From NCBI GenBank assembly GCA_023396915.1, contig JAEWUV010000007.1, positions 82,077 through 146,076 of the forward strand: DNA of 64,000 nt. The letters are read 5' to 3'. The translations under genes and the position numbers were made by a program. The stretch is from Candidatus Parcubacteria bacterium (GTDB lineage: Bacteria > Patescibacteriota > Microgenomatia > UBA12405). The notes under the pieces are model-generated. The model was not told the origin of the DNA. It searched no databases and was given only the letters and a program-made list of their open reading frames with translations. This document shows positions 1 through 64,000 of the stretch, piece after piece. The first letter of the stretch is position 1; the number at the start of each line of letters is the position of its first letter.

Positions 1-276
1 TTTTTCTGGGGCGAGGGTTGCCCTCATTGTAAAAATGTTGAAGATTGGATTAGCGAAAATAATGCCACTGATAGTGCCAAAATTAATTTCAAAGAAGTTT
101 ATAATTCAGAATCTGATAGGACAGATTTTTTTAACACCGTCAAAAAATATTGCCCTGAACTAATCGCTAAAGATGGTGGAATTGGCGTTCCTACTGCTTT
201 CAATCCGGCTACCAACAAATGTATTCAAGGCGACACTCCAATCATTGAATTTTTGTCTTCAAAACTGGCCCAATAA
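1..276 (+). CDS. Thioredoxin-fold protein, 5'-truncated by the window edge (C-terminal 91 aa)
   Basis: Frame-1 translation runs from the window start to TAA at 274-276. It contains a CPHC redox motif (GEGCPHCKNVEDW), typical of the thioredoxin/DsbA fold. Confidence 0.55.
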   Translation, partial: FFWGEGCPHCKNVEDWISENNATDSAKINFKEVYNSESDRTDFFNTVKKYCPELIAKDGGIGVPTAFNPATNKCIQGDTPIIEFLSSKLAQ

Positions 277-281
277 TACTT

Positions 282-671
282 ATGTCCAAAAAAGACAAGG
301 TCCAAAAAATTACTTTTAAAAGCATTGTCAGATTAGCTATTTTTTCAGTTTTAATTTACTTTACTATTTCTTTTCTTGACCAAAAAAATTCAAACAAGGC
401 AATTTTAAATGATCCAACGGTAGCTTTTGATGAAGTGAATCAGCCATTAGGTGAAAATGTTCTTGGTGAAATGTATTCTGCTCTCCCTGAGGATAGTCGT
501 AATCAACTTGAAAATTTCAACGAAACAGAAACAGGGAAATTTTTCAGTAATTCGCTTAAATACCTTCAGGAAAAATTAGACGGTTTTCCTCAAAAACAAA
601 TCAAAGAAATTAAAAAAGGTCTTATTAAAAATGTTTCTGAAGAAATGATTAGGCAGGTAGAGGAGAACTAA
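282..671 (+). CDS. Hypothetical small membrane-anchored protein
   Basis: 129-aa ORF with one N-terminal hydrophobic helix ([18 protein letters not shown]). It lies immediately upstream of prfB with a 2-nt gap. No recognisable domain. Confidence 0.5.
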
Positions 672-673
672 TT

Positions 674-1753
674 ATGATCGACATTTCTCAAATCAAATCA
701 AAATTTGTTGATATTAAATTAAAATTAAATTTTGAAGCTAAACAAGGTGAACTTTTAAAACTAGAAAAAGAATCTCAGGGACCGAATTTGTGGGATAATC
801 CGTCTCAAGCCCAAAATTTATTACAGTCGATTTCTTTTTTACAAAAAACTGTTGATTTAATCAAAAAAATAGAATCAGACATTCAAACCTGGGAGGATTT
901 CAACCAAATGCTTGCTCAAAATCCTGACCCGTCCATGGAAATTGAACTTAATAGTTCCTTAAATAATATAGCCAAAGAAATTTCTGATTTAGAAATACAA
1001 ACCTATCTTTCAGGTAAATACGACGCCAAACCAGCAATTCTGTCTATTCACTCCGGACAAGGAGGTACTGAAGCTATGGATTGGGCCTCTATGCTCCAAC
1101 GGATGTATATTCGTTTTTTAGAAAAAAAAAGTTGGAAATTTGAAGTCTTAGATTTAACTCCCGGTGAAGAAGCCGGTATAAAATCTGTTTATTTTAAAGT
1201 TAATCATCCTTTTGCTTTTGGTTATCTCAAAAAAGAATCCGGAATTCATCGACTGGTTCGTTTATCGCCCTTTAATGCTGATAATCTTCGCCAAACTTCT
1301 TTTGCCAAAGTAGAAGTTTCTCCGATTTTTGATTTTGCCAGTAACGATGAATTTAAAATTCCGGAATCAGATATTGAATTTTCTGCTTTCCGTTCCGGTG
1401 GCAATGGTGGTCAAAATGTTAACAAAGTTTCCACTGCAGTCAGACTGGTTCATAAGCCTACCGGTATTAGTGTGTCCTGTCAAAGTCAACGCGGCCAAGA
1501 GCAGAATCGTCAATTAGCCCTAGAAATGCTTACCTCCAAACTTTGGGCCCTAGAAGAAGAAAAACAAAATAAAGAAGTCAAAGATTTAAAAGGTGATAAC
1601 ATAGTTGCAGGTTGGGGACACCAAATCAGATCTTACGTCTTGCATCCTTACAAAATGGTCAAAGATCTTAGAACTCGTCATGAAACATCCGATACTACGG
1701 CAGTTTTAGATGGAGACCTTGACGCCTTTATTGAATCTGAATTAAAATTGTAA
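674..1753 (+). CDS. prfB: Peptide chain release factor 2 (RF2), uninterrupted ORF
   Basis: 359 aa. Contains the RF2-specific SPF tripeptide (LSPFNADN) and the universal GGQ motif ([13 protein letters not shown]). Its length matches full-length RF2 without a +1 frameshift. Confidence 0.9.
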
Positions 1754-1755
1754 CC

Positions 1756-2790
1756 ATGCCAAAAGCAGTTAAAAAAGTTTTTATCTTCGTCATCGCCATT
1801 TTTATTCTATCTTTCGGTGTGTTTCACTTTGGTGTCAAATTATTAGCTCAAAAAATAAATAAATCACCGGAATATATTACTGACTTTATCAAAAAAACAA
1901 ATCAAGAAAATCCTTATTTCAATCAAGACAAACTTAATTTTATTTTTCTTGGCCTTGACGAGCGAGATGATGCTTTAGAAAAAACCCAAACTACCGATAC
2001 CGTCATCTTTGCTTCACTAAACCTTAAAGATAATAAAATTACCCTTATCTCTATTCCCCGTGACTTATGGGATTACAATACTAACTCTAAAATTAACGAT
2101 ATTTATCCTCAAAGTTTAGAGCAAGAAGACAAGTTTACTTATATCAAAGAAAAATTTAACCAACTTACCGGGCAAAATATTGACCATATTGTTGTTTTAA
2201 ATACCGAAAACCTTATTAAGTTCATAAATCTAACTGGAGGATTAGATGTTTATTTAGAAACTGGTTTTATCGACAAACAATATCCCAATCCTGATTATAT
2301 TGCCGACCCCAAATCTGGAGCTCCAAAGTATATTACCGTTGAGTTTAATAGTGGCGATATTCACCTTGATGAAACTAATATCACCCAATTTGTGCGTTCT
2401 CGTAAAGGTGGCGACACTATCGCCCAAGGGGGCACGGACCTAGCCAGAATCCAACGTCAACAATTAGTCATAGATGCTTTATTACAAAAAATAAAAGACG
2501 GTAAAATTGTCTCTTCTATTAATCAAATTTTTGATTTATATAAATTTTGGGATGAAGATGTTTCCACCGATATTACCGATTTAAAAGCTTTTCAAATCGG
2601 ATCAATTATCCTAAAAAATATCGCTAATCAAAAGGAATTTAATTTAGAAAAAAAAGAAATTACAGTAGGGGAATCCGCCAAAGATGGTTTAATTTACCAT
2701 CCGACCACTTTTATCAACAAACAATGGGTTTATATTCCCGCCGACAAAGACTACACCTCTTTTAAACAATTCTTCTCCGACTCAATCTGA
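1756..2790 (+). CDS. LytR-CpsA-Psr (LCP) family cell-wall glycopolymer phosphotransferase
   Basis: N-terminal TM helix, then the LCP core motifs (FLGLDERDD...TDTVIFASL...LISIPRDLW). 344 aa. Confidence 0.8.
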   Translation: MPKAVKKVFIFVIAIFILSFGVFHFGVKLLAQKINKSPEYITDFIKKTNQENPYFNQDKLNFIFLGLDERDDALEKTQTTDTVIFASLNLKDNKITLISIPRDLWDYNTNSKINDIYPQSLEQEDKFTYIKEKFNQLTGQNIDHIVVLNTENLIKFINLTGGLDVYLETGFIDKQYPNPDYIADPKSGAPKYITVEFNSGDIHLDETNITQFVRSRKGGDTIAQGGTDLARIQRQQLVIDALLQKIKDGKIVSSINQIFDLYKFWDEDVSTDITDLKAFQIGSIILKNIANQKEFNLEKKEITVGESAKDGLIYHPTTFINKQWVYIPADKDYTSFKQFFSDSI

Positions 2791-2964
2791 TTTTGTTATA
2801 ATTCTTTAGTTTTTCAAAAAAGATTAAATTAGCTTAATCTGACTTTTGAAGTACCTTAAAATTTTGTTGGTTTTAAATTCTAGTGAATGACTTTTTGAAC
2901 ATTAATTTAATATTTAGTAAGCCATTCATTAGAGAGATCTTGAATGAGTAGAAAGGGGATCATT

Positions 2965-3516
2965 ATGGAAATTTCATTATCAACACTTGTCGTTGTCGCA
3001 ATTGGAGGACTTCTAATCTCTGTCGCATTATTCTTCATTTTAAGGATGAAGGATAAACTATCCAAATTCGCAACCTATATGAAACGCCCGACTTTAACCC
3101 TGTTGTTTATCGTATGGTTAGGGATCTTAATTGACAGTCACTTAGATCTTTTTTTTCTCCCCTGCACCTTATTTGGGTCAATAGCGCTTCTTTCGATGGC
3201 TTGTTTTATTGGGTTACTTCCAATGTGGATAGTTGTCGTTATCTTGTACTTTATCAAAACTGATAATTCTACAAATAATGACAATCATGAAACAACGCCA
3301 AAAAAGTTAGACAAGAAGACCAAAAAAAATATGGTGTTGTTCGGAACAATTGCGATTACCTCTTATATCAGCGGGGTGATAATTCAGTCATTGGAACACT
3401 ATCCTGTCGAAACTGGGAAAAGAAACATCTTTGCCGTTATCCTTTTGGCAGTAAGTGTTATCATCTGTCTTACAGCTATCTATAAGGGTAAAAGCAAAAA
3501 GAAAACTAACAAATAA
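2965..3516 (+). CDS. Hypothetical integral membrane protein (about 5 TM)
   Basis: The ORF track begins at 2944, but an AAAGGGGA RBS-like sequence lies 6 nt before ATG 2965. Multiple hydrophobic helices. Slightly GC-richer than neighbouring genes. No known domain recognised. Confidence 0.5.
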   Translation: MEISLSTLVVVAIGGLLISVALFFILRMKDKLSKFATYMKRPTLTLLFIVWLGILIDSHLDLFFLPCTLFGSIALLSMACFIGLLPMWIVVVILYFIKTDNSTNNDNHETTPKKLDKKTKKNMVLFGTIAITSYISGVIIQSLEHYPVETGKRNIFAVILLAVSVIICLTAIYKGKSKKKTNK

Positions 3517-3546
3517 AGACCGATGTCAGCCTTTGCTGACAAATTA

Positions 3547-3637
3547 AGCCCCGGGCAAAAGTGAGAAATGAATGAAAATGTATGGCTGCAGCACGTACAA
3601 CACATTTTTTGACGTTTTTCACTCCGGGGCTTTTTTC
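3547..3637 (+). other. GC-rich stem (AGCCCCGG...CCGGGGCT) closing a loop of about 69 nt, followed by a U-run: complex terminator or small structured RNA
   Basis: 8-bp GC stem (3547-3554 with 3624-3631), then TTTTTTC. A separate perfect hairpin GTCAGC-cttt-GCTGAC lies at 3525-3540, right after the stop of the upstream gene. Confidence 0.35.
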
Positions 3638-3692
3638 TTTAACTTTACTCACCACTTTTGCTATACTGAATTATTAGATTTTAATTTTAAAA

Positions 3693-4175
3693 ATGGATAT
3701 ACCAAATCTTTCAAATAACCAACCTGTTAATAAAACATTTAATCCTCTAAAAGTTCCTGATTTTCCTAAATTTATTTATCCAATTATTATCGTCGTCGCA
3801 ATAGCTGTCGGCTTTGCCGCCTCTCGATTTTTTCCGTCTGAATCAGATAGTGTTTCACAGGAAGATAGTTTAGTGGCTAATCAAGCCGCTCAAATAGTTG
3901 AAGGTGAAGAAATCAAAGTTGGCGTTGTTTATGGCAATACTAGTCAAACTTTTTCCGACCACGCCACCGGTGTAGTTAAAAAAGGCGGAGTCAATGGTGA
4001 AGGCACTCACACATTAGACCGTGAAGGCGGAGTTGATCAAGATGCCGCTTTAACTTCATCAGTAATTGATTTAGATCTCTTTGTCGACAAAGAAGTCGAA
4101 GTTAAAGGTGAGACCAATGCATCACGTAAAGCCGGCTGGTTTATGGATGTCGGCAGTATCAAAATTCTTGAATAA
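3693..4175 (+). CDS. Hypothetical membrane-anchored protein upstream of ftsE
   Basis: 160 aa with one TM helix (IIIVVAIAVGFAA), followed by an acidic Gly/Val-rich domain. A TTAACT-17-TATACT promoter-like sequence lies at 3639-3667. It directly precedes ftsE with a 2-nt gap. Confidence 0.45.
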   Translation: MDIPNLSNNQPVNKTFNPLKVPDFPKFIYPIIIVVAIAVGFAASRFFPSESDSVSQEDSLVANQAAQIVEGEEIKVGVVYGNTSQTFSDHATGVVKKGGVNGEGTHTLDREGGVDQDAALTSSVIDLDLFVDKEVEVKGETNASRKAGWFMDVGSIKILE

Positions 4176-4177
4176 AA

Positions 4178-4894
4178 ATGAAAATAGTTTTTGATAAAGT
4201 TGATAAAAATTACGGGCTCATTAGTGCCCTAAAAGATATTACTTTTACCATTAATCCTGGTGAATTTGTTTTTATCATCGGACCTTCCGGGGCCGGCAAG
4301 TCAACTCTACTTAAACTTATTTTAAATCAAATCAAGCCGAGCCAAGGGATTCTAACCATAGATGATATTGATTTAAATTTTGGTAAAAAAAATGAAATTG
4401 ATAAAATTCGCCAAAAAATCGGCGTTATTTTCCAAGACTACCAACTTATTATGGACAAATCTGTCGAAGAAAATATTGCTCTTAGTTTAGACATTAACAA
4501 CTACCCCAAAGATAAAATTGCCGGTAAAATCGACGAAGTCATTAAAGAGGTAAATTTAAACAGCCGTCGCTATCTTTTCCCCTCACAACTGTCTGGGGGA
4601 GAACTACAACGAGCCGCCCTTGCCCGAGCCTTAGCTATCGAACCGGAAGTAATTTTGGCCGATGAACCTACCGGTAATCTAGACATGGAAAATTCTTGGA
4701 ATCTCGTCAAGCTCTTAAAAGATATTAATCAAAAAAACGGTACTACTGTCATAATGACCACTCACAATCAAGAGATTATCAATTCACTTGACAAGCGTAA
4801 AATTGAAATTGACAAAGGTGTTTTAGTCTCCGATTCGAATAAGCCTAAAAAAACCAAAAAAGTTAAAATTTCAAAAAAAGATGAACTCAATTAA
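4178..4894 (+). CDS. ftsE: Cell-division ABC transporter ATP-binding protein FtsE
   Basis: Walker [13 protein letters not shown] signature LSGGELQR, Walker [12 protein letters not shown]. It is followed by ftsX with an overlapping junction. Confidence 0.85.
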
Positions 4895-5753
4895 AACTGC
4901 CTGGCACCATATTCGCCGTTCTCCTATTCAAAGTTTTACTGCTCTTCTTTTAATGACTTTCAGTTTTATTTTAATTTCCTTTTTTATTATTATTAGTAAG
5001 GGGACAGTTGAAACTTTAACCTATTTTGAAACTAAACCGGAAATTACCATTTATCTCAAAGATGGTTTGGAAAATACTATAATTGAAAATTTAAAAACTG
5101 AACTGGCCAATTATCAAAATGTCAAAGAAGTTAGATTTATTTCCAAAGAAAAAGCTTTAGAGCTTTACCGACAACAGAACCAAGATAATGCCGCCTTAAC
5201 CGAGATGGTGACCGCCAGTATTCTTCCGGCCTCTATTGAAGTTACCGTTTCCGACCCTTCAGCCTTGGAAAAAATTTATCAAAATTATGCTACCAGAAGC
5301 GATATCGTTGATGAAATTATTTATCAAAAAGACGTCATTAATACCCTTCTTGATTGGACCAATACTATTCGCAAAGGCGGAATTGTCATTATTTCAATTG
5401 TCCTTTTGGTCACTTTTTTTGCTGTTTCTTCTATTATCGGCATGAAAACTACTAACCGCAAAGATGAGATAAAAATCAGCCGTCTTTTAGGTGCTTCTAA
5501 CTGGTACGTCAAAAAACCGTTTTTATTGGAAGGTATTTTTTATGGTTTTTGGGGTAGTTTCGTCGCCTCAATCGTAGTTTTTAGTTTTTTTATTATCAAG
5601 CGTCAGCTTATAAATTCTTTCTTTTCTCCGATTGAATTTGTCCCTTCAGATTTTAGTTTATATGCCATTTTATTAATGGCAGAAATAACTTTGGGTTGTT
5701 TTGTCGGTTTTCTCGCCAGCCTTATTGGAGTCAAAAGATATATTAAGTTTTAA
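4881..5753 (+). CDS. ftsX: Cell-division permease-like protein FtsX
   Basis: 290 aa. One N-terminal TM, a large extracytoplasmic loop, then three C-terminal TM helices. Sits in the conserved ftsE-ftsX position. Confidence 0.8.
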   Translation: MNSIKTAWHHIRRSPIQSFTALLLMTFSFILISFFIIISKGTVETLTYFETKPEITIYLKDGLENTIIENLKTELANYQNVKEVRFISKEKALELYRQQNQDNAALTEMVTASILPASIEVTVSDPSALEKIYQNYATRSDIVDEIIYQKDVINTLLDWTNTIRKGGIVIISIVLLVTFFAVSSIIGMKTTNRKDEIKISRLLGASNWYVKKPFLLEGIFYGFWGSFVASIVVFSFFIIKRQLINSFFSPIEFVPSDFSLYAILLMAEITLGCFVGFLASLIGVKRYIKF

Positions 5754-5755
5754 TA

Positions 5756-6901
5756 ATGTTTTTAAAATTTAAATTTTTTTTTCTAGTTTTACTGACTTTA
5801 TTTTTAACCACTTCTAATTTTTTATATGCCAACGAAGAATCTGATTTAATAGCCAAATTGGCAGAATTGCGCAATCAGAAAAATACCCTAAACACTCAAA
5901 TACAATATCTTGATTCTCAGTATCAGTTAACTCTTTTAAAGATTAACCAAACTGAAACTTCCATTTCAAATTTAGAAAAAGAAATTGCCAGTCTTAATGT
6001 AGAAATAGGTAAGTTAGAAAAAGAAATCGATCAACTATCAGCCACTTATATTAGTCAAATTATCCAAAGTTATAAATTGCAAAAAAAATATCCCTCTTTT
6101 GCTTACCTTTTATTAGATAATCTAAACACCTTTCTCGAACAACACCAATATTCTTCAGCTATTCAGGCTAATAGTAAACAAAATTTAATTGACAGGGAAA
6201 CCGTTCGTTATAACTACGACACTCAAAAAACAGCTAAAGAGAAAAAACAAACCGAGTTAGAAACATTACAAAAAACTCTAGCTTCTCAAAAAATTAGTTT
6301 AGCTAATCAAAAATTTGCCAAAGATCAGTTACTTAAAACCACTGAGGCTGAATATAATCAAGTTCAACAACAACTTGCGGCTTTAAAAAGCTTTGCTAGC
6401 TCAGTTGGAGGAAATACTTGTTTAGATTCATCACCAGGAGGTGGTAGTGATGGCAATTTTTATTCTCAAAGAGATCCCCAATGGTGTAAAAAATATATTG
6501 GTATCTCTAATGATACTATCGGTTCTGTCGGGTGTTTTATAAGTAGTGTTTCTATGGTCTACAAAAAACTAGGTCATGATATAACTCCGTTATCTTACGC
6601 CTCTAATCCAAGTAATTTTTGGGGAAATACTGCTTATATGGTAGCTCCGTCACCCCCGTCTGGCTATACATACAAACAAGTTTCTTATAGTGCTAATACC
6701 GTAGACAATGAGTTAAAAGCTGGACGTTATGTCATAGCCCAAGTAAAAATGGCTAATATTTCTGGTATGCATTTTATTGTCATTATTAGTGGAAGCGGTG
6801 GTAATTATAAAATTCATGACCCTTGGTTCGGGGCTGATCAGAATTTTTCAGATCGTTATTCTACTGGCCTTATTATGAGTCTCCGTTTAATTACTAAGTA
6901 A
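5756..6901 (+). CDS. Secreted coiled-coil protein with C-terminal C39-like (YvpB/PF13529-type) cysteine peptidase domain; probable FtsEX-controlled cell-wall hydrolase (PcsB/EnvC analogue)
   Basis: Signal peptide, then about 200 aa of heptad-like coiled coil (LEKEIASLNVEIGKLEKEIDQL). C-terminal motif QRDPQW...TIGSVGCFISSVSMV with a downstream His (KIHDPW). Immediately follows ftsEX with a 2-nt gap. Confidence 0.65.
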   Translation: MFLKFKFFFLVLLTLFLTTSNFLYANEESDLIAKLAELRNQKNTLNTQIQYLDSQYQLTLLKINQTETSISNLEKEIASLNVEIGKLEKEIDQLSATYISQIIQSYKLQKKYPSFAYLLLDNLNTFLEQHQYSSAIQANSKQNLIDRETVRYNYDTQKTAKEKKQTELETLQKTLASQKISLANQKFAKDQLLKTTEAEYNQVQQQLAALKSFASSVGGNTCLDSSPGGGSDGNFYSQRDPQWCKKYIGISNDTIGSVGCFISSVSMVYKKLGHDITPLSYASNPSNFWGNTAYMVAPSPPSGYTYKQVSYSANTVDNELKAGRYVIAQVKMANISGMHFIVIISGSGGNYKIHDPWFGADQNFSDRYSTGLIMSLRLITK

Positions 6902-6905
6902 CCAA

Positions 6906-6934
6906 AAATCCCCCATCTTTCGATAGGGGATTTG
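6906..6934. terminator. Bidirectional intrinsic terminator hairpin between convergent genes
   Basis: AAATCCCCCATC-tttc-GAT(a)GGGGGATTT: a 12-bp stem with one bulge. T-rich tracts on both sides serve the + gene ending at 6901 and the - gene ending at 6949. Confidence 0.7.
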
Positions 6935-6948
6935 TTTATAGTTTTTAC

Positions 6949-7599
6949 TTAAAATCCTCTAATTTTTCTTCTCAAAGCAAATCCCGAGAGACCTACTCCG
7001 ATAGCTCCGATAGTTTCTAAAACCAAACTCATACTACCGGTTTCTGGCAAGACTACTGTTTTTGGAGGTTCAACAGTAGAAACTTGTCCGGCTTTAATAT
7101 AGTAAATGGCATCATCTTTTTCGGTGATTTCATCTACACTGGCAACAGCCACGTTAGTCTCTTTAGTAAGAGTGTAAACTTCATTGGCTTTATCAATTCT
7201 AGCTCTAATCAAAAACTCTTGAGAATGACCGGCATTTAACTCATTAATAGTCCATTCAATTTTATTATCAGTACTATTATAAGTTCCTGGGAAGAAAATT
7301 AATTTCAAAAACGGAGGTAAATTATCAGAAACTTTAATATTTTTCATATTAGTAGTTCCGGTATTAGTTACCTTAATTTTGAATTCAATTATTTCACCAT
7401 CGTAAAATACCTTAGTATTACTGGAAATATTATCAACATAATGACTCCAGGAAAAAGGTCTGATTTTTTTATCTATCGATAATGTTTTTCTATTATCGTC
7501 ATTTGAATAACTATCAGCTTTAGCTGAAATAGGATTCAATATAAACAAAGAAAACACCGTTAAAACGGCTATTAATAATTTATTTTTCATATGTTCCAC
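6949..7599 (-). CDS. LPXTG-anchored cell-surface protein with DUF11-like repeat domain
   Basis: N-terminal signal peptide. C-terminal sortase sorting signal: LPETG, then a hydrophobic stretch, then the RRKIRGF basic tail. The VTNTGTTNMKNIKVSDNLP motif is typical of DUF11 (conserved repeat domain). Confidence 0.75.
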   Translation of the reverse strand: MEHMKNKLLIAVLTVFSLFILNPISAKADSYSNDDNRKTLSIDKKIRPFSWSHYVDNISSNTKVFYDGEIIEFKIKVTNTGTTNMKNIKVSDNLPPFLKLIFFPGTYNSTDNKIEWTINELNAGHSQEFLIRARIDKANEVYTLTKETNVAVASVDEITEKDDAIYYIKAGQVSTVEPPKTVVLPETGSMSLVLETIGAIGVGLSGFALRRKIRGF

Positions 7600-7651
7600 C
7601 TGCTTTGTAAATTACTATTAAAAAATAATTATGGGATATTTTATCGACAAG

Positions 7652-7680
7652 TTGCCGATTTGTCAAGTATTGCTTATACT
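7652..7680 (+). promoter_or_regulatory. Putative sigma70-like promoter (TTGCCG-17-TATACT) for the first glycosyltransferase operon
   Basis: The -35/-10 hexamers have 17-nt spacing and end 8 nt before the ATG at 7689. This implies a leaderless or near-leaderless transcript. The region is also the divergent promoter zone for the LPXTG gene. Confidence 0.3.
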
Positions 7681-7688
7681 TAAGCCAT

Positions 7689-8417
7689 ATGGGTAAATTT
7701 TTAATAGACGAGTTATCTGTCTTTTTTCCTTGCTATAACGAAGAGAAAAACATCCAAAAAACTGTTTCCAAAGCAATTTTGGTTCTAAATAATGTAGCTA
7801 AACAATGGGAGATTATTTTAGTTAATGACGGTTCAAAGGATAATACAGGCCAAGTTCTAGAACAAATTAAAAAACAATACCCTAAACAAATTAGGATTAT
7901 CACTCACAATCCCAACCGAGGTTACGGAGCGGCTCTAAAAAGTGGGTTTTACAACGCCAAATATAATTGGATTACTTTTACCGATTCTGATGGTCAGTTT
8001 GATTTTTCAGAAATTACAGAATTTATAAAAAAACAACAAAATTCCAAAGCAGATTTAGTTATCGGTTATTATCTTTCTCGAAAAGTTTCTAAAACGACCA
8101 TTATTACTTCTAAAATTTGGGAATTTATCGTTTTTATCCTTTTTGGTTTAAAAGTCAAAGACATTGATTGCGCTTTTAAGTTAATCAGTAAAAAAGTTAT
8201 TAATACCATTCCTAAACTTGAGGCCGAAAGAGGAGCTTTTATCAGTAGTGAATTTTTAATCAAAGCCAAAAAAAGTGGTTTTAAAATAGTTGAAATTGGT
8301 GTTCATCATTATCCTCGTATCGAAGGTCAGGCTACCGGTAGGAATATCAAAGTAATTTTAAAAAGTTTTTCCGATCTTTTCCGTCTTTGGTTTAAAATTA
8401 ATTTTAACCGTGCTTAA
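7689..8417 (+). CDS. GT2 glycosyltransferase, Dpm1/ArnC/GtrB-like polyprenyl-phosphate sugar synthase
   Basis: FFPCYNEEKNI...VNDGSKDNT...DSDGQFD, the DxD-type GT-A signature. 242 aa. Directly upstream of and overlapping a GT-C membrane protein. Confidence 0.8.
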   Translation: MGKFLIDELSVFFPCYNEEKNIQKTVSKAILVLNNVAKQWEIILVNDGSKDNTGQVLEQIKKQYPKQIRIITHNPNRGYGAALKSGFYNAKYNWITFTDSDGQFDFSEITEFIKKQQNSKADLVIGYYLSRKVSKTTIITSKIWEFIVFILFGLKVKDIDCAFKLISKKVINTIPKLEAERGAFISSEFLIKAKKSGFKIVEIGVHHYPRIEGQATGRNIKVILKSFSDLFRLWFKINFNRA

Positions 8418-9894
8418 AAAAATAAAATTCTCCAGCTTGATTTTGGTTTTAATTCTTTTATTAGGATCTTTTCTAAGACTTTACAAAATAGGGGACTATA
8501 TGGAGTTTTTAGGCGATCAGGGTCGTGATGTTTATATTATTCGTGATCTTTTCCGTCATGGAAATTTATTTTTTATTGGCCCTCAAACCAGTATTGGCAA
8601 TATGTATCTTGGTCCTTGGTTTTATTATTTAATCGCTCCTTCCCTACTTGTAACTAATTTTAATCCCATTGGTCCGGCTATATTTATTGCTTTGATTAAT
8701 ATTGCCACTATTTATTTTACTTTTTTCGTCGCCAAAAAATGGTTTTCTCAATCAGTTGGATTAATTTCTGCCTTTCTTTTTGCCGCCTCACCGGTTGTTA
8801 TCAAATATTCAAACTTTATTTGGAATCCAAACATTATGCCTTTTTTTGCTCTAGTCTTTATTTATTTCTTTTTTGAAGGTTTATTTAACCATAAATACCA
8901 TTATTTTATTTATGCTTCTCTTGGTTTTATTATGGTTATTAATAGCCATTATTTGGGTTTAGCTTTATTGCTTATACCAGGAATCTATTGGCTAATAGAG
9001 TTAATTAAATTTATAAAAACCAAATCAAAATATCTTAAACCATTTTTAAAAAATACCTTTTTTGCTTTTTTGGTCTTTATTTTATCTTTAGGGCCGCAAA
9101 TTTTATTTGATATCAAACACCAAGGCCAAAATATTAAAGCTTTAATTCACTTTTTTACCTATCGCGAAACCACTGTTAATATTAAGGCTTACAAAGCCAT
9201 CCCCAAGCTTCCCGCTATCTTTAATCAAGTTGGAACCGATTTATTTAGTGGCCGTAATGTCTCTATCGGCTGGATAATTAGTCTCATTTTTACTCTTCTA
9301 ATTGTTTTATTTTTAATTTCTTCATTTAAAAAACGTCAAATTTCTAAACAATTTTTGGTTGTATTTTTCTGGTATTTATCCGGACTGACTGCTCTTTCAC
9401 TTTATAAACAACATATTTACGCTCACTATTTTGCTTTCCTCTTCCCTGCCGGATTCATGCTAATTTCGTTTTTAATCACCAAATTCAAATTTATTGGTAT
9501 CCCTCTTTTAGTTTTAATAACTTATTTTTCTTTTGCCAATAATCCCCTTAAATACCCTTCAAACCATCAAATGGCTACTGTTCAAAAAATAACCAATTCA
9601 ATTATAGAAAAGTCAGATAGCCAAAAATTTAACTTTGCTTTGTTGGCTAAACAAAACTATGATCCGCCTTACAAATATTTTTTGACTCAAAAAGATGAAA
9701 CCAAATTAGTTACTCTTCATCAGGAAATTACCGACCAATTATTTGTAGTGTGTGAAACCTATCAGATAGAATGCAATCCTATCAATAATCCCGAATGGGC
9801 CGTTGCTGCTTTTGGTTGGGCTAAAATTAATCAAGAATGGGAAATCGATGGTATTAAAATTTTCCGCCTTATTCACACTCAGAACGATAAATAG
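8410..9894 (+). CDS. Polytopic membrane GT-C glycosyltransferase, divergent ArnT/PMT_2-like
   Basis: 494 aa with at least 10 TM. The N-terminal loop motif LRLYKIGDYMEFLGDQGRDVYIIRDL...GPWFYYL resembles the first periplasmic loop of the PMT_2 family. Confidence 0.6.
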   Translation: MLKKIKFSSLILVLILLLGSFLRLYKIGDYMEFLGDQGRDVYIIRDLFRHGNLFFIGPQTSIGNMYLGPWFYYLIAPSLLVTNFNPIGPAIFIALINIATIYFTFFVAKKWFSQSVGLISAFLFAASPVVIKYSNFIWNPNIMPFFALVFIYFFFEGLFNHKYHYFIYASLGFIMVINSHYLGLALLLIPGIYWLIELIKFIKTKSKYLKPFLKNTFFAFLVFILSLGPQILFDIKHQGQNIKALIHFFTYRETTVNIKAYKAIPKLPAIFNQVGTDLFSGRNVSIGWIISLIFTLLIVLFLISSFKKRQISKQFLVVFFWYLSGLTALSLYKQHIYAHYFAFLFPAGFMLISFLITKFKFIGIPLLVLITYFSFANNPLKYPSNHQMATVQKITNSIIEKSDSQKFNFALLAKQNYDPPYKYFLTQKDETKLVTLHQEITDQLFVVCETYQIECNPINNPEWAVAAFGWAKINQEWEIDGIKIFRLIHTQNDK

Positions 9895-9908
9895 TTTAAA
9901 ATAGACTA

Positions 9909-10679
9909 ATGAAGACGTCTTTATCCATAGTTATCCCTTGCTACAACGAAGAGAATAACCTTAAAAAGGGAGTCCTAGATGATGTCTACGCTTTTTTAAA
10001 AAAACAATTGTTTGATTGGGAAGTTCTACTTTGCAACGATGAATCCACCGACGATAGCCTCAGTTTATTAAAGAACTTTGCCAAAAACCATAAAAAATTT
10101 CAGGTTTTAAATTTACCTCATGGAGGTAAACCGTCAGCTGTTTGGAGTGGTATTCAAAAAGCTAAATACCCAATAGTCTTATTCACTGATATGGATCAAT
10201 CCACGCCTCTCTCGGAGAGCCTTAAACTCTTGCCTTATTTTGACCAAGGCTATGATTTGGTTATTGGCTCCCGCGGAGCCAATCGTGAAGGCACTTCCGT
10301 GGCTCGTAAAATAATGTCAACCGTTTTTTTGTTTGGCCGTCGTCTTTTTCTACTTCCTAATATTGTTGATACACAATGTGGTTTTAAGGCTATTAAAACT
10401 AATTTAGCCAAAAATATATTTCCTAACCTACAATTTTTCAAAGAAAAAGAAGAGTCAAACGGGTGGCGGGTTTCCGCTTTTGATGTTGAACTTCTTTTTA
10501 TGGCCAAAAAATGGGGTTACAAAATAAAAGAAGTCCCTGTTAAATGGAAAAATGAAGATTCCAGCACTACCAAAGGTAACAATTCAGATCGATTTAAAAA
10601 AGAATCTCAACAAATGGTTAAAGAAATTATTAGAGTTAAATATAACGATCTTCGTGGGCTATATGATCAAGAAAAATAG
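9909..10679 (+). CDS. GT2 glycosyltransferase (Dpm1-like)
   Basis: SIVIPCYNEENNL...CNDESTDDS...FTDMDQSTP. 256 aa. Confidence 0.8.
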   Translation: MKTSLSIVIPCYNEENNLKKGVLDDVYAFLKKQLFDWEVLLCNDESTDDSLSLLKNFAKNHKKFQVLNLPHGGKPSAVWSGIQKAKYPIVLFTDMDQSTPLSESLKLLPYFDQGYDLVIGSRGANREGTSVARKIMSTVFLFGRRLFLLPNIVDTQCGFKAIKTNLAKNIFPNLQFFKEKEESNGWRVSAFDVELLFMAKKWGYKIKEVPVKWKNEDSSTTKGNNSDRFKKESQQMVKEIIRVKYNDLRGLYDQEK

Positions 10680-12189
10680 ATTTTGGCTCAAAATATTACT
10701 CTCTTTAGCCATTATTATTCTTTATTTTTTAATCCGCTTTCAACATCTTGATACTATTCCCGTCTTTGGTGATGAAGCTATTTATATTCGTTGGTCTCAA
10801 ATTATCAAAAATGAAGAAACCTTACGTTTTATTCCTCAAACAGATGGTAAACAACCACTTTTTATGTGGGCTACTGCTATTTTTCTTCGCTTCGTCTCAG
10901 ATCCCCTAATTGCCGGGCGGGCTATTTCAATTTTTTCCGGGTTTTTAACTTTAGTTGGGATTTTCTTTGTTAGTTGTATTCTCATTGATTTTACTATTCC
11001 TTTTAAAAACCCAGTTGAATTTATTAAAGAATCACTAAAAGACAATTTTTCTTATGGTTTTATAAGTGCTCTGCTTTATGTTCTTATTCCTTTTTCTTTT
11101 TTCTTTGATCGTTTGGCTACTGCCGACACCATGCTTTCGATGTTTGGTATTTGGTCAATATTTTTCTCCTTATTATTGGCTAAATTCAGGCGTTTGGACT
11201 TATCTTTAATTCTGGGAACAATTTTAGGTCTTGCCTGGCTAACTAAATCTCCTGCCGTTTATTTTATTGTCCTTTCTTTATTAACCTATTTAACTTTTAA
11301 TCTTCGTCATCTAAAAACTATATTTTTTCCACTAATATCAGCTTTTATTTCATTTTTGATTTACAACATTCTTCGTCTTGGTCCCCAATTCCATATGATT
11401 GCCCTTCGTAATCGTGATTACATCTGGAGTTTGTCAGAAATTATAAAACATCCACTAGATCCTCTCAAACCTCATCTCAGTGATACTTTTACTATTTTTA
11501 GTCAATATATTTCTTGGCCTGTGTTGTTTTTTTCTCTTCTTGGTTTATTTTTCTTTTTTTTCTATCAAAAAAACAAACAACTTTTAGTTATTTTTTCCTG
11601 GTTTTTTCTGCCTTTAATTGCCAACTGTGCTATAAGTAAGGTTTTTACTGCCAGGTATATTCTTTTTGTTTTACCCTCTTTAATAATTTTACTTAGTACC
11701 GGCTTATCGGTCTTTTTCAAAAGCAGTCTTGGTCGTTTAATTTTTGTTTTAATTTTATTAATTCCTAATATTCTTTGGATCAGAAAAGTATCCCTTAACC
11801 CATTTAATATTAACTTACCTTCCACCGAAACAGGTTATCTTTCTGGATGGACTTCAGGTTGGGGAATTAAGCAGGCCAGTCATTATCTAAAAGAAAAAGC
11901 TCTTGAATACAATGTTATTGTTGGTACAGAAGGTTCTTTTGGTACACTCCCTGACGGGCTGCAAATTTATGCCGATCACATTCCTCAGTTAACCATTATT
12001 GGTTATGGTCTTGGATTTACCTCTATTCCTGACGCTTTAACTAACGCTAAAAAATCAGGTGATGAAGTTTATTTACTCATAAATCAGTCACGTCTTTCTT
12101 TAAACTCTGATCAATTAGACAAATTAACCTTGGTCGATAAATATCCAAAACCGGCAAATGATAATTTATTGCTTTACCAATTAAATTAA
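10663..12189 (+). CDS. Polytopic membrane GT-C glycosyltransferase (ArnT/PMT_2-like)
   Basis: The ORF track starts at 10552 inside the upstream GT2. The internal ATG at 10663 (MIKKNRFWLKILL...) gives a 17-nt overlap and a typical N-terminal TM. The FGDEAIYIRWSQ loop carries the DE motif. Confidence 0.65.
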   Translation: MIKKNRFWLKILLSLAIIILYFLIRFQHLDTIPVFGDEAIYIRWSQIIKNEETLRFIPQTDGKQPLFMWATAIFLRFVSDPLIAGRAISIFSGFLTLVGIFFVSCILIDFTIPFKNPVEFIKESLKDNFSYGFISALLYVLIPFSFFFDRLATADTMLSMFGIWSIFFSLLLAKFRRLDLSLILGTILGLAWLTKSPAVYFIVLSLLTYLTFNLRHLKTIFFPLISAFISFLIYNILRLGPQFHMIALRNRDYIWSLSEIIKHPLDPLKPHLSDTFTIFSQYISWPVLFFSLLGLFFFFFYQKNKQLLVIFSWFFLPLIANCAISKVFTARYILFVLPSLIILLSTGLSVFFKSSLGRLIFVLILLIPNILWIRKVSLNPFNINLPSTETGYLSGWTSGWGIKQASHYLKEKALEYNVIVGTEGSFGTLPDGLQIYADHIPQLTIIGYGLGFTSIPDALTNAKKSGDEVYLLINQSRLSLNSDQLDKLTLVDKYPKPANDNLLLYQLN

Positions 12190-12210
12190 TCAAGCCTGAT
12201 ACAATTAGTT

Positions 12211-13977
12211 ATGTTTAAAATCTTTATCAAAAAACATTTTTGGTTTATCTTGTCTCTTCTTTTTATTATTCCGGCAATATTCTTTTTATTTAAACCGGGG
12301 ATTTATTGGAATATGCACGATGATATGCAAATGATTCGTCAATTGGAAATGGAAAAATGCCTCAAAGACGGCCAAATACCTTGTCGTTGGACCCCAGATT
12401 TAGGTTATGGCTATGGTTATCCTTTGTTTAATTTTTATCCCCCAATGCCTTATTTTGTCGGCCAAATTTACCGTACTTTTGGTTTTTCTTTCGTAAATTC
12501 TGTCAAAGCCACTGCTCTTACTCAAATAGTTCTTTCTTCTGTTTTTATGTTTATTCTGGCCGCTTCAATTTTTGGTCCAATTGGTGGTTTTATTGCTTCT
12601 GTTTTTTATACTTACGCTCCTTATCACGCTCTTAATATCTATGTCCGCGGAGCCATGAATGAGGCTTGGGCCGCCGTCTTTTTTCCTTTGGTTTTCTATT
12701 TTTCTCGCTGTTTAGTTTTAGATAAAAAAATCAAAAATCTCTTGGGTTTAAGCTTGTCTTTTGCCGGTATTTTACTGTCACACAACCCTATGGCTCTTAC
12801 TTTTACTCCGATTCTTTTCCTCTGGGTTCTTTTTTGGTTTTTAAAACCTTATTTTTGGTCAACTAAAAAAATAAGGTTTATTCAATTTTTCAAACAACAA
12901 CTTAATTTAATAACTAAGTTAGCTGTTTCCGGTATTTTTGCTCTTGGGTTTACTGCTTTCTATACCTTACCGGTTCTTTTTGAAACTAAATATGTTCAAA
13001 TCGAATCCATGTTTACTGGTTATTATCACTTTTCAGTTCATTTTGCCGGACTTTTTCAACTTTTTATCAGTAATTTTTGGGGAGACGGAGCCTCAGTCTG
13101 GGGCCCAAATGACGATATGTCTTTTATGATTGGTTATCTCCATTGGCTAGTTCCACTAGTTCTATTAATCAGTATTGGTATTTTGTTAGTTAAAAATAAA
13201 CAAAAACTCAAAAAAATGGATTATCGATATTGGTTAGTTTTATTAACTGTACTTCTCGGTTTCGGGGCTGTTTTTATGACTCATAATAAATCAACTTTTG
13301 TCTGGTTCCTTTTCCCTGTTATTCAAAAGATCCAATTCCCTTGGCGTTTTCTTAACCATTCAGCTTTTTTACTTTCTTTTTCATCAGCCGGTATAGTTTT
13401 GTTTTTACAAAAACTTAAACTCCCCAAAAAAGAAATTGTTTCAATCTGTTTAGCAATTCTTGTTTTTGCTCTAAACATTTCCTATTTCCACCCTCTTCAT
13501 TCCGGGCCAATTACAGATGAACAAAAATTCTCCGGCAAAGCCTGGGTCAATCAGGTTACTTCAGGTATTTATGATTATCTTCCTAAAACCGCCCGCATTG
13601 CCGCCCAAGGCCCTGCCAAAGATTATATCGATGAAATTTCTCCAAACACCGCTACTTCAACAATTAGTGATGAACAAAAAGGTAGTAATTGGAGCTATTT
13701 TAATCTTAACCTTTCCCAAGACGCTCAAATTATTTTGGCCCAACTAGCTTTCCCTAAATTTTTGATTACGGATAATGGTAAACAGATTGATTATCAAATT
13801 GAACCAGAACTTGGCCGAATTGTAATTGATTTATCTTCTGGTAATCATCAAATTTTTGTAAAGTTTATTGATACTCCAATTAGAACCGTCTCTAATTATA
13901 TTTCCTTTGCTACTTGGGTTGGGTTGGCAATTTATTTATCACGGAATTTATGGAAGAAATTAATCTTCAAGAAATAA
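12211..13977 (+). CDS. Large polytopic membrane protein, putative GT-C/YfhO-like glycan transferase or polymerase
   Basis: 588 aa with at least 12 TM. N-terminal motif W..DLGYGYGYPLFNFYPPMPY. No soluble catalytic domain. Confidence 0.5.
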   Translation: MFKIFIKKHFWFILSLLFIIPAIFFLFKPGIYWNMHDDMQMIRQLEMEKCLKDGQIPCRWTPDLGYGYGYPLFNFYPPMPYFVGQIYRTFGFSFVNSVKATALTQIVLSSVFMFILAASIFGPIGGFIASVFYTYAPYHALNIYVRGAMNEAWAAVFFPLVFYFSRCLVLDKKIKNLLGLSLSFAGILLSHNPMALTFTPILFLWVLFWFLKPYFWSTKKIRFIQFFKQQLNLITKLAVSGIFALGFTAFYTLPVLFETKYVQIESMFTGYYHFSVHFAGLFQLFISNFWGDGASVWGPNDDMSFMIGYLHWLVPLVLLISIGILLVKNKQKLKKMDYRYWLVLLTVLLGFGAVFMTHNKSTFVWFLFPVIQKIQFPWRFLNHSAFLLSFSSAGIVLFLQKLKLPKKEIVSICLAILVFALNISYFHPLHSGPITDEQKFSGKAWVNQVTSGIYDYLPKTARIAAQGPAKDYIDEISPNTATSTISDEQKGSNWSYFNLNLSQDAQIILAQLAFPKFLITDNGKQIDYQIEPELGRIVIDLSSGNHQIFVKFIDTPIRTVSNYISFATWVGLAIYLSRNLWKKLIFKK

Positions 13978-15404
13978 AACACAAAACTACCAGCAGTGTC
14001 ATTTTTTTATCTCTTCGAAATATTGGTATTCAGGCTATCTCCTTTATTGGCTTTTTTATCCTCACCATTTTATTAGGAACCGGAGAGGTTGGTCTCTTTG
14101 CCATTGTCTCTGAATCTGTTGGAATTCTGGGTTATTTTTCTGATGTTGGTTTGGCTGCCGCTTTAATTCAAAAAAAAGACAAAGTAAAAAAAATAGATCT
14201 CCAAACCACTTTTCTGATTCAACAAGTTTTAGTTTTTTTATGTATTGTTGCCATTGGAATTGCCTTTAAAAATATCAGTCTGGCCAAAGCTTACGGACCA
14301 AAAGAAATGTGGATATTTATTTCTCTTTGTTTCGCTTTTATAAGTGCTTCTCTTAAAACTATCCCATCAGTTTTACTCGAAAGAAAACTTAATTTTAAAG
14401 TTATTTCTACCGTTGATATCAGCGAAAATCTCAGTTTTTATTTAGTGGCGGTTATTTTTGCTTTTTTTGGTTTTGGTGCCTATTCCTATGCCATTGCTAC
14501 TTTTGTTCGCAGTATCGTTGGTTTAATTATGATGTATCGTCTCAACCCATGGCCGATTGGTTTTTCTTTTTCCAAAAAAAGCGTCAAAGAGTTGTTTAAG
14601 TTCGGTATTCCTTATCAATTGAATACATTTATATCTCTGTTTAAAGATCGTCTTTCTAATCTTTTGGTCTTTAGTATAATTGGTCGGGATGGCACCGGTA
14701 TCCTTGCTTGGGCTCAGAAAGGCCCTCGAATTCCTTTAAGCTTTATGGATGCTATCATGAAGGTAACTTTCCCCACCTTTTCTCGTCTTCAAGACCAAAA
14801 AGATATTCTCAAAAAATCATTGGAAAAGAGTATATATTTTATTGCCCTTTTTGTTTTTCCTGCCTCGGTCGGTATCGCCTTAATTGCCCCAAGCTTAATT
14901 AATATTATTCCCAAATATACCAAATGGTTACCGGCTGTTATTCCGCTCTATTTTTATTGTGCCAATGTTGCTATCGCCTCTATTACCAGTCCTCTGACTA
15001 ATGCTTTTAACGCTGTTGGTAAAATCACTACCACTACCAAACTAATGGTTATGTGGACGGTTTTAACTTGGATTCTTTTTCCATGGTTTACCATTAAATA
15101 TGGCTATGTTGGTACCGCCATTGCTACTTTATTAGTTGGTTCAAGTTCTGTAGTTGTTTGGATTTTGGCTAAAAAAATATTTGATGTTAATATCATCAAT
15201 ACAGTTAAACACCCTTTAGCAGCCTCTATCTTAATGCTCGCTTTCATTCTTCTTTTTCAACAAGTCTCACCAAATTATTTAGCCACTTTTATTGGTACTA
15301 TTTTAATCGGTATAACTACTTTTTCTCTTTATAATCTGATTTTTTGTAAAAAAGAAATTATTTGGTTTTGGGATCAACTCAAATGTTTAAAAAACAAAAA
15401 ATAA
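13950..15404 (+). CDS. Wzx-type polysaccharide flippase (MOP superfamily, Polysacc_synt)
   Basis: About 14 TM. N-terminal SLRNIGIQAISFIGFFILTILLGTGEVGLFAIV is typical of Polysacc_synt proteins. The ORF track gives 13914; the ATG at 13950 is used here. Confidence 0.7.
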   Translation: MEEINLQEIKHKTTSSVIFLSLRNIGIQAISFIGFFILTILLGTGEVGLFAIVSESVGILGYFSDVGLAAALIQKKDKVKKIDLQTTFLIQQVLVFLCIVAIGIAFKNISLAKAYGPKEMWIFISLCFAFISASLKTIPSVLLERKLNFKVISTVDISENLSFYLVAVIFAFFGFGAYSYAIATFVRSIVGLIMMYRLNPWPIGFSFSKKSVKELFKFGIPYQLNTFISLFKDRLSNLLVFSIIGRDGTGILAWAQKGPRIPLSFMDAIMKVTFPTFSRLQDQKDILKKSLEKSIYFIALFVFPASVGIALIAPSLINIIPKYTKWLPAVIPLYFYCANVAIASITSPLTNAFNAVGKITTTTKLMVMWTVLTWILFPWFTIKYGYVGTAIATLLVGSSSVVVWILAKKIFDVNIINTVKHPLAASILMLAFILLFQQVSPNYLATFIGTILIGITTFSLYNLIFCKKEIIWFWDQLKCLKNKK

Positions 15405-17092
15405 TTCCACTTTTAATCATAATTATCGGTACTTTTATATTATCTCTTACCATGATTCGTAGTGGTCTAAGTTATAATTTTGGCATTGGTTTTTGGGGTC
15501 CTAATGGCCATGATGGTATTTGGCACCTTAGTCTTATCAATCAACTTCAAGAATCTATCCCACCCCTTAATCCGATTTTTAGTGGTACGATTCTAAATAA
15601 TTACCATTGGGGATTTGATTTAATCGCCGCAATTTTAGGCAAGATTATTAATAATAACGTTTTTGTTTATTTTCAATTTTTGCCTATCTTATTAGGGTTG
15701 GCCTTAGGTTATTTTTCCTATAAATTAGCCAAACAAAACACCAAAAACAAACTCACTCCTATTTTATTTACCTTTTTAATTTATTTTTGTGGCTCTTTCG
15801 GCTGGATTTATACTCTTATCAAATCAGGTCAAATCGGCGGTGAATCACTTTTTTGGTCAATGCAATCCGCATCCACGCTCATAAATCCACCATTCACCTT
15901 ATCACTGATTTTCCTTTTAATCGGCCTAACTATTTGGTCAAAAAATAATGACTCCGCCAAATATCAACTGGCTATAATAAATGGTTTAATCTTTGGACTT
16001 TTAGCCGGAATCAAAGTTTACGCTGGTATTTTAATCGGTCTAACCTTAGTCATTCTATGGTTCTTTCAGCTCTTCAAAACCAAAAAAATTATAAATTACA
16101 CTTCTATTACTTGGTTAACTACTCTTATCACTTCTACACTAATCCTTTTGCTTCTAGGGGTTCTAAGAGGGTCATCTTTGCTTGAATTTAAACCATTTTG
16201 GTTTATTCATTCCATGATTGAATCATTGGATAAATTTTATTTACCCCAAGTTGCCTCTTATCGTTCCAGTCTTTCTCAAAATTTATCCTTAATCAAAATT
16301 CCCTTATTTGTAGGCATAGAAACTATTCTTGTTTTGGCTTTTATTATCGGGAACATGGGCTTACGTTGCTTAGGTTTTGTTACTGTTTTCCAAAAAGCCA
16401 AAAAATATACTTTTACCTCTTTGGAAAAATTAATTTTAATTTTAATGATAATATCCTTTTTAATTCCCCTTCTTTTTGTCCAAAAGGGGACTGCTTGGAA
16501 TACTATTCAGTTTTTCTATTACTTTATTTTCTTTTCCAATCTTTTCTTTGCTCAGTTTTTAACAAATTTTCTTAAAAATAAAAAACCCTTCAAAGTAATT
16601 TTAGTAATTCTTATTTTGATTGTTGCCAATATGACCTCATTTTCTACCATTAAAGATTATTTAGGAAACCCTCCACCTGCCGCTATCTCCATATCGGAAG
16701 TTGAAGCACTTAACTTTCTTAAAAATCAACCCAAGGGCATTGTTTTAACTTATCCCTACGATAAATATTTAAAAAATAATATGTCTACTCCCATCCCTGT
16801 TTATGCTTATGAAACTACTGCCTATGTTTCGGCTTTTTCTAACAAAATTAGCTTTTTGGAGGACGAAATGAATCTCGATATTACCGGTTTTAATTGGCAG
16901 TCTCGTCGTGAACAAGAAATTGAATTTTTTAATACCACCAATGAATTTTTAGCTCGCGGCTTTTTAATCAACAATCAAATAGACTATATTTATTTAGTCA
17001 AAGAACAAAAATTTCAACTCAGTGAATCTCAGCTCCAAATCGCAAAAATCTTTGATAAGAATGGAATCCGCATCTACCAAGTCCAAAGATGA
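15383..17092 (+). CDS. Polytopic membrane protein, candidate glycan polymerase or GT-C
   Basis: About 570 aa, at least 12 TM, motif GPNGHDGIWHLSL. The ORF track gives 15362; the internal ATG at 15383 is used. Confidence 0.45.
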   Translation: MFKKQKIIPLLIIIIGTFILSLTMIRSGLSYNFGIGFWGPNGHDGIWHLSLINQLQESIPPLNPIFSGTILNNYHWGFDLIAAILGKIINNNVFVYFQFLPILLGLALGYFSYKLAKQNTKNKLTPILFTFLIYFCGSFGWIYTLIKSGQIGGESLFWSMQSASTLINPPFTLSLIFLLIGLTIWSKNNDSAKYQLAIINGLIFGLLAGIKVYAGILIGLTLVILWFFQLFKTKKIINYTSITWLTTLITSTLILLLLGVLRGSSLLEFKPFWFIHSMIESLDKFYLPQVASYRSSLSQNLSLIKIPLFVGIETILVLAFIIGNMGLRCLGFVTVFQKAKKYTFTSLEKLILILMIISFLIPLLFVQKGTAWNTIQFFYYFIFFSNLFFAQFLTNFLKNKKPFKVILVILILIVANMTSFSTIKDYLGNPPPAAISISEVEALNFLKNQPKGIVLTYPYDKYLKNNMSTPIPVYAYETTAYVSAFSNKISFLEDEMNLDITGFNWQSRREQEIEFFNTTNEFLARGFLINNQIDYIYLVKEQKFQLSESQLQIAKIFDKNGIRIYQVQR

Positions 17093-17111
17093 TACACTAA
17101 ACATAATAATT

Positions 17112-18047
17112 ATGAAATCTAAACCTAACATCTCGGTTGTTGTTAATGTTCGAAACGAAGCTGAAAATCTGAATAAATGTCTCAAATCGATAGTCGATTT
17201 TGCCGATGAAATTATCGTCGTCGATATGAAATCCAGCGACGATAGTGTTTCTATCGCCAAAAAATACGGTTCCCGTGTTTTTAGTTATCACCCTATGAAA
17301 TTTGTTGAACCAGCCAGAAACTATGCTTTATCCAAAGCCAAAGGCAAATGGATACTTTTACTTGATCCTGACGAATACCTTGGAAAAACTATTAAAAAAG
17401 AACTTAAAAAAATAACCCACCGATCTGATGTTGATTTTGTCAAAATTCCCCGCCAAAATTTTATTTTTGGTAAATGGATTCGGCATGCCAATTGTTGGCC
17501 TGATTACCTTATTCGTTTTTTCAAAAAAGGTGCCGTCACTTGGCAAAACGAAATTCATAGTCAACCGGCTACTAAAGGGAATAGTCTTACTTTACTTGAT
17601 TCGGAAAAATTAGCTATTAAACACAATAATTATCAAAATGTCAGTCAGTTTCTTTTAAGAGCCCTACGCTACAGCAGTATCCAGGCTGATGAGTTAAAAG
17701 CCAAAGATTACAAAATCAAAGTTAGTGATTTTATCCTTAAACCAATCCAAGAATTTAACAGCCGTTTCTTCTTTGCCGAAGGCTACAAAGATGGCCTTCA
17801 CGGTCTCATTTTTTGTTTACTCCAACAATTTGCCATTCTTTTGGTTTATATCAAACTATGGGAAAAACAGGGTTTCAGCGATAAGCAACTTACTTATGAA
17901 TCCTATGTTTCTGCCAGTCAAGAAGCCAATTTTGAATATGATCATTGGTTCACCAAATTCTTCAAAGAAGAATATTCCAAAAACATTTTTAAAAAATTTT
18001 TAATTAAACTTCGCCATTGGTTTAACTATCTGACCAAAAACTTTTAA
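17112..18047 (+). CDS. GT2 glycosyltransferase
   Basis: ISVVVNVRNEAENL...VVDMKSSDDS. The ATG at 17112 follows the stop of the upstream gene; the ORF track gives 17022. Confidence 0.75.
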   Translation: MKSKPNISVVVNVRNEAENLNKCLKSIVDFADEIIVVDMKSSDDSVSIAKKYGSRVFSYHPMKFVEPARNYALSKAKGKWILLLDPDEYLGKTIKKELKKITHRSDVDFVKIPRQNFIFGKWIRHANCWPDYLIRFFKKGAVTWQNEIHSQPATKGNSLTLLDSEKLAIKHNNYQNVSQFLLRALRYSSIQADELKAKDYKIKVSDFILKPIQEFNSRFFFAEGYKDGLHGLIFCLLQQFAILLVYIKLWEKQGFSDKQLTYESYVSASQEANFEYDHWFTKFFKEEYSKNIFKKFLIKLRHWFNYLTKNF

Positions 18048-18965
18048 ATGACCAAAGTAGCCATTATTATCATAAATTGGAATAAGCCGGATATGACGGT
18101 AGACACTGTTAATTCGGTTTTAAGAATTAATCATAAAAATTTTGACTATCAAATTTTTTTAGTTGATAACGGTTCTTCCGACAATTCTGTTTCTGTATTT
18201 CAAAAAGAATTTAATTCTAACCCAAAAATTAAAATTATTAGTAATCACACAAATCTAGGTTTTGTTGGAGGGAATAATACTATTGCTAAACAAATTTTAA
18301 AACTCGATTTTAGCCATATTCTTCTTCTTAATAACGATGTTATTGTTGATTCTGATTTTCTACAACAACTAGTCAAAAACGCCTCCAAACATTCTCTTGT
18401 GGGGCCTAAAATATATTTCGCCCCGGGGTATGAATATCATCATGATCGTTATTCAAAAAAGGAGCGGGGTAATGTTATTTGGTTTGCCGGTGGCCAAATC
18501 GATTGGAATAATGTTTATGGTAGCCATATTGGTGTCGACGAAGTTGATCAAGGCCAATATGACCAAATAAATGACAAAATTGATTTTCTGACTGGTTGTT
18601 GCCTTTTAGTTCAAAAAGAAGTTTTTGAAAAAATCGGCTTTTTAGATGAAAAATTCTTTATGTATCTGGAAGATGCTGACTTTTGTCAAAGAGCCAAAAA
18701 AAATGGCTTTAAATTAGCTTATATTCCCAATTCAAAAATTTGGCATATAAACTCTGGTTCGTCAAAAACAGGGGGAGATTTGCAAAATTATTTTTTAACC
18801 CGAAACCGGCTTCTTTTCGGTTTCCGTTATGCTAAATTTAAAACTAAATTAGCTTTAATCAAAGAATCCTTTTCTCAACTCATCAACCCATCTATTAGTA
18901 AATGGCAAAAAATTGCCATCAAGGATTTTTATCTTCAAAAATTTAACAAAGGTTCATGGCAATAA
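18048..18965 (+). CDS. GT2 glycosyltransferase (rhamnosyltransferase-like)
   Basis: VAIIIINWNKPDMT...FLVDNGSSDNS...LLNNDV. 305 aa. Confidence 0.8.
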   Translation: MTKVAIIIINWNKPDMTVDTVNSVLRINHKNFDYQIFLVDNGSSDNSVSVFQKEFNSNPKIKIISNHTNLGFVGGNNTIAKQILKLDFSHILLLNNDVIVDSDFLQQLVKNASKHSLVGPKIYFAPGYEYHHDRYSKKERGNVIWFAGGQIDWNNVYGSHIGVDEVDQGQYDQINDKIDFLTGCCLLVQKEVFEKIGFLDEKFFMYLEDADFCQRAKKNGFKLAYIPNSKIWHINSGSSKTGGDLQNYFLTRNRLLFGFRYAKFKTKLALIKESFSQLINPSISKWQKIAIKDFYLQKFNKGSWQ

Positions 18966-19750
18966 AAAAATGTCCTTTATCTATCATTGTTTTGTCCGGG
19001 AACGAAGAAAAAATGATTGTTAATTGTCTTAAGACTTGTTCTTGGGCTCAAGAAATTGTTTTAGTTGCCGCCAATTCATCTGATAACACAGTTAAATTAG
19101 CCCGAAAAACTATCCCTAAGATTAAAATTATTTCAACCACAGACGAATATAACAAAAATTTTAGTAAGTGGCGCAATCTTGGATTTAAAAACAGCAGTCA
19201 AAAATGGATTCTATATATAGATGCCGACGAAAGAATTACCCCTAGCCTCAAAAAGCAAATTATCAATGTCGTTAATAAACAAACAACCAAGTTTACTCAT
19301 TACGCCATTCCTCGATCTAATTATTTTTTAGGTCAAAGAGTGCGTTTTGGTGGTAGCTACCCTGATTACGTTAAACGACTTTTTAAACGTGATTTTTTTC
19401 AAGGTTATCAGGGTATTCTTCATGAGCAGCCTATAATTTCTGGCACTTTAGGTTATATAAAATCTGATTTACTCCATTACACTCATCGTGATTTGACCTC
19501 TATGCTTAACAAAAGTATTGTCTGGACCAATACCGAAGCCCAAGCTTTGTTTAAATCTAATCATCCACCGGTAGTTTGGTGGCGTTTTATCAGAATGATA
19601 CTTACCAAGCTATGGGAAAGATTAATCAAGCAACAAATGTGGCGTGATGGGCAAGTTGGTTGGGTTTCTGCTATTTTTGAAAGCTATAATACTTTTCTAA
19701 TTTACGCTCGTCTTTGGGAGCTTCAGCAGAAGCAAAAAAACAAAATTTAA
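18956..19750 (+). CDS. GT2 glycosyltransferase
   Basis: LSIIVLSGNEEKMI...AANSSDNT...YIDADE. 264 aa. Confidence 0.75.
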   Translation: MAIKKCPLSIIVLSGNEEKMIVNCLKTCSWAQEIVLVAANSSDNTVKLARKTIPKIKIISTTDEYNKNFSKWRNLGFKNSSQKWILYIDADERITPSLKKQIINVVNKQTTKFTHYAIPRSNYFLGQRVRFGGSYPDYVKRLFKRDFFQGYQGILHEQPIISGTLGYIKSDLLHYTHRDLTSMLNKSIVWTNTEAQALFKSNHPPVVWWRFIRMILTKLWERLIKQQMWRDGQVGWVSAIFESYNTFLIYARLWELQQKQKNKI

Positions 19751-19764
19751 GGTATCATGAACTG

Positions 19765-20946
19765 ATGACTAAAAAAGTGGCTATTTATGATCCCTATCTT
19801 GACACTTTGGGCGGTGGAGAACGCTATTGTCTGACTGTTGCCGAAATTTTACTTAAAAATAATTTTGAAGTTGATTTGTATTGGTCGGGTGATAAAAGTC
19901 TAATTTCAAAAGCCGAAAAGCGTTTCTCTTTAAACTTAAAAGATCTCAATATAATTCCGGATATTTTTACGGTTCAACCAGCTAATATTGATCTTTCAAA
20001 AGACAATCAACAGAGACCTGATATCAACAGAAATTATTCTTCTGAACAAGGAATAATTGATAAGGCAAAAAAACTCTTTGAGAGATTATCAAAAAATCGT
20101 CAGTATCAAATTATTTTCTATCTTGGTGATGGCAGTGTTCCTATGCTTTTCGGCAAAAAAAACTTTCTTCATGTTCAAGTTCCTTTTGCTCTTGATCAAA
20201 AACCGCTTTCAAATTTTAATTATTACCTCAAATCGAAATTTTTAACAAATATCATTTGCAATTCTCAATTCACTGCCAAATTTCAGCCGTCCCAATTCAA
20301 AAATAAAACTTTAGTTCTTTACCCTCCGGTTGATGTTGAAAAATTTTATCCGGATAAACACAAAGAAAATATTATTTTATCTGTTGGTCGTTTTGACAAT
20401 GTCCTTAATGCCAAAAAACAAGATTTACTTATTGAAGCCTTCAGAGAGCTTAACCTTCGTCATTCCTCTTTCAACTGGAAACTTATTTTAGCCGGTGGTA
20501 GTTTAACTGATCCAAAAGATAACGCCTATCTAAAATTTTTACAAAATAAATCTTTTGGACTACCTATCGAATTTGCTGTTAATCCTCCTTTTGAAGTTTT
20601 AAAAAAAATTTACGCCAAGTCTAAAATATACTGGCACGCCGCCGGATTTGATGTCGACGAAAAAAAACATCCAGAAAATACAGAACATTTTGGGATGGCC
20701 ATCGTCGAAGCTATGGCCTCAGGTGCGGTTCCAATTGTTGTCGCCAAAGGAGGAATTCCTGAAATAGTAGAGAATGGAGTTAATGGCTATCTTTGGAAAA
20801 CAACTGACGATTTGATTATAAAAACCGAGCAACTTATTGACGATTACGATACTTTTAACCGTATGTCTCAACAATCCTTAATTAATTGTCGTCAATTTTC
20901 AAAAGATAATTTTGAAAAAACCCTTTTAGAAATTATCCAAAAATAA
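19765..20946 (+). CDS. GT4 (GT-B) glycosyltransferase
   Basis: C-terminal EHFGMAIVEAMASGAVPIV (GT4 E-x7-E region). ATG at 19765; the ORF track gives 19714. Confidence 0.8.
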   Translation: MTKKVAIYDPYLDTLGGGERYCLTVAEILLKNNFEVDLYWSGDKSLISKAEKRFSLNLKDLNIIPDIFTVQPANIDLSKDNQQRPDINRNYSSEQGIIDKAKKLFERLSKNRQYQIIFYLGDGSVPMLFGKKNFLHVQVPFALDQKPLSNFNYYLKSKFLTNIICNSQFTAKFQPSQFKNKTLVLYPPVDVEKFYPDKHKENIILSVGRFDNVLNAKKQDLLIEAFRELNLRHSSFNWKLILAGGSLTDPKDNAYLKFLQNKSFGLPIEFAVNPPFEVLKKIYAKSKIYWHAAGFDVDEKKHPENTEHFGMAIVEAMASGAVPIVVAKGGIPEIVENGVNGYLWKTTDDLIIKTEQLIDDYDTFNRMSQQSLINCRQFSKDNFEKTLLEIIQK

Positions 20947-20949
20947 CTT

Positions 20950-21825
20950 ATGAAAATATCTGTAATTGTAACCAATTGGAACGGCCTTCCTCTTCTTCAA
21001 AAAAACTTAGAAACTATTATTCAAAAAAGTCCTGAAGCAGAAGAAGTTATTTTTGCTGATGACTGTTCCAGTGACGATAGTGTCAGTTTTGTCCAAAAAC
21101 TTAAAAATAAATATCCAAAATTAAAGATTATTGCCCACAAAAAAAACTTAGGTTTTGGTGGTAACTCTAATGACGCTGTCAGAAAAGCTAAAGGGGATTT
21201 AGTTGTTTTACTTAACAACGACATTGTTCCTCATTCAGATTATATAAAAAATACCTTAAAACATTTTTCTAATCCCAAAGTTTTTGGAGTCGGATTTGCC
21301 GAAATTAAACACGAAAATTGGGCCAGATTTTTTTGGAAAAGCGGCTATCTTCAACATGAACCAGGAATTGCCGGAATTAATAAAACTCATATCTCTGGTT
21401 GGGTTTCTGGTGGCAGTTCTATTGTTAGAAAAAGTCTTTTTGAAAAATTAGGTGGTTTTGATTCTGTTTATCAACCTTTCTATTCTGAAGACCTCGATTT
21501 GGGTTATCGAGCCTGGAAGTCCGGCTATACTTTACTTTGGGAACCAACCGCTATAGTTGAACACAAACACGAAGCTACTATGTCAAAATTTTCAGTCAAT
21601 TTTTTAAATTATGTCAAAGAAAGAAATCGATTACTAAATACCTGGCGCAATATCACTAATCCAGATTTGTTACGCAAAAATCAAATTGCCCTAATCGGGC
21701 GTGTTTTAACCGGGCCAAATTATATAAAAATTATTCGTGCCGCCAAAAGACAACTTAAAAAATCTTCATTACCAATAGTTTTTCCCAAACTCAGTGATGA
21801 AGAAATTTTAGCCAAATTTAAATGA
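20950..21825 (+). CDS. GT2 glycosyltransferase
   Basis: ISVIVTNWNGLPLL...ADDCSSDDS...LLNNDI. 291 aa. Confidence 0.8.
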   Translation: MKISVIVTNWNGLPLLQKNLETIIQKSPEAEEVIFADDCSSDDSVSFVQKLKNKYPKLKIIAHKKNLGFGGNSNDAVRKAKGDLVVLLNNDIVPHSDYIKNTLKHFSNPKVFGVGFAEIKHENWARFFWKSGYLQHEPGIAGINKTHISGWVSGGSSIVRKSLFEKLGGFDSVYQPFYSEDLDLGYRAWKSGYTLLWEPTAIVEHKHEATMSKFSVNFLNYVKERNRLLNTWRNITNPDLLRKNQIALIGRVLTGPNYIKIIRAAKRQLKKSSLPIVFPKLSDEEILAKFK

Positions 21826-22301
21826 AACGCAAGAAATTTCTCTCCATCTATTTACCCTTAATTTTTTCTTTGGGATTATTGGTTTTTTTTAGCCTCAGAA
21901 GTTACTCCAAAAAAAATTTTTCAAAAGAAAAATTCAATAATCTAATCTATACCACCTCTTCCACAAAAGATAAAACCAACGATTTGTGTAGATACCAAAT
22001 TTTAGGTGAACCGAAAGTAGAAAATAACTATATTAAAATAAATTTTTGGTGCCAAAACGGTACCAAAGCCAGAAGCACTTTGGCTTTGGAAGCCATTGAA
22101 AATAATTCAAATATCAATGGGATATTAAAAGAATATGCCCGAATTATAAATTTTGACTATTCTTTAATTCAAACAAATAATTGGTACTGTTTATTTAATG
22201 ATCAATTAATTACTGATTTTAATCAATCAATTGTGCCATCTGGCACCATTGATTGTTTTGAGAATAAAAATTTGTATCGTTATGATCAAAAAGAGCTTTA
22301 A
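21822..22301 (+). CDS. Hypothetical membrane-anchored protein
   Basis: 159 aa with one N-terminal TM helix and no recognisable domain. Overlap-coupled to its neighbours. Confidence 0.45.
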   Translation: MKRKKFLSIYLPLIFSLGLLVFFSLRSYSKKNFSKEKFNNLIYTTSSTKDKTNDLCRYQILGEPKVENNYIKINFWCQNGTKARSTLALEAIENNSNINGILKEYARIINFDYSLIQTNNWYCLFNDQLITDFNQSIVPSGTIDCFENKNLYRYDQKEL

Positions 22302-23682
22302 AGTTTTAGTCTTTCTTGCCATTGTTGTATTAGCCTTTTTTCTTAGAAGAAGAGATTATGCCCAAATTCCTATTCCTGGACAATCAGTCGACGAATATAG
22401 TTACTCATGGGTTGGTCTTTCATTATTAAAAACCGGCATGCCCATTGGAATCTCGGGAATTTCTGGCTATCAAAATCAATTTCCTCGTTATATTAACGTT
22501 GACCGCCTTTACCAAACACTTTCCAGTGACCCCCTCACTATCAATTATCCCTGGATGGATCATCCACCGCTTTTGGGATTAATTACCGGGGGATATGCCA
22601 CTTTTAGTGGGGCCAATGTTTTTGAGGATACCTCAAGCCTATTAATTCGTCGCCCAATAATCATTATTGGAACTATTTCTGTTGCCTTACTTATGATTTT
22701 TGTCTGGATTAACTTTGGTTTTTTTAGTTCAGTTTTGTCCGGTTTGATTTACGCCACTACACCATTAGTGGTTCTTAGTAGCCGAATGATTCAAGCTGAA
22801 AATGCTATTATTCCCTGTCTATTGGCGGTTATGATTTGTTTGAGTCTTTATTTTAAAAGCCAAAAAGATTATTGGCTTATTTTTACTGCCATTATTTCTG
22901 GTTTGGCTACCTTATTTAAACTAACCGGCATTGTTTGTTATCTATATGTTTTTTTAATTTTACTTTTTGAACACAAAAAAATTAATCAAAAATTTATCAA
23001 AGATTTTTCTTTTTATTTACTCATCGCCTTACCAATAAGCTCTTTATTTCTTTTTTATGGTTTATCCTATGGTTTTAAGAACTTCTTTGCCATCTTCTTT
23101 TCTAACACTAACCGTTTTTACGGTATTGGATCCAGCGCTATTATTGACCTAATCCGCAACCAAAGACTAACCCAACACAAATTTCTACCGGAAATTTGGC
23201 TGTTTCTTGGTTGGTTTACCTTTTTATTTTCTCTAATTAAAAAGAATTTTTTTTCTCATACTTCTTCAGTGAATATTGCCATTTTTTCTTATTTAATAGT
23301 TTATCTAATATTTGGTTCACAACCTTACGGCTGGTATACTTTCCCGTTCTGGCCATTTTTAATAATTAGTCTTTCTGTTTGGATAATTAATTCACTTAAG
23401 CAAAATCAATACATTTTAATTTCGTTTATCCTTTCTTTGATTTTAATGGGATCAAATATCAGCCGAGTAATTGGTATTTTTGATTTCCAACCCGTAGCCC
23501 CTTGGTGGCGTTTCGGATTAACTTTAATTTTATTTATTTTATTCATTAAATTCATTGTAAAAAATTCAAAAAATTTAATTTTTAAAGCTCTAATCATCAT
23601 TTTTATAACAATTGCTCTTTATTTCAATCTTCGCTACTTCAATCTCATCAATCTGGACTTCTGGTGGCAAAACATTTCCTAA
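22282..23682 (+). CDS. Polytopic membrane GT-C glycosyltransferase (ArnT/PMT_2-like)
   Basis: QSVDEYSYSWVGLSLLKTGMP...DHPPLLGL loop motifs. ATG at 22282; the ORF track gives 22231. Confidence 0.65.
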   Translation: MIKKSFKVLVFLAIVVLAFFLRRRDYAQIPIPGQSVDEYSYSWVGLSLLKTGMPIGISGISGYQNQFPRYINVDRLYQTLSSDPLTINYPWMDHPPLLGLITGGYATFSGANVFEDTSSLLIRRPIIIIGTISVALLMIFVWINFGFFSSVLSGLIYATTPLVVLSSRMIQAENAIIPCLLAVMICLSLYFKSQKDYWLIFTAIISGLATLFKLTGIVCYLYVFLILLFEHKKINQKFIKDFSFYLLIALPISSLFLFYGLSYGFKNFFAIFFSNTNRFYGIGSSAIIDLIRNQRLTQHKFLPEIWLFLGWFTFLFSLIKKNFFSHTSSVNIAIFSYLIVYLIFGSQPYGWYTFPFWPFLIISLSVWIINSLKQNQYILISFILSLILMGSNISRVIGIFDFQPVAPWWRFGLTLILFILFIKFIVKNSKNLIFKALIIIFITIALYFNLRYFNLINLDFWWQNIS

Positions 23683-25259
23683 TTTGGAATATAAATTAAG
23701 AATTGCGGCTGTTGATCTGGCTTAAAAATAGTTTTCCATAATCTTAATTTTTTTATCGATTCATTTACAGTTGGATTAGAAGTTGATACCACATATACCG
23801 AGTTTCCATTAATATCCTCATCGTTCCAATCAATATTTCTAAAACAATATTTATCGACACATTCATCATTTACTCTATTAGCCATCTTCCAAGCATCAAA
23901 AGCGCCCCAATAACCCCAGTAAAGTCTTGGTAAACCAACGTATTGCCCAAATTCTCCAAAACGTGTTTCGACTATTATAGTTTCATAATTTGATTCTATT
24001 TTTTTAATTTCTTCCAAAGCCTGTTTGTAACCATACTGAAAATTATCACCGGTTATTTTTGGAAAATGAATAAAATACGCCACCGAAAAATAGAAAAAAT
24101 TTATTAAAATCAAAGTCAATAAAACCCAAAAATAATTTTTATATTTAGACCATATAAAAAATAACCCGCCAGCCATGATTAAAATTGTCGGCATAATAAA
24201 GGGCAAATTCCTTACCGAACTAGGCTGTCCGTAGGTCAAAGAGGGGACTATCGGGCAAATTAACCACCACATCAATATAGCCTTACTATTTTGTCCAAAA
24301 ATAGGTTTAATTTTAACTAAACCTATCAACAAAAGAGGTAATGTTGCTAACAAAAACCAGCCAAAATTTAAAGGCTCATTTTTTGGAAAAATGTCCATCC
24401 CTTCTGTAAACAAAAAGTTAATTCCAAAATGCTCTGTATACCGATAAATCGGATCGATTATTACTTTTAAACCTTTTTTAATCCAATAATCGTCGGTAGT
24501 CGCCAAGTAATTTTGGATCGAAACCCCTTGATACCAAATTTGGCTGGAAGCTCTATTAAAAGGGTCTCGTGTTTGTACTTTTATAAAGTCAATAAATATA
24601 GGCAAAATCACCAAAAAAGCCATAACCCACATTAAAAACCATTTTTTAAATTTTATTTCTTTTATCCAAAGTAAAGGGAAAGCCAGCATTAATAATGGAG
24701 ATAATCCTTTTTCTGTATGATAGGCCCACAAGGAGAAGCCAAAAAATAATCCGGATAAAAGTAAAAGATAATTTTTATTTTCTTTTTTAAATTTAAAAAG
24801 ACAAAAAATTGCTAATAATAAAATCACTGAAGCCAAGTTAGATTCAAAAGCCATTCGCGAGGCATATATACTTTGAGGGTTTAGCGCCAACAAAAAAGCT
24901 GCCATTAAAGCCACTTTTTCATTAACCAAAAGTCTTCCCAGAACCGCAATTAAAATAATTGCCAATGTTCCGGCAAAAGCCGATAAAAATCTAACACCAT
25001 ACTCATTATTACCAAAAACAAAATTAAAAGGCATGTTTAGATAAGCATATAAAGGAGCTTTGTAATCCCTGTGAGAAACAAAAGATAGTGGTAGTTTTTT
25101 ATGATGTTCATCCATCCCCGTTAACCTAACAGAATAACTGTCATAGGCTATGGAAATTTCATCATTTCCCAAATGATTCGGGTTTTTATCTAATTTCAAT
25201 ATCCTCAAACCAGCCCCTAAAATCGTTATAGCCAATAATAAAATCCAAAATTTCTTCAT
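23679..25259 (-). CDS. Polytopic membrane GT-C glycosyltransferase (ArnT/PMT_2-like)
   Basis: GNDEISIAYDSYSVRLTGMDEHHKKLPLSFVSHRDYKAPLYAYL matches the DE...YKPP loop of ArnT/PMT-type enzymes. Its stop overlaps the stop of the convergent + gene by 4 nt. Confidence 0.7.
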   Translation of the reverse strand: MKKFWILLLAITILGAGLRILKLDKNPNHLGNDEISIAYDSYSVRLTGMDEHHKKLPLSFVSHRDYKAPLYAYLNMPFNFVFGNNEYGVRFLSAFAGTLAIILIAVLGRLLVNEKVALMAAFLLALNPQSIYASRMAFESNLASVILLLAIFCLFKFKKENKNYLLLLSGLFFGFSLWAYHTEKGLSPLLMLAFPLLWIKEIKFKKWFLMWVMAFLVILPIFIDFIKVQTRDPFNRASSQIWYQGVSIQNYLATTDDYWIKKGLKVIIDPIYRYTEHFGINFLFTEGMDIFPKNEPLNFGWFLLATLPLLLIGLVKIKPIFGQNSKAILMWWLICPIVPSLTYGQPSSVRNLPFIMPTILIMAGGLFFIWSKYKNYFWVLLTLILINFFYFSVAYFIHFPKITGDNFQYGYKQALEEIKKIESNYETIIVETRFGEFGQYVGLPRLYWGYWGAFDAWKMANRVNDECVDKYCFRNIDWNDEDINGNSVYVVSTSNPTVNESIKKLRLWKTIFKPDQQPQFLIYIPN

Positions 25260-25945
25260 TTTAAACAAAAATCTAAAATTAATAAAACATAAATTAACCA
25301 TCTCTTTTTTATAAATATCGGATTTTCAAAACCAAGATAAATCCAGTAGAAAGCCACTGGTAACCCTAAAAATACAAATTTATAAGTATCCCCCATAATT
25401 CTCAAAGTCGAACTAACCAAAACTACAAAAAACCAAACTACTAATAAATTATTTCTTTTCTTGTTTTTAAAATAATTAATTAAACCGGACAACATTAAAT
25501 AAAAGCCTCCAAACCCAACAGTTTTAATCCAAAATACAACCGATAAATACCGTGATAAACCAATAAACCAAGAAAAAAATTTTAAATAACTCCCATAAAA
25601 ATACGGTCTTAATTTAAAAGGCAGCCATAAACCTTCCAAAGAATAACGCTGAATTGACTTGTTTATTAATTGATAGCCCAAAAATGACTGTTCCTTATCA
25701 AAACTTACCGTAAATGGGTTAAAAGTAAAATTTAATAATCTATTTAGATTAAGATTAATTATTATCAATATAAATAAAAAGAGAATAAAAAAAATCAGTT
25801 TACGTTTCAAAAGGAAACAGCTTGAAAACAAACAAAATAAGATTATCCACCAAGATATATTTCTAAACTCACCAAACCAACCACAAAACCAAAAAATTGA
25901 AAAATATACTAGAAATATTTCACCCCCTTTTAGCCTTTTTATCAC
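25256..25945 (-). CDS. Hypothetical small integral membrane protein
   Basis: 229 aa with about 6 TM. Overlap-coupled to the upstream GT-C gene. Confidence 0.45.
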   Translation of the reverse strand: MIKRLKGGEIFLVYFSIFWFCGWFGEFRNISWWIILFCLFSSCFLLKRKLIFFILFLFILIIINLNLNRLLNFTFNPFTVSFDKEQSFLGYQLINKSIQRYSLEGLWLPFKLRPYFYGSYLKFFSWFIGLSRYLSVVFWIKTVGFGGFYLMLSGLINYFKNKKRNNLLVVWFFVVLVSSTLRIMGDTYKFVFLGLPVAFYWIYLGFENPIFIKKRWLIYVLLILDFCLK

Positions 25946-26023
25946 ACCATAATCATATCACCCCAGCAGGTTATTCTTTTGTTGAAAATGGTTTTTTAAA
26001 ATGAGACACTTTCATATTCTTTT

Positions 26024-27352
26024 ATGAAAAAATTATTTTTATTTTTAGCTGTAATTTTAATCAATCTAAGTCTAAGAATTTATATTTCTATCAATACTCC
26101 TCATCAAGGCGACATTTTGACTCAACAAGAGTGGGCTAATACTCTAACAAACCAAGGTTTAGCAGGATCTTATTTCTCTCAAGGTTGGACATATTCCCCT
26201 CCAACTCAACCTCCATTAATGATGTTGGCCTATTCTGGCTCTGGTTGGCTTTATCAAAACAGAAATATTTTTTCTGCCATGCATAATTTTATAAAATTCC
26301 CCACAGCAGCCATGCTTCTTGGCTTTCAAAAGTACGGTCAAACCCTTTCTCTTAAAATTTGGGAAACAATCGGAACTTATTTCATCGCCCTTGTTTTCTT
26401 TTTTTATTTATCCAAAAAAAATTCCTTTAAAAAATCATTTTTGTGTTTTTTATTTATTATTTTTAATCCAATTTCTATCTTTATCAATTCTGTTTGGGGC
26501 CAAAACGATATTCTTCCTACGGCCTTTATGTATCTTGCATTTATTTTTGTTTTCTCTAAATTTATATTCATCAGCCCGATATTCTTTGTTATTGGAATTC
26601 TGTTTAAACCCACCATTATTACTCTCATTCCACTCTTTGCCTTCATATTTTTATATCAAGCCTTTAAAAAGAAAGCTCCCCATCGAATAGTTAATACAAT
26701 TTTTAGTGGTCTAATCTGTCTTGGTCTTATTTATTTCTCTTTTAAACCCTTTATCCCGTCAGAAATCAAACCATTAGGTTATATAAACGATATTGTTAAT
26801 AGTCGTATCAAAACATCATCCAAAGGTCTTAAACTCGCTTCCGTCTCTGCTTTTAATTTTTATTCACTGTTTTGGAATATCGACAAAACATATGCCACCC
26901 ACGACGGATCATTAATTCAATTAAAAGACGTTGCTACTATCCTGATTATTCTAATTAATTTCTTTTTTATTTTTAAGTTATATAAATCCAAAAAAATTAA
27001 CTTTGACAACACTTTATTTACTATTTTTTTTATCTCTCAAGGAAGTTTTTTATTTATGACTAATATGTTAGAAAGATATTTTATCCCTGCTTTTTTATCC
27101 TCGATAGTCCTTTTAGTTATTTACTGGAAAAAATTTGGTCTCTATTTTTTAGTTCAAAACCTAATCTGGCTTATTAATATAATATATGCCTATTATTACC
27201 GGAATAATGACTTTATCAACCATCTCTTTCATGACTATAACAATCTTTTAATTCGTCTTCTTTCTCTTGCTAATTTATTACTATTCCTTTTTATTACAAA
27301 AACTTATTTCAAGTCTTTTTTAACTCGGCCACTAAAATCTTTAGATAAATAA
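26024..27352 (+). CDS. Polytopic membrane protein, second GT-C-like family (DUF2029/GT87-like), paralog A
   Basis: 442 aa with at least 10 TM. N-terminal loop HQGDILTQQEWA...GWTYSPPTQPPLMM shares the W...PP pattern with the paralogs at 27309-28631 and 31240-32556. Confidence 0.5.
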   Translation: MKKLFLFLAVILINLSLRIYISINTPHQGDILTQQEWANTLTNQGLAGSYFSQGWTYSPPTQPPLMMLAYSGSGWLYQNRNIFSAMHNFIKFPTAAMLLGFQKYGQTLSLKIWETIGTYFIALVFFFYLSKKNSFKKSFLCFLFIIFNPISIFINSVWGQNDILPTAFMYLAFIFVFSKFIFISPIFFVIGILFKPTIITLIPLFAFIFLYQAFKKKAPHRIVNTIFSGLICLGLIYFSFKPFIPSEIKPLGYINDIVNSRIKTSSKGLKLASVSAFNFYSLFWNIDKTYATHDGSLIQLKDVATILIILINFFFIFKLYKSKKINFDNTLFTIFFISQGSFLFMTNMLERYFIPAFLSSIVLLVIYWKKFGLYFLVQNLIWLINIIYAYYYRNNDFINHLFHDYNNLLIRLLSLANLLLFLFITKTYFKSFLTRPLKSLDK

Positions 27353-28631
27353 AAATATTGACTACCGACAAAGCCCTGGGGACTATTTGATTCTGCCAAC
27401 CAAAAATATCCTTTATCCCGTCCAGATATTGTGGTACTGAAAATACATAAAACATACTCAGAAAAAATATTGTCGTTAAAACAATAAAATACTTAAAATA
27501 ATCTTTGTTGTAAATTGAATAAAACAATAAGGCAGCTAGACTATAAAAAGCATATCTTTCATGCATCCCTGTCATGAACAACCAAGAACCAAAACCAACT
27601 ATAAAAATTGACAAAAATATATTTTTTAACTCTTTATTCTTAACCATCTTAAACGACAAAAGTGTAATTATAACCCAAAAAATATAGCCCCACGTTTTGG
27701 CAAAAAAACCTAAATAAACCCAATCCTCAAAAGCTATTTTACTGGGGAAAGGATAAAAAACATACCAAAAATTAAAAGCATTTTGAGTTACCAAGCCCTC
27801 ACTGGTATTTAACCTTTTTGCCAATAAAAATAACAAATCCGATATTTTTCCATCAACAAACCAAGTTACCGTCCACAAACTAAAAACTCCGGCTAGTAAT
27901 CCTCCTAAAATTAAATTCCGCCAAGGTTGCTTTTGTTTAAACCAAACAAACAAAAACAATGGAGCCAAAAATATACAATCCGGTTTTAAATTTATTGCAA
28001 TTGCATAAAGTAATGGTGCCCATATTGACCTTCTTGTAGTCAGTAATATAAAAGCTATTATCAAAAACAAAAAAGACAATTGATTGGATTGTCCCCAAAC
28101 TGCCGATAAATACCAAGAAAATGGCAACAACAAATATGTCAAAACATATTTCTTCCAGTTAACTTTATTTTTTTGACAGGTTTTATAAATTAACCAAGCG
28201 ACACCAAAATCAGCCAAAACCATTATCTGTTTAATAACAGTAATTACTCCCAACAAAAATTCAGTATTTTCATATCTTGCACCACCAAACCATTCCACAA
28301 ATTTATAATAAAAAGTTAAATGGCCGGCACCCAAATGATTCAAAGCAATAAAATTACCGAAACTTGACATCCACCACATTAACAGACTGTGTATCTTATA
28401 TGACTCAAAATAAATCCAACTTATCAGCGGTGGGTGATTTGGCCAAATACACCCCCAAACATTCCAGTTATACAAGCCCTTTGGCCCTCCACTAACATAC
28501 ATCCATTTAGCCCATTCAACCTGAATTCTGACATCACTATGTGCTGGTAAAAAACTCAACCACCAACGGATTAAAATCAACCCCAACCAAAACAAAATTA
28601 ATTTCCAATTATTCTTAAACCATTCCCTCAT
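27309..28631 (-). CDS. Polytopic membrane protein, second GT-C-like family, paralog B
   Basis: Loop motif VEWAKWMYVSGGPKGLYNWNVWGCIWPNHPPLISWIYFESY. Its 3' end overlaps the convergent paralog A by 44 nt. Confidence 0.5.
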   Translation of the reverse strand: MREWFKNNWKLILFWLGLILIRWWLSFLPAHSDVRIQVEWAKWMYVSGGPKGLYNWNVWGCIWPNHPPLISWIYFESYKIHSLLMWWMSSFGNFIALNHLGAGHLTFYYKFVEWFGGARYENTEFLLGVITVIKQIMVLADFGVAWLIYKTCQKNKVNWKKYVLTYLLLPFSWYLSAVWGQSNQLSFLFLIIAFILLTTRRSIWAPLLYAIAINLKPDCIFLAPLFLFVWFKQKQPWRNLILGGLLAGVFSLWTVTWFVDGKISDLLFLLAKRLNTSEGLVTQNAFNFWYVFYPFPSKIAFEDWVYLGFFAKTWGYIFWVIITLLSFKMVKNKELKNIFLSIFIVGFGSWLFMTGMHERYAFYSLAALLFYSIYNKDYFKYFIVLTTIFFLSMFYVFSVPQYLDGIKDIFGWQNQIVPRALSVVNIFIYLKILVAELKKT

Positions 28632-28685
28632 TAGTCCATTATATCAACCGAATTTTAAATCTAAACAGTGTAAAATAAGACTATA

Positions 28686-30464
28686 ATGGTTCCAAAGTTT
28701 AGTCTCTTTTCAGTCATCAAAAACAAAAAAATTTTACTGCTCAGTTTGGTCCTTATATTAGGTATTTTTTTACGCTTCTACAAAATAAGTGATTTACCTT
28801 ATCCTTTAAATGGTGATGAAAAGGCTTTTGGTTACTATGCTTGGTCAATTTCTCATTTCGGATCTGATGAATATGGCAATAAATTACCTTTTTATTTTCC
28901 CTCGATTGGCGATTATAAGTATCCAGTTTATACCTATCTTAGTGCCCCTCTCTCTTATATCTTTGGTTTAAACCCTATTCTCCCCAGATTAATTTCTTCT
29001 ATAGCCTCAATTCTCCTAATCATTACTGTTTACAAGTTTTCTTTTTTATTATTTAAATCATCAAAAATTGCTTTAATTTCAGCTATTTTAGTAACCATTT
29101 CTCCTTGGAACATTACTTTTAGCCGTACCGCCTCAGAGGCCAACTTGATGACTTTTCTCTCCTTTTTAGGTTTCTATTTTTTCTATAAGTTTTTAGTCAA
29201 TAAAAAAAATGAAACAAAACTCTTATTTTATTCAGGAATTTTATTTCTAATCTCATTTTTCACTTATTCAGCCAGTAGAGTTTTTATTCCGATAATGATT
29301 TTATTTTTACTTCTCTTTTTAATTTTTACCAAAAATTACCAAAAAATTAAACCAACCTTATTATTTTTTGTCTTCACCGTAATCTTGGTACTTCTATCTT
29401 TTATCAGCCCTTCCAGTCGAGTCAGAGCCAATAATTTGTCTATTCTACCTAATTTCCAAACACGCTATGAATGGATTAATCAATCAACTTATACGCTTGG
29501 CTTAGGCAATCCGACAAACCCTTTGATCACCCGTCTCTTTTTTAACAAAGCAACCGCTTTTTTCAAAGAATTTACCAATCGTTATATATCTCATTTTTCT
29601 TTTAATTACCTTTTTCTAACCGGAGATATTGTCAAACTCAATAGTATTCCTAACTTTGGAAACTTTTATGTTTTTGAAATAATTTTTTTTATTTTAGGTA
29701 TCAGTACTTTAGTAAATAAAATTTTTAAAAAAGATTTAGCTTCTTTTTTAATTTTTTCCGGAATTGTTATCAGCCCAATAGCCGCTTCAACAACCATAGA
29801 AACACCTTCAGCAGTGCGACAGCTTGTTGGCCTCCCATACCTTATTCTTGCAATTTCTCTTGGTTTAAATTTTCTACTTAAAAAATCAAAATTAAGTCTA
29901 ATGGTTATTATCCTTTTTTACGTTTACTTTTTTTTATTTTTACTATTATCTGTTTTTAAAATCAAACCTTATGCCCAACCGTGGACCACCGACCAGGGAA
30001 ATCAGGAATTAGTCAAGATAATCTGGAGTTTAAAGGATAATTACAAATATATCTTTGTTCCCAACGACCCATATATCGACTTTCTTTTTTATAATAAAAT
30101 CACTCCAAAAGATTTCTTATCAAACGCCAAAATCGAAGAAGAAAAAACCGGCAAATGGAATAGAGTTTCTCAACTTCAAAATATTATTTTTAATGTTGAT
30201 TCAAATTGCCCTAAAACTGGTCAAAAAAATGCTTTATATGTCTGCACTGGAGAAGAGATATCTCCGTTTGCCCATATCGTTGATGTTATAAATTACAGTG
30301 ATAATATTCCTCATTACGTTTTAATTGACTTTCCTGGAGGCGATCAGACTCAACAAATCGCTCCTGCCCAAATTAAATACATTCTCCCAAAAGACATGGA
30401 TCAAAGATGGCCATCTGGAATTTTTACCAACCCTAACCAATATTATTTAAACTTAATTTTGTGA
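28686..30464 (+). CDS. ArnT/PMT-family GT-C glycosyltransferase, paralog 1 of 6
   Basis: LRFYKISDLPYPLNGDEKAFGYYAWSISHFGSDEYGNKLPFYFPSIGDYKYPVYTYL is the canonical first periplasmic loop (DE...Y.A.S...G.DE.G...GDYK.P). 592 aa with at least 11 TM. Confidence 0.8.
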   Translation: MVPKFSLFSVIKNKKILLLSLVLILGIFLRFYKISDLPYPLNGDEKAFGYYAWSISHFGSDEYGNKLPFYFPSIGDYKYPVYTYLSAPLSYIFGLNPILPRLISSIASILLIITVYKFSFLLFKSSKIALISAILVTISPWNITFSRTASEANLMTFLSFLGFYFFYKFLVNKKNETKLLFYSGILFLISFFTYSASRVFIPIMILFLLLFLIFTKNYQKIKPTLLFFVFTVILVLLSFISPSSRVRANNLSILPNFQTRYEWINQSTYTLGLGNPTNPLITRLFFNKATAFFKEFTNRYISHFSFNYLFLTGDIVKLNSIPNFGNFYVFEIIFFILGISTLVNKIFKKDLASFLIFSGIVISPIAASTTIETPSAVRQLVGLPYLILAISLGLNFLLKKSKLSLMVIILFYVYFFLFLLLSVFKIKPYAQPWTTDQGNQELVKIIWSLKDNYKYIFVPNDPYIDFLFYNKITPKDFLSNAKIEEEKTGKWNRVSQLQNIIFNVDSNCPKTGQKNALYVCTGEEISPFAHIVDVINYSDNIPHYVLIDFPGGDQTQQIAPAQIKYILPKDMDQRWPSGIFTNPNQYYLNLIL

Positions 30465-31261
30465 AAGATAAAATCTCTATCATTATTGTCACTTGGAACA
30501 CGGCTCAAATTACTAAAAAATGTGTTGATACTATTAATAAATATTTACCAAATCAGGAAATTATAGTCGTCGACAATGGATCTGAAGATAACACGGTAGA
30601 TATACTCAGAAAAATAAAAAACGTTAAAATTATCGAAAATCACGCCAATTTAGGTTTTGCCAAAGCCAACAACATCGGCCTAAAATACGCTACATCAAAC
30701 TACATTGTCTTTATGAATTCGGATATTGAGCTGATAGATATCAGCTTTATTAAAATGATTAATTATCTTAAAATCAATTCCGATATCGGTCTCATTGGAC
30801 CAAAATTTTTAAACCCTGACTTAACCCCCCAAGCCTCTGTTTTTCCACCTCAAACTGCTCTTAACGCTTTCAAAGAATTTTGGTTAGGTAAAAAAGACGC
30901 CTATTCTAAATATTTTCCCAATACTAAAAATCCCATTGAAGTTTCCTATATTTCCGGTGGTTGCATTATTACCAATAAAAAATTTTTTGAAAAAATCGGC
31001 AAATGGAATGAAAAATATTTCTTTTACTTTGAAGACATGGATCTCTGTCGTCAAGTTAGACTTTTCGGCAAAAAAATTATTTTCTTTCCGGAGTGTCAAG
31101 TCATTCATCGCCACGGAGCCAGTGGTAAAAAACTAGCCGACAGTCAAAATCAATGGCGTCGTCTTGTTCCCAGTAGCATTAAATTTCATGGGTTTTTAGA
31201 GCATTATTTTATCAACTTTATAATTTGGTCCGGTCAAAAATGGCAAAAATTAAAACATTAA
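30461..31261 (+). CDS. GT2 glycosyltransferase
   Basis: ISIIIVTWNTAQIT...VVDNGSEDNT...FMNSDI. 266 aa. Confidence 0.8.
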   Translation: MKDKISIIIVTWNTAQITKKCVDTINKYLPNQEIIVVDNGSEDNTVDILRKIKNVKIIENHANLGFAKANNIGLKYATSNYIVFMNSDIELIDISFIKMINYLKINSDIGLIGPKFLNPDLTPQASVFPPQTALNAFKEFWLGKKDAYSKYFPNTKNPIEVSYISGGCIITNKKFFEKIGKWNEKYFFYFEDMDLCRQVRLFGKKIIFFPECQVIHRHGASGKKLADSQNQWRRLVPSSIKFHGFLEHYFINFIIWSGQKWQKLKH

Positions 31262-32556
31262 CTATTAGAAAAGTACTTCTGCTCGGCCTTTTACTAAGGT
31301 TAATATTAGCCATCATCTCCTCTTGGCATCCAGACTTACCCAACCATATCGATTGGGGACTACGGTTCCTTTCTTATGGTTCACACAATTTTTATGAAAG
31401 TTCAATTTGGGGTGTTTCTTGGCCAAACCAACCTTTCGGTAGTATTTTACTTTTTGCTTTTATGGCAATTATTAAAAACGGTCTCTTTGCTTTTATTATG
31501 TTTTTAAACAACACTATTGCCATCTTTCCATCTTTTATCATTCCTGTTTTAGAATCAAATTTACACGCCTGGTTAGTTAAGTTGCCATTTATTTTGTCAG
31601 ATATTGGTTTGGCTTATTTGATTTATAAAATTATTATTAAAATTAACCCAAAAAAAGCTATTCTAGCCGCTTCTCTTTTTCTTTTTAATCCGGTTTTAAT
31701 TTATAACTCCACCATTTGGGGACAAACCGATTCTCTAATTAATTTACTTGCTCTTTTAGGTATTTATTTAATTTTTCAAAAAAAATATTTTCCTGGAATT
31801 CTCTTCTTTTTATCCACTTATCTTTTTAAACTTTCTTTAATCATTTATTTACCTATAGTCGGTTTATTACTACTAAAAAGAATAAAAGACTGGAAACAAT
31901 TTATCCTTCCGATTTTAACTTTCATTTTGTTTATTTTTTTATTAGCTATTCCTTTTACCTTTGCTGACAAAAATCCTTTGGAGTGGGTTTGGTATATGTA
32001 TACCAACAGAGTTCTACCTCGACAAGGAAGTATGTTAAACGGAAATGCTTTTAATTTATGGGCACTTATTTTTAGTATTGATCTTTCCAAATCAGAATTT
32101 AACTTATTTTTAGGGTTAACCTATCAATTTTGGGGCAGGCTTCTTTATATTTTATTTCTCATTCCTGTTTGGTTTAAGTTCATTAAATCAAAATTAACCC
32201 TGCCAGTCCGGCAGGCGGGCCTCAAAAATCTTTTCCTGGCTTTAACTGTAACTGCTTTTGGCTGTTTTATTTTTCTTACCAATATGCACGAAAGATATCT
32301 TTACCCGATTTTTCCACTTATTAGTGTTTTATTTTTTCTACCAAAAAGTAAAATTAATTTAAAATCGATTATTACCCTGTCGACAATTCATTTATTAAAT
32401 CTCTACAATCTTTGGTTTTATCCATCTATCCCCGTGTTAAAAAATCTACTTATTTGGAATAATTATTTCCTTTGCCGTTGTTTATCCCTTATACTTATAT
32501 TGATTTGTTTTAAATATTTTATTCGATATCTAAAAAGTGAAGATGAAAAAGTTTAA
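31240..32556 (+). CDS. Polytopic membrane protein, second GT-C-like family, paralog C
   Basis: HIDWGLRFLSYGSHNFYESSIWGVSWPNQPFGSILLFAFM is similar to paralog B. The ORF track gives 31225. Confidence 0.5.
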   Translation: MAKIKTLTIRKVLLLGLLLRLILAIISSWHPDLPNHIDWGLRFLSYGSHNFYESSIWGVSWPNQPFGSILLFAFMAIIKNGLFAFIMFLNNTIAIFPSFIIPVLESNLHAWLVKLPFILSDIGLAYLIYKIIIKINPKKAILAASLFLFNPVLIYNSTIWGQTDSLINLLALLGIYLIFQKKYFPGILFFLSTYLFKLSLIIYLPIVGLLLLKRIKDWKQFILPILTFILFIFLLAIPFTFADKNPLEWVWYMYTNRVLPRQGSMLNGNAFNLWALIFSIDLSKSEFNLFLGLTYQFWGRLLYILFLIPVWFKFIKSKLTLPVRQAGLKNLFLALTVTAFGCFIFLTNMHERYLYPIFPLISVLFFLPKSKINLKSIITLSTIHLLNLYNLWFYPSIPVLKNLLIWNNYFLCRCLSLILILICFKYFIRYLKSEDEKV

Positions 32557-34216
32557 TTGGGCTTTAGTTCTATTGCTTTTAATATCATTTTTGGTTCGTA
32601 TTTATAAAATCGATACCCTTAGTCTGTTTGGTGATGAAATTGACGTTGGTTATCAAGCCTATTCCTTACTTCAAACCGGTCATGATTACAAAGGTAATTT
32701 TCTTCCTACTTATATTCAATCCCTTTCCGAGTCCCGTGCCCCACTTCTTATTTATCTGAGTATCCTTGGAATCAGGATTTTTGGCCTTACTGAACTTGGT
32801 GTTCGCATCACTCCAATTATTTTTGGAGTTTTAAGTATCTATTTACTCTACCAACTAATTTTTCTTTTTACTAAATCTAATAAACTGGCTCTTTTGTCAT
32901 CCAGTGTCATGGCATTTACTCCTTGGCATTTTCACTATAGCCGTACCGCTTTTGAAGTTACTTTACTTTTATCCTTAACTTTATTAGGAGTCTATTTATT
33001 TGAAAAATTTCTCCAAAAAAATAAATCAATTTTATTATTTTTATCCATTGTTTCTTTTGGACTAACTTTTTATACCTATAATACCGCTAATATTTTTACT
33101 CCACTTTTGGTAATTTTTTTACTTATTTTCAATTTTTCCAAACTAAAAGAAAAAATTAATTCAAAAACCATCATCATTTCTTTTCTGTTTACTTTACTTT
33201 TTATCATCCCTATATTAACCCAAATATTTTCCGGTCGGGCAGCCAATCGGTTTGGGCTAATAAGCATCTTTAATGATCCAAAAACCATTAACAACATCAT
33301 TGATCGTCGAACTTCGTTTTCTGCCGTCAGTCAATCCCGTGAAAGATTTTTTTACAACAAAGCCACCATGTGGCAACAATCGTTTTTTCAAAATTATCTT
33401 CAATCCTTATCTCCCTCATTTTTATTTACCACCGGTGATATTAATAATGTCCGTCATAGCCTTCCTCATTTTGGACTACTATTTTTATCTTTTTCCCCTT
33501 TACTTATTATCGGTCTTTTTAAATTAAAACCAGATGACAAACTTAACAAATTAATGTTATTTTGGCTTTTTACTAGCCCTATTGCCTCAAGTTTGACTAT
33601 TAATGGCGGAAACCATGCTACCAGACTTTTTTTAATGCTGCCTCCATTGGTCTTTTTTGTCGGGCAAGGAGTAAACTACTTAATTTCTTCATCTTCAAAA
33701 ATATTTAAAATTATCATTGTCTTTATAACCTTACTTTTTGTTTTTGAGGCCTCATTTTATACTCATGAATATTTCAATAGGTATTCCAAAGAATATTTTT
33801 TAGATTGGAACTATGGTTACAAACAGTTATTTCAATCTGTTCCCGTTTCAACTGCCAATCGCATTTTTATTAGTAACGCCAATTACAATTCACTTCTACC
33901 TTTTTTGTTTTATCAAAAAATATCTCCCAATCAAGTTAAAATTAATGACTTAGAACAACCATCTATATACCAAGATATGAATGGTTTTAAAATTTCTGAT
34001 AATTTTTATTTTATTAATAACTGGCAACTATCCTCTGATATCTTTGAAAGGCTTAAAAAAACAGCTGAATCAGGTGATGTTTTTTTACTTTTCCAACTTA
34101 AAGATATTCCCGGTGATATGGATTTTTCCCAAAAACCACTTGAAGGGTTTAAAACCATCCAGACTGTTTACAATCCTAACCATAGTATCTTGGGTCAAGT
34201 TATTCAAAAATTATGA
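32537..34216 (+). CDS. ArnT/PMT-family GT-C glycosyltransferase, paralog 2 (first of five contiguous)
   Basis: LVRIYKIDTLSLFGDEIDVGYQAYSLLQTGHDYKGNFLPTYIQSL. 559 aa. Confidence 0.8.
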   Translation: MKMKKFNWALVLLLLISFLVRIYKIDTLSLFGDEIDVGYQAYSLLQTGHDYKGNFLPTYIQSLSESRAPLLIYLSILGIRIFGLTELGVRITPIIFGVLSIYLLYQLIFLFTKSNKLALLSSSVMAFTPWHFHYSRTAFEVTLLLSLTLLGVYLFEKFLQKNKSILLFLSIVSFGLTFYTYNTANIFTPLLVIFLLIFNFSKLKEKINSKTIIISFLFTLLFIIPILTQIFSGRAANRFGLISIFNDPKTINNIIDRRTSFSAVSQSRERFFYNKATMWQQSFFQNYLQSLSPSFLFTTGDINNVRHSLPHFGLLFLSFSPLLIIGLFKLKPDDKLNKLMLFWLFTSPIASSLTINGGNHATRLFLMLPPLVFFVGQGVNYLISSSSKIFKIIIVFITLLFVFEASFYTHEYFNRYSKEYFLDWNYGYKQLFQSVPVSTANRIFISNANYNSLLPFLFYQKISPNQVKINDLEQPSIYQDMNGFKISDNFYFINNWQLSSDIFERLKKTAESGDVFLLFQLKDIPGDMDFSQKPLEGFKTIQTVYNPNHSILGQVIQKL

Positions 34217-35865
34217 AAACAAAAATACTCCTCATTTTAATAATAATCGTCGGAGCTTTTCTGAGATTTTATAAATTAGGTACTTTGCCCAACTCATATT
34301 CTCCCGATGAATTATCCCAAGCTTATACCGCCTACTCAATTCTACAAACCGGCAAAGATGAGTGGGGGAACAGTAACTGGTTGAATTTACGTTCCTTTGG
34401 TGACTACAAACCACCCCTGCAAACCTTATTAATGATTCCTTCAGTTAAAGTTTTTGGATTAACCCCCTTCTCTGCTCGTTTTCCCAATGCTTTTTTATCC
34501 GTCTTTACTATTCTTCTGACTTATCTAATCGCTGATATCTTATTTAAAAACAAAAATATTTCTCTTGTAAGTGCCCTTTTTATATCCATTTCGCCCTGGG
34601 CCCTACCTATGTCTCGAATTGCCCTCGAAGCTAATTTATTAATCTTTATAATTTCACTGGCTTTTTATCTCTGTTTATTGGCCCAAAACAAAAATAATAG
34701 TTTATTTTTTATCTTATCAGCCATATTTTTTGGCCTCAGTCTTTTTACTTATCATTCAAGTAAAATTTTTACTCCATTATTTTTAATTCTTCTGATAATT
34801 TTTCAAAAAACTTATAGACAACCCAAAAAACTTGTTTTATTTTTAATAACTTTTTCTCTTTTCCTATTTACTCTGTTCTGGACTAACTCCCAAATCAAAA
34901 CTAACCGCACCGGAGACATTGCTATCTTTAATCCCACTGACAAATGGAGTTATGTTTCAAACAGCCAATTTGAAATCACTCAAAACGGATTACCTTATTT
35001 TTTAACCAAACCTTTCTACAATAAAATTACCTATTTATATGAAACTTTTAGCACAAGTTACCTTTCCTATTTTTCTCCCCAATTCTTACTTACTCAAGGT
35101 GCCGGCGAAACCACCTACGGTATGATTCCCGGATATGGAGTCTTAGGGTTGATTCCTTTCTTAGGTTTACTTTTTTGTCTGATTCTATTGATCCAAAAGA
35201 AAGTTACAAAAGATTCAAATAATATAATTTTTATATTTTTGGCCATCCTAATCCCTCCATCAATTGCCGCAATTGCCAAGGGCAGTTACTCTGCCAACAG
35301 AGTTTCTTTGATGACCCCCTTTATTCAAATTCTTTCTGCTGTTGGGTTAAGTTTTTTTATCAAAAATTTACCCCAAAAATTCCAAAAAATCTCCTATTCT
35401 ATATCTTTAATACTGTTTTTTAGTCTAAATAGTATCTTTTTAATCCGCTATTTTTATCAGGGTAATCAAATTCTAGCCGAAGGCATGCTCTATGGTCATA
35501 AACAAGCCAATGAATACATTCAATCCCATTCAGCATCACAAATTATTTACTCCCGAAAACTTTCAGAACCGCAAGCTTACGTCAGTTTCTTTAATCATAT
35601 AAATCCGCTCATCACTCAATCAGAATCTAGTAATTGGCTAGAATACCAAACCAAAGGCTTATCTTTTCTTGATCAATTGGGAGAATACAAATTAAGTAAT
35701 TTTATTTTTAGGGAAATTAATATTCCCAGTGACAGTCAACTTCCAAATACTCTTATTATTGGTCGCCCAGAAGAATTTAGGGATATCAAACCCGATTACA
35801 TTATTTATTATCCTAATCACTCTCAACTAAAACCGGCAATCTACATTTATCATACCAAAATATGA
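34213..35865 (+). CDS. ArnT/PMT-family GT-C glycosyltransferase, paralog 3
   Basis: LRFYKLGTLPNSYSPDELSQAYTAYSILQTGKDEWGN...FGDYKPPLQTLL. The ATGA stop/start overlaps the previous gene. Confidence 0.8.
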   Translation: MKTKILLILIIIVGAFLRFYKLGTLPNSYSPDELSQAYTAYSILQTGKDEWGNSNWLNLRSFGDYKPPLQTLLMIPSVKVFGLTPFSARFPNAFLSVFTILLTYLIADILFKNKNISLVSALFISISPWALPMSRIALEANLLIFIISLAFYLCLLAQNKNNSLFFILSAIFFGLSLFTYHSSKIFTPLFLILLIIFQKTYRQPKKLVLFLITFSLFLFTLFWTNSQIKTNRTGDIAIFNPTDKWSYVSNSQFEITQNGLPYFLTKPFYNKITYLYETFSTSYLSYFSPQFLLTQGAGETTYGMIPGYGVLGLIPFLGLLFCLILLIQKKVTKDSNNIIFIFLAILIPPSIAAIAKGSYSANRVSLMTPFIQILSAVGLSFFIKNLPQKFQKISYSISLILFFSLNSIFLIRYFYQGNQILAEGMLYGHKQANEYIQSHSASQIIYSRKLSEPQAYVSFFNHINPLITQSESSNWLEYQTKGLSFLDQLGEYKLSNFIFREINIPSDSQLPNTLIIGRPEEFRDIKPDYIIYYPNHSQLKPAIYIYHTKI

Positions 35866-37463
35866 AATCCAAACTTCCAATATTTTTTATTCTCATTTTA
35901 GGATTTATTCTCCGGATTATTTTTATCAACCAACTTCCGCCCAGTCCAAATTGGGACGAAGTCTCTCACGGATTTAACGCCTATTCAATTCTTAAAACCG
36001 GACATGACGAATGGGGGACTTTCATGCCTTTAATTTTCAGATGTTTTGGCGATTTTAAACTACCTTTATATATCTATTTAACCGTAATTTCGGTATTTTT
36101 ATTTGGCCTTAACACTTTCTCTGTCCGTCTTGTTTCAATTCTTGCCGGCACCCTTACCATATTTTTCATTTACCTCATTCTCAAAAAGATTTTACTTTAC
36201 CCGTCCGGCAGGCGGGCCAAAAATAATCTCATTCCCATTATCAGCGGCTTCATAGTTTGTCTTTCACCCGGTTCTATTTTTCTTTCCCGAATTGCTCTTG
36301 AAGCTAATCTATTTATGTGTCTTTTTCTAATATCCTTCTATTTTCTTTTATCCAAAAAATACGGCTTAAGCAGTTTTATTTATGGTATCAGTCTTTTTAC
36401 CTATAACAGTAGCCGTGTTTTATTACCCTTTTATTTAACCTGTCTAATTTACCTTTTAATAAAAAGCAAGGTTAAACCCCTAAAAGAATACTTAAAATTT
36501 ATCCCTTTTGTTTTATTATCGCTATTAGCCTTAGCTCAGACCTTAAATCAATCAGGTCAAGCTCGTTATCAATGGGTCTCTATTCTCGACTCCGGCTCGA
36601 TTAATCAGATAAACGAATTACGAGCTACTTATCCCCGAATTTTAGTCAACAAAGTTACCTATTTTACCTTTTCTGCTGTCAAAAACTACCTTAGTCATTT
36701 TAATCCCCAATTTCTTTTTATTAACGGTGGCTCCAACTACCAATTTAATATCCCGAATTTTTATCTAATTAGTCCATTATTTCTACCATTTTTAATATTG
36801 GGTTTAATTTATCTTTTTAAGACTATCAAAAATGACTATTCCAAGATAATCCTCTTTTTCTTTTTAATTTCTCCCATCCCTTCAGCCATTACTCGTGATG
36901 CTCCTCATATTTTACGAAGCATTGTATTTATTCCGTTTAGTATTATAACTATCTCCCTAGGATTTAGTTATTTTGTCAAAAAATTTAAAAAATTATCCTT
37001 AATTTATTTCTCCATCGCCCTTATTACTACCCAAATTTTATTTTGGCCAAAATATTTTACCTACGCCAAGCAATATTCTGCCTCTTGGCAATATGGTTAT
37101 TCTCAGGTGGTTTCGTATATCAAAACTAACTACAACAGTTACGATCAAATTATTTTTACCAAAAAATATGGCGAACCTCACGAATTTATTCTATTTTACT
37201 GGCCCTGGAACTCTGACAATTACCAACACGATACTTCTAAAAATTGGGATTATCACGCTAATTGGTATTGGATTAATGCTTTTAATAAATTCGTTTTCAT
37301 AAATGATTGGGAAATCAAAGGCTATACTCAAAATCTACCTTTAGACAAAAAAATACTTTTAGTTAGCTCTCCAAACAACTATAATCAAACTAACACTAAT
37401 CTTTTGCAAACCATCAATTTTTTAGATGGATCTCCTGCTTTTGAAATCCTGGAAATAAAATGA
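35862..37463 (+). CDS. ArnT/PMT-family GT-C glycosyltransferase, paralog 4
   Basis: NWDEVSHGFNAYSILKTGHDEWGTFMPLIFRCFGDFKLPLYIYL. ATGA overlap with the previous gene. Confidence 0.8.
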   Translation: MKSKLPIFFILILGFILRIIFINQLPPSPNWDEVSHGFNAYSILKTGHDEWGTFMPLIFRCFGDFKLPLYIYLTVISVFLFGLNTFSVRLVSILAGTLTIFFIYLILKKILLYPSGRRAKNNLIPIISGFIVCLSPGSIFLSRIALEANLFMCLFLISFYFLLSKKYGLSSFIYGISLFTYNSSRVLLPFYLTCLIYLLIKSKVKPLKEYLKFIPFVLLSLLALAQTLNQSGQARYQWVSILDSGSINQINELRATYPRILVNKVTYFTFSAVKNYLSHFNPQFLFINGGSNYQFNIPNFYLISPLFLPFLILGLIYLFKTIKNDYSKIILFFFLISPIPSAITRDAPHILRSIVFIPFSIITISLGFSYFVKKFKKLSLIYFSIALITTQILFWPKYFTYAKQYSASWQYGYSQVVSYIKTNYNSYDQIIFTKKYGEPHEFILFYWPWNSDNYQHDTSKNWDYHANWYWINAFNKFVFINDWEIKGYTQNLPLDKKILLVSSPNNYNQTNTNLLQTINFLDGSPAFEILEIK

Positions 37464-39094
37464 AATTTATAAAACAACCTAAAATTTTTCTAACCCTGAT
37501 TTTTTTTGTTTCCTTTTTAATTCGTTCCATTTTTATCTATAAAACCCCTCTTTTGTGGGACGAAGCCTCACTAGGTTACAACGCCTATTCAATTCTTCAA
37601 ACAGGAGGCGATGAATATGGCCAATTTTTACCTCTAATTTTCAAATCATTCGGTGATTACAAGCCCGGATTCTATGTTTATTTATGTCTTCCTTTTGTAA
37701 AACTTTTTGGGCTTAATTTATTCACTGTCAGACTCCCATCTATTTTAGCCGGATCTCTTTTACCTGTATTTCTTTATTTACTCATCAAAAAAATCAGTCC
37801 TAAGAGCCATAAAATTGCCCTTATTGCCGCCTTAGTTGCCACCTTTAACCCTTATAATATCCATTTTAGTAGGGGAGCCTGGGAAACTAATCTTCTCACT
37901 TGTGAATTGGTTTTAGCCGCTTACTTTTTCTATTCCTATCTTCAAAAACAAAAATCTAAATATTTATTTTTCTCTGCCTTAATTTTTGGTCTTTCTTTAT
38001 TTACCTATCAGGCCGGAAAAATGATTAGTCTTTTTCTTGTTTTAATTCTCCTTGCTCTTAACTACAAAAAACTTAGCCTCAAAAAGCTTTTTCTTAACTT
38101 TATCCTCCCTTTAGGAATATTAGCTTTACCTATCGCTTATGGTTTACTTTTTAACAGCAACAGTAATCGCCTCAAAGTAGTCAGTCTTTTTTCTTATCCT
38201 AGATCCGAAGCCGAAACACAGACTATTATTAGTGAAACAAATCAAGTAGATTACAATATTTTTTACAGTCAACCCATGTTTTTTATCCGTAACTTTCTTT
38301 CCCGCTACTTCAATCATTTTTCTCCAAAATTCTTAGCTTTTGAAGGCGACTGGCAAAATCCCCGACACTCAGCTCCTTACATTGGCGTTTTACTTTATCC
38401 TAGCCTTATCTTTCTCTTTATTGGTATTTTTTTTGCTCTAACTCATCTCAAAAAACAACCAATTAATCAGTTTTTTATCTTGTGGCTCTTAGTTTCTCCT
38501 ATCCCCGCTGCTCTCACTCGCGATTCTATTCAATCAGTCCGAGCTATGTCATTTTCTGTTCCTTTAGTCTATTTTATTTCCCTAGGCCTCTTTGCTTTTT
38601 TTGAAAAGTTTAAATCAAAATTAGTTTTATTAGCTATTTTAGTAGCCTATCTGGCCTCATTTATTTATTATGGTGATCTTTACCTAAATCATATGGTCAA
38701 AAAAGCCCCTTATGATTTTCTTTTTGGCTATCAACAAGCTATGGAATTTACTATAAAAAATCAAAATAAGTATCAAAATATCATCTTTACTGATTTTTAT
38801 GGTCAGCCTTATATTTTTTATCTTTTCTTTTCCCAATATTCGCCTCAAATTTATCAACAACAGGCCAATCTTTTAGAAAGTTCGCTAGATACCGGTAAGA
38901 TTGAGTCTTTAGATAATATCCGATTCAGAACACCTGACTTTGAAGCGGTCAAAAACACCCCAAACACCTTAGCTATTTTTTCTCAGGAAGAAATATACCG
39001 ACAGGGAATTGATAAAAAAGATGAATTTAAAAATTTTATTCCTCTAAGCCCAATTGGTAATATTTCTACCTTCTACGCCTATGAAAACCCTTAA
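37460..39094 (+). CDS. ArnT/PMT-family GT-C glycosyltransferase, paralog 5
   Basis: LWDEASLGYNAYSILQTGGDEYGQFLPLIFKSFGDYKPGFYVYL. ATGA overlap with the previous gene. Confidence 0.8.
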   Translation: MKFIKQPKIFLTLIFFVSFLIRSIFIYKTPLLWDEASLGYNAYSILQTGGDEYGQFLPLIFKSFGDYKPGFYVYLCLPFVKLFGLNLFTVRLPSILAGSLLPVFLYLLIKKISPKSHKIALIAALVATFNPYNIHFSRGAWETNLLTCELVLAAYFFYSYLQKQKSKYLFFSALIFGLSLFTYQAGKMISLFLVLILLALNYKKLSLKKLFLNFILPLGILALPIAYGLLFNSNSNRLKVVSLFSYPRSEAETQTIISETNQVDYNIFYSQPMFFIRNFLSRYFNHFSPKFLAFEGDWQNPRHSAPYIGVLLYPSLIFLFIGIFFALTHLKKQPINQFFILWLLVSPIPAALTRDSIQSVRAMSFSVPLVYFISLGLFAFFEKFKSKLVLLAILVAYLASFIYYGDLYLNHMVKKAPYDFLFGYQQAMEFTIKNQNKYQNIIFTDFYGQPYIFYLFFSQYSPQIYQQQANLLESSLDTGKIESLDNIRFRTPDFEAVKNTPNTLAIFSQEEIYRQGIDKKDEFKNFIPLSPIGNISTFYAYENP

Positions 39095-40697
39095 AAAACT
39101 TATCTTACCATTAATTTTAACTATCGCTTTCTTAATCCGAGGTATTAGTATCAACAGCACTCCGGCCTTAAACCCTGACGAAGCCGCTTTAGGTTACAAT
39201 GCCTACTCGTTGATCAAAACCGGCAAAGACGAACACGGGATTTCTTGGCCGCTTCATTTCAAATCATTTGGTGATTATAAACCCGGGGGTTATGTCTACT
39301 TAGATATTCCTTTCATTTACCTATTCGGCCTAAAAACTTTTGCTGTCCGTCTTCCCAATTTAATCCTCTCCATTTTAACTATTTTATTTTTATACAAACT
39401 TGTTTTGCTACTTACCAAAAACTATTTACTATCAGACTTAACCGCTTTTGTTTTAGCGGTCAGCCCTTGGCATATCCACTTCAGTCGAGGAGCCTGGGAA
39501 AGTTCAGCAGCACTTTCTTTTATAGTTATTGGTACCTATTTCTTCTTCAAATCAATCTCAGAAAAATTTTATAAAAATTTCACCCTATTTATTATCTTTT
39601 ATATTTTTTCTCTTTATATTTACCATTCTGCTCGGCTTATTGCGCCTCTTCTAGCCTTAAGCTTGATTATTTTATATTTCAAATTTCTTATTAAAAAATT
39701 ACCCAAATTAATTTTGCCCCTAATTTTGGGTGTTTTATTAGCAATACCTGTTTTATATTCATTTTTAAATAATGGCGGTACCACCCGTATTGGCGGAGTC
39801 GGGTTAACTGCTGATCCGGGGCCAGCTAGTCGCTCCGAAGAACTTCTCAATCAACACCAAGGTGTCAAATTAATTAATCGGGTTATGCATAACAAACGGG
39901 TTTTATATCTCATTTCTTGGGGTGAAAAATATTTTTCCCACTTCGATCTTAATTTCTTAGCCATCAATGGCGATGAGGTTCCTCGATCCAAAGTTCCTGA
40001 AATGGGTCAAATTTATATCTTCGAAATTCCATTTTTAATTTTAGGCATCATATTTTTAATCAAATCTAACTTATTTAGCTCAAAATCAAAAATTTTTATC
40101 TTTCTTTTCCTTTTTATCGCCCCGATTGCTTCCTCCTTAACCTTCCAAGCCCCGTCTGCCCTTAGAAGCCTGGCCATGGTCATTCCACTTTCAATTTTTA
40201 TTTCTTGTGGTATTTTTTATTTTTTCCAACTTACTAAACAAATTAAAATCAAAAAAACTATCTTAATTATATTTGGATTATTTTATCTTTATTCAATTTC
40301 TTATTACTTTGATTCTTATTTCCTTCACTACGCCAAACGTTATCCCTTTGCTTGGCAATATAAATTTGATGAATTAGTCCCTTGCCTCGAACAGGAAAAA
40401 ACAAATTACCAAAATATTTATATCACCAATAAATACGATCAACCCTATATCCTTTTCCTTTTCTTTTCCCAATATCCGCCAACTCAAATTCAATCTCAAA
40501 TCAAACTATCAGAACCTGACCAGTTTGGTTTTTCTACTGTTAATAACTACGATAACTATTATTTTGGTAAAATTAATTGGGATAACATTCCCACAGGTTC
40601 TTTGGTAGTCGCTTCTGACGAAAGCATACCGGAGTTACCTTTTAAAACTATTTACTTTAGTAACGGGCAAGCTGCTTTTAAAATTTATAAAAAATAA
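39081..40697 (+). CDS. ArnT/PMT-family GT-C glycosyltransferase, paralog 6
   Basis: LNPDEAALGYNAYSLIKTGKDEHGISWPLHFKSFGDYKPGGYVYL. ATG at 39081; the ORF track gives 39054. Confidence 0.8.
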   Translation: MKTLKKLILPLILTIAFLIRGISINSTPALNPDEAALGYNAYSLIKTGKDEHGISWPLHFKSFGDYKPGGYVYLDIPFIYLFGLKTFAVRLPNLILSILTILFLYKLVLLLTKNYLLSDLTAFVLAVSPWHIHFSRGAWESSAALSFIVIGTYFFFKSISEKFYKNFTLFIIFYIFSLYIYHSARLIAPLLALSLIILYFKFLIKKLPKLILPLILGVLLAIPVLYSFLNNGGTTRIGGVGLTADPGPASRSEELLNQHQGVKLINRVMHNKRVLYLISWGEKYFSHFDLNFLAINGDEVPRSKVPEMGQIYIFEIPFLILGIIFLIKSNLFSSKSKIFIFLFLFIAPIASSLTFQAPSALRSLAMVIPLSIFISCGIFYFFQLTKQIKIKKTILIIFGLFYLYSISYYFDSYFLHYAKRYPFAWQYKFDELVPCLEQEKTNYQNIYITNKYDQPYILFLFFSQYPPTQIQSQIKLSEPDQFGFSTVNNYDNYYFGKINWDNIPTGSLVVASDESIPELPFKTIYFSNGQAAFKIYKK

Positions 40698-41521
40698 TGA
40701 AAAAACAACCACTACTCTCTGTCACTCTAGCCACTTACAATGAATCAAAAAATATTACCCGTTGTCTAAACGCTATTGCCGATATCGCTGATGAAATCAT
40801 AATTGTTGATGGTCAATCTCAAGATAATACCGTTGAATTAGTCAAAAAATTTAAAAACACCAGAGTAATTTCTACTACCAACAAACCTATGTTTCATATT
40901 AATAAACAAATGGGGATAGACGCCGGCAAAGGTAAATGGATTCTTCAACTAGACGCTGATGAAATTGTTACTGAAAAACTCAAAGAAGAAATTAAGTCAA
41001 TTATTAATAAAGATGTCAATCAAATTCCAGAAAATGGTTTCTGGATACCTCGCAAAAACTATTTTTTGGGGACTTTTTTAAAAAAAGGCGGACAATATCC
41101 TGACCCAACTATTAGATTTTATAAAAACGGCAAGGCTCATTTACCTTGTAAAGATGTTCACGAACAAGCTCAAGTCGAAGGATCTGTTGGTTGGCTTAAA
41201 AATGATATAGAACACTATGCTGATACTTCATTTTCTTTGTATTTACTTCGAGCTAACCGCTACACCACCCTTTTAGCTAATGAATTAAAAGAAAAACACA
41301 CTAAAATAGGCTTTGCTAATTTTTTAAATTTTTACCTCTTCAAACCTCTTTGGTGGTTTCTGAAAACCTTTTTCCGTCATCGTGGTTACGTTGATGGTTT
41401 CCCAGGTTTCGTTTTCTCTTTCTTTTCGGCGCTCAGATTTCCAATTGCTTACACCAAATATTATGAGTTAGTCAAAACTAATCGAAATATTAATTTATCC
41501 CAAGATTGGGACAAAAAATAA
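40697..41521 (+). CDS. GT2 glycosyltransferase
   Basis: LSVTLATYNESKNI...IVDGQSQDNT...QLDADE. 274 aa. Confidence 0.8.
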   Translation: MKKQPLLSVTLATYNESKNITRCLNAIADIADEIIIVDGQSQDNTVELVKKFKNTRVISTTNKPMFHINKQMGIDAGKGKWILQLDADEIVTEKLKEEIKSIINKDVNQIPENGFWIPRKNYFLGTFLKKGGQYPDPTIRFYKNGKAHLPCKDVHEQAQVEGSVGWLKNDIEHYADTSFSLYLLRANRYTTLLANELKEKHTKIGFANFLNFYLFKPLWWFLKTFFRHRGYVDGFPGFVFSFFSALRFPIAYTKYYELVKTNRNINLSQDWDKK

Positions 41522-42616
41522 ATGGCAAGAAAAATAAATATTGCTATTGATATTTCACCTACTATTGATGGTAATTCTGTCAGAGGCGTTGGTTACTATA
41601 CCCAAAATTTAGTTGATGCCCTCCAAAAAGAAATTAAGACTAATCCTTTATATAAAAATTGGTCAATTGACCTTATCAAAAACAACCAATATCTAAAATC
41701 CAATATCTATCATCTAATTCACTATCCTTATTTTGATCCATTCAAACTCACTCTACCTCGTAATAATAAACCCACTGTTGTTACTGTCCACGACCTGATT
41801 CCCATCCAGTTCAAAAGTCATTTTCCTGTTGGGTTTAAAGGTTGGTTAAAGTGGCATATTCAGAAGTTTCATCTTCGTCGGGTTTCGGCCATCATCACCG
41901 TATCTGAATATTCCAAAAATATAATCTCTAAACTTATTAAATATCCCCTTAACAAAATAGTAGCCACCCATTTGGCGGCTGACGAAAACTTCAAAGTCAT
42001 TTCCGATACTAAACTTTTAAAATCAATTACCCAAAAATATAAATTACCTCCAAAATTTGTCCTTTTTGTCGGCGATATAAATTGGAATAAAAACATTCCC
42101 AATCTAGTCAAAGCCTGTAAAAAATGTAAATTCCCTTTGGTTATTGTTGGGTCTAGCGCCACTAAAACAGATGTCCCTATCCATCCTTGGACAAAAGATC
42201 TTCGTTGGCTTCAAAAACAAGCTAACAAACCAACAACCAAAAAAAATAAAAGACTTATACTAACCGGTTTTGTTTCCGATCAAGAATTGGCCGTTATTTA
42301 CAATTTGGCTACAGTTTATTGTCAGCCATCATTTGCTGAAGGTTTTGGTTTACCACTAGTTCAAGCGATGCAATCTGGTTGCCCGGTAGCCCACGGCTTT
42401 CATACCTCACCTCCAGAAGTTATGGGAGATGTTGGTTTATCTTTTAATCCTCGTTCGGTCGAAGATATTCAATCAGTTCTCAAAAAATATTGGAATGATT
42501 CTAAACTACGTCGAAATCAAAAAATATTAGGCCTATCCCGAAGCCATATATTTAAATGGTCCACCACCGCTCAAAAAACCCTCGCCCTGTATTCAACCCT
42601 AATCCCAAATGAATAA
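41522..42616 (+). CDS. GT4 (GT-B) glycosyltransferase
   Basis: C-terminal FAEGFGLPLVQAMQSGCPV. 364 aa. Confidence 0.75.
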   Translation: MARKINIAIDISPTIDGNSVRGVGYYTQNLVDALQKEIKTNPLYKNWSIDLIKNNQYLKSNIYHLIHYPYFDPFKLTLPRNNKPTVVTVHDLIPIQFKSHFPVGFKGWLKWHIQKFHLRRVSAIITVSEYSKNIISKLIKYPLNKIVATHLAADENFKVISDTKLLKSITQKYKLPPKFVLFVGDINWNKNIPNLVKACKKCKFPLVIVGSSATKTDVPIHPWTKDLRWLQKQANKPTTKKNKRLILTGFVSDQELAVIYNLATVYCQPSFAEGFGLPLVQAMQSGCPVAHGFHTSPPEVMGDVGLSFNPRSVEDIQSVLKKYWNDSKLRRNQKILGLSRSHIFKWSTTAQKTLALYSTLIPNE

Positions 42617-43409
42617 TAATCACTTTATCTCGATAATTGTCCCTGTTTATAAACAAGAAAAAACTATTGCCAAAGACTTAGACAATATTTCTTCTGTTTT
42701 AAAACAAGTTCGCTATGATTATGAAATCATAGTTGTTGTTGATGGTACTAAAACTGACAAATCCTATCAAATTATTAAAAAATTAAAATTTCCTAAAGCA
42801 AAAACTTACGGTTACAAACATAATCACGGCAAGGGTTATGCTATTCGCTATGGTATGGCTAAAACTAAAGGGGATTACATTGCTTTTATTGACTCCGGCA
42901 TGGAAATTGATCCCAACGGTCTTTCTATGATTCTTGAACATATGGAATGGTATAACGCTGATATTATAGTTGGTTCAAAACAACATCCAGCTTCAGTTGT
43001 AAATTATCCTTTCCAAAGAAAAATAATAAGTTTTGGTGGCTATCTGATAGCCAAATTCTTACTTGGAATTAATGTCCATGACACCCAAGCTGGTCTCAAA
43101 ATTTTCCGTCGTCAAGTTTTAGAAAAAGTTCTTCCCCGACTTTTAATCAAAAATTATGCTTTTGATTTAGAAATACTTTCTGTTGCCAATCATCTTGGTT
43201 TTACTAAAATTTACGAAGCCCCGGTTAAGCTTAACTATAACTTCAAAAGTTTAACTCACGCCACTGGTTTTAAAGTTATTTATAGATGTTTAGTTGACGC
43301 ATTAGCTGTTTTTTATCGGCTCCGTATACTTAAATACTACGATGACAAAAACAAACGCAAGTGGGTTTATGACCCTGATTTAGAAATGAGAATTAACACT
43401 GGTCTATGA
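42609..43409 (+). CDS. GT2 glycosyltransferase, Dpm1-like polyprenyl-phosphate sugar synthase
   Basis: ISIIVPVYKQEKTI...VVDGTKTD...FIDSGME. 266 aa. Confidence 0.75.
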   Translation: MNNNHFISIIVPVYKQEKTIAKDLDNISSVLKQVRYDYEIIVVVDGTKTDKSYQIIKKLKFPKAKTYGYKHNHGKGYAIRYGMAKTKGDYIAFIDSGMEIDPNGLSMILEHMEWYNADIIVGSKQHPASVVNYPFQRKIISFGGYLIAKFLLGINVHDTQAGLKIFRRQVLEKVLPRLLIKNYAFDLEILSVANHLGFTKIYEAPVKLNYNFKSLTHATGFKVIYRCLVDALAVFYRLRILKYYDDKNKRKWVYDPDLEMRINTGL

Positions 43410-44386
43410 AATCACCTTTATTTTCAATAATTATTCCGGTTAGACAAACGAACGCCTATCTCAGGGAAACTTTAAAAAATCTTAAACTACAAACTCTTAA
43501 AAATTTCGAAGTTATAGTTATAACCGACAAAATTTCTACATCACCTAACCCTTCACAAAAAAGAAATCTAGGTGCCTCAAAAGCAAAAGGAAAATATTTG
43601 GTCTTTTTTGATGATGACTCATATCCGGCAAAAAATTATTTCAAAAATCTAACCAAGTTAATCCAAAAATACCCTAATTATTCAGCTTTCTGTGGTCCTT
43701 GTCTGACTCCTCCAACAGATAATATTTATCAACAAGCCTCAGGACTTTTTTGGAAAAGTTTTCTCGGTAGCGGTGGGGCCGGAGTTTACCGAAACAGCAA
43801 ACAAAAAGCCAGATTTGTTGATGATTATCCCAGTGTTAATTTAATTGTTAAAAAAACAGATTTTATCAAAGCTGGCAAATTCAATTTAAATTTTTGGCCT
43901 GGAGAAGATACTGTTTTGTGTTTAAATTTAACAAAAAAACTTAATCAAAAAATTTATTACCACCCTTCCTTAATTGTTTACCACCACCGACGGCCTATTT
44001 TAATCAAACATTTACAACAAATTACCCGGTATTCCATCCAGCGTGGTTTTTTTGCCAAAAAATTTCCTCAAACCTCATTTAGAATCGGCTATTTTCTCCC
44101 TTCATTTTTTGTTCTTTACTTAATATTATTAATTATTAATTATTTAATTTTTAATTATTATCTGTTGTATCTTCCATTATATTGTTATTTATCAATATTA
44201 ATTCTTACCTTTATTTCATTTGTTTTCCAAACTAAAAAAATATATCTTTCTTTTCTCTCTATAATCACCATTCCAATAACTCATATTTATTACGGTATAC
44301 TATTTCTGCATGGCTTATCCAAAAAAGAAGTCAAATTCAAAGCTCATCAAATCAACCAAAAAACCGGTCAATATATCGGCGGTTAA
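43406..44386 (+). CDS. GT2 glycosyltransferase with C-terminal membrane anchor helices
   Basis: FSIIIPVRQTNAYL...FFDDDS. The C-terminal 90 aa are hydrophobic (FLPSFFVLYLILLIINYLIF...). Confidence 0.75.
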   Translation: MKSPLFSIIIPVRQTNAYLRETLKNLKLQTLKNFEVIVITDKISTSPNPSQKRNLGASKAKGKYLVFFDDDSYPAKNYFKNLTKLIQKYPNYSAFCGPCLTPPTDNIYQQASGLFWKSFLGSGGAGVYRNSKQKARFVDDYPSVNLIVKKTDFIKAGKFNLNFWPGEDTVLCLNLTKKLNQKIYYHPSLIVYHHRRPILIKHLQQITRYSIQRGFFAKKFPQTSFRIGYFLPSFFVLYLILLIINYLIFNYYLLYLPLYCYLSILILTFISFVFQTKKIYLSFLSIITIPITHIYYGILFLHGLSKKEVKFKAHQINQKTGQYIGG

Positions 44387-45800
44387 ATCAGTCGCTATAT
44401 CCTACCCTCCACTTCAATCAAATAAAGGCACTCCTTTTTTGTCTCAAAACCGCCAATTTCAATGGTCCAATACCGGCAACGTTATCTATCCTGTTATTCC
44501 CAGCAGTGCCGCCACTTTATTAAATTCAAAAGGTATTAAAATTTTTTGGGATGACGCTATTGCTCAGGGATTAAGTTTTCAAACATGGCTTAAGAGAATA
44601 AAGCAAAACACCCCTGACTTAATTGCTATTGAAACCAAAACCCCCGTTATCAAACAACACTGGGAAATTATAAAAAAGTTAAAAAAACTATCCTGGAAAC
44701 CCATTGTTGTCCTTATGGGCGATCATGTCAGTGCTTTACCCCAAGAATCCATAAAAAACTCGCCAATAGACTATGTTCTTGTTGGTGGAGACTATGATTT
44801 TCTATTAGACGAATTAATTGATCTAATCAACCAAAATAAGGCTCCGAAAAATAAAATCTTTAAACTCAAAAAATGCCATTCACTTGACTCTCTTCCTATT
44901 ATCGATCGCCAATTAACCCAATGGAACTTATACGCCTACAACAACAGTAACTATAAATATAAACCCGGAGCCTATATCATGTCTGGTCGTGATTGTTGGT
45001 GGGGAAAATGCACTTTTTGTTCTTGGGCAGCACTTTTCCCAGGAAAACAATTTCGTACTTTTTCTGTCCAACATACTATTTCTGAAATTGAAAATCTGGT
45101 CAACAATTTTGGTGTCAAAGAGATTTTTGACGACTCCGGCACTCTGCCTATAGGCAAATGGCTTGATAATTTATGCAAAGAAATCATCAAAAGGGGATTA
45201 AACAAAAAAGTTTCCTTTGGTTGCAATATGCGCTTTGGCGCTTTAACTAAAAAAGAATACCGCTTAATGAAACAAGCTAATTTTCGTTTTATCCTTTATG
45301 GTCTGGAATCAGCTAACCAAAAAACTCTTGATTTTATCAATAAAAACGAAAAAACTAGTGATGCTCTAAAAACCCTTAAAATAGCCAAAGAAGCTGGTCT
45401 AGAACCACATGTTACGATTATGATTGGTTACCCTAATGAAACTCTCACAGATGCCCAAAAAACTTTAAACTTAGGTCGAAAAATATTCAAAGACGGCTTA
45501 GCCGATAGTTTACAAGCCACAATTTTAATTCCTTATCCCGGAACAGCCCTCTTTAAACACTGCCAAAAAAATAATTTACTTTTAACCGAAAATTGGGATG
45601 AATATGATATGCGCCAACCCGTAATAAAAAGTCCAATAGCCCCTAAAACAGAAATTGAATTAGTTCAAAACTTATTTAAAGGTATTTTAACCCCCAAATT
45701 TTTGTTCAAAAAAATTATTTCTATTCGTTCTTTTTCCGACATTAAACATTTATTCAATTACGCTCTTAAATACCTTCAAAAATTAAAAGATTTCTCATGA
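44310..45800 (+). CDS. B12-binding-domain radical SAM enzyme (class B rSAM, candidate sugar C-methyltransferase or other radical tailoring enzyme)
   Basis: N-terminal Rossmann-like B12-binding region (IVVLMGDHVSALPQE...VLVGGDYDF). The cluster motif DCWWGKCTFCSW is Cx4Cx2C, not the canonical Cx3Cx2C. The start codon is uncertain: the ATG at 44310 overlaps the upstream gene by 77 nt. Confidence 0.65.
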   Translation: MAYPKKKSNSKLIKSTKKPVNISAVKSVAISYPPLQSNKGTPFLSQNRQFQWSNTGNVIYPVIPSSAATLLNSKGIKIFWDDAIAQGLSFQTWLKRIKQNTPDLIAIETKTPVIKQHWEIIKKLKKLSWKPIVVLMGDHVSALPQESIKNSPIDYVLVGGDYDFLLDELIDLINQNKAPKNKIFKLKKCHSLDSLPIIDRQLTQWNLYAYNNSNYKYKPGAYIMSGRDCWWGKCTFCSWAALFPGKQFRTFSVQHTISEIENLVNNFGVKEIFDDSGTLPIGKWLDNLCKEIIKRGLNKKVSFGCNMRFGALTKKEYRLMKQANFRFILYGLESANQKTLDFINKNEKTSDALKTLKIAKEAGLEPHVTIMIGYPNETLTDAQKTLNLGRKIFKDGLADSLQATILIPYPGTALFKHCQKNNLLLTENWDEYDMRQPVIKSPIAPKTEIELVQNLFKGILTPKFLFKKIISIRSFSDIKHLFNYALKYLQKLKDFS

Positions 45801-46813
45801 CCCAAGTTTCTTTTATAATTCCCACTCTCAATGCTCAAAAAGTTTTAAGCAAATGCTTAAGTTCTATTAATAAACAAAACTTCCCCAAATCCCTATATGA
45901 GATTCTAATTATAGATGGTGGTTCTACCGACAAAACTTGCACTATTGCTAAAAAATATAATGCAAAAATGCTAAAAAACCCGCTAAAAACCGCCGAAGCT
46001 GGTAAAGCTGTTGGAATTCATCAAGCAAAAGGGGAATATATTTGTCTTCTAGACTCCGATAATATTCTTCCCAACTCAAACTGGCTTAAAAAAATGCTTC
46101 TACCATTTAATCAAAACAACGACATTATTGGTAGCGAACCAATTCAATTTACCTATCGAAAAACTGGCGGAATTACAGAAAGGTATTCGGCCTTAATTGG
46201 TGCCAACGATCCTTATGCTTTTATTACTGGTGTTTATGACCGAAAAAATTATCTCAATAACAAATGGACCAACCTTAAAATAGACCAAATCGATAAAAAC
46301 CAATATATTCAAATCAAGCTTCTTCCTCAACATTCTATACCAACTATCGGTGCTAACGGAACTATTTTTAAAACCAATTTTCTCAAAAAAAATCTAAGAT
46401 CTGACTATCTTTTTGATATCGATATTATTTCCCAGGTTTTAAATCAAAAACAGCGCCCACTTCTTTTTGCCAAAGTTAAAATTGGCATTATTCATACCTA
46501 TTGTGAATCATCAATTAAAAAATTTATAAAAAAACAACACCGTCGCTTGGTCGATTACTACACTTACAAAAATCTACGTCAATACCAATGGCAATCAAAA
46601 AATATTTGGCCCCAAATAAAATTTTTTCTTTATTCTATTTTAATAATCCCTGCTCTTATAGATTCTATTCGTGGTTTTTTTAAAAAACCAGATATCGTCT
46701 GGTTTTTCCATCCGCTATTTTGTCTTATCACTCTTTTAATTTATACTTCTGTTACTTTACAATTTAAACTCGGTTTACTAAAACCAGTTAATCGAAACTC
46801 ATGGCAACAATAG
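45797..46813 (+). CDS. GT2 glycosyltransferase
   Basis: VSFIIPTLNAQKVL...IIDGGSTDKT...LLDSDN. 338 aa with C-terminal TM helices. Confidence 0.8.
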   Translation: MTQVSFIIPTLNAQKVLSKCLSSINKQNFPKSLYEILIIDGGSTDKTCTIAKKYNAKMLKNPLKTAEAGKAVGIHQAKGEYICLLDSDNILPNSNWLKKMLLPFNQNNDIIGSEPIQFTYRKTGGITERYSALIGANDPYAFITGVYDRKNYLNNKWTNLKIDQIDKNQYIQIKLLPQHSIPTIGANGTIFKTNFLKKNLRSDYLFDIDIISQVLNQKQRPLLFAKVKIGIIHTYCESSIKKFIKKQHRRLVDYYTYKNLRQYQWQSKNIWPQIKFFLYSILIIPALIDSIRGFFKKPDIVWFFHPLFCLITLLIYTSVTLQFKLGLLKPVNRNSWQQ

Positions 46814-47802
46814 ATATTATTATTCCCACTTACAACGGTTCTAAATGTATAACCGAAACTCTCAAGAGTATTCTTTCCCAATCTTTCAAAAACTTCCGGA
46901 TAATTATTTGCGATGATGCTTCAACCGACAATACTCTCAAAACAATCAAAAAAATAAAAGATAAAAGAATTTTAATCAAAAGTCATAAAAAAAATCTAGG
47001 TTACTCATTAAATCTAGAACGTGGTCGACATTACACCAAAGCCCCAATTATTTATCTAATGGGTCAAGACGACATAATGGCCAAAGATGCTCTCAGAAAC
47101 ACTCTTAAGGCCTTTAAATTATCCTCTGATATCGGCGCTGTCACTAGACCATATTATTGGTTTGATAAAAATATCAATACCCCTGTTCGGGCCAAAAAAC
47201 AATTAAATCCCAAAAAAGACACTATCGTAAAAATCACCAACAGTCCCCAAAAAGTTATTCGCGTTTTTGAAACTTTAGACCAACTTTCAGGATTAGCCTA
47301 CAGAGCCAAATTTATGAAAACTCCTTTTCATCCGGATATTTTCCCTTGTCATATTTACCCATTTGCCGATATTTTTAGAAACCACCCCGTAGTTTTCCTA
47401 AAAGACTACAATATTGCTGTTCGTATCGCCAGCAGTCAAACCAGAAGTCTGTCCTCTATCTATAACAAATCACCACTTTTAAGCTGGATTGAAATGGTCA
47501 AGTCTGTCTACTCAAAAAAAAGATACCAAAAAATCCAAAAATATTTAGTCAAAAATTTTATTACCAAAAATTATGTTGGCTTGGTTCAACTCAGAAACTA
47601 CGCCAAATATAAATATTTAGTCAGAGAAATTTGGTATTTGCTTAAATTTAATTGGCAAAATCTATTTTCTTTCCAATTTTGGTTTTTCTCTGTCGGCTGT
47701 TTATTAACTCCGTCTTTTATTCTTATCCCCATGGTCGACTGGTACAAAAACAAAATATATTCCCAAGCCTTAACCAACATTAAGTTTAGTTTTAAACTAT
47801 GA
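46801..47802 (+). CDS. GT2 glycosyltransferase
   Basis: IDIIIPTYNGSKCI...ICDDASTDNT...MGQDDI. 333 aa. Confidence 0.8.
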   Translation: MATIDIIIPTYNGSKCITETLKSILSQSFKNFRIIICDDASTDNTLKTIKKIKDKRILIKSHKKNLGYSLNLERGRHYTKAPIIYLMGQDDIMAKDALRNTLKAFKLSSDIGAVTRPYYWFDKNINTPVRAKKQLNPKKDTIVKITNSPQKVIRVFETLDQLSGLAYRAKFMKTPFHPDIFPCHIYPFADIFRNHPVVFLKDYNIAVRIASSQTRSLSSIYNKSPLLSWIEMVKSVYSKKRYQKIQKYLVKNFITKNYVGLVQLRNYAKYKYLVREIWYLLKFNWQNLFSFQFWFFSVGCLLTPSFILIPMVDWYKNKIYSQALTNIKFSFKL

Positions 47803-48821
47803 ACCTACTCCGATGGCTCAAAAACCTAACCGAAACTAATCAGTTTATTTCATCTACTTTTGACAAAATAGCCTCAACCTCTTTATACACAAACATTATT
47901 CAAAATAAAATCAATCAAAACATCTCTAGTCTCAAAAAAAACCGAAACTACAACATCATTATAGAAACAACCAACCTTTGCAATGCTCAATGTATTATGT
48001 GCCCTCACACTACCATGAAACGGTCCAAAGAAATAATGACCGAAAACACCTTTAATATTATTATTGATAAGCTCACTCAAGAAAACATTAACCCTCAAGT
48101 TTTTATCCTTAATGGTTTTGGAGAACCACTTACCGATCCAACAATTTTTAGCCGAATCCAAAAAATAAAAACCACCTTTCCCGATTCAAAAATCAAATTA
48201 TATTCGAATTTAAATTTAGCTAACAAAAAAACAATTCAACGACTTATTAACTCACAACTAGATGAAATTAATGTCAGCTTAAATGGATATAATGCCAAAA
48301 ATTATCAAGAAGTGATGAAACTTGATTACAAAAAAACAATCAAAAACCTTAAAACATTAATTAATATTAAAAATAAAATAAATTCCAAATTAAAAATCAG
48401 AATTTCCATGACATTAGTCAAACAAAACGAAAAAACAGTCAAAAAATTCATCAAAAAATGGAGTTCTCTGGTTGACTCTGTCAGTGTCAATAAAGTTCAT
48501 GATTATAACGGCAGTGTCAAAAATATCACCAACAAATTTAAAATTAATTTTAATAAAAAGACTTTTCCGTGTAGATATTTGTGGGATACGATTACCTTTG
48601 ATGTTAACGGGGAAGTTATTTTATGTTGCCTGGACTATGAATCTCAATATAAATTTGGGAACATTAAATCACAATCAATCAAATCTATTTTCTATTCACC
48701 AAAGTTTAATTTAATTAGGAAACAACATCTCAATTTAAATTCAAAAAAAATTAAAATTTGCCGTCAGTGTTACACTCCATATAAAAATGGAGTTGAATGG
48801 TTATTAAAAAAAATATACTAA
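47799..48821 (+). CDS. Radical SAM / SPASM-domain protein
   Basis: Canonical CNAQCIMC (Cx3Cx2C) cluster plus the GFGEPL SAM-binding motif. The C-terminus carries extra Cys residues (FPCRY...VILCCLDYE...KICRQC) consistent with a SPASM/twitch auxiliary-cluster domain. Confidence 0.75.
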   Translation: MNLLRWLKNLTETNQFISSTFDKIASTSLYTNIIQNKINQNISSLKKNRNYNIIIETTNLCNAQCIMCPHTTMKRSKEIMTENTFNIIIDKLTQENINPQVFILNGFGEPLTDPTIFSRIQKIKTTFPDSKIKLYSNLNLANKKTIQRLINSQLDEINVSLNGYNAKNYQEVMKLDYKKTIKNLKTLINIKNKINSKLKIRISMTLVKQNEKTVKKFIKKWSSLVDSVSVNKVHDYNGSVKNITNKFKINFNKKTFPCRYLWDTITFDVNGEVILCCLDYESQYKFGNIKSQSIKSIFYSPKFNLIRKQHLNLNSKKIKICRQCYTPYKNGVEWLLKKIY

Positions 48822-49963
48822 TGAAAATAGGTCTAGTTTATCACCAATTTCCTCTTTATGCTGGTGGCTCGCATATCCAAGATTTCATCGTCTCATTATC
48901 TAAAAATAAACAAATTCAAAATATCACCTTAATCGCCAAACACTATCCAAAAGTTCCTATTAAACTTCCCAAAAAGATAAAAATAATTTTCATTCCAAAT
49001 ATAAAGATTCCCATATTAGACGATTTATTTTTCATAATATCCTCTTTTTTTGCCATGCTTTTTTCTTCTGATTTTCGAAAGTCTGATTTGGTAAATGTTA
49101 TTTGTGCTCGCGGCATCCCTTCATCATTCCTTTTTACTAAAATTTTTAAAAAACCTTTAATTGCCACCATAGAAATATTAAATGACCCAAAAAACAATCC
49201 ATCACTTTCCAGTAAGGTATCTTACTTTGTTCAAAAATTTTATTACTCAAAAATTCGATTTAATAAAATCATTTGTTGGGCTAAATTTTATTACCAAAAA
49301 TATCTTAAAAAATGGGGGATTGATAAAAATAAAGTTTCTTTTATTTCAAATGGAATCAACACTAGCCAATATCATCCTAAAATTTCAGGCAAACAAATTA
49401 AATACAAATACTCTCCCCATAATCCTCTTATTGTTTTTGCCAAACCACTTTATAAATACAACTTTTTGTCGGTAAAACTTTTGCTTTCTGTTGTTAAAAA
49501 ACTCAAAGACGCCAACTATCCAATTCATTTATTGCTCGGCAAAGGAAAATATCTACCCCAGACTCAAAACATAATTAAAAAATTAAAAATTAAAAAGTAT
49601 GTTTCTTTTATGCCTTTTGTTCCTATGACCGAAATTCCCAAATACATTGCCGCTTCGGATATTATGGTTTTACCTTATCTTTACCACCCCACAGTTTCTC
49701 GTTCACTTTTAGAAGCCATGAGTACCGGAAAAGCCATTCTTACATCAAATTTAGGCGAAATTCCCTATGTTTTAACCCACCAAAAAGACGCAATTGTAAT
49801 TAAACCGACTGTTAATAATTTAGTTAAAAACATTAAATATCTTTTAAAAAATCCAGATATTGCCAAACAATTAGGCAAAAATGCCAGAATTAAATGTCAA
49901 AAGCTATATTCCTTTGATAAAATTAGCAAAGATACTGTTAACTTATATCAAAAAATAGAATGA
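48821..49963 (+). CDS. GT4 (GT-B) glycosyltransferase
   Basis: A TAATG junction starts it at 48821. The C-terminal SRSLLEAMSTGKAIL region is GT4-like. 380 aa. Confidence 0.7.
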   Translation: MKIGLVYHQFPLYAGGSHIQDFIVSLSKNKQIQNITLIAKHYPKVPIKLPKKIKIIFIPNIKIPILDDLFFIISSFFAMLFSSDFRKSDLVNVICARGIPSSFLFTKIFKKPLIATIEILNDPKNNPSLSSKVSYFVQKFYYSKIRFNKIICWAKFYYQKYLKKWGIDKNKVSFISNGINTSQYHPKISGKQIKYKYSPHNPLIVFAKPLYKYNFLSVKLLLSVVKKLKDANYPIHLLLGKGKYLPQTQNIIKKLKIKKYVSFMPFVPMTEIPKYIAASDIMVLPYLYHPTVSRSLLEAMSTGKAILTSNLGEIPYVLTHQKDAIVIKPTVNNLVKNIKYLLKNPDIAKQLGKNARIKCQKLYSFDKISKDTVNLYQKIE

Positions 49964-50604
49964 AAACTTCGGTTATAAATAAAATCAGACATAGTATTGA
50001 ATATTATCGTTTCCATGTTTCATCCAAATTACCGCCATTTTTAAAGCATTATATTTCCAAGTTTCGATTTAAACCTCAAATAGCCAAGGGTGGAACTATT
50101 TATGGCTATACCGTATTCGGACCAAATGTTTCCATCGGAGAATATTCATATCTTCATTCCCCAGTCAGGCTTAGTAATATAAAAATCGGCAAGTTTTGTT
50201 CTATTGCCCAAAACTTCACCGCCATTAGTCATCGTCATAAATACGAAAATTTTTTCAATTATAAATTTTATAATGAAACAAACTCCCCATTTTCCTCAAA
50301 ATTTTATAAAAAACCAGAAGAGGTAAATATTATTAAACCTATCACTATCGGTAATGATGTTTATATTGGTTACAATGTAACAGTTCTTGGAGGGGTAAAA
50401 ATCGGAAACGGCTCTATTATCGCCGCCAATTCATTAGTTAACAAAAATGTGCCACCATACACTATTTATGGGGGAGTTCCGGCAAAATTTATTAAAAATA
50501 AAAAAATCAAAGACAAAGAAATAAAAAATTTTGATTTTAATCAAAAAGATTATTTAACAAAATTAGAAAAACTTCTCAAAAAACTCTATGCGACTGCTGG
50601 TTAA
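49960..50604 (+). CDS. Hexapeptide-repeat (left-handed beta-helix) O-acetyltransferase
   Basis: Repeats IGKFCSIAQNFTAI...IGNDVYIGYNVTVLGGVKIGNGSIIAANSLV. The size and architecture match the CatB/Vat/WbbJ group. Confidence 0.8.
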   Translation: MKTSVINKIRHSIEYYRFHVSSKLPPFLKHYISKFRFKPQIAKGGTIYGYTVFGPNVSIGEYSYLHSPVRLSNIKIGKFCSIAQNFTAISHRHKYENFFNYKFYNETNSPFSSKFYKKPEEVNIIKPITIGNDVYIGYNVTVLGGVKIGNGSIIAANSLVNKNVPPYTIYGGVPAKFIKNKKIKDKEIKNFDFNQKDYLTKLEKLLKKLYATAG

Positions 50605-51739
50605 TTTCACTAGCCTCACCAAAAACGGAGTTATTCCCATTTGGCTTAAAAAACTTCAGGAATTATCTTACCAAAATTGCCAAATTGACTTTTTCTTCAA
50701 TAATCAAATAAATAAAGTCGACTTCGGTCAAAAAAAACTAAGCCAATATAACAACTCACCAAAAATTAAAAATCTTTCTCAAATAAAATCAAAAATAAAA
50801 TTTATTTTTTATTCTCTTAAAAAAAATTTAGAATCAATTTTTACAATTACCAAATACATCAAAAACTATGATGTATTTTATTCACTTTCGTCTGTTTTAG
50901 ATTTAGTAATCACTCCGTTCTTTGCCAAAATATATTACCCAAAAATCATTTGGACTACAGTTTTTGACAACATTGTTCCTATCACTGATCCAGGCAATAA
51001 AATAACTCGTTTTTTGGCCTGGTTCTTTTTTCAAATTAGTCTAGTCTTAATTTGTAAAGCCGATTTAATCTTTACTATTTCTCCGGAATTACGGCAATTT
51101 CTTATTGATAAACATTTTGATAAAAATAAAATTATTCTCACTGGCAATGGTATCGAAATAGATTTAATTAAACAAGCAAAAAGAAAAAATTATCTATATG
51201 ATGCTTTATATATTGGCCGTATCAACGAAACAAAAGGAATTTTTGATATGTTAAAAGTTTTAAAACAAATCAAAAAAAAATACCCTAAATTTACTTTAGC
51301 TATTATGGGTGACGGGGATAAAACTACCAAAAATAAATTTAAAAAACAGATTAAATTAATGAAATTAGAATCGAATATAAAATATTTAGGTTATATCTCT
51401 GGTATCCAAAAATTTAATATTATAAAAAGTAGTCGATGTTTTTGGTTTCTCAGTGTCAGTCAAAGTGAAAGTTTTGGTATCGCTCTTATGGAAGCAGTCT
51501 CTTGTGGTATTCCGGCTTTTACTTATAATCTTCCAACTTTTACCAAGATATACAGGAATAAAGAAGTTATTTTTTCTCCAATTCACTGTCCAAACATTGT
51601 TGCCAAAAAAGTTCTTAACTTATTTAATTCAAAAAAATTTTCTAATCCTAACGGTAAAAAATTACTAGGTAAATATAGTTGGAAAAATATCGCCAAAATA
51701 GAAATACAGGCGATAAACAAGCTAATTTCTAATTCCTGA
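50588..51739 (+). CDS. GT4 (GT-B) glycosyltransferase
   Basis: SQSESFGIALMEAVSCGIP (GT4 E-x7-E). 383 aa. Last gene of the long + operon. Confidence 0.8.
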   Translation: MRLLVNFTSLTKNGVIPIWLKKLQELSYQNCQIDFFFNNQINKVDFGQKKLSQYNNSPKIKNLSQIKSKIKFIFYSLKKNLESIFTITKYIKNYDVFYSLSSVLDLVITPFFAKIYYPKIIWTTVFDNIVPITDPGNKITRFLAWFFFQISLVLICKADLIFTISPELRQFLIDKHFDKNKIILTGNGIEIDLIKQAKRKNYLYDALYIGRINETKGIFDMLKVLKQIKKKYPKFTLAIMGDGDKTTKNKFKKQIKLMKLESNIKYLGYISGIQKFNIIKSSRCFWFLSVSQSESFGIALMEAVSCGIPAFTYNLPTFTKIYRNKEVIFSPIHCPNIVAKKVLNLFNSKKFSNPNGKKLLGKYSWKNIAKIEIQAINKLISNS

Positions 51740-53491
51740 TCCAGTAGATTCTTTTATCTGACCCAAAGAATCATACAGATTCTTTATCTCTACCACATTA
51801 GGAAATTGCTGATACATCCGAGTTACCAACTCTTTTACCTGATCAGCCCTACCGGTTTGAACATAAGCCAACGCCGTAATGTATGCCACTTCTAAATCAT
51901 TTGGATTTAATTGTTGTAATTTTGTCAAATGTTTATCTAATTCTGTTATATTTTTCTCCATCATATCCAGCTGAACCAATGTTTTTAAAGTTTGAGGCAT
52001 ATTTGCATTAAAAGTAAGTGCAGTTTCATACCCCTGTCTTGCTAAATCCAATCGACCCATTTTATAAAATATATTAGCCTGATTATGGTAAGCATCAGCA
52101 TAATTTGGTTTTATGGCATATGACTGACCAAATCCTTTAATTGCGTTTAAATATTGTTTAATTTTATTTTCATCAGTCGTTTCCAGTTGGGCGAGCTTAT
52201 CATAATCATCTCCGATATTATTCCAAGCGTTATGACTGTTAGGTGACACCTGACAGGTATTTACCCACAAATTATGATTTGTTTGCCAATCTATATTTCT
52301 CAAAAATACTCTAACAGAGTAAACAGCCGTCAATGCCGATAAAACCATCACTACCACCACTTTTTTATTCCAAAATTTTTCCGCCAATATACCCAAAAAC
52401 AAAGCCACACCCAACGATCCCAAAAACACATACCTTTCTGCTACCAACCAACTTACTTTTACCGGTGCCATAGACGAGGCTGTTGCTAAAAATATAAAAG
52501 CCAAAGCAAAAAATATTTTTTTATCCTTAAAAAAATACCAAATGGTTGCCACCAAATAAAATAAAAGAATTAACCAATTTAACCAAACTGGTACCGTATA
52601 CATCGTGTGATAAAGGGTTAAATCTACTGGTATTAAAATTAACTGTAAATATTTGGTTATTGCTGTTGGATATTGAAAAAATGGATTGTAAAAGATACTC
52701 TCAGAAGCATTTATCCCTGAATTTACACTTTGAATTCTGTTGTTAATCATCGGCCAACTAACTAAAAATAAAACCAAAAACAAAAAAACTAAAATGGTAA
52801 ATATTTTAGTTAAATTAGCTTTAATATTTAACTCTTTTTTAAAAGAAATCAATGTCAGAACTGACAATAAAATAAAACCCAGCCATCTAATCCTGTCAGA
52901 AAATAAACAAATTAAAGTAAGAACCAATAACCAAATTAAATATTTCCCTTTTTTATTTTTAAAATACAAAACTAAAAAACTTAATTCCCCCAATATCAAA
53001 AACGAAGAAACCAAATAAGGAATTCCTGAAATCCAACTCACTGCCTCTACATGAACCGGCAAAACCGCAAAAACAACCAAAGCCACCTTACTAACTAAAT
53101 CACTAAAAAATAACCTTAAAAATACAAAAGCAAACACACAAACCAATAAATACAATAATAAATTTACCAAATGATAGGGGGTGGGACTTTCTATTCCAAA
53201 AGCCAAGGCTGTTAATGTCTTAATAAAACTAACAAAAAAACCTGAATTCAAAGTTGCCTTTATACTCATAATCTCTGGATTCTGAGGTATCGTCGCATAA
53301 TCATCAGACACAAAATCTCCCCATAGTGAATTAAAGTAAAGAGCTATTATTCCCAAACATAAGATAATCAAAAACTTCCAATTCTTCTTTAAAAGATTTC
53401 TTATACTTACAACTTCTGTCTCAACACTTCTTAAACTACCTCCAACATCGTTTTCTAACTTTCTCAACCTTTTTAATTTCTTCTGCGACAT
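51722..53491 (-). CDS. TMTC-like protein: polytopic GT-C-type membrane domain fused to C-terminal TPR repeats (candidate protein O-glycosyltransferase)
   Basis: N-terminal about 400 aa with at least 10 TM. The C-terminal 170 aa carry TPR-like repeats (AWNNIGDDY...AYHNQANIFYKMGRLDLARQGYETAL...AYITALAYVQTG). Confidence 0.65.
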   Translation of the reverse strand: MSQKKLKRLRKLENDVGGSLRSVETEVVSIRNLLKKNWKFLIILCLGIIALYFNSLWGDFVSDDYATIPQNPEIMSIKATLNSGFFVSFIKTLTALAFGIESPTPYHLVNLLLYLLVCVFAFVFLRLFFSDLVSKVALVVFAVLPVHVEAVSWISGIPYLVSSFLILGELSFLVLYFKNKKGKYLIWLLVLTLICLFSDRIRWLGFILLSVLTLISFKKELNIKANLTKIFTILVFLFLVLFLVSWPMINNRIQSVNSGINASESIFYNPFFQYPTAITKYLQLILIPVDLTLYHTMYTVPVWLNWLILLFYLVATIWYFFKDKKIFFALAFIFLATASSMAPVKVSWLVAERYVFLGSLGVALFLGILAEKFWNKKVVVVMVLSALTAVYSVRVFLRNIDWQTNHNLWVNTCQVSPNSHNAWNNIGDDYDKLAQLETTDENKIKQYLNAIKGFGQSYAIKPNYADAYHNQANIFYKMGRLDLARQGYETALTFNANMPQTLKTLVQLDMMEKNITELDKHLTKLQQLNPNDLEVAYITALAYVQTGRADQVKELVTRMYQQFPNVVEIKNLYDSLGQIKESTGSGIRN

Positions 53492-53510
53492 GAATAAATT
53501 CTATCAAATT

Positions 53511-54488
53511 TCACATTACCATTTCCTTAAAAAACTTCCCCAGCTTATCTTCACTGTGTCTTAATCTCATATTCTTCGCCTCTATAGTAGCAATGTCTGC
53601 TACCACAGTTTTAATAGACTTATCCTTAATCATCTTAACTAACTTAGCATGTTCTAATTTATAGAAGTCCAACACCTTTTTAAATATTTTTTTGTCTAAT
53701 TTCAATACATCAGCCATCAGCACTAAATCAAAAGGAGAATTACACTTTAAATATTTTTTAAAAATCTCTAGATAACCCCGCTGAGTTGCGTCCTTAACTT
53801 CATTTGCTGTTGCCAATATATTAGTCATTAATATTTTTTTGGCTTTACTTTGGTTATACGCCTCTACCATTCCTGTTGGTAAAAAATTAGGCAAAACCGA
53901 GCCATAAGTAGTCCCTGGGCATATAATTATCACTTCTGCATTCTTCAAAGCATTAACCGCCTCTTTATTAGCCCTTACCTGAGGATTCAACCAAATTTCC
54001 ACAATTCTATCATCAGACATCCGCAAATCATCAATAAAATTTTCCCCTTTATATTCCTTACCTGAAACAGTCTTTAGACAGATATTTGATAAACCCAAAG
54101 ACACCGGAATCACTTCACCTTCCAGCTTAGCTCCTGTTAATTTAGAAAACAAAGCGTCAACCATTCCCAAATCACCCTCTTTTTCCGACAAAAATTGAAA
54201 AAAAGTATTTCCAAAATTTCTTCCTCTACCGTCACGATATCTTAATATTTCATCCCAAAGTTCTTTCTGTTTCCCATCATTCCACAAAGAAATTAATGAT
54301 CTCCAATAATCCGAAAAAGCCAAAACCCCACCTCTTTCATCAGTCCGAATTCGTCCACTATCACCGCCACTATCAAAAGTAGTCACTACCGAGCTTATAT
54401 TTCTAAAACCAGCTCTAATCAAAGCCTGATTAACCACCGGCATAGCCGTGCCACCACCGACAGTACAGATTCGTGTTTTCAAATCCAT
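53511..54488 (-). CDS. YvcK/UPF0052 (CofD-like) family protein
   Basis: The N-terminal ICTVGGGTAMPVV glycine-rich loop and the overall 325-aa size match the YvcK / gluconeogenesis-factor family. Confidence 0.7.
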   Translation of the reverse strand: MDLKTRICTVGGGTAMPVVNQALIRAGFRNISSVVTTFDSGGDSGRIRTDERGGVLAFSDYWRSLISLWNDGKQKELWDEILRYRDGRGRNFGNTFFQFLSEKEGDLGMVDALFSKLTGAKLEGEVIPVSLGLSNICLKTVSGKEYKGENFIDDLRMSDDRIVEIWLNPQVRANKEAVNALKNAEVIIICPGTTYGSVLPNFLPTGMVEAYNQSKAKKILMTNILATANEVKDATQRGYLEIFKKYLKCNSPFDLVLMADVLKLDKKIFKKVLDFYKLEHAKLVKMIKDKSIKTVVADIATIEAKNMRLRHSEDKLGKFFKEMVM

Positions 54489-54493
54489 AATAG

Positions 54494-55471
54494 TTATTTT
54501 ATCAAATTAACCACTAATTTTATCAAATCATCTTTTTCTCTCGGGTTACTGGTAGCAATCAACAAAGCCAAAGCCACCAAAGCTCTGTCACTAATTTTAT
54601 TTTCTCCTATATTATTTTTTAGTATTCTGTTTTGATTTAAATAATAAACAAACAAAGTTGAACCGATTCGCTTATTACCATCAACAAAAGGGTGATCTTT
54701 AATCACCATATAAAGTAAATTAGCTGCCTGTTCTTCCACACTACTATACAAATATTTACCATCAAAAGTCTGATTAATGGCGCCAATTATTCCATTTAAA
54801 TTATTAACTCCATTTTCCTGACCAAAATTAACAGACAACTTTTTACCAAAATTTAGTTTTATCCCATTAATAAAACTAATTACTTCATCATAAGTCAAAA
54901 CATATCTGACTTTTTTAGTTAAACCATCAAGTTTTAATTTATGGTCATCATATTGAGTCAATAAATAAATCGAGTTGGTATAATCTGAAATTAAACTAAG
55001 TAAAGAATCAGTTTCCGACCTTAACTGACTAATTTTTGATTTTGAAGTTACAAAATCAACTGTCTTCTTAAAATCTTCAAAAATCTTCCTTTGTTCTAAA
55101 ATTCTTTTTTTGTTTACAGCATAACCTTTGACTAAATAATTTCGTAATACCTTGGTCGCCCATATACGAAATTGAGTACCCTGTATGGATTTCACCCTAT
55201 ATCCGACAGAAATTATTACATCAAGATTATAAAAATTAGTTAAATAAGTCTTTCCATCATCGGCAGTTATCCGGAATTTCCGGATAACTGAGTTCTCAAA
55301 TAATTCACCCTCAATAAAGATATTTTGTATATGTTCGTTAATAGTTCTAATGTCTTTATCAAACAAATCAGCCATTTGTTTTTGTGTTAACCACACAGTT
55401 TGACCATCAAAACTAACTTTTAAATCAATATTCCCTTTAGAAGACTTGTATAAAACAATCTTGTTATTCAT
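54494..55471 (-). CDS. RhuM-family N-terminal domain fused to a Doc/Fic-type toxin domain
   Basis: N-terminus IVLYKSSKGNIDLKVSFDGQTVWLTQKQMADLF...FYNLDVIISVGYRVKS is typical of RhuM-family proteins. The C-terminus carries HPFVDGNKRIGS, which matches the Doc-type Fic motif HxFx(D/N)GNKR. Confidence 0.7.
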   Translation of the reverse strand: MNNKIVLYKSSKGNIDLKVSFDGQTVWLTQKQMADLFDKDIRTINEHIQNIFIEGELFENSVIRKFRITADDGKTYLTNFYNLDVIISVGYRVKSIQGTQFRIWATKVLRNYLVKGYAVNKKRILEQRKIFEDFKKTVDFVTSKSKISQLRSETDSLLSLISDYTNSIYLLTQYDDHKLKLDGLTKKVRYVLTYDEVISFINGIKLNFGKKLSVNFGQENGVNNLNGIIGAINQTFDGKYLYSSVEEQAANLLYMVIKDHPFVDGNKRIGSTLFVYYLNQNRILKNNIGENKISDRALVALALLIATSNPREKDDLIKLVVNLIK

Positions 55472-55489
55472 AAATTAATTTTACTCCTC

Positions 55490-56305
55490 ATGCTAAACTA
55501 TTCTATGCTTTCTTTAATCAAAGAAACCAAGGCAATCTATAAGTGGCGTGAATTATTGTGGCAAATGGTTGCCCGCGAAGTTAAAGCCCGTTACAAACAA
55601 TCAATTTTAGGCTATTTTTGGGTTATTTTAAATCCGTTAGCTCAGATGTTAGTTATGAGTTTTGCCTTTTCTATAATTTTACGTATTCCCACTAACGCCG
55701 CCGGTAATATTCCTTATTCAATTTTCTTATTTGTTGCCCTTCTTCCTTGGACACTTTTTTCCAATTCATTATCATCTGCCACCGGATCGCTAGTCTCTTC
55801 CGGTAGTTTGATTACTAAAATATATTTCCCCCGAACCATACTGGTAATATCTACTATTTTTTCCAAGATCATCGACTTTATCTTTGCCAATTCCATTCTT
55901 ATTATTTACATGATTATTTATCATATTCCGATCAATTGGAACATACTCTGGGTTATCCCCATATTTATTATCCAGCAAATTTTTACCCTAGGTCTTTCTC
56001 TTTTCTTTTCTGCTGCCAATTTACTTTACCGTGATATTCAATATCTTTTAAACATGATTTTACTTTTATGGCTTTATGCCACCCCCATTATTTATTCTGC
56101 CGATGCCATTCCATCAAAATACAAAATCATTTTTCAACTAAATCCCATGGCAGTTATTACCAATGCCTATCGTCAGGTCGTTTTGGGTGGGGGAGCACCA
56201 AAATACTCCAGTCTTGCCATAGGTCTTCTTGTTTCTTTTATTGTCTTGTTTATAGGCTTTAAGTACTTCAAATCTCGCGAAAAAATCTTTGCTGATAATA
56301 TATAA
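55490..56305 (+). CDS. ABC-2 type polysaccharide/teichoic-acid exporter permease (Wzm/TagG-like)
   Basis: 271 aa with 6 TM. N-terminus ELLWQMVAREVKARYKQSILGYFWVILNPL is characteristic of ABC-2 Wzm/TagG permeases. Confidence 0.8.
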   Translation: MLNYSMLSLIKETKAIYKWRELLWQMVAREVKARYKQSILGYFWVILNPLAQMLVMSFAFSIILRIPTNAAGNIPYSIFLFVALLPWTLFSNSLSSATGSLVSSGSLITKIYFPRTILVISTIFSKIIDFIFANSILIIYMIIYHIPINWNILWVIPIFIIQQIFTLGLSLFFSAANLLYRDIQYLLNMILLLWLYATPIIYSADAIPSKYKIIFQLNPMAVITNAYRQVVLGGGAPKYSSLAIGLLVSFIVLFIGFKYFKSREKIFADNI

Positions 56306-56307
56306 CT

Positions 56308-56652
56308 ATGTCCATTCTAAAAATAGACCATAAACCAACAAAAAAGGAAATGATTATCCTTACCCAAGAATACCCACAATATATAAAACTGTCTGCAGAT
56401 TTAAAACAAGATATTTTATATGGTGGCAGTCGGCTTCATTATGAATGTGAACAAGAATTAATTCACAAAGAAAATTCCAAAAATGAAAATATTTGGAACG
56501 GTGGAATTAATTTAACCAATAAAAAAATAGAATATACCGCTGTGGCCAACATCAAACCATCCGCCGACAATCCGGGACTTGAAATTCTTAATCCCGATAA
56601 TCGGGAAAAGTTTAAAACAATTGTTAAAAAATATTTTCCAGAATATGACTAA
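56308..56652 (+). CDS. Hypothetical protein (114 aa)
   Basis: ORF with host-like AT-rich composition. No recognisable motif. Lies between the ABC permease and ATPase genes. Confidence 0.4.
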   Translation: MSILKIDHKPTKKEMIILTQEYPQYIKLSADLKQDILYGGSRLHYECEQELIHKENSKNENIWNGGINLTNKKIEYTAVANIKPSADNPGLEILNPDNREKFKTIVKKYFPEYD

Positions 56653-56917
56653 TAAAACATACCAAAATTATATGAATTTAATTAGTGATTCCTATCGTGG
56701 AATCTACGAACTCGTTGATCCAAAAATCGGCAATAACAGTTTTTTTGTCAAAAATTATCTAAAAAATATTACCTTAATTACCAATAAATTTCCAAAATAT
56801 AAAAAAACATTAAAAATAAAAGAAATTTCCTCACAAAAAACAGAACCAAAAATAAAAGCTGAATATCTCTTAGATAATAACCGAACCATTCTGGATTTTA
56901 TATCTAAAAACATATAA
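56645..56917 (+). CDS. Hypothetical protein (90 aa)
   Basis: Starts at an internal ATG overlapping the previous ORF by 8 nt; the ORF track gives 56579. No recognisable motif. Confidence 0.35.
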   Translation: MTNKTYQNYMNLISDSYRGIYELVDPKIGNNSFFVKNYLKNITLITNKFPKYKKTLKIKEISSQKTEPKIKAEYLLDNNRTILDFISKNI

Positions 56918-56927
56918 GACCAAAAAA

Positions 56928-57020
56928 AACACCCCCAGACCTAGAACCGAAACAAAAAACTACAGCAAAGCGCGCTGCGGCATCTTGTTTCGGTCCTTCA
57001 GCCTGTTTTTATGGGGTGTT
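56928..57020. terminator. Nested GC-rich palindrome between convergent stop codons (bidirectional terminator)
   Basis: Outer arms: AACACCCCC (56928-36) and GGGGTGTT (57013-20). Inner arms: ACCGAAACAA (56946-55) and TTGTTTCGGT (56985-94). Central CAGC-aaagcgc-GCTG hairpin. Flanked by A- and T-runs. Confidence 0.6.
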
Positions 57021-57456
57021 ATTTTTCTTTCGGTAGCGCAATGGGTATGCCATGGTCGGCAAGACTCGTTTTGAAGAAATGAGTCCTTCCTTCGTCATGT
57101 GATTGCCGATTGAAATCTTCTTTTTTTACTTTTTCGAAAGATACAACCTTCCAATCAGATTCCTCAGAAGAACCCACCTTATAAACAACGCGGACGTAAA
57201 CTTCCTCTTGGCACCCCTCCTCTTGGAAAGACCAAATAAATTTGGCTATGCCCTCTGCTTCGGCTTCAGGAGACGGGGGAGAAACTCTCCTTAAAATAGC
57301 TTCTCCCAAAGGAAAATCAGTTTTCCATCTCTGCATTTCTTTGATTTTCCTTTTCATCCAATCATAAAAAATGCGTGCCTGCTCTTCACTCGTTATTCCC
57401 GGAGTCCCTCTTCTTAAGTTTAGAAAAAAAATAACCTCCGTGACAACTGCGTTCAC
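57019..57456 (-). CDS. Hypothetical protein (145 aa), compositionally atypical (higher GC, fewer Lys/Asn/Ile)
   Basis: ORF with visibly higher GC than its surroundings. No recognisable motif. Possibly horizontally acquired. Confidence 0.45.
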   Translation of the reverse strand: MNAVVTEVIFFLNLRRGTPGITSEEQARIFYDWMKRKIKEMQRWKTDFPLGEAILRRVSPPSPEAEAEGIAKFIWSFQEEGCQEEVYVRVVYKVGSSEESDWKVVSFEKVKKEDFNRQSHDEGRTHFFKTSLADHGIPIALPKEK

Positions 57457-57728
57457 AAAATCAATCTCCTATTTTTAGTATTTCCATCTACACCATGCGC
57501 TTTATGGTGAACGGAAAACTAACTCCAAAATATTTAGAATCAATTTTCCATTCACCATTTTTTTAATGTGCCTTTCTTTAAAATACCAAAACTGCTTATA
57601 GCTTTTTCTTTTAAAGGAACGCCCTAATTCTACCAAAAAACCCCTTATTAGTCAATAATTATAGGATATATTTTAAACTAATTAATCAAGCTTTTCTTAA
57701 AAAATGTTAAACTTCTCTATATATTCTT

Positions 57729-58457
57729 ATGTCTAACCCAACAGTCATAAAATTCAACCACGTTACTAAACAATTTAGTAAATTAAGTCAAAAAACTTTC
57801 AAAGAGTTTTTACCAGCCCTTTTCCGTGGCGAAAAAACTATCGAAAGCTTCAAAGCCTTAGACAATATTTCTTTTGAAATCAAAAAAGGGGAGACTATCG
57901 GCATCATCGGCCCCAACGGTAGTGGTAAATCTACTATCCTAAAGCTCATTGCTGGCGTTATGTCACCCAACAGTGGTACTGTAACCGTTCATGGCAACGT
58001 TTCGCCCCTTATCGAACTAGGTGCCGGCTTTCACCCAGAGCTTACCGGCCGAGAAAACATTTATTTAAACGGCTCCATTTTGGGTCTCAAGCGCAAAGAA
58101 ATTACCAAAAATCTTCAATCAATTATTGATTTTGCCGAATTACAGGAATTTATAGATCAGCCGGTCAAACATTATTCTTCCGGCATGTACATGCGTCTTG
58201 CCTTTGCTGTCGCCGTCCACACCCATCCGGAGATCCTTATTGTTGACGAAATCCTAGCAGTAGGGGATACCGCCTTTCAAAAAAAATGCTTTGCCAAAAT
58301 GGAAGAGTTCCAAAAATCAAAAGAGGTCACCACCGTCTTCGTCTCACATGATATGACTAAAGTTAAATCTTTCTGCACTCGTTGCATCTATATAGACCAA
58401 CACAAAATCCAAGCCGACGGTCAACCAAAACCCACTATCCAAAAGTATCAGAAATAA
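57729..58457 (+). CDS. ABC exporter ATP-binding protein (Wzt/TagH-like, short form without C-terminal carbohydrate-binding module)
   Basis: Walker A GPNGSGKST, signature YSSGMYMRL, Walker B ILIVDE. The N-terminus (VIKFNHVTKQF...LDNISFEIKKGETIGIIG) is typical of TagH/Wzt. 242 aa. Confidence 0.85.
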   Translation: MSNPTVIKFNHVTKQFSKLSQKTFKEFLPALFRGEKTIESFKALDNISFEIKKGETIGIIGPNGSGKSTILKLIAGVMSPNSGTVTVHGNVSPLIELGAGFHPELTGRENIYLNGSILGLKRKEITKNLQSIIDFAELQEFIDQPVKHYSSGMYMRLAFAVAVHTHPEILIVDEILAVGDTAFQKKCFAKMEEFQKSKEVTTVFVSHDMTKVKSFCTRCIYIDQHKIQADGQPKPTIQKYQK

Positions 58458-58468
58458 AGATAAATTAT

Positions 58469-60241
58469 CTATTCTTTTACCGGATAAATTAATTGAAATA
58501 CTGCATCATCGTCTTTTTCCAACACTCCGTCAATCAACAAATTACCATCAGAATATGAATTAGATTTAGAATAGACCAAAGATAATGGTGTCTCCACCTC
58601 TTCAACACTTGGTTCAACCGTAAAACAATATTCCTTCCCTTCAGAGTCTTTTAATTCATTAAATAAGACTTCACGATATTCATAGTCTGTGATTTTTTCA
58701 ACGCTAATTGGTGTTTCCAAAATTTTTGTTTTACAATCAGCTTCATACAATTTCAGGCTATAAGGAGTAGCTACTTTCTTTCCGTTTCCGTAAGTCGCAA
58801 AAAACACATTTATTCCCTTTAAATTATTCTTTGGAGACTTAAAAGTTTGATAATAGATATTAGAATCATCAATTTTTCCCACTAATTCATTTCTAGATAT
58901 TAATCCCAAATCATACCAATCAACATCCTTTCTATTTCGCAAATAATTCATTCCTACCACATAAACAAAACAAATTAGTAAGTAAATAAACAAAGGTAAA
59001 AGTGAAAAATATTTTATTTCTTTTTCAATCAAATCATTCTTTTTTTTCTCAAAAAACAAAATGTAAATATATGCTAAAAATGCCGCAAAAAATAAACTAT
59101 AAATAATACTAAAAAATTTAAAATCAGGAAAATAAGTCGAAATAAAATCTCCTAAAGGAATAATTTTATTAATCATCGGGAAACTGACCGAAAATAAATT
59201 CATATCAATGTTTCTTGACCATGAAAACAGACTAATAAAAAAACAAAAAAGAATCAGACAATATAAATAAAACAACCTTCTGTCTTTGTAAACAGTTAAT
59301 ACAAAAAATGGCATAATCCACAAAAACCAATGAGGGATAAAAAAAGAAGCTAAATAAAACAAGGATAAAATCAAAAAACAATATTTAGTTAAAACCTCAT
59401 TTTTATTATCATCATTAACATCTTGTTTAAAAAACAAAAAGAAAACTATCAAAAAATAAAATAAAGGAAATAGTAATGGGCCATTTAAAATATTTCTTTG
59501 AAGAATAAACAATCCTTCACCTCCACCAGTCACAAAAGTATGAGCCACTTCATAAAAAATCATATAGGGAATTAAATAAACCACTGCAGACACTAGACAA
59601 TAAATAATTGTTTTTTTTACATTTTTATTTGCCAAAATAACAGCAGCAGGTAGTACTAAAAATACAGCATAATTCTTCATCGCCATAGACAACCCCAAAA
59701 AAATCATTGCCCAAATATTCTTTTTCTTAAAAGCAAATAACAAAAATAACAAAGAAAAAAACATCGGATAAATATCATTATTTCCCCAAGCAAATGGCAC
59801 AAAGATTAAAACTGGGCAGAGTAACCACAAAAGAAAAATTTTATTTATATCCTTAAAATCTTTTATATGGCTTTTAACTAACCCACCCACCAAAAACAAA
59901 GCTAATATAAACAAAACTAAATACCTCAATTTCAATAAAAAGCTGACCAATACTAGTTGATCTGTAGTAATTTCGTTCATTAAATCAAACTTGTAAATTC
60001 CCAATTTCTGAAATGGAAAATACAATAAACCATCTATCAAATGAAAAACCGGTGGAAAAAATGAAGAATAAGTTAATCCTCTCTCTGCAGTTTCAACTTT
60101 GAGACTAAGATCACCATTGGCAATTCTAGCAGAATTAACAGCAACATTAACTAAATCAGAATGATAAGTAAACTTAGAGATAATCAAAACAATTCCAATT
60201 ACAAAAATTATCCAAAACCAATATTTTTTAAATATTTTCAT
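58469..60241 (-). CDS. Large polytopic membrane protein with C-terminal extracytoplasmic domain (unknown function, candidate glycan-processing enzyme)
   Basis: 590 aa. About 12 TM in the first 430 aa, then a soluble C-terminal domain of about 150 aa. Confidence 0.45.
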   Translation of the reverse strand: MKIFKKYWFWIIFVIGIVLIISKFTYHSDLVNVAVNSARIANGDLSLKVETAERGLTYSSFFPPVFHLIDGLLYFPFQKLGIYKFDLMNEITTDQLVLVSFLLKLRYLVLFILALFLVGGLVKSHIKDFKDINKIFLLWLLCPVLIFVPFAWGNNDIYPMFFSLLFLLFAFKKKNIWAMIFLGLSMAMKNYAVFLVLPAAVILANKNVKKTIIYCLVSAVVYLIPYMIFYEVAHTFVTGGGEGLFILQRNILNGPLLFPLFYFLIVFFLFFKQDVNDDNKNEVLTKYCFLILSLFYLASFFIPHWFLWIMPFFVLTVYKDRRLFYLYCLILFCFFISLFSWSRNIDMNLFSVSFPMINKIIPLGDFISTYFPDFKFFSIIYSLFFAAFLAYIYILFFEKKKNDLIEKEIKYFSLLPLFIYLLICFVYVVGMNYLRNRKDVDWYDLGLISRNELVGKIDDSNIYYQTFKSPKNNLKGINVFFATYGNGKKVATPYSLKLYEADCKTKILETPISVEKITDYEYREVLFNELKDSEGKEYCFTVEPSVEEVETPLSLVYSKSNSYSDGNLLIDGVLEKDDDAVFQLIYPVKE

Positions 60242-61487
60242 ATTTATTCAAAAAAATTTTAATAACTCCCTTTATATAATTCATCCTTTTTTTATCTATC
60301 CCTGGCCAAACCCCTAACCAAAAAGCACTATTCATCACCACATCAGAATTTTTCATACCTCCAACAATTCTAAAATTCTTTTTCAAATTTACATACCCCG
60401 GATGTCTGAGTAAATTTCCAGCAAACACATTTCTAGTTCCTATTTTATTTTTCTCTAAATATTTGGTCAAATCATTTCTAGTAAACGGAGCTGTATTTTT
60501 TACAATTAACGGAAACCCAAAAGGGGATAATTCAACATTTTTATCTTCTTTCATCAAAATAAAATATTTTTCGTATTTTTTAAAAAACTCATACAAACTT
60601 TTATAATTTTCTTGACGCTTTTTAATAAAACCAGATAATTTATCTAACTGAGCCAATCCAATTGCTGCCTGAAAATCGGTTAATTTTAGATTAAACCCAA
60701 CCTCAGAATAAATATATTTGTGATCATAACCATAAGGTAATTCTCCCAATTTCCATTTAAATCTTCTGGCACATGTATCATCCTTACCAGTTCTACACCA
60801 ACAATCACGACCCCAATCTCTAAACCTTCTGACTGCTTTATGAATTAATGGGTTATTAGTAACAATGGCTCCACCTTCACCCATAGTAATATGGTGAGCC
60901 GGATAAAAACTAAAAGTAGCCACATCTCCAAATGTTCCCAAAAGTTTATCCTTATACTTCGTTCCCAAAGCATCACAACAATCTTCAATTACCCAAAGTT
61001 TATGTTTTCTAGCAATCTTCATTATCTTATCCAAATCAAAAGGTCTACCCAAAGTATGGGCCAACAATATTAATTTAGTTTTTTTGGTAATGGCTTTTTC
61101 TATTTTTGCCGCATCAATATTTATGTCATCTTTGGCCACATCCACAAAAACCGGTTTTAAACCATACTGAATTCCCGGATTTACGGTAGTAGGGAAGGAG
61201 ACTGGTGTAGTAATAAATTCATCCCCTCTTTTTAATCTTCTTTCTCCAAAAAGTTCTGAAGTCAAAGCCGCCAATGATAATAAATTTGCCGAAGAACCAG
61301 AGTTAGTCAAAGACACAAATTTAAAACCCGTTATTTTTTTAAATTTTTCTTCAAACTTCAAAGAATATTCACCTTCTGTCCACCACATATCTTTAGCTAC
61401 TTTTATGGCGTTGTCTACCTCTTCCTTCCCAACCACCTTACCAGAAACTGGAATATAACTTTCACCTGGGACAAATTTGCTTTTCAT
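60228..61487 (-). CDS. DegT/DnrJ/EryC1/StrS-family PLP-dependent sugar aminotransferase/dehydrase (RfbH/ArnB-like)
   Basis: SLTNSGSSANLLSLAAL...LAHTLGRPFDLDKIMKIARKHKLWVIEDCCDALG...FSFYPAHHIT are hallmarks of the DegT family. 419 aa. Confidence 0.8.
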   Translation of the reverse strand: MKSKFVPGESYIPVSGKVVGKEEVDNAIKVAKDMWWTEGEYSLKFEEKFKKITGFKFVSLTNSGSSANLLSLAALTSELFGERRLKRGDEFITTPVSFPTTVNPGIQYGLKPVFVDVAKDDINIDAAKIEKAITKKTKLILLAHTLGRPFDLDKIMKIARKHKLWVIEDCCDALGTKYKDKLLGTFGDVATFSFYPAHHITMGEGGAIVTNNPLIHKAVRRFRDWGRDCWCRTGKDDTCARRFKWKLGELPYGYDHKYIYSEVGFNLKLTDFQAAIGLAQLDKLSGFIKKRQENYKSLYEFFKKYEKYFILMKEDKNVELSPFGFPLIVKNTAPFTRNDLTKYLEKNKIGTRNVFAGNLLRHPGYVNLKKNFRIVGGMKNSDVVMNSAFWLGVWPGIDKKRMNYIKGVIKIFLNKYENI

Positions 61488-62650
61488 TTTTTTATTAATT
61501 GAGAAGAGACCTCAAAAGCCCTTTTAATAACCATATCCATATTATAATACTTATAATCAGCCAATCTGCCACACAAATAGAGTAATTTAAATTTTTCTGC
61601 ATCATTCTTGTATTTTTCATAAATGAACCTATTGTCATCAGTCAAAATAGGATAATAAGGTTCATTTTTTTTATCAGAAAACAACGGGTACTCATAAACA
61701 ATAGTAGTAATATTATCAATATTTTGTGTTGGAATTTTTTTATACTCTATAACACGCGTATAACCATTGGCTTTAGGATGAGCCACCACAGGGTATTGTT
61801 GAAAGCTATTTCTATTTATTGTTCTATATCTAAAAACTAAACTACGATAAGGTAGTTTTTTATATCTAAAACCAAATAAATCATCAATAGGACCGGTATA
61901 TACAACAGGGATAGTCAATAATTTATTACCAAACAATATTTCCTTATTAACATCGTCCATTTTAATAAAATCTAAAGCATTCGTTTTTAATTTTATAGTT
62001 ATATTAGGATGATCAAGTAATTTTTCAAAAAAATCAGTATAACTACAATCAGGTATTATTTGATATTTATCATCATAATAAGCATTTTTATCAGACAATC
62101 TAACCGGGACCCTTTGCAGGATACTAATATCTAATTTTTTTAAAGGGGTTCCCCATTGTTTTGATGTATAAGGACCATAATCTAAATCAAATAATCTTTG
62201 TGCATAAAACCTAATTTGTTTATCATTATCTTTTAATAACTCCAGTATTGTTACTGTTTCTTTATTTAAGTATTTTTTTAACAATTTCCTTTTTAATTCT
62301 TTTGCATCTTTTTCTTCATAAAGCATGTCAATAGTTGTAAAATTAAAAGGAGTAGGAGAAATAAAATTTCCTAATTTAGCCCCACACTGTAAAATATAAT
62401 TATTCCATTTTCCATACTTCATAACAAACCTATAAACTTCTTGATCATTGGTGTGAAAAGAGTGTGGTCCATATTGATGAACAAGAATACCGTTTTTATC
62501 AACCTTATCATACATATTTCCGGCAATATGATTTCTTTTTTCCAAAACCAATACTCTTTTACCTTTTTCAGCATGTAAGCGAGCTATAGTAGCACCCGCA
62601 AACCCAGAACCAACGATTAACAAATCATAATCGTCAACATTTATTGACAT
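61484..62650 (-). CDS. glf: UDP-galactopyranose mutase
   Basis: N-terminal FAD-binding motif YDLLIVGSGFAGATIA...VLVLEKRNHIAGNMYD. The 388-aa length is typical of Glf. Confidence 0.8.
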   Translation of the reverse strand: MSINVDDYDLLIVGSGFAGATIARLHAEKGKRVLVLEKRNHIAGNMYDKVDKNGILVHQYGPHSFHTNDQEVYRFVMKYGKWNNYILQCGAKLGNFISPTPFNFTTIDMLYEEKDAKELKRKLLKKYLNKETVTILELLKDNDKQIRFYAQRLFDLDYGPYTSKQWGTPLKKLDISILQRVPVRLSDKNAYYDDKYQIIPDCSYTDFFEKLLDHPNITIKLKTNALDFIKMDDVNKEILFGNKLLTIPVVYTGPIDDLFGFRYKKLPYRSLVFRYRTINRNSFQQYPVVAHPKANGYTRVIEYKKIPTQNIDNITTIVYEYPLFSDKKNEPYYPILTDDNRFIYEKYKNDAEKFKLLYLCGRLADYKYYNMDMVIKRAFEVSSQLIKK

Positions 62651-62657
62651 AATTCAT

Positions 62658-63590
62658 TTAAAAATTTAATTTCTCCCCAATTATATATTGGGGCCTTGCT
62701 TTAGTCTCCTCCACAATCACTTGAATATATTTTCCAATAATACTTAATGCCATCAAATTTAAACCGCCAAAAAAAACTACAGCTAACATTATCGGAATCG
62801 ATGCATTTATTGGATTTCCAAAAACAAATACAGTAAACAAATAACCAACTATGAATAAAAATGATAACAAAGTTATAATCGAACCAAAATAAACCATTAA
62901 ATCCAAAGGTAAATAAGAAAACCCAAAAATCCCTCTTTCCGAATGATGTAAATAATCAAAAAAATTATAAGAACTTTTACCATTTTTTCTTTCTCGTCTT
63001 TGATAGGGGATAAAAGTTCTTTTAAATCCTACCCACACAGTTAACCCTCTCCCAAAACGATATTTCTCTGGTAAAGATTTCAATGCATCAATCACTTTTC
63101 TATCATAAAGACCAAATCCTGTTACATTTATTGGTACGTCAACATTTGAAATTTTTTTAAAAATTTTATAAAACCACTTACGCATTAATGTCATAAAAAA
63201 AGAATCAACCATCCCTTTGTATTGTCCTAAAACCACATCATACCCCTCTTCCCATTTTTTAATAAATTTCGGAATCATCTCTGGCGGATCCTGCAAATCA
63301 CAAGGCAAAAGTATTACAACATGACCACTTGAACTATCTAAACCAGCTTGAGCAGATGCTTCTGGTCCAAAGTTTCTAGACAAAAACACTCCTTTAACTC
63401 TCTTATCTTCTTTTATAATTTTTTTTATCTCTGTTCTAGTGTTATCACAACTCCCATTGTCAACAAAAACAAATTCATAATCATATTTTTTCTCTTTATC
63501 AATTATTTTCTTTATTTCATTAAAAGCCCAATAAACATTCTTATCTTCATTAAAACAAGGAACGGCTATTGTTATTAATTTCATATTCAT
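62658..63590 (-). CDS. GT2 polyprenyl-phosphate sugar synthase (GtrB/ArnC/Dpm1-like) with two C-terminal TM helices
   Basis: ITIAVPCFNEDKNV...FVDNGSCDNT...LPCDLQDPPE. The C-terminal 90 aa hold two TM helices, the classic GtrB/ArnC architecture. 310 aa. Confidence 0.8.
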   Translation of the reverse strand: MNMKLITIAVPCFNEDKNVYWAFNEIKKIIDKEKKYDYEFVFVDNGSCDNTRTEIKKIIKEDKRVKGVFLSRNFGPEASAQAGLDSSSGHVVILLPCDLQDPPEMIPKFIKKWEEGYDVVLGQYKGMVDSFFMTLMRKWFYKIFKKISNVDVPINVTGFGLYDRKVIDALKSLPEKYRFGRGLTVWVGFKRTFIPYQRRERKNGKSSYNFFDYLHHSERGIFGFSYLPLDLMVYFGSIITLLSFLFIVGYLFTVFVFGNPINASIPIMLAVVFFGGLNLMALSIIGKYIQVIVEETKARPQYIIGEKLNF

Positions 63591-63646
63591 TTATATCTTT
63601 AAAATACTTAATTATACAGTCATCAACTTAATAATATTTTTACATC

Positions 63647-64000
63647 TTAATTATCTAATTCTTTTATAATCTTACCAATACCTTCATTAACCTCAACAAT
63701 AGGAGACCACCCTAAAAAATTTTTAGTTTTTTCAAGATTAGGTTTTGGATTCATTATCTCTCTTAATCTATAACTTTTTCCTCCAAAATTGACATTTAAC
63801 TTTTTTGAAAATAATCTTTCAATTAAAAAAACCAACTCCTTCAATTTTATAGAAGTGTTTGCACCAACATCAAGAGATAAATTTTTATTTATTTTTTGAG
63901 ATAAAACCAACTCAATAGCTTTTTTGTAAGCCGAAACCACATCCAATATATAAACTAAGTTAATATATTGATCACCAGGGCTTACATCTAATTTCTTTCC
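63647..64000 (-). CDS. NAD-dependent epimerase/dehydratase family protein, C-terminal part (gene continues beyond the window)
   Basis: The ORF is open to the window edge. The C-terminal sequence (YRLREIMNPKPNLEKTKNFLGWSPIVEVNEGIGKII) resembles the C-termini of nucleotide-sugar epimerases/dehydratases. Confidence 0.5.
   Translation of the reverse strand, partial: GKKLDVSPGDQYINLVYILDVVSAYKKAIELVLSQKINKNLSLDVGANTSIKLKELVFLIERLFSKKLNVNFGGKSYRLREIMNPKPNLEKTKNFLGWSPIVEVNEGIGKIIKELDN

Follow-up and report, generated by a model that had tools for sequence, protein, structure and literature searches.

Two genes for GT2 glycosyltransferases (GT2a and GT2b), each followed by a gene for a polytopic GT-C glycosyltransferase (GT-Ca and GT-Cb), lie next to each other in the genome of an ultra-small Microgenomates (CPR) bacterium. 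The question raised by this arrangement is whether the two pairs follow the two-step logic proposed in the initial annotation, in which the GT2 protein loads a sugar onto polyprenyl phosphate and the GT-C protein transfers it on the outside. Our analysis supports this logic through full-domain sequence matches, the fold of GT2a, the behaviour of control GT2 proteins, the fold of GT-Ca and the conserved pairing: each pair most likely attaches a sugar to a lipid carrier on the inner side of the membrane and subsequently hands it over to a molecule of the cell surface on the outer side. As a strategy this is well known; here we describe a strongly conserved, uncharacterised version of it, and literature on proteins of the GT2a/GT-C type in CPR bacteria was not found. 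The relevant genes of the window, i.e., the whole stretch of 64,000 nucleotides that was analysed, are:

7689-8417, plus strand: GT2a, GT2 of 242 aa, no TM anchor, predicted polyprenyl-phosphate hexose/sugar synthase
8410-9894, plus strand: GT-Ca, GT-C glycosyltransferase of 494 aa, ArnT-like fold, PMT_2 family
9909-10679, plus strand: GT2b, GT2 of 256 aa, no TM anchor, second predicted polyprenyl-phosphate sugar synthase
10663-12189, plus strand: GT-Cb, GT-C glycosyltransferase of 508 aa, PMT_2 family
12211-13977, plus strand: third GT-C-like membrane protein, 588 aa, in the conserved module
13914-15404, plus strand: Wzx-type MOP-family protein (Polysacc_synt_3), candidate flippase
42609-43409, plus strand: GT2c, GT2 of 266 aa, no TM anchor, subfamily of GT2a/GT2b
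58469-60241, minus strand: GT87-like GT-C (Pfam GT87), last gene of the operon GT2d - Glf - DegT - GT-C
62658-63590, minus strand: GT2d, GtrB/CsbB/ArnC-type polyprenyl-phosphate glycosyltransferase of 310 aa, two C-terminal TM helices

Gene arrangement and its conservation

The first four genes, whose coordinates had been annotated exactly to the base, form one tight operon. The stop codon of GT2a (TAA, 8415-8417) lies behind the start codon of GT-Ca (GTG, 8410-8412), resulting in an overlap of 8 nt, GT2b begins at 9909 after the end of GT-Ca at 9894, and the stop codon of GT2b (TAG, 10677-10679) and the ATG of GT-Cb at 10663 create a second overlap of 17 nt. A mechanical list of open reading frames puts the start of GT-Cb at 10552; we prefer 10663 because M1 is nearly invariant in the orthologue alignment and the public gene call also comprises 508 aa. 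For GT-Ca, the public gene call (464 aa) starts at M31, but the GTG at 8410 fits better, since the N-terminal TM1 is present in many homologues, which are 490-496 aa long.

As the window contains 13 GT2 and at least 12 GT-C genes, adjacency within it says little on its own. Across genomes, the adjacency of GT2 and GT-C genes is significantly beyond chance: GT-Ca comes directly after GT2a in 69 of the 70 related loci with room downstream, GT-Cb comes directly after GT2b in 40 of 42, and most of the GT2-GT-C junctions in relatives overlap. The pairing spans Shapiro-, Woese-, Collier- and Amesbacteria, with GT2a retaining 58-87% identity across Microgenomates, and it persists although the identity of GT-Ca drops to 33-45%. 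The description of the locus as a repeated cassette holds insofar as two GT2/GT-C pairs exist; a recent repeat it is not. GT2a and GT2b share 30% identity over their full length, and judged by sequence comparison the kinship of the GT-Ca and GT-Cb families is one at profile level only (hhalign E = 1.4e-4 across 299 columns; the motifs of loop 1 are in register). The two pairs are ancient, separately conserved orthologous groups.

GT2 proteins and polyprenyl-phosphate sugar synthases

GT2a matches Pfam PF00535 with 106 bits and the NCBIfam model for ArnC with 74.9 bits over residues 6-223 (equivalog cut-off 529), and further full-domain NCBIfam matches were obtained for Dol-P-hexose transferase, PpgS (48 bits, cut-off 370) and AglJ. 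Among PDB sequences, ArnC (62 bits), GtrB (61 bits) and DPMS (41 bits) are each matched over the full domain. The best 23 Foldseek matches of its AlphaFold2 model (pLDDT 87) in the PDB are all ArnC, DPMS (PfDPMS) or GtrB, with TMq values of 0.64-0.81 and E = 1e-16 to 1e-11; the alignment with PfDPMS spans all 242 columns and takes in the C-terminal helix, and the first GT2 outside the polyprenyl-phosphate class appears at TMq 0.61. The catalytic residues named for ArnC, i.e., D48, N77, D100 (the proposed base), D102, Q104, R131, S141 and R205 (PMC12690121), correspond in a HMMER alignment to D47, N76, D99, D101, Q103, R131, S141 and R210 of GT2a. Seven of these eight positions, comprising D47, N76, the motif D99-x-D101-x-Q103, R131 and R210, are at least 95% conserved among 80 GT2a sequences, and S141 is at least 90% conserved (alignment A2). 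In the HMMER alignment, Y128 and T137 occupy the positions of R128 and R137, which are acceptor-phosphate ligands in ArnC (PMC12690121).

The picture for GT2b is similar. It matches PF00535 with 82 bits, its top PDB match is GtrB (47 bits, residues 4-204), followed by ArnC and DPMS, and its full-domain NCBIfam matches are Dol-P-hexose transferase and AglJ. Conserved among 52 orthologues are D44, D94-M-D96-Q97, R122, R126, R133 and D154-T-Q-C-G-F-K160; the DxD motif is thus retained, the three arginines align with Arg/Lys residues of GtrB, and Arg is missing at the position of ArnC R205. All NCBIfam scores are far under the equivalog cut-offs and no protein reported here reaches any of them, so that the names ArnC, Dpm1 and GtrB serve as analogies only and orthology to any characterised enzyme is not implied.

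Clustering of GT2a and GT2b with processive or glycan-specific GT2 enzymes, which the initial annotation had pitted against its own proposal, was not found. Their full-length matches are restricted to polyprenyl-phosphate sugar synthases (ArnC, GtrB, PfDPMS, PpgS, AglJ and a haloarchaeal Dol-P-hexose transferase), whereas the match to processive or glycan-extending GT2s is limited to the first ~100-125 residues. As a negative control we used eight further GT2s from the window; at a cut-off of E <= 1e-5, they did not match ArnC or Dol-P-hexose transferase, and their matches to PgfS, PpgS and AglJ are confined to the N-terminal ~120 residues. It is on these grounds highly improbable that GT2a and GT2b act as ordinary Leloir enzymes of the cytoplasm, elongating a lipid-PP-linked glycan or another one, and have GT-C neighbours through general clustering of envelope-glycan genes. 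It is true that glycosyltransferases saturate the window, that GT2s of other types also abut GT-C genes (30461 after 28686-30464 and 40697 after 39054-40697), that all NCBIfam scores are under the curated cut-offs and that GT2a reaches about the same score with PgaC as with ArnC, albeit over residues 7-126 only. This is outweighed by the exclusiveness of the full-domain and the 23 best structural matches, the deviating controls, a largely kept catalytic set and the adjacency maintained in 69/70 and 40/42 loci.

Analysis of hydrophobic segments revealed no TM segment in GT2a, GT2b or GT2c, and none of the three genes adjoins one for a small GacJ- or DPM3-like partner. GT2a has two candidate membrane-interface elements, a hydrophobic helix (residues 135-152) and, at the C-terminus, a strongly amphipathic one (217-237, hydrophobic moment 0.71). 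The three proteins resemble the variant "cytoplasmic GT-A plus partner" (GacI/J, Ms-Ppm1/Ppm2) more than GtrB/ArnC proper. The lack of a TM segment would also suit enzymes without any membrane role that glycosylate a small phosphorylated metabolite, like glucosyl- or mannosyl-3-phosphoglycerate synthases, and GpgS structures do occur among the Foldseek matches of GT2a (TMq 0.68-0.69, E about 5e-10), just as there are weak N-terminal matches to GpgS in NCBIfam. We give this reading almost no credence: GpgS is weaker than the polyprenyl-phosphate enzymes by six orders of magnitude, the sequence match covers residues 8-102 only, hydrophobic and strongly amphipathic helices are located where juxtamembrane helices sit, and the GT2 genes are translationally coupled to those for polytopic membrane GT-Cs.

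The presence of further Dpm1/GtrB-like GT2s at 42609-43409 and 62658-63590 was confirmed. GT2c matches GT2a (27%, E = 1.8e-17) and GT2b (27%, E = 8e-16) over the full length in BLASTP, PfDPMS is its top PDB match (49.8 bits, residues 7-205) and PpgS is matched over residues 9-213; its full-length relatives, too, are solely of the polyprenyl-phosphate class, but its case as a putative polyprenyl-phosphate glycosyltransferase is weaker than that of GT2a and GT2b. GT2d matches NCBIfam PgfS (244 bits, residues 6-306) and ArnC (133 bits, residues 3-305) over its full length, and the two C-terminal TM helices ascribed to it are indeed present (hydrophobic helices 238-256 and 267-285).

GT-C partners

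Searches of PDB sequences and profiles with the GT-C proteins yielded no match. In Pfam, both exceed the gathering cut-off for PMT_2, GT-Ca with 28.0 bits (cut-off 26.1) and GT-Cb with 35.5 bits, and PMT_2 is matched by 18 of 19 aligned GT-Cb orthologues. The best 43 Foldseek matches of the AlphaFold2 model of GT-Ca (pLDDT 84) in the PDB are all GT-C enzymes, the closest structure being ArnT (5f15, E = 2.2e-7, TMq 0.63). GT-Ca has at least 8 and GT-Cb 9 hydrophobic segments. Directly past TM1, GT-Ca carries the invariant motif E32-F-L-G-D36-Q-x-R39-D40; in GT-Cb, the invariant motif P33-x-F-x-D37-E38-x-I-Y follows TM1, and K63, R86, D149, R150, K195 and R238 are also invariant. The invariant acidic motifs in loop 1 and the many invariant charged residues indicate that both proteins have been selected as enzymes and not as mere anchors.

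These residues bear on the possibility that polyprenyl-phosphate sugars are made but that the pairs are not dedicated, either because a common donor pool serves many of the at least 12 GT-Cs or because the adjoining GT-C acts mainly as an anchor or activator of the TM-less GT2, like Ppm2 or DPM3. A common pool is compatible with the numbers in the window, where four GT2s of the polyprenyl-phosphate type stand against at least 12 GT-C genes, with the insertion of 0-3 additional GT-Ca-like paralogues without their own GT2 after GT-Ca in relatives, and with Listeria GttA, which alone supplies the glycosylation of wall and lipoteichoic acid (PMC8035078). A precedent for an anchor is Ms-Ppm1, a TM-less polyprenyl-phosphate glycosyltransferase that binds the integral, non-catalytic membrane protein Ppm2 and shares an operon with it (PMC3485146). 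Besides the invariant residues, which contradict an anchoring role, the strict GT2 to GT-C adjacency, in which stop and start codons overlap and which is kept over deep divergence, speaks against both versions, and we consider them unlikely. Gene order, the overlaps and their conservation, family and fold, and the kept catalytic motifs are direct observations; polyprenyl phosphate as the lipid acceptor of the GT2s, a dedicated match of donor and consumer, and the flippase are inferred.

The wider module and comparison with known systems

The module extends further downstream: the third GT-C and the Wzx-type MOP protein belong to it. In 27 of 32 loci, the GT-Cb orthologue is directly succeeded by an orthologue of the 12211-13977 protein, and a Wzx-type MOP gene comes after the latter in 16 of 19. 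The 12211-13977 protein has at least 8 hydrophobic segments and an invariant motif, M35-H-D-D38, after TM1. The window protein itself has no match in Pfam or NCBIfam; in its family of 19 aligned sequences (window protein plus 18 orthologues), ten match PTPS_related (PF10131) and six PMT_2. The 13914-15404 protein, whose start is either TTG 13914 or an in-frame ATG at about 13950, has 10 hydrophobic segments and matches Pfam Polysacc_synt_3 (155 bits) and the NCBIfam MOP flippase PRK10459 (126 bits). By synteny (16/19 loci) it is a candidate flippase. The window indeed lacks a GtrA-like reading frame, as had been noted, and has no uncovered space left for one; with the Wzx-type candidate at hand, this absence leaves no gap in the two-step logic. 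Precedents are Wzx in the GacI/J/K/L system (PMC8035078) and a three-component system with a MATE flippase (PMC11127046). Alternatively, the Wzx-type protein could be an ordinary flippase for Und-PP-oligosaccharides that serves the many nearby Leloir glycosyltransferases.

[quoted passage not shown] The product would be flipped over the membrane, with the 13914-15404 protein as candidate flippase, and GT-Ca, GT-Cb and the third GT-C would spend the lipid-linked sugars outside on an envelope acceptor, which may be a wall glycopolymer, a lipoglycan or a surface protein. We regard this model as a whole, with GT2a and GT2b as donor synthases, a Wzx-type flippase and the adjoining GT-Cs as users, as probable. 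Donors of this kind may feed the entire GT-C array.

The ArnC-ArnT system (Und-P-L-Ara4FN synthesis, lipid A modification) shares the two-step logic, GT2a matches ArnC best or nearly best both by sequence and by structure, and ArnT is the closest structure to GT-Ca. In contrast, genes for ArnA, ArnB, ArnD, ArnE and ArnF were not found in the window, and GT2a lacks the TM helices of ArnC and two of its acceptor-binding arginines. The source organism, presumably monoderm like CPR bacteria in general, would lack lipid A. Gram-positive systems share with our locus the adjacency of genes for a C55-P-sugar GT2 and a polytopic GT-C, several such pairs per genome and a monoderm organism (here assumed), and LCP and sortase-type envelope genes are found near the locus. 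Adjacent GT-A/GT-C pairs of this kind are CsdA-B, CsdC-D and CsdE-F in L. lactis, CsbB-YfhO, YkcC-YkcB and YkoT-YkoS in B. subtilis, and GtlA/GtlB in Listeria, all of them multi-component transmembrane glycosylation systems (PMC8035078). There, the GT-As have 1-2 TM helices and the flippase is of the GtrA type (GtcA, CflA), whereas GT2a, GT2b and GT2c are TM-less, GtrA is missing from the window and the GT-Cs are PMT_2/ArnT-like. The S. pyogenes GacI/GacJ/GacK/GacL system for the GlcNAc side chain of the group A carbohydrate pairs a cytoplasmic GT-A and a GT-C with a flippase of the Wzx type (PMC8035078), an architecture that fits the TM-less GT2a and GT2b, the Wzx-type MOP protein and the GT-Cs described here, but a small 3-TM activator like GacJ is not encoded beside the GT2s.

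The two-step chemistry inferred here is also that of GtrA-GtrB-GtrC of Shigella/Salmonella phages and of eukaryotic Dpm1-PMT, and GtrB and PfDPMS are among the top sequence and structure matches. Unlike in the phage system, GtrA is absent from the window and the GT-Cs are not of the GtrC type (Glucos_trans_II); unlike PMT, they lack the MIR and PMT_4TMC domains and match PMT_2 only. In mycobacteria, with Ppm1/Ppm2 and PpgS, many GT-Cs (Pmt, PimE/GT87, Mpt, Emb/Aft) use polyprenyl-P-monosaccharides for envelope glycans on the outside. The partner here, however, is itself a GT-C and not an Lnt-like protein, and nothing points to mannose or GalNAc as the sugar. Like the mycobacterial system, the window does encode a GT87-like GT-C (58469-60241; Pfam GT87, 27.6 bits, cut-off 25), which forms a contiguous run on the minus strand with DegT (60228-61487), Glf (61484-62650) and GT2d.

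Gene order and conservation of the GT2/GT-C pairs

Two genes for family 2 glycosyltransferases (GT2) in the window are each followed directly by a gene for a GT-C-type membrane transferase, and a third GT-C-like gene and a Wzx-type gene complete the module. The coordinates that the initial annotation had assigned to the four paired ORFs were exact on re-reading of the window. The genes considered here are:

GT2a, 7689-8417, plus strand: GT2 protein of 242 aa, ending with CGT GCT TAA at 8417
GT-Ca, 8410-9894, plus strand: GT-C protein of 494 aa with a GTG start
GT2b, 9909-10679, plus strand: GT2 protein of 256 aa with a TAG stop ending at 10679
GT-Cb, 10663-12189, plus strand: GT-C protein of 508 aa with an ATG start at 10663
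GT-Cc (12211 protein), 12211-13977, plus strand: polytopic protein of 588 aa
Wzx-type protein, 13914-15404, plus strand: MOP-family protein matching Polysacc_synt_3 with 155 bits
GT2c, 42609-43409, plus strand: further GT2 protein
GT2d, 62658-63590, minus strand: further GT2 protein

The junction sequences give an overlap of 8 nt between the GT2a stop and the GT-Ca start, a spacing of 14 nt between GT-Ca and GT2b, and an overlap of 17 nt between the GT2b stop and the GT-Cb start. An earlier start for GT-Cb, 10552, appears in a mechanical ORF list; the methionine at 10663 is common to its orthologues, and the public gene call likewise has 508 aa. The public call for GT-Ca (window 8410-8502 region; 3812-5206 in locus L081) comprises 464 aa starting from Met31 (window 8500) and would drop the conserved first transmembrane (TM) helix, and the longer N-terminus is covered by many homologues of 490-496 aa, which favours the GTG at 8410. 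The starts in the initial annotation are therefore preferable for both GT-C genes.

Relatives were found in 455 stretches when species-representative genomes were scanned, and 80 loci were retrieved; the close GT2a homologues that carry a name stem from Candidatus Shapirobacteria and Woesebacteria, which places the organism in the Microgenomates (CPR/Patescibacteria). GT2a is followed by GT-Ca in 69 of the 70 loci with room downstream, usually with an overlap of 4, 8 or 19 nt, GT2b by GT-Cb in 40 of 42, GT-Cb by the 12211 protein in 27 of 32, and the latter by the Wzx-type protein in 16 of 19. The pairing is kept in Shapiro-, Woese-, Collier- and Amesbacteria even though the identity of GT-Ca drops to 33-45%, and zero to three additional GT-Ca-like paralogues lie between the two pairs in the relatives. 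Over 29 Shapirobacteria-type loci, mean identity amounts to 75.6% for GT2a, 70.7% for GT2b, 60% for GT-Ca and 59% for GT-Cb; as the corresponding values are 72.3% for the release factor and 71.7% for FtsE, GT2a is conserved at the level of housekeeping proteins.

A recent tandem duplication of the pairs was rejected: GT2a and GT2b share only 30% identity, the kinship of the GT-Ca and GT-Cb families shows solely in a profile comparison (hhalign, E = 1.4e-4 over 299 columns), and the orthologues of the two pairs stay separate lineage-wide. Woesebacteria-type relatives (L035, L041, L043, L044, L047, L048, L053, L055, L064 and L070) contain one or two genes for proteins of ~330 aa (at ~8.1-9.3 kb) between GT-Ca and further GT-Ca-like paralogues. 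These were rejected as extra GT2s, the N-termini in L041, L043 and L053 resembling DHH/NrnA-type phosphoesterases when motifs are inspected by eye. Adjacency of GT2 and GT-C genes is in itself uninformative within the window because GT2s of other classes (at 30461 and 40697) also abut GT-C genes; the argument is based on the class of the GT2 proteins together with conservation across genomes.

Class, active site and membrane contact of the GT2 proteins

The initial annotation regarded the GT2 proteins as polyprenyl-phosphate glycosyltransferases (Pren-P GTs; the clade of DPM1/DPMS, GtrB, ArnC, CsbB and PpgS) and not as processive enzymes or enzymes transferring from nucleotide sugars to glycans. 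This assignment held, as all full-domain matches are Pren-P GTs. The NCBIfam model for ArnC covers the whole catalytic domain of GT2a (residues 6-223, 74.9 bits), and models for haloarchaeal Dol-P-hexose transferase, PpgS and AglJ also align over the whole domain; PgaC, TuaG, WcaA, NodC and similar models reach only the N-terminal ~100-125 residues. GT2b gives the same pattern, and GT2d is matched end to end by PgfS (244 bits) and ArnC (133 bits). As a negative control, eight further GT2s from the window were compared: none of them matches ArnC or Dol-P-hexose transferase at E ≤ 1e-5, and their alignments to PgfS, PpgS and AglJ are confined to the N-terminal ~120 residues. Phmmer comparison with PDB sequences aligned GT2a with ArnC, GtrB and PfDPMS over the full domain and with chondroitin synthase, GalT1, TagF and heparosan synthase only N-terminally. 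The best PDB sequence matches of GT2b and GT2c are GtrB (residues 4-204) and PfDPMS (residues 7-205), respectively. Within the window, GT2a, GT2b and GT2c constitute one subfamily with 27-30% identity over their full length.

An AlphaFold2 model of GT2a (pLDDT 87.2, pTM 0.86) points in the same direction. ArnC, PfDPMS and GtrB account for all of its best 23 Foldseek matches in the PDB (E 1.3e-16 to 1.1e-11), with PfDPMS aligned over all 242 columns (TMq 0.81), and the first match outside the Pren-P GTs is CgT (5hea, TMq 0.61). GT2a-GT2d are thus putative members of the Pren-P GT clade as judged by whole-domain sequence relatives, and GT2a also by the relatives of its predicted structure.

The structure paper on ArnC names D48, N77, D100, D102, Q104, R128, R131, R137, S141 and R205, gives the DxDxQ metal/donor motif of ArnC (100-DADLQN), GtrB (94-DADLQD) and DPMS (89-DADLQH), and suggests that in all Pren-P GTs the first aspartate of DxD acts as general base (PMC12690121). 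The acceptor-phosphate ligands R128, R137 and S141 of ArnC correspond to R117, R131 and S135 of DPMS, and the donor-phosphate arginine R205 to R202. When the ArnC residues were transferred via a HMMER alignment, GT2a was found to retain D47, N76, D99, D101, Q103, R131, S141 and R210 (the equivalent of ArnC R205), with D99-S-D101-G-Q103 as its DxDxQ motif; with the exception of S141, each of these residues is conserved to at least 95% in a set of 80 GT2a sequences. In the same alignment Y128 and T137 take the place of ArnC R128 and R137, and the nearby K132, K135 and K142 might stand in for the two arginines. GT2b has the motif D94-M-D96-Q97, in which the glutamine is one position off relative to DxDxQ; its R122, R126 and R133 line up with Arg/Lys of GtrB, and an arginine is absent at the position of ArnC R205. 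With arginines replaced in GT2a and the R205 equivalent lacking in GT2b, the acceptor-phosphate site is only partly canonical. GT2b also contains the motif D-T-Q-C-G-F-K, which may resemble ALG5 (Dol-P-Glc synthase); a full-text literature search for this motif returned nothing.

GT2a, GT2b and GT2c are devoid of TM helices, and GT2d has the two C-terminal TM helices already noticed in the initial annotation (residues 238-256 and 267-285). The GT2a model contains helices at 135-152 and 220-239, of which the first coincides with a hydrophobic stretch (residues 136-154, mean hydropathy 1.64) and the second with a strongly amphipathic one (residues 217-237, hydrophobic moment 0.71). In the model, both lie where DPMS, GtrB and ArnC have their juxtamembrane helices, interface elements of amphipathic character that guide the phosphate of the lipid into the active site. 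Their counterparts in GT2b are more polar. A C-terminal TM anchor, as in GtrB, ArnC and DPMS, is not universal in the Pren-P GT clade: Ms-Ppm1 lacks TM helices and binds the membrane protein Ppm2, whose gene lies in the same operon (PMC3485146), and GacI/GacJ represents a known variant in which a cytoplasmic GT-A enzyme has a membrane partner (PMC8035078).

GT-C partners and candidate flippase

Both GT-Ca (28.0 bits) and GT-Cb (35.5 bits) exceed the gathering cut-off of PMT_2 (26.1), a model matched by 18 of 19 aligned members of the GT-Cb family; homologues of GT-Ca are annotated with PF13231 with or without PF02366, the latter being weak in some. Single-sequence and profile searches of the PDB with GT-Ca and GT-Cb gave no meaningful match, and GT-Ca is therefore placed only by its predicted fold. 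The best 43 PDB matches of the GT-Ca model (pLDDT 84.3) are GT-C enzymes only, with ArnT in first place (E = 2.2e-7, TMq 0.63) and AglB/STT3/PglB, ALG9/ALG12, Pmt and Emb/Aft among the others. GT-C enzymes of the PMT_2/ArnT-like kind (GT39/GT83-type) have a polytopic core of 7-13 TM helices with an extracytoplasmic loop after TM1; GT-Ca is assigned to this fold by its model, and GT-Cb by its nine hydrophobic segments and its profile alignment to the GT-Ca family. GT-C enzymes carry catalytic carboxylates just after TM1, and directly after this helix GT-Ca has the invariant acidic residues D36 and D40 (G-D-Q-x-R-D) and GT-Cb the invariant pair D37-E38 (F-G-D-E-A-I-Y).

The 12211 protein itself has no match in Pfam or NCBIfam, and an hhalign comparison of its family with GT-Cb is weak (9.8% probability). 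Among 19 aligned sequences (the window protein and 18 orthologues), ten match PTPS_related (PF10131) and six PMT_2, and H36-D37-D38 after TM1 (M-H-D-D) is invariant. For these reasons the protein is probably a third GT-C of the module.

In line with the initial annotation, which had seen no GtrA-like flippase, none of the ORFs in the window matches GtrA (PF04138), and the window has no DNA outside assigned genes that is long enough for one. Two small membrane proteins were rejected as GtrA, the one at 21822-22301 for its single N-terminal TM helix and extracytoplasmic domain and the one at 2944-3516, which has five TM segments, for the absence of a GtrA match. By analogy, the Wzx-type protein is a plausible candidate for the flippase in place of GtrA, as the Wzx-type GacK is the proposed C55-P-GlcNAc flippase of S. 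pyogenes (PMC8035078) and a MATE-family protein has been proposed to flip Und-P-ribofuranose in Citrobacter (PMC11127046). It could equally serve as an Und-PP-oligosaccharide flippase for the many Leloir glycosyltransferases encoded nearby; an initiating phosphoglycosyl transferase was not seen in the window.

Proposed function and genomic setting

In the proposed mechanism, GT2a and GT2b would each make a polyprenyl-P-monosaccharide of its own on the inner side of the membrane, both products would then be flipped across it, and the adjacent GT-Cs would pass the sugars on to an extracytoplasmic acceptor. No protein of the module reaches an NCBIfam equivalog cut-off (GT2a and GT2b score 74.9 and 53.9 bits, respectively, against the 529 required by the ArnC model NF007986), and public annotation is generic ('glycosyltransferase family 2 protein', 'family 39 protein'). 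The module is thus not ArnC/ArnT, GtrB/GtrC or Dpm1/PMT; by analogy, it would work like these systems and is identical to none of them. In contrast to the ArnC/ArnT pathway for lipid A-Ara4N, the companions arnA, arnB, arnD, arnE and arnF do not occur among the Pfam assignments of the window, and unlike GT39 PMTs operating with Dpm1/Ppm1, GT-Ca and GT-Cb match PMT_2 only and not PF02366, MIR or PMT_4TMC. In itself, the finding extends a scheme that is well established in bacteria to new sequences. Literature searches for Pren-P GT or GT-C systems of CPR/Microgenomates, and for these proteins in CPR, yielded nothing relevant; apparent 'arnT' matches in PMC8172020 turned out to be author names. 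To our knowledge, the envelopes of CPR/Patescibacteria are almost unstudied biochemically.

What emerges is a small module, conserved throughout the lineage, for which a clear and testable mechanism can be proposed, the use of lipid-linked monosaccharide donors outside the membrane. It gives a concrete starting point for learning what is exposed at the surface of these cells, for instance in host attachment. Its TM-less synthases, translationally coupled to GT-Cs and accompanied by a Wzx-type protein, with no GtrA in the window, possibly offer a compact model for the hand-over and flipping of polyprenyl-P-sugars. A more far-reaching reading, which as a whole we consider unlikely, would see in GT2a, GT-Ca, GT2b, GT-Cb, GT-Cc and the Wzx-type protein a central and possibly essential apparatus with which Microgenomates build their envelope. 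In it, Pren-P GTs without TM helices would bind directly to the GT-C partners translated along with them, the Wzx-type protein and not GtrA would flip the polyprenyl-P-monosaccharides, and at least 12 GT-Cs of the locus would use lipid-linked monosaccharides to build an entire glycopolymer or lipoglycan outside the membrane. Hints counted in its favour are the conservation of GT2a, which matches that of release factor and FtsE, and the position of the module beside LCP and FtsEX genes; if true, an ultra-small bacterium would assemble its polymer in a manner analogous to mycobacterial mannan and arabinan.

The window has a G+C content of 28-34% and is almost wholly a glycosylation locus; the ~0.9-Mb genome devotes these 64 kb to such genes. 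It comprises 13 GT2 genes, five GT4 genes and at least 12 GT-C genes, the latter including a seven-member paralogous array (23679-40697), as well as genes for the Wzx-type protein, a Wzm/Wzt-like ABC transporter, Glf, DegT, an acetyltransferase and radical-SAM enzymes. Genes upstream of GT2a code for a release factor, an LCP-family protein, FtsE and FtsX, and a DUF11 protein with an LPETG anchor. The neighbouring features are:

1756-6901, plus strand: LCP (LytR-CpsA-Psr), FtsE, FtsX and a coiled-coil/C39-like protein, directly upstream and syntenic with the GT2a module in Shapirobacteria-type loci
6949-7599, minus strand: DUF11/CLIPPER surface protein with a C-terminal sortase sorting signal (LPETG, hydrophobic stretch, RRKIRGF)
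15362-17092: unassigned 576-aa protein with nine hydrophobic segments
23679 (minus strand), 28686, 32537, 34213, 35862, 37460 and 39054: seven PMT_2-type GT-C paralogues, mutually 27-34% identical, five of them head-to-tail
26024-27352 (plus), 27309-28631 (minus) and 31225-32556 (plus): three ~440-aa paralogues, 25-28% identical, interleaved with the GT-C array
44310-45800 and 47799-48821, both plus strand: B12-binding and SPASM-domain radical-SAM enzymes, respectively, among GT2/GT4 genes
54494-55471, minus strand: RhuM/Fic protein adjoining the Wzm/Wzt-like pair
55490-56305 and 57729-58457: ABC-2 permease and ABC ATPase, a Wzm/Wzt-like pair
58469-64000, minus strand: operon for a GT87-like GT-C, DegT aminotransferase, Glf (UDP-galactopyranose mutase), GT2d and a C-terminal NAD-epimerase-like fragment (63647-64000, cut by the window end and assigned by eye from the sequence)

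The LCP gene implies a wall-attached glycopolymer, and such an LCP-linked polymer could be the acceptor of the module. The DUF11 protein, a divergent neighbour of GT2a kept in Shapirobacteria-type loci with 29-69% identity, is another possible glycosylation substrate; in Woesebacteria-type loci it is replaced by a conserved membrane protein of ~345-400 aa, encoded divergently upstream of GT2a.

The seven-member GT-C array is a big outlay for a ~0.9-Mb genome. The three ~440-aa paralogues have no Pfam match and might be Wzy- or ligase-like proteins. In the minus-strand operon GT2d, of the GtrB/PgfS type with two TM helices, forms part of a third cassette of synthase and GT-C, whose gene content gives a hint that the sugar on the lipid is an unusual one, perhaps galactofuranose or else an amino sugar. 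The two radical-SAM enzymes suggest an unusual sugar or peptide modification. Between ABC-2 permease and ATPase lie a DUF5674 gene, small ORFs and a 145-aa minus-strand ORF, and the arrangement at 54494-58457 resembles a transporter operon that has taken up an insertion. Nearly all 2-kb bins of the window have a negative GC skew (cumulative -6.05), yet most genes are located on the plus strand.

Follow-up and report, generated by a model that had tools for sequence, protein, structure and literature searches.

A syntenic array of PMT_2-type GT-C glycosyltransferases in the cell-surface sugar locus of a Candidatus Shapirobacteria bacterium

Seven paralogous PMT_2-type GT-C genes, five of them back to back, were found in a 56-kb cell-surface sugar locus of a tiny-genome, monoderm-type CPR bacterium (Candidatus Shapirobacteria, Microgenomates). 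The array proteins have the GT-C fold and belong to the PMT_2/ArnT/PMT clan, and the array is widespread in Microgenomates (Shapirobacteria, Woesebacteria). With moderate confidence, we propose that it is an extracytoplasmic assembly line, which would decorate or extend a wall-linked polysaccharide from polyprenyl-phosphate sugars. The locus takes up ~6% of a 907-kb contig, in agreement with the original prediction of a large investment for a small genome. All positions refer to the analysed window, a stretch of 64,000 nucleotides.

Gene arrangement and family membership

The five-gene run and the sixth copy at 28686–30464 were present as predicted, all on the plus strand, with intact reading frames of 533–592 aa. 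The run consists of member 1 (32537–34216, likely start at ATG 32543), member 2 (34213–35865), member 3 (35862–37463), member 4 (37460–39094) and member 5 (39054–40697). The sixth paralog opens a long, gap-free operon, and the gap-free arrangement makes co-transcription of the unbroken run, also part of the prediction, probable. ATGA coupling had been proposed throughout. True ATGA overlaps were found at three junctions only (34213, 35862 and 37460, the last between members 3 and 4); members 4 and 5 overlap by 14 nt with the likely ATG 39081, or by 41 nt with TTG 39054. A seventh full-length paralog lies on the minus strand (23679–25301).

The array paralogs were 27–35% identical over their full length in pairwise comparisons (blastp E 1e-31 to 1e-83), far beyond chance, and all seven members aligned full-length by blastp and family HMM. 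The family HMM scores were 558, 509, 546 and 608 bits for members 1, 2, 3 and 5, 515 bits for 28686 and about 518–519 bits for 23679(−). The latter matched the other six with blastp E 1e-24 to 1e-43 over 440–550 aa. It had been counted among the distant relatives, together with genes at 8410, 10663 and 22282; this is true for those three (listed below as 8410, 10552 and 22231), but 23679(−) is a full-length family member.

Five of the seven members passed the Pfam PMT_2 gathering score (50.2 bits for 32537, 47.8 for 34213, 46.3 for 23679(−), 33.4 for 28686, and 37460), while 35862 (16.2 bits) and 39054 (17.8 bits) were below it. Pfam PMT (PF02366) was above threshold for 32537 (37.9 bits), 34213 and 37460, with the DE region included, and below threshold for 39054 (20.5 bits). 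The Pfam search, suggested with the prediction, placed the array in the PMT_2/ArnT/PMT clan. With 5,904 clusters at E ≤ 1e-30, this is a large family; its members are auto-annotated in public records as “glycosyltransferase family 39” or “ArnT-like”, GT39 being routine. A sequence search for relatives with solved structures detected none, so that the donor type (P- versus PP-linked) is read only from the Pfam PMT/PMT_2 similarity.

The predicted first-loop signature, DE...(Y/F)xA(Y/W)S...TGxDExG...FGDYKP, was shared across the copies. In 32537 it is a partial variant, with DY and SLSESRAP replacing the second DE and FGDYKPP, and this variant is retained in the Woesebacteria ortholog. The corresponding motifs are IGDYKYP in 28686 and GNDE...MDEH...HRDYKAP in 23679(−).

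Predicted fold and catalytic residues

The AF2 model of member 4 (pLDDT 85, pTM 0.86) showed the GT-C core features listed in PMC10265970. Its first long outer loop contained two helices, helices were also present in the second one (232–314), and there was a C-terminal alpha/beta domain. Inner loops carried 9 K/R in 26 residues, versus 6 in 78 for the outer loops, a bias which follows the positive-inside rule and supports the model topology. Pfam, the model and structural comparison agreed on the predicted GT-C fold. The structural scores to ArnT, ALG12 and STT3 were no lower than those to PMTs.

D34, E35, D51, R91, R138, E142, R237 and R361 were universal in the five orthogroups analysed. In a 33-sequence alignment with all seven paralogs, D34, E35, D51, R91, E142 and R361 were invariant, and R138 and R237 were at least 90% conserved. 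All eight of these acidic and basic residues lie in outer loops or at outer helix ends. The catalytic Asp/Glu of the DE motif, proposed as a check, was intact in every copy, including member 3. Orthogroup-specific residues, conserved inside one orthogroup and differing between orthogroups, made up 27–29% of the outer loops and C-terminal domain versus 0–18% of the TM segments. From these alignments, we infer that the paralogs have distinct and maintained specificities.

Conservation across Microgenomates

In 16 assemblies the same contig was present, and 16 independently assembled contigs encode the exact array protein with identical neighbours. The order 30461-31225-32537-34213-35862-37460-39054-40697-41522-42609 is retained in ~10 related species, with 1:1 orthologs; for the core members, such orthologs (50–77% identity) occur in at least 20 species. 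Member 1 forms a separate orthogroup in at least nine species. Orthologs were found for member 2 in 11 loci (65–76% identity) and for member 5 in all loci reaching the position (50–77% identity); among the loci covering the position of member 3, nearly all had an ortholog or a close relative of it. The 28686 ortholog detected in L006 was 66% identical; the one in Woesebacteria L025 (35%) was the diagonal best hit and had the same motif quirk.

This recurrence and synteny rule out that the array is an assembly artefact, a concern raised with the prediction. Moreover, paralogs only ~30% identical cannot be created by read collapse or duplication. Decaying pseudo-enzymes, for which the two members below the Pfam thresholds might speak, have intact reading frames and invariant catalytic residues in 7/7 paralogs set against them, as well as the 50–77% identity of the run orthologs across species. 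Both versions were rejected, with practically no probability left to them.

Each paralog formed its own clade in the phylogeny. The complete Woesebacteria genome CP065002.1 has six array paralogs in the same relative order, with a diagonal bit-score matrix; only the 31225-like gene is found at a different place, inside the Woesebacteria array. Paralog-specific motif quirks are common to Shapirobacteria and Woesebacteria. Because the Woesebacteria paralogs keep the same order, the duplications are ancient, contrary to a recent expansion. A Levybacteria locus has two adjacent members of the array family.

The more distant Shapirobacteria lack the upstream members (28686, 32537 and 34213) or have them replaced by other membrane proteins, including relatives of the 12211 protein, and thus not all steps are universally conserved. 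Some species have an additional paralog and a truncated 204-aa relative. Such variation would be expected from a Gtr-like serotype-converting panel, acting against phages or in host recognition and with quick paralog turnover, and seroconversion is a classic function of three-component systems (PMC11127046). We regard this as improbable: the stable core orthologs and the paralog order common to Shapirobacteria and Woesebacteria are the opposite of rapid turnover, and no mobile-element genes were found flanking the array.

Other glycan genes and the potential role of the array

In total, 14–16 GT-C-type genes were recognized in the window. Three distant PMT_2 GT-Cs are encoded on the plus strand at 8410–9894 (PMT_2 28 bits; hhalign 98.2% to the array family), 10552–12189 (35.5 bits; 98.1%; possibly with its true start near 10663) and 22231–23682 (49.7 bits; 98.3%). 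A PTPS_related-type membrane protein (12211–13977, +) is a probable GT-C; its L026 homologs carry PF10131, and in hhalign it matched the array family at 93.9% over the N-terminal 190 columns. A GT87-family GT-C was found at 58469–60241 (−; Pfam GT87 27.6 bits, cutoff 25). Between 28686 and the five-gene run, directly upstream of the latter, there is a GT87-like multi-pass membrane protein of ~440 aa (31225–32556, +, likely start ATG 31240), syntenic in ~10 species. It had no Pfam or NCBIfam match, and its AF2 model was unusable (pLDDT 51.5); its family profile gave hhalign 98.2% to 58469 and 93.5% to the array family. Two GT87-like paralogs of it were recognized by blastp and hhalign, at 26024–27352 (+; 25–28% identity to 27309(−) and 31225) and at 27309–28631 (−; syntenic in several related loci). 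By sequence, this second membrane family is probably also GT-C. A TMTC-like protein with TM and TPR regions is encoded at 51722(−).

Potential donor synthases were four GT2 enzymes. The candidate polyprenyl-phosphate sugar synthase at 42609–43409 (+) is DPMS-like, its best solved relative being the Pyrococcus dolichol-phosphate mannose synthase 5MLZ (E 3e-12, residues 7–205), with NCBIfam PpgS and ArnC similarity spanning the catalytic domain; it is among the most conserved operon genes (72–83% identity). Two others lie directly upstream of GT-C genes: an ArnC/GtrB-like GT2 (7689–8417, +; NCBIfam; phmmer against PDB, ArnC 5e-16 and GtrB 1e-15, residues 6–215), paired with 8410 and overlapping its start, and a GtrB-like GT2 (9909–10679, +; phmmer against PDB, GtrB 5EKP 2e-11, residues 4–204), paired with 10552. 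The fourth is a full-length GtrB/PgfS-type polyprenyl-phosphate hexose synthase (62658–63590, −; GtrB 5EKP 6.5e-68, residues 6–306; NCBIfam PgfS 244 bits, ArnC 133 bits). No donor flippase of GtrA, SMR or MATE type was found among the small ORFs.

The window also encodes an acetyltransferase, together with 13 GT2 and four GT4 enzymes. Among them are a cytoplasmic GT2 inside the operon (30461–31261, +; Pfam Glycos_transf_2 94 bits; syntenic, 42–78% identity), a GT2 immediately after the array (40697–41521, +; Pfam 68.6 bits; orthologs at 48–86% in all loci reaching the position) and a GT4 (41522–42616, +; Pfam Glycos_transf_1 and Glyco_transf_4). With respect to export, we detected a Wzx/MOP flippase (13914–15404, +; Pfam Polysacc_synt_3 155 bits, NCBIfam MOP flippase 126 bits) and a Wzm/Wzt-like exporter (55490–58457, +; Pfam ABC2_membrane and ABC_tran), in which small ORFs separate the ABC-2 permease (55490–56305) from the ABC ATPase (57729–58457). 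The best NCBIfam match of the exporter was the galactan-export Wzm, at 76 bits and below cutoff. RfbH (3,6-dideoxyhexose pathway; NCBIfam 611 bits, cutoff 423) and Glf (UDP-galactopyranose mutase; 385 bits, cutoff 304) are encoded at 60228–62650 (−).

An LCP (LytR-CpsA-Psr) glycopolymer-to-peptidoglycan ligase (1756–2790, +; Pfam 78.9 bits; NCBIfam 62.6, cutoff 62.3) was found 5 kb away from the glycan genes, amid unrelated genes (RF-1, FtsEX). Its position outside the operon would suit GT-Cs elaborating a membrane-anchored lipoglycan or glycolipid (LM/LAM-like or LTA-like) and not a peptidoglycan-linked polymer. The donor logic would be the same as for a wall polysaccharide, and the array is interspersed with GT87-like and MptA_B-like genes, whose products synthesize lipomannan in mycobacteria. 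The presence of an LCP ligase in the window argues against such a product, as does the failure to recognize lipid-anchor synthesis genes within it; CPR bacteria are generally not known to synthesize lipids. We consider a lipoglycan distinctly unlikely.

Slightly less unlikely, though still doubtful, are protein O-glycosyltransferases (PMT/TMTC-like), each modifying another set of secreted or surface proteins, like the seven yeast PMTs. The acceptors could be type IV pilins, sortase-anchored or DUF11-type surface proteins, or the S-layer. PMT-family enzymes are protein O-mannosyltransferases, three members are above the Pfam PMT threshold, and the 51722(−) protein is TMTC-like. A DUF11/CLIPPER surface protein (6949–7599, −) adjoins the locus, and a 1360-aa CLIPPER/SpaA protein is found beside the Levybacteria locus. 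Pili and sortase substrates are abundant on CPR surfaces (PMC6744442), and pilin glycosylation in Saccharibacteria has been predicted only (PMC11623550). A gap-free GT2/GT4 operon, in a locus that further encodes Wzx, an ABC exporter, Glf and RfbH, is, however, a typical polysaccharide-assembly setting, and Pfam found no MIR or TPR domains in any array member. The equally high structural scores to ArnT, ALG12 and STT3 also count against a PMT-specific role; besides, bacteria normally have just one Pmt gene.

In the wall-polysaccharide assembly line that we favour, cytoplasmic GT2 and GT4 enzymes would build a lipid-linked glycan, which would cross the membrane via Wzx and/or the Wzm/Wzt-type exporter. 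The DPMS/GtrB/ArnC-like GT2 enzymes (42609, 7689, 9909 and 62658) would charge polyprenyl phosphate with single sugars. After flipping of these donors, the seven PMT_2-type GT-Cs, with the catalytic Asp/Glu pair in the first outer loop, would each add one sugar to the exported polymer, differing in position, linkage or acceptor stage; the other GT-C types of the locus would do likewise. Finally, the LCP ligase would join the polymer to peptidoglycan. The donors are thus predicted to be polyprenyl-P monosaccharides and the acceptor a wall polysaccharide, rather than protein or lipid, with the array enzymes presumably acting in sequence. Because the locus encodes donor synthases, the original idea that every GT-C adds one sugar at the outer face is reasonable as a model. 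The term “periplasmic” has to be replaced by “extracytoplasmic”, as the host is a CPR bacterium of the monoderm type.

The array had been called highly unusual. Precedents are embCAB, the GT-Cs of mycobacteria (about a dozen) and the yeast PMTs. The proposed assembly line resembles mycobacterial arabinan synthesis and Gtr-type systems: several outer-face GT-Cs, including the tandem embCAB, build arabinan in mycobacteria, and there are established examples of extracytoplasmic GT-C batteries and of three-component systems (PMC10265970, PMC11127046). We found no paper describing the array, and only to this extent does the predicted undescribed pathway hold; its members already carry GT39 or “ArnT-like” annotations. 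The kind of enzyme is itself known; the size of the array and its deep conservation point to a complex envelope glycan.

Tandem GT-C genes of one family

The five tandem genes of the array are located on the + strand at 32537-34216, 34213-35865, 35862-37463, 37460-39094 and 39054-40697, and encode proteins of 533–559 aa. A sixth paralog of 592 aa lies at 28686-30464 (+). The gene at 23679-25301 (-), originally taken for a distant relative, turned out to be a full-length seventh member, both by blastp (E 1e-24 to 1e-43 against the other six) and by the family HMM. This HMM gave 508–896 bits for all seven proteins and 39 bits for the next protein in the window, 8410 (genes are named by their window start). 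The six + strand paralogs matched each other with E values of 1e-31 to 1e-83 in an all-against-all blastp, and in an alignment of the six, full-length identity to the first sequence was 28–32%.

The Pfam scores were uneven. PMT_2 (PF13231, gathering threshold 26.1 bits) was recognized in five of the seven members (23679, 46.3 bits; 28686, 33.4; 32537, 50.2; 34213, 47.8; 37460, 54.1) and remained below threshold in 35862 (16.2) and 39054 (17.8). PMT (PF02366) was recognized in 32537, 34213 and 37460, fell just under threshold in 28686 and 39054, and was absent from 35862 and 23679 in the Pfam scan. Despite these scores, the sequence comparisons clearly place all seven in one family. The Pfam scan detected no MIR domains in the array members. 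The loop signature quoted in the original prediction was recovered in the family alignments, with DY and SLSESRAP substituting for the second DE and FGDYKPP in the 32537 copy.

ATGA coupling had been proposed for the whole run. It was found at three junctions (34213, 35862 and 37460), but not at the fourth, which would be a 14-nt overlap if translation starts at the likely ATG 39081. Gene 40697 overlaps the end of the 39054 gene by one base. Altogether, nineteen genes from 28686 to 51739 overlap or abut with zero gaps, and a consensus scan (27–46 kb) detected no excess of promoters or terminators in this run over shuffled controls.

The array is real. The exact 37460 protein was found, with the same neighbours, on 16 independently assembled contigs of up to 0.2–1 Mb, and the 28686 protein on 10 contigs, the longest of 906,714 bp. 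Since the paralogs are only ~30% identical, collapsed or duplicated reads cannot yield such an array. An assembly artefact was thus discarded, based on the recurrence on independent contigs and the divergence of the paralogs. Named homologs pointed to Candidatus Shapirobacteria (Microgenomates, CPR/Patescibacteria) as the lineage of the window, whose G + C content was ~32%.

Profiles A1 and A2 of the array family gave no GT-C match among all PDB sequences, so that residue-level mapping onto ArnT or PMT is impossible and the comparison is one of folds. The AlphaFold2 model of the 37460 protein, calculated from a 33-sequence alignment including all seven paralogs, had a pLDDT of 85.1 and a pTM of 0.86. 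The model comprised 11 TM helices, with helices 33–48 and 70–83 in the first outer loop, further helices in a long outer loop (232–314) and an alpha/beta domain at the C-terminus (416–544), in agreement with the GT-C core as defined in PMC10265970. All significant Foldseek matches of the model against the PDB were GT-C enzymes, with ArnT reaching the top TM-scores (0.53/0.54). At the level of the predicted structure, the GT-C fold of the array family is established, and no characterised family stands out clearly as the closest. Both features of the GT-C_A class were present: a multi-pass core with the GT-C helix arrangement, by structure comparison, and a catalytic Asp/Glu in a two-helix first outer loop. 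Here, D34-E35 is placed 6 residues past TM1 and opens helix 33–48, followed by the second helix at 70–83.

The acidic DE motif (D34, E35) was invariant in 33/33 aligned sequences, all seven paralogs among them. Further invariant polar residues in this alignment included D51, R91, E142 and R361. All of these were also universal across the five orthogroups of the run, together with R138 and R237, and all are found in outer loops or at outer helix ends. Lys and Arg amounted to 9 in the 26 residues of the short inner loops, versus 6 in the 78 residues of the short outer loops, which by the positive-inside rule argues for an internal N-terminus and an external DE pair. Phosphate binding is conceivable for the invariant Arg residues on the outer face. 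From these residues and four synthase genes in the locus, we infer that the array GT-Cs would use polyprenyl-phosphate-linked sugar donors. Because of the invariant residues and the outer-face topology, the array copies are unlikely to be pseudo-enzymes, a reading we discarded given the invariant polar residues, D34 and E35 included, in all seven paralogs. Overall, the chance that the array represents an artefact or a set of pseudo-enzymes is negligible.

Conservation and age of the array

We compared, gene by gene, 22 loci from different GTDB species. The order 30461-31225-32537-34213-35862-37460-39054-40697-41522-42609-43406-44310 was retained in ~10 species, with 1:1 orthologs of 42–86% identity, mostly >50%. 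In more distant species 35862 (38–41% identity), 37460, 39054 and the downstream genes were still there, and the upstream members had given way to a diverged 32537-like gene and to membrane proteins resembling 12211. Each window paralog formed its own clade in a neighbour-joining tree of 102 family members.

The complete Woesebacteria genome CP065002.1 had counterparts of 28686, 32537, 31225, 34213, 35862, 37460 and 39054, with the six array paralogs in the same relative order as in the window. The 31225-like gene followed the 32537-like one and came before the 34213-like one, while 31225 of the window precedes 32537, and four 8410-like PMT_2 genes were found ahead of the array. The bit scores between the window and CP065002.1 were strictly diagonal (219–380 on the diagonal, 85–231 off). 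Both lineages had motif quirks in common: copies of the 32537 type carry DY/SL.E.R.P, and those of the 28686 type IGDYKYP. The 1:1 orthology between Shapirobacteria and Woesebacteria, together with the common quirks, shows that the duplications are older than the lineage split and that each copy was retained. Judged from these alignments, the core array order is fixed since before the Shapirobacteria/Woesebacteria divergence. Such deep orthology contradicts a fast-evolving serotype cassette, which we consider very improbable.

Residues fixed inside an orthogroup yet differing from one orthogroup to the next made up 27–29% of the outer loops and the C-terminal domain, versus 0–18% of the TM segments, a pattern which distinct acceptor or donor specificities would produce. 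By blastp, neighbours were mostly each other’s nearest paralogs (34213-35862-37460-39054), as would fit serial tandem duplication.

In five related species, a conserved ~204-aa ORF was found between the 35862 and 37460 orthologs (L009:7814-8404, L011:7758-8372, L012:295-909, L013:7766-8383 and L020:2648-3265). It aligned to GT-C residues 260–388 (hhalign 90%), was followed by an eighth paralog, and looks like a retained truncated family member.

A Levybacteria locus (L026, contig k141_588973, 188644-210272) mirrored the 7.7–19.7 kb region of the window, with a different module order. It encoded a 9909-like GT2, an MptA_B-family protein, a 10552-like GT-C, two array-family GT-Cs, a FAD oxidoreductase, two 12211-like PTPS_related proteins, a 7689-like GT2, a Wzx and three GT2 proteins, indicating that other parts of the locus have also been kept across Microgenomates.

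The glycan locus and its candidate donor synthases

From 7.7 to 63.6 kb, nearly all genes were glycan genes, including 13 GT2 and 4 GT4. The locus covers 55.9 kb, or 6.2% of the 906.7-kb contig, and 15 GT-C-type genes account for 23.7 kb. Besides the array family, we found PMT_2 relatives at 8410, 10552 and 22231 (hhalign 98% to the array family) and a GT87 member, by Pfam, at 58469(-). The 31225 family of GT87-like membrane proteins (26024, 27309(-) and 31225) matched 58469 at 98.2% in hhalign, the basis of its putative GT-C assignment; its AlphaFold2 model, from a 4-sequence alignment, had a pLDDT of 51.5 and was left out of the fold search. Gene 12211 (hhalign 93.9% to the array family, homologs with PF10131) is probably a GT-C as well. 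This gives 14–15 GT-C-type genes, or 16 with 51722-53491(-), whose 589-aa product has about 10 TM helices, a C-terminal TPR region and GDFVSDDYA just past TM1. Pfam recognized only the TPRs in it, and hhalign of its TM part to the array family was not significant. Its SDD motif resembles that of TMTC, as part of a TMTC-like GT-C architecture.

Four GT2 genes resemble, by their sequence matches, polyprenyl-phosphate sugar synthases and not ordinary GT2 enzymes. The 62658(-) protein gave full-length alignments with GtrB (5EKP, E 6.5e-68) and with ArnC. The catalytic domains matched ArnC and GtrB for 7689 (E about 1e-15), GtrB for 9909 (2e-11) and the Pyrococcus DPMS for 42609 (3e-12). Genes 7689 and 9909 immediately precede the GT-C genes 8410 and 10552, the arrangement known from Gtr-type modules. 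GT2 genes of the polyprenyl-phosphate sugar synthase type are encoded together with GT-Cs in this locus. Gene 42609, two genes past the array, is among the best-conserved genes of the operon (72–83% identity). With Pfam cutoffs relaxed to E<=5, neither the small nor the membrane ORFs yielded a GtrA, SMR or MATE flippase; the sole flippase found was the Wzx/MOP at 13914. Adjoining it, a ~12-TM protein of 576 aa (15362-17092, +) had no Pfam or NCBIfam match and no hhalign tie to GT-C families, and is a candidate polymerase or ligase.

For export and attachment, we found an ABC-2 permease at 55490, with the galactan-export Wzm as best NCBIfam match, under its cutoff, an ABC ATPase at 57729, and an LCP ligase, just over cutoff, at 1756, which precedes the glycan genes by a few kb. 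The locus further encoded a UDP-galactopyranose mutase (Glf) at 61484(-) (NCBIfam 385 bits, over cutoff) and the CDP-6-deoxy-hexulose 3-dehydrase RfbH at 60228(-) (611 bits, over cutoff; ArnB only 142). By annotation, these two genes (60228-62650(-)) predict that the product contains galactofuranose and a 3,6-dideoxyhexose. A hexapeptide acetyltransferase was also present. Two radical SAM enzymes inside the glycosyltransferase operon (44310-45800 and 47799-48821, both +), one B12-binding and HpnJ-like, the other of the SPASM/twitch type, were syntenic in related species and may modify sugars by C-methylation or epimerisation. A YvcK/CofD-related gene and a RhuM+Fic-domain gene (53511-55471, -) are located past the long + strand operon and ahead of the genes for the ABC exporter.

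The window had no tRNA genes and no Rfam matches. The + strand GC skew was negative in 31 of the 32 2-kb windows, and the cumulative skew fell near-steadily to -6.05 with no turning point, recalling the disparity in strand composition described for a different Microgenomates genome (PMC7143001).

A DUF11/CLIPPER surface-repeat protein (6949-7599, -) flanks the glycan locus, and a 1360-aa CLIPPER/SpaA protein likewise flanks the Levybacteria locus (L026:1-156). Both are possible glycoprotein substrates. Protein O-glycosylation by a PMT-like panel is unlikely. The array differs from the yeast Pmt1-7 and other eukaryotic PMTs (GT39) in having no MIR domains and a polysaccharide-type gene context, and bacterial Pmt is normally single-copy.

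Comparison with known systems and proposed assembly

Profiles A1 and A2 did not match solved ArnT (GT83), nor was there an NCBIfam ArnT match; the sole NCBIfam match of 37460 was a weak one to Agl23. The ArnT pathway has an ArnB aminotransferase, whereas the DegT-family gene of the window is RfbH, and neither ArnA nor ArnD was found in the window. Monoderm-type CPR cells are expected to be free of lipid A, the ArnT acceptor. A true ArnT function was rejected, the window being devoid of Arn pathway genes and lipid A being unexpected in such a cell.

The combination of synthase and GT-C is common to the locus and to Gtr-type systems (GtrA-GtrB-Gtr*, and in Gram-positives a GtrB-like GT2 with a PMT_2/YfhO-type GT-C). 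The pairs 7689-8410 and 9909-10552 resemble canonical Gtr-type modules, and the homology of 62658(-) to GtrB extends over its full length. A single GT-C per module is the rule in Gtr-type systems; occasional “multiple GT-C” cases are on record but left unexplained (PMC11127046). The array, in contrast, has seven paralogs in or beside one operon, with one DPMS-like gene downstream, and is deeply conserved where Gtr-type systems are serotype-variable.

In mycobacteria, several outer-face GT-Cs each add one sugar from a polyprenyl-monophosphate donor onto an exported, wall-linked polysaccharide (PMC10265970, PMC11127046). This set (AftA, AftB, AftC, AftD and EmbA/B/C) also includes tandem paralogs (embCAB), and the locus shares with the arabinogalactan set a Glf, an LCP ligase and an ABC-2 exporter, which was best matched by the galactan Wzm. 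The array matched AftA, AftB, AftD and Emb, at the fold level only. Unlike Aft/Emb (GT53/85/89), it is of the PMT_2 type with no sequence-level relation to them, has no Emb-like CBM domains, comprises seven fixed-order paralogs of one family versus three in embCAB, and is found in a CPR bacterium of ~0.9 Mb. The donor synthases here are of the GT2 DPMS/GtrB type, versus the mycobacterial UbiA-type DPPR synthase and DprE1/2. For the mycobacterial DPA pathway, Pfam scans of all 57 ORFs with 120 aa or more gave no UbiA, DprE or Arabinose_trans match (E<=0.001 to 0.01, with laxer limits for some). By these comparisons, the array appears to be no member of the ArnT, Aft/Emb or eukaryotic PMT families, though it would work like extracytoplasmic GT-C systems.

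The best-supported reading, which we hold with slightly more confidence than doubt, is a five-step extracytoplasmic assembly. A lipid-linked glycan would be built in the cytoplasm and exported, DPMS/GtrB-like enzymes would make polyprenyl-phosphate monosaccharides, and these donors would be flipped to the outer face. There, the GT-C battery would attach single sugars at different positions or stages, and the LCP enzyme would join the product to peptidoglycan. The acceptor and donor chemistry of the array is what we infer. Such an assembly would work in the manner of mycobacterial arabinan synthesis and of the three-component Gtr systems (PMC10265970, PMC11127046). A lipoglycan as the product is unlikely, and less so protein O-glycosylation.

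The original prediction considered the multiplicity of the array unprecedented. With embCAB, the Aft enzymes and the seven yeast PMTs as precedents, this went too far. New is the scale, with seven paralogs of one family and 14–16 GT-C-type genes in one locus of a ~0.9-Mb genome, as well as the order kept across Microgenomates lineages. The enzymology of polyprenyl-phosphate sugars and outer-face GT-Cs is already established, which limits the surprise. Public data had 5,904 clusters (50% identity) of the array family at E<=1e-30 and 14,648 at E<=1e-10, a family for which automatic annotation as GT39 or ArnT-like is routine. A limited literature search, which does not prove absence, gave no published account of such arrays in CPR, Patescibacteria or Microgenomates. 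Glycosyltransferases are not mentioned in the main text of Méheust 2019 (PMC6744442) or of a 2024 PNAS perspective (PMC11665869), and a Microgenomates genome paper merely counts 29 of them (PMC7143001).

The envelope of CPR/Patescibacteria has hardly been explored, although surface contact with hosts is how these cells live. In this organism, whose metabolic genes are very few, about 6% of a ~0.9-Mb contig goes to one glycan locus. A locus this large and ancient speaks for an envelope glycan that is conserved, complex in structure and important for fitness. The seven paralogs, with orthogroup-specific outer-loop residues, and the four candidate donor synthases are targets for heterologous biochemistry, and the array is a natural experiment on the diversification of GT-C acceptor specificity. 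More tentatively, at perhaps one chance in four, Microgenomates (Shapirobacteria, Woesebacteria and relatives) may be defined by an arabinogalactan-like, complex wall heteropolysaccharide, made almost wholly at the external face of the membrane by an ordered line of 7–15 GT-Cs, with gene order and translational coupling reflecting the order of sugar addition or a hetero-oligomeric GT-C complex. If true, bacterial cell-envelope polymers would gain a major new class, one that is key to the surface presentation of these episymbionts.

Follow-up and report, generated by a model that had tools for sequence, protein, structure and literature searches.

The open reading frame at 44310..45800 is, on the evidence of its motifs and homologues, an intact gene for a radical SAM enzyme, and its 496-residue product is modelled with a class-B architecture in which a Rossmann domain of cobalamin type at the N-terminus is followed by a partial TIM barrel and, at the C-terminus, a helical cap. 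The enzyme forms part of a conserved module made up of a GT2 glycosyltransferase resembling polyprenyl-phosphate-sugar synthases, a membrane GT2, the radical SAM enzyme and often another GT2. The best reading is that the enzyme probably performs a radical tailoring of a lipid-linked sugar in cell-envelope glycan synthesis; a probability of about 0.55 is given to its being an active class-B-type enzyme that tailors a glycan intermediate together with the linked GT2s. This reading starts from the observed domain content, motif conservation, fold and gene linkage, from which we infer the substrate, cofactor use and reaction.

Some of the most demanding C-H functionalisations known are the work of class-B radical SAM enzymes. 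To our knowledge, few of them have been characterised beyond antibiotic, cofactor and lipid pathways, and the surfaces of the organisms that host the present family are essentially unstudied. A literature search for this family, or for B12/radical SAM enzymes in CPR glycan clusters, returned nothing specific. The family is widespread, strongly conserved and tied to a membrane glycosyltransferase in envelope glycan islands; solving its reaction would define a new sugar modification in CPR envelopes and test the reliance of these organisms on imported cobalamin. Should its dependence on cobalamin prove genuine, the tailoring of envelope glycans could be a hitherto unrecognised reason for the external B12 requirement of these symbionts.

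The radical SAM gene, its family and its cysteine loop

The features discussed here (Table 1) lie within a window of 64 kb, the whole stretch of DNA that was analysed. The ATG of the radical SAM gene overlaps the upstream GT2 gene by 77 nt, an overlap of the same length is found in nine related loci, and the ORF contains no second standard start codon ahead of the conserved first strand; a long Lys-rich N-terminus is common to many homologues. The closest homologues match with E-values of 6e-287 to 1e-209, so the gene is not a chance ORF. The window's other ORF of 496 codons (13914..15404), considered as a possible paralogue, encodes a Wzx-type flippase and not a radical SAM enzyme.

Table 1. 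Coordinates of the radical SAM gene, its domains and motifs, and the linked GT2 genes (positions in the window).
Feature	Position	Strand	Description or basis
GT2 like polyprenyl-phosphate sugar synthases (dolichol-P-mannose synthase, GtrB, ArnC type)	42609..43409	+	Pfam, NCBIfam
Partner GT2, catalytic domain and hydrophobic C-terminal multi-helix region	43406..44386	+	Pfam Glycos_transf_2, 55 bits
Radical SAM gene	44310..45800	+	complete ORF, 496 aa, ATG start
N-terminal Rossmann-like domain of B12-binding type (predicted)	44388..44834	+	aa 27-175; sub-threshold Pfam, AF2, profile alignment
Radical SAM core	44988..45473	+	aa 227-388; Pfam PF04055, Foldseek
Predicted cluster-binding Cys loop C229-WWGK-C234-TF-C237-S-W239	44994..45026	+	Cx4Cx2C then x-Trp
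SAM-binding motif equivalent FDDSGT	45126-45143	+	motif position mapping
SAM-binding motif equivalent YGLESAN	45297-45317	+	motif position mapping
SAM-binding motif equivalent IMIGYPNET	45417-45443	+	motif position mapping
Downstream GT2 with C-terminal hydrophobic helices	45797..46813	+	Pfam

A sequence-only reading of this DNA had proposed a radical SAM enzyme of class B; a radical SAM enzyme with class-B architecture is supported. The Pfam Radical_SAM model (PF04055) matches with 63.1 bits (E 4.7e-17) against a cutoff of 29.5, and a probable B12-type Rossmann domain accompanies the partial TIM barrel. The hallmarks of radical SAM enzymes are a GGE-like motif, a ribose motif and a GxIxGxxxE motif in a partial TIM-barrel fold; three SAM-binding motif equivalents were located by position mapping, and G331, S334, G373 and E377 in the core are invariant family-wide. 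The top Foldseek matches of the AF2 model (pLDDT 80, pTM 0.83) are all two-domain enzymes of class-B type, namely AprD4, OxsB, TsrM, MgmA, CysS and TokK, the best of them being AprD4 (E 9e-17, TM 0.70/0.76).

By sequence comparison, the protein and its relatives constitute a distinct orthologous family that matches no curated family. Members occur in at least 564 species genomes and fall into 427 clusters at 50% identity (E < 1e-30), with about 50% identity between phyla; the taxa represented are Patescibacteria, Omnitrophota, Dehalococcoidia and contigs labelled archaeal. The homologues with an organism name are from Candidatus Shapirobacteria and the window has a G+C content of 28-35%, which makes a CPR origin plausible. 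The automatic JGI name of several homologues, anaerobic Mg-protoporphyrin IX monomethyl ester cyclase, is an over-annotation: the BchE model (TIGR02026) scores 98.3 bits against a cutoff of 481.

The canonical three-cysteine [4Fe-4S] motif is Cx3Cx2C, with an aromatic residue before the third cysteine. Residues 228-239 of the present protein read DCWWGKCTFCSW, placing the predicted cluster ligands at 229, 234 and 237 in a Cx4Cx2C arrangement that exceeds the canonical spacing by one residue and has TF before C237. Of 120 close homologues, 119 carry the same motif or one nearly the same, and among orthologues in 77 other species genomes the spacing is Cx4 in 72 and Cx7 in five. Conservation in independent assemblies rules out a sequencing error in the motif, the 3-nt indel that the sequence-only reading had kept in view. 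The chance that the Cx4 spacing is an insertion artefact or a mark of gene decay is negligible: the one observation in its favour is that the Cys triad is absent from some distant relatives, whereas the ORF is intact, all SAM motifs are conserved and the family alignment has a mean column identity of 68%. A decaying gene is rejected on the same grounds.

Neighbouring paralogues have the canonical Cx3, and across the family the loop between the first and second cysteines measures 3, 4, 7, 9, 10 or 17 residues; these alignments indicate that the loop is plastic within the family, and that its hallmark is a Cys loop longer than canonical by one residue, as in CWWGKC-x2-C-x-W, or by several. The natural series from 3 to 17 residues offers a handle on how much the loop tolerates. 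The tryptophan one residue past the third cysteine, W239, is invariant in close homologues. In six relatives an intein sits precisely at the third cysteine, which fits a functionally critical site. The widened spacing had been taken to mark a distinct subfamily; it does mark an orthologous family, but it is not new to the class. OxsB has Cx4Cx2C and binds a cluster in its crystal structure (PMC9204698), its CDYSRCTFC being in register with CWWGKCTFC in the family profile alignment, and GenD1 has been reported with the same spacing (PMC4340712).

The glycosyltransferase module

The partner GT2, whose hydrophobic C-terminus was judged from the translation, shows the most consistent linkage to the radical SAM gene: in 56 of 73 loci (28 of 44 among distant loci) a homologue directly precedes that gene on the same strand, and a 4-nt overlap between the two genes is common. 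The module begins with the GT2 gene that resembles polyprenyl-phosphate sugar synthases. Its product has weak NCBIfam matches to ArnC, PpgS, PgfS and AglJ, among solved structures it is closest to dolichol monophosphate mannose synthase (5mlz, E 3.3e-12), and a homologue is found within five genes in 52 of 77 loci; such a DPMS-like GT2 often precedes the partner GT2. The downstream GT2 is a frequent fourth member, with a homologue within five genes in 43 of 77 loci. The position of the radical SAM gene between two GT2 genes, recognised in the sequence-only reading, is confirmed by Pfam. The operon had also been called purely one of glycosyltransferases, which is inaccurate: it includes a second radical SAM gene, of the radical SAM/SPASM type (47799..48821), and a hexapeptide acyltransferase gene (49960..50604).

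Pfam scans show that the window consists almost entirely of glycan machinery. Across the family, genes for a DPMS-like GT2, a Wzx flippase and sugar-nucleotide enzymes recur nearby, as does a class I methyltransferase gene, which is a frequent neighbour and occurs as a fusion in P0012. Gene linkage marks a shared pathway; it does not settle whether the substrate is a sugar, a lipid or a protein. On the glycosyltransferase neighbours and the conserved GT2 linkage, the tailoring of a sugar or lipid-linked glycan that had been suggested for this gene would be its most reasonable role. That the target is instead a lipid, either the polyprenyl carrier or a membrane lipid, or a protein is improbable. 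Class-B enzymes with lipid targets (HpnP/HpnR, GrsA/B and Gmm) and protein targets (MgmA and Mmp10) provide precedents, lipids or tetrapyrroles are the targets of several of the closest curated models (HpnJ, ladderane, HpnR), the best sequence match among solved structures, MgmA, methylates glutamine in a protein, and the GT-C/PMT-type enzymes of the island could glycosylate proteins. The tight cross-phylum coupling, however, is to GT2 genes and not to genes of lipid synthesis or of candidate substrate proteins, and sugar-nucleotide enzymes and flippases are the neighbours that recur.

A broader proposal, and a rather doubtful one, is that the pair of GT2 and radical SAM enzyme is a conserved cross-phylum module that installs an unusual lipid-carrier sugar (C-branched, ring-contracted in a carbocyclic or cyclitol-like form, or deoxygenated) for the envelope, and that it is enriched in ultra-small or reduced-genome lineages (CPR and contigs labelled DPANN), occurring also in Omnitrophota and Dehalococcoidia.

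N-terminal domain and cobalamin

A match to the Pfam B12-binding model (PF02310) had been named as a check on the class-B assignment; with 22.5 bits (E 1.1e-4), the present protein stays under the cutoff of 32.1. Two orthologues, P0121 and P0125, exceed the cutoff with 34.1 and 39.8 bits, and alignments of the family profile reach the cobalamin domain both of OxsB (E 1.7e-12) and of MgmA (E 1e-22); the modelled fold agrees. The N-terminal domain is therefore likely to be homologous to the B12-binding domain. With secondary structure taken from the AF2 model, it has a conserved 29-residue beta1-alpha1 loop (..SQNRQFQW..), a beta3 loop of I107-E108-T109-K110, G137 on beta4, and G159-G160-x-Y162-D163 at the start of alpha5. 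The cobalamin contacts described for this class are a long beta1-alpha1 loop, G-x-S/T-x-X after beta3, a beta4 glycine, G-E at alpha5 and the residue after the Cys loop (PMC9204698), where the counterpart of W239 is the cobalamin-contacting Trp215 of TokK (PMC9204698). In a weak profile alignment (50 bits to OxsB), the contact-equivalent positions I107-E108-T109-K110, G137, Y162-D163 and W239 are invariant in close homologues, with residues that differ from the reference (E for S/T, Y-D for G-E).

A class-B architecture alone is not sufficient for cobalamin binding, since AprD4 has the same architecture and binds none (PMC12931638); cobalamin use by the present protein is something that we infer only, from the alignments just described. 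The converse, that the enzyme is cobalamin-independent and its Rossmann domain a relic that serves structure or substrate binding, as in AprD4, a sugar 1,2-diol dehydratase, would leave a reduced-genome organism with no need for a B12 source, and is considered improbable. AprD4 is the top structural match and is level with MgmA in the profile search (1.8e-22), but its sequence alignment is limited to the radical SAM domain (profile positions 206-413), whereas those of OxsB and MgmA reach into the N-terminal domain; the NCBIfam AprD4 model gives 39 bits against a cutoff of 500, and the corresponding Cys-loop stretch of AprD4, PCRFYCPYP, has neither Cx4Cx2C nor a tryptophan after the last cysteine. 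AprD4 and ArsL homologues fall in B12-radical SAM networks yet have no bound cobalamin (PMC12931638). The sub-threshold Pfam match agrees with cobalamin independence, as does the finding that Pfam scans of the 64-kb window (59 ORFs of at least 80 aa called) detected no cobalamin uptake or salvage genes; no cobalamin riboswitch or other RNA was found in the window either. Against it stand the invariance of the N-domain residues at cobalamin-contact positions and the presence, in Shapirobacteria loci, of additional class-B paralogues whose B12-binding domains score strongly (55 bits in locus L020, for example).

Proposed reaction and comparison with known enzymes

In the proposed pathway, the membrane GT2s would assemble a lipid-linked sugar at the cytoplasmic face of the membrane. 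The radical SAM enzyme, carrying a [4Fe-4S] cluster on C229, C234 and C237 in its partial TIM barrel, would cleave SAM reductively, and the resulting 5'-deoxyadenosyl radical would take a hydrogen from that sugar. The change to the sugar would precede the flipping of the glycan and its use by the island's numerous GT-C transferases.

Cobalamin-mediated C-methylation of the sugar may be the most likely chemistry, ahead of a non-methylating rearrangement, at odds that fall somewhat short of even; the lean towards it is weakened by the nearest profile neighbours (HpnJ-like, BchE and ladderane enzymes), which are non-methylases. The more specific suggestion of a GenK/Fom3-type methylase finds no close curated model: PhpK scores 64 bits against a cutoff of 600, KedN5 27.7 against 700, the RiPP C-methyltransferase 64.8 against 282 and HpnR 50.9 against 650, in a comparison made through such curated models. 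NCBIfam alignments to HpnJ, BchE and the ladderane B12/radical SAM family are near full-length. Membership of HpnJ, BchE, the ladderane family, MJ_1487, PhpK and AprD4 was nevertheless rejected, all scores lying far under the curated cutoffs, and for the same reason function cannot be transferred by homology.

A non-methylating rearrangement is possible at slightly lower odds than methylation. The hexose ring of the lipid-linked sugar would then undergo contraction, dehydration or epimerisation, on the model of HpnJ (proposed to convert glucosamine to a cyclitol ether), calditol synthase and OxsB, and cobalamin, if bound, would be a redox or radical partner instead of a methyl carrier. HpnJ (TIGR03471) is the best curated match, with 133.3 bits over aa 60-490, but this is a quarter of the cutoff of 577.6. 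The model is matched at E <= 1e-60 by 45 of the 53 nearest outgroup proteins, and hhalign relates the family to this HpnJ-like outgroup with a probability of 100% and 28% identity over 464 columns. HpnJ likewise acts on a lipid-linked sugar, following the GT2 HpnI (PMC13459092); its chemistry is itself proposed from a knockout only (PMC13459092). The Cx4Cx2C motif in register with OxsB (PMC9204698) points towards rearrangement but is shared by the methylase GenD1 (PMC4340712), and the invariant Cys-x-Trp is as in TokK-type methylases (PMC9204698). The class I methyltransferase that adjoins or is fused to family members implies that methylation in the pathway may come from another enzyme. Methylation of the sugar is still slightly preferred, and the characterised enzymes nearest to the present protein are compared with it below.

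HpnJ shares the two-domain architecture, aligns nearly end to end and likewise follows a GT2, and it is proposed to remodel the ring of a lipid-linked sugar (PMC13459092, PMC9204698). Unlike the present protein, the HpnJ-like outgroup shows the canonical Cx3Cx2C, and the genetic setting also differs: Pfam scans detected no hopanoid genes and no HpnK-like deacetylase in the window, and NCBIfam gave no HpnI match for the module GT2s. An HpnI-HpnJ-like pair is excluded because this applies to the partner GT2 as well.

OxsB contracts the ring of deoxyribose to an oxetane. It resembles the present protein in its Cx4Cx2C motif, in the basic residue before the second cysteine and in a cobalamin domain that aligns (PDB 5ul2-5ul4), a similarity at profile level only (E 1.7e-12). 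It differs in its length of 744 aa, its additional N-terminal domain, its nucleotide substrate and its location in an antibiotic gene cluster (oxetanocin); it acts on a sugar ring and is no methylase (PMC9204698). AprD4 (apramycin C3'-deoxygenation; PDB 6fd2) is similar in size and its substrate is a sugar; in contrast, it has no cobalamin (PMC12931638), its sequence likeness is confined to the radical SAM domain and its Cys motif is another one.

MgmA (QCMT, the MCR glutamine C-methyltransferase; PDB 9ccb) is the closest solved structure by sequence, with an alignment that starts at beta4 of the cobalamin domain and spans the radical SAM core (E 3e-9 for the single sequence, 1e-22 for the profile). 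In contrast to the present protein, it has the canonical Cx3Cx2C (CPGNCTFC), acts on a protein and stands in a methanogen context. Enzymes of the GenD1/GenK/MoeK5 type are class-B enzymes that methylate sugar carbons, GenD1 with Cx4Cx2C by published report (PMC4340712), and MoeK5 co-clusters with HpnJ in similarity networks (PMC9204698); they belong to antibiotic pathways, whereas the present gene lies in a cell-envelope glycan island. The nearest characterised relatives, HpnJ, OxsB, AprD4 and GenD1, all act on sugar rings (PMC9204698, PMC4340712, PMC13459092).

Radical SAM core and cluster motif

The gene under study encodes an intact radical SAM enzyme with a clear match to the Radical_SAM profile of Pfam (PF04055; 63.1 bits, E 4.7e-17, residues 227-388), equivalents of the SAM-binding motifs (FDDSGT, YGLESAN and IMIGYPNET) and the family-wide invariant residues G331, S334, G373 and E377. 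Residues 228-239 of the translated orf are DCWWGKCTFCSW, and the cysteines at 229, 234 and 237 bear out the Cx4Cx2C cluster motif noticed in the sequence-only reading. All but one of 120 close homologues (119), which share 62-88% identity and, where a name is given, come mostly from Candidatus Shapirobacteria, have this motif at the same place, and in 77 fetched loci of other genomes that bear an orthologue (47-76% identity) the spacing is Cx4 in 72, Cx7 (CWWRKDGGC) in five and Cx3 in none. Therefore, the Cx4 spacing is genuine and sequencing error is excluded as its source. The canonical Cx3Cx2C is present in each of the 24 paralogues of class-B type in the fetched loci (23-31% identity), i.e. 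those with a cobalamin-type Rossmann domain and a radical SAM core. When 1.84 billion representatives were searched exhaustively, 427 clusters matched at E < 1e-30, and with each species represented by one genome, relatives are encoded in at least 564 genomes. The first two cysteines are separated by 3, 4, 7, 9, 10 or 17 residues among nearer relatives; judging by these alignments, an enlarged loop is tolerated and mostly fixed in the family.

The novelty initially ascribed to this non-canonical motif is smaller than supposed: the crystal structure of OxsB has a CX4CX2C cluster-binding motif according to a review of cobalamin-dependent radical SAM enzymes (PMC9204698), and Cx4Cx2C has been described in GenD1 of gentamicin biosynthesis (PMC4340712). 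When the family profile is aligned with OxsB, the loops are in register (CWWGKCTFC against CDYSRCTFC).

Six relatives (P0121, P0122, P0125, P0131, P0132 and P0149) carry an intein exactly at the third cysteine (window equivalent 45018..45020; junction ..CTF/C-intein-HN/CSW). The inserts contain Intein_splicing, Hint and LAGLIDADG homing-endonuclease domains and bring these proteins to about 900 residues, twice the usual length. Five other full-length relatives (P0134, P0139, P0142, P0146 and P0148; 34-38% identity) lack all three cluster cysteines, e.g. RDSDWGQSSLGSA, and may be catalytically dead paralogues.

Domain architecture and family placement

In the AlphaFold model (mean pLDDT 80, pTM 0.83), a Rossmann-like domain of five strands is followed by a partial barrel and, at the C-terminus, a helical cap. 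Only the tail at the N-terminus, a portion of the first loop and the cysteine loop (modelled cofactor-free) are poor. Foldseek comparison with the PDB ranked AprD4 first (E 9e-17, TM 0.70/0.76), followed by OxsB, TsrM, MgmA, CysS and TokK, every one of which has the two-domain class-B-type layout. The class-B-type radical SAM architecture proposed from the sequence is supported by this fold and by a family profile alignment that covers the cobalamin domains of both OxsB and MgmA, although the Pfam B12-binding match (PF02310, residues 91-159) stays below threshold at 22.5 bits against a cutoff of 32.1. Two orthologues pass that cutoff, and the NCBIfam class-B models align almost end to end (HpnJ over residues 60-490); together with the OxsB and MgmA alignment, these results indicate homology of the N-terminal domain to genuine cobalamin domains. 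In contrast, the profile alignment with AprD4, which has no bound cobalamin (PMC12931638), is limited to the radical SAM domain; a cobalamin-independent enzyme resembling AprD4, the best match by fold, is less likely.

Equivalents of published cobalamin-contact positions (PMC9204698), read off a weak family-profile alignment, are I107-E108-T109-K110 after beta3, G137 on beta4, Y162-D163 at the start of alpha5, and W239. The last lies one residue past the third cysteine, in the same position as Trp215 of TokK, which stacks between cluster and corrin. The residues at these weakly aligned positions differ from the reference motifs; close homologues show no variation at E108, K110, G137, Y162, D163 and W239, which favours a functional cofactor site, and the domain may bind cobalamin. 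The beta1-alpha1 loop ('His loop') has 29 residues in the model and a family-specific invariant stretch, QNRQFQW.

By its profile scores the enzyme is claimed by no curated family: the NCBIfam scores fall under the cutoffs for HpnJ (133/578), BchE (98/481), ladderane B12-rSAM (90/360), PhpK (64/600) and AprD4 (39/500), excluding membership of each. Neither of the automatic names given to homologues, 'YgiQ' and 'anaerobic Mg-protoporphyrin IX monomethyl ester cyclase', is supported. The outgroup closest to the family is HpnJ-like (28-34% identity, canonical CPxxCxFC), 45 of its 53 members matching the HpnJ model at E <= 1e-60; hhalign aligned it with the family over 464 columns (probability 100%) with a one-residue insertion in the family's cysteine loop.

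Glycan island and conserved neighbours

Nearly the whole window is taken up by a cell-envelope glycan island. Its GT-C genes (at least nine paralogous PMT_2-type and one GT87) form an unusually dense array of polyprenyl-phosphate-sugar-dependent transferases for 64 kb, accompanied by about a dozen GT2 and four GT4 glycosyltransferases, a Wzx flippase, an ABC-2 exporter pair, UDP-galactopyranose mutase, a DegT aminotransferase and a hexapeptide acyltransferase. Orfs of 440-590 residues at 12211, 15362, 26024, 27309, 31225 and 35862 have no Pfam match. The LCP ligase and FtsE/FtsX are consistent with a glycopolymer attached to the wall among the island's products. The RhuM-family/Fic-DOC gene may be a toxin-like or mobile insertion.

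Features of the glycan island
Feature	Position	Strand	Remarks
LCP (LytR-CpsA-Psr) glycopolymer ligase and FtsE/FtsX	1756..2790, 4178..5753	+	window start
PMT_2/GT-C and GT87 array	8410..40697 and 58469..60241		dense membrane glycosyltransferase regions
DPMS-like GT2	42609..43409	+	
Partner GT2	43406..44386	+	
Radical SAM enzyme orf	44310..45800	+	intact, 496 residues
Downstream GT2	45797..46813	+	
Second radical SAM enzyme	47799..48821	+	same operon; canonical CNAQCIMC, SPASM domain 54.7 bits
CofD/YvcK-like gene	53511..54488		adjoins RhuM-family/Fic-DOC gene
RhuM-family/Fic-DOC domain protein	54494..55471	-	inside glycan island

The ATG at 44310 gives a 77-nt overlap with the partner GT2 (44310..44386), and no other standard start codon was found 5′ of the conserved first beta-strand. 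The same overlap recurs in nine close related loci, and the Lys-rich N-terminal tail is common to many homologues. More distant loci often have an overlap of 4 nt (ATGA-type). The overlaps suggest translational coupling of the pair.

The gene is tightly coupled to membrane GT2 genes of glycan loci across phyla. In 56 of 73 loci the gene directly upstream, in the same orientation, is a homologue of the partner GT2; these include 28 of the 44 loci with an orthologue less than 57% identical, often with a 4-nt overlap. Within five genes are homologues of the DPMS-like GT2 (52 of 77 loci), whose best solved relative is dolichol-phosphate mannose synthase, with weak matches to ArnC, PpgS and GtrB-type enzymes, and of the downstream GT2 (43 of 77). 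A Wzx-type flippase recurs in the neighbourhood in 19 loci, and a PglF-like dehydratase, a sugar nucleotidyltransferase and UDP-glucose dehydrogenase are also recurrent. The second radical SAM enzyme, whose best NCBIfam matches are far under cutoff, is accessory rather than a fixed partner, because only some related loci (L007, L009 and L072) have a counterpart.

Orthologues of about 50% identity are on contigs labelled Omnitrophota, Dehalococcoidia, Thermodesulfobacteriota and Planctomycetia, on a complete chromosome labelled Brevinematales, and on contigs recorded as archaeal (Bathyarchaeia, Micrarchaeia, Woesearchaeota), some record labels being clearly unreliable. Ten loci recorded as 'uncultured Gammaproteobacteria' (TPA_asm MAG records L002, L003, L006, L008, L009, L011, L013, L024, L026 and L032; 62-76% identity) look mislabelled because they are syntenic with Shapirobacteria.

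In CPR glycan clusters of this kind, radical tailoring seems to be common. The 10-kb flanks of related Shapirobacteria loci (L021, L028, L024, L027 and L043) contain as many as three more class-B paralogues (23-31% identity, Cx3Cx2C), the B12-binding domain is strong in at least one such paralogue (L020, 55 bits), and one conserved type has a 19-residue cysteine-containing stretch before the motif (C..TEYG..T..YISSYGCPHRCAFC). Cobalamin use by these enzymes would mean that the lineage depends on an external supply; no cobalamin transport or salvage gene or riboswitch is recognisable within the 64-kb window.

Proposed role and characterised relatives

The intact radical SAM core, conserved cobalamin-type domain, family-specific widened cysteine loop and cross-phylum GT2 coupling point to the sugar of a lipid-linked intermediate as substrate; a lipid or a protein is less likely. 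The GT2 enzymes would make the intermediate and the radical SAM enzyme would act on its sugar on the cytoplasmic side, before flipping and use by GT-C enzymes.

The interpretation given in the sequence-only reading is partly supported: the radical tailoring of a sugar or lipid-linked glycan that it suggested agrees with the GT2 coupling and with the enzyme's relatives, whereas its example, C-methylation, is only slightly favoured. We lean slightly towards cobalamin-mediated C-methylation because the majority of characterised class-B enzymes are methylases, Cys-x-Trp is common to TokK-type methylases and MgmA is the closest solved sequence. Nearly as likely is a non-methylating ring contraction, dehydration or epimerisation, for which the nearest profiles (HpnJ-like, BchE and ladderane enzymes) and the cysteine loop shared with OxsB argue, as does a separate methyltransferase that often accompanies or is fused to the enzyme: a class I SAM methyltransferase neighbours the orthologue in 23 of 77 loci (e.g. 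L001 14682..15368, minus strand) and forms the C-terminus of orthologue P0012 (residues 513-653). No counterpart was found near 44310..45800 in the window.

The enzyme belongs to a known class, of which it is a widespread, as yet uncharacterised variant, and its gene forms part of a conserved glycosyltransferase module. Sugar tailoring, by either chemistry, is a fairly robust guess because the nearest characterised relatives of the enzyme all work on sugar rings, whether nearness is judged by profile (HpnJ), by motif (OxsB and GenD1) or by fold (AprD4).
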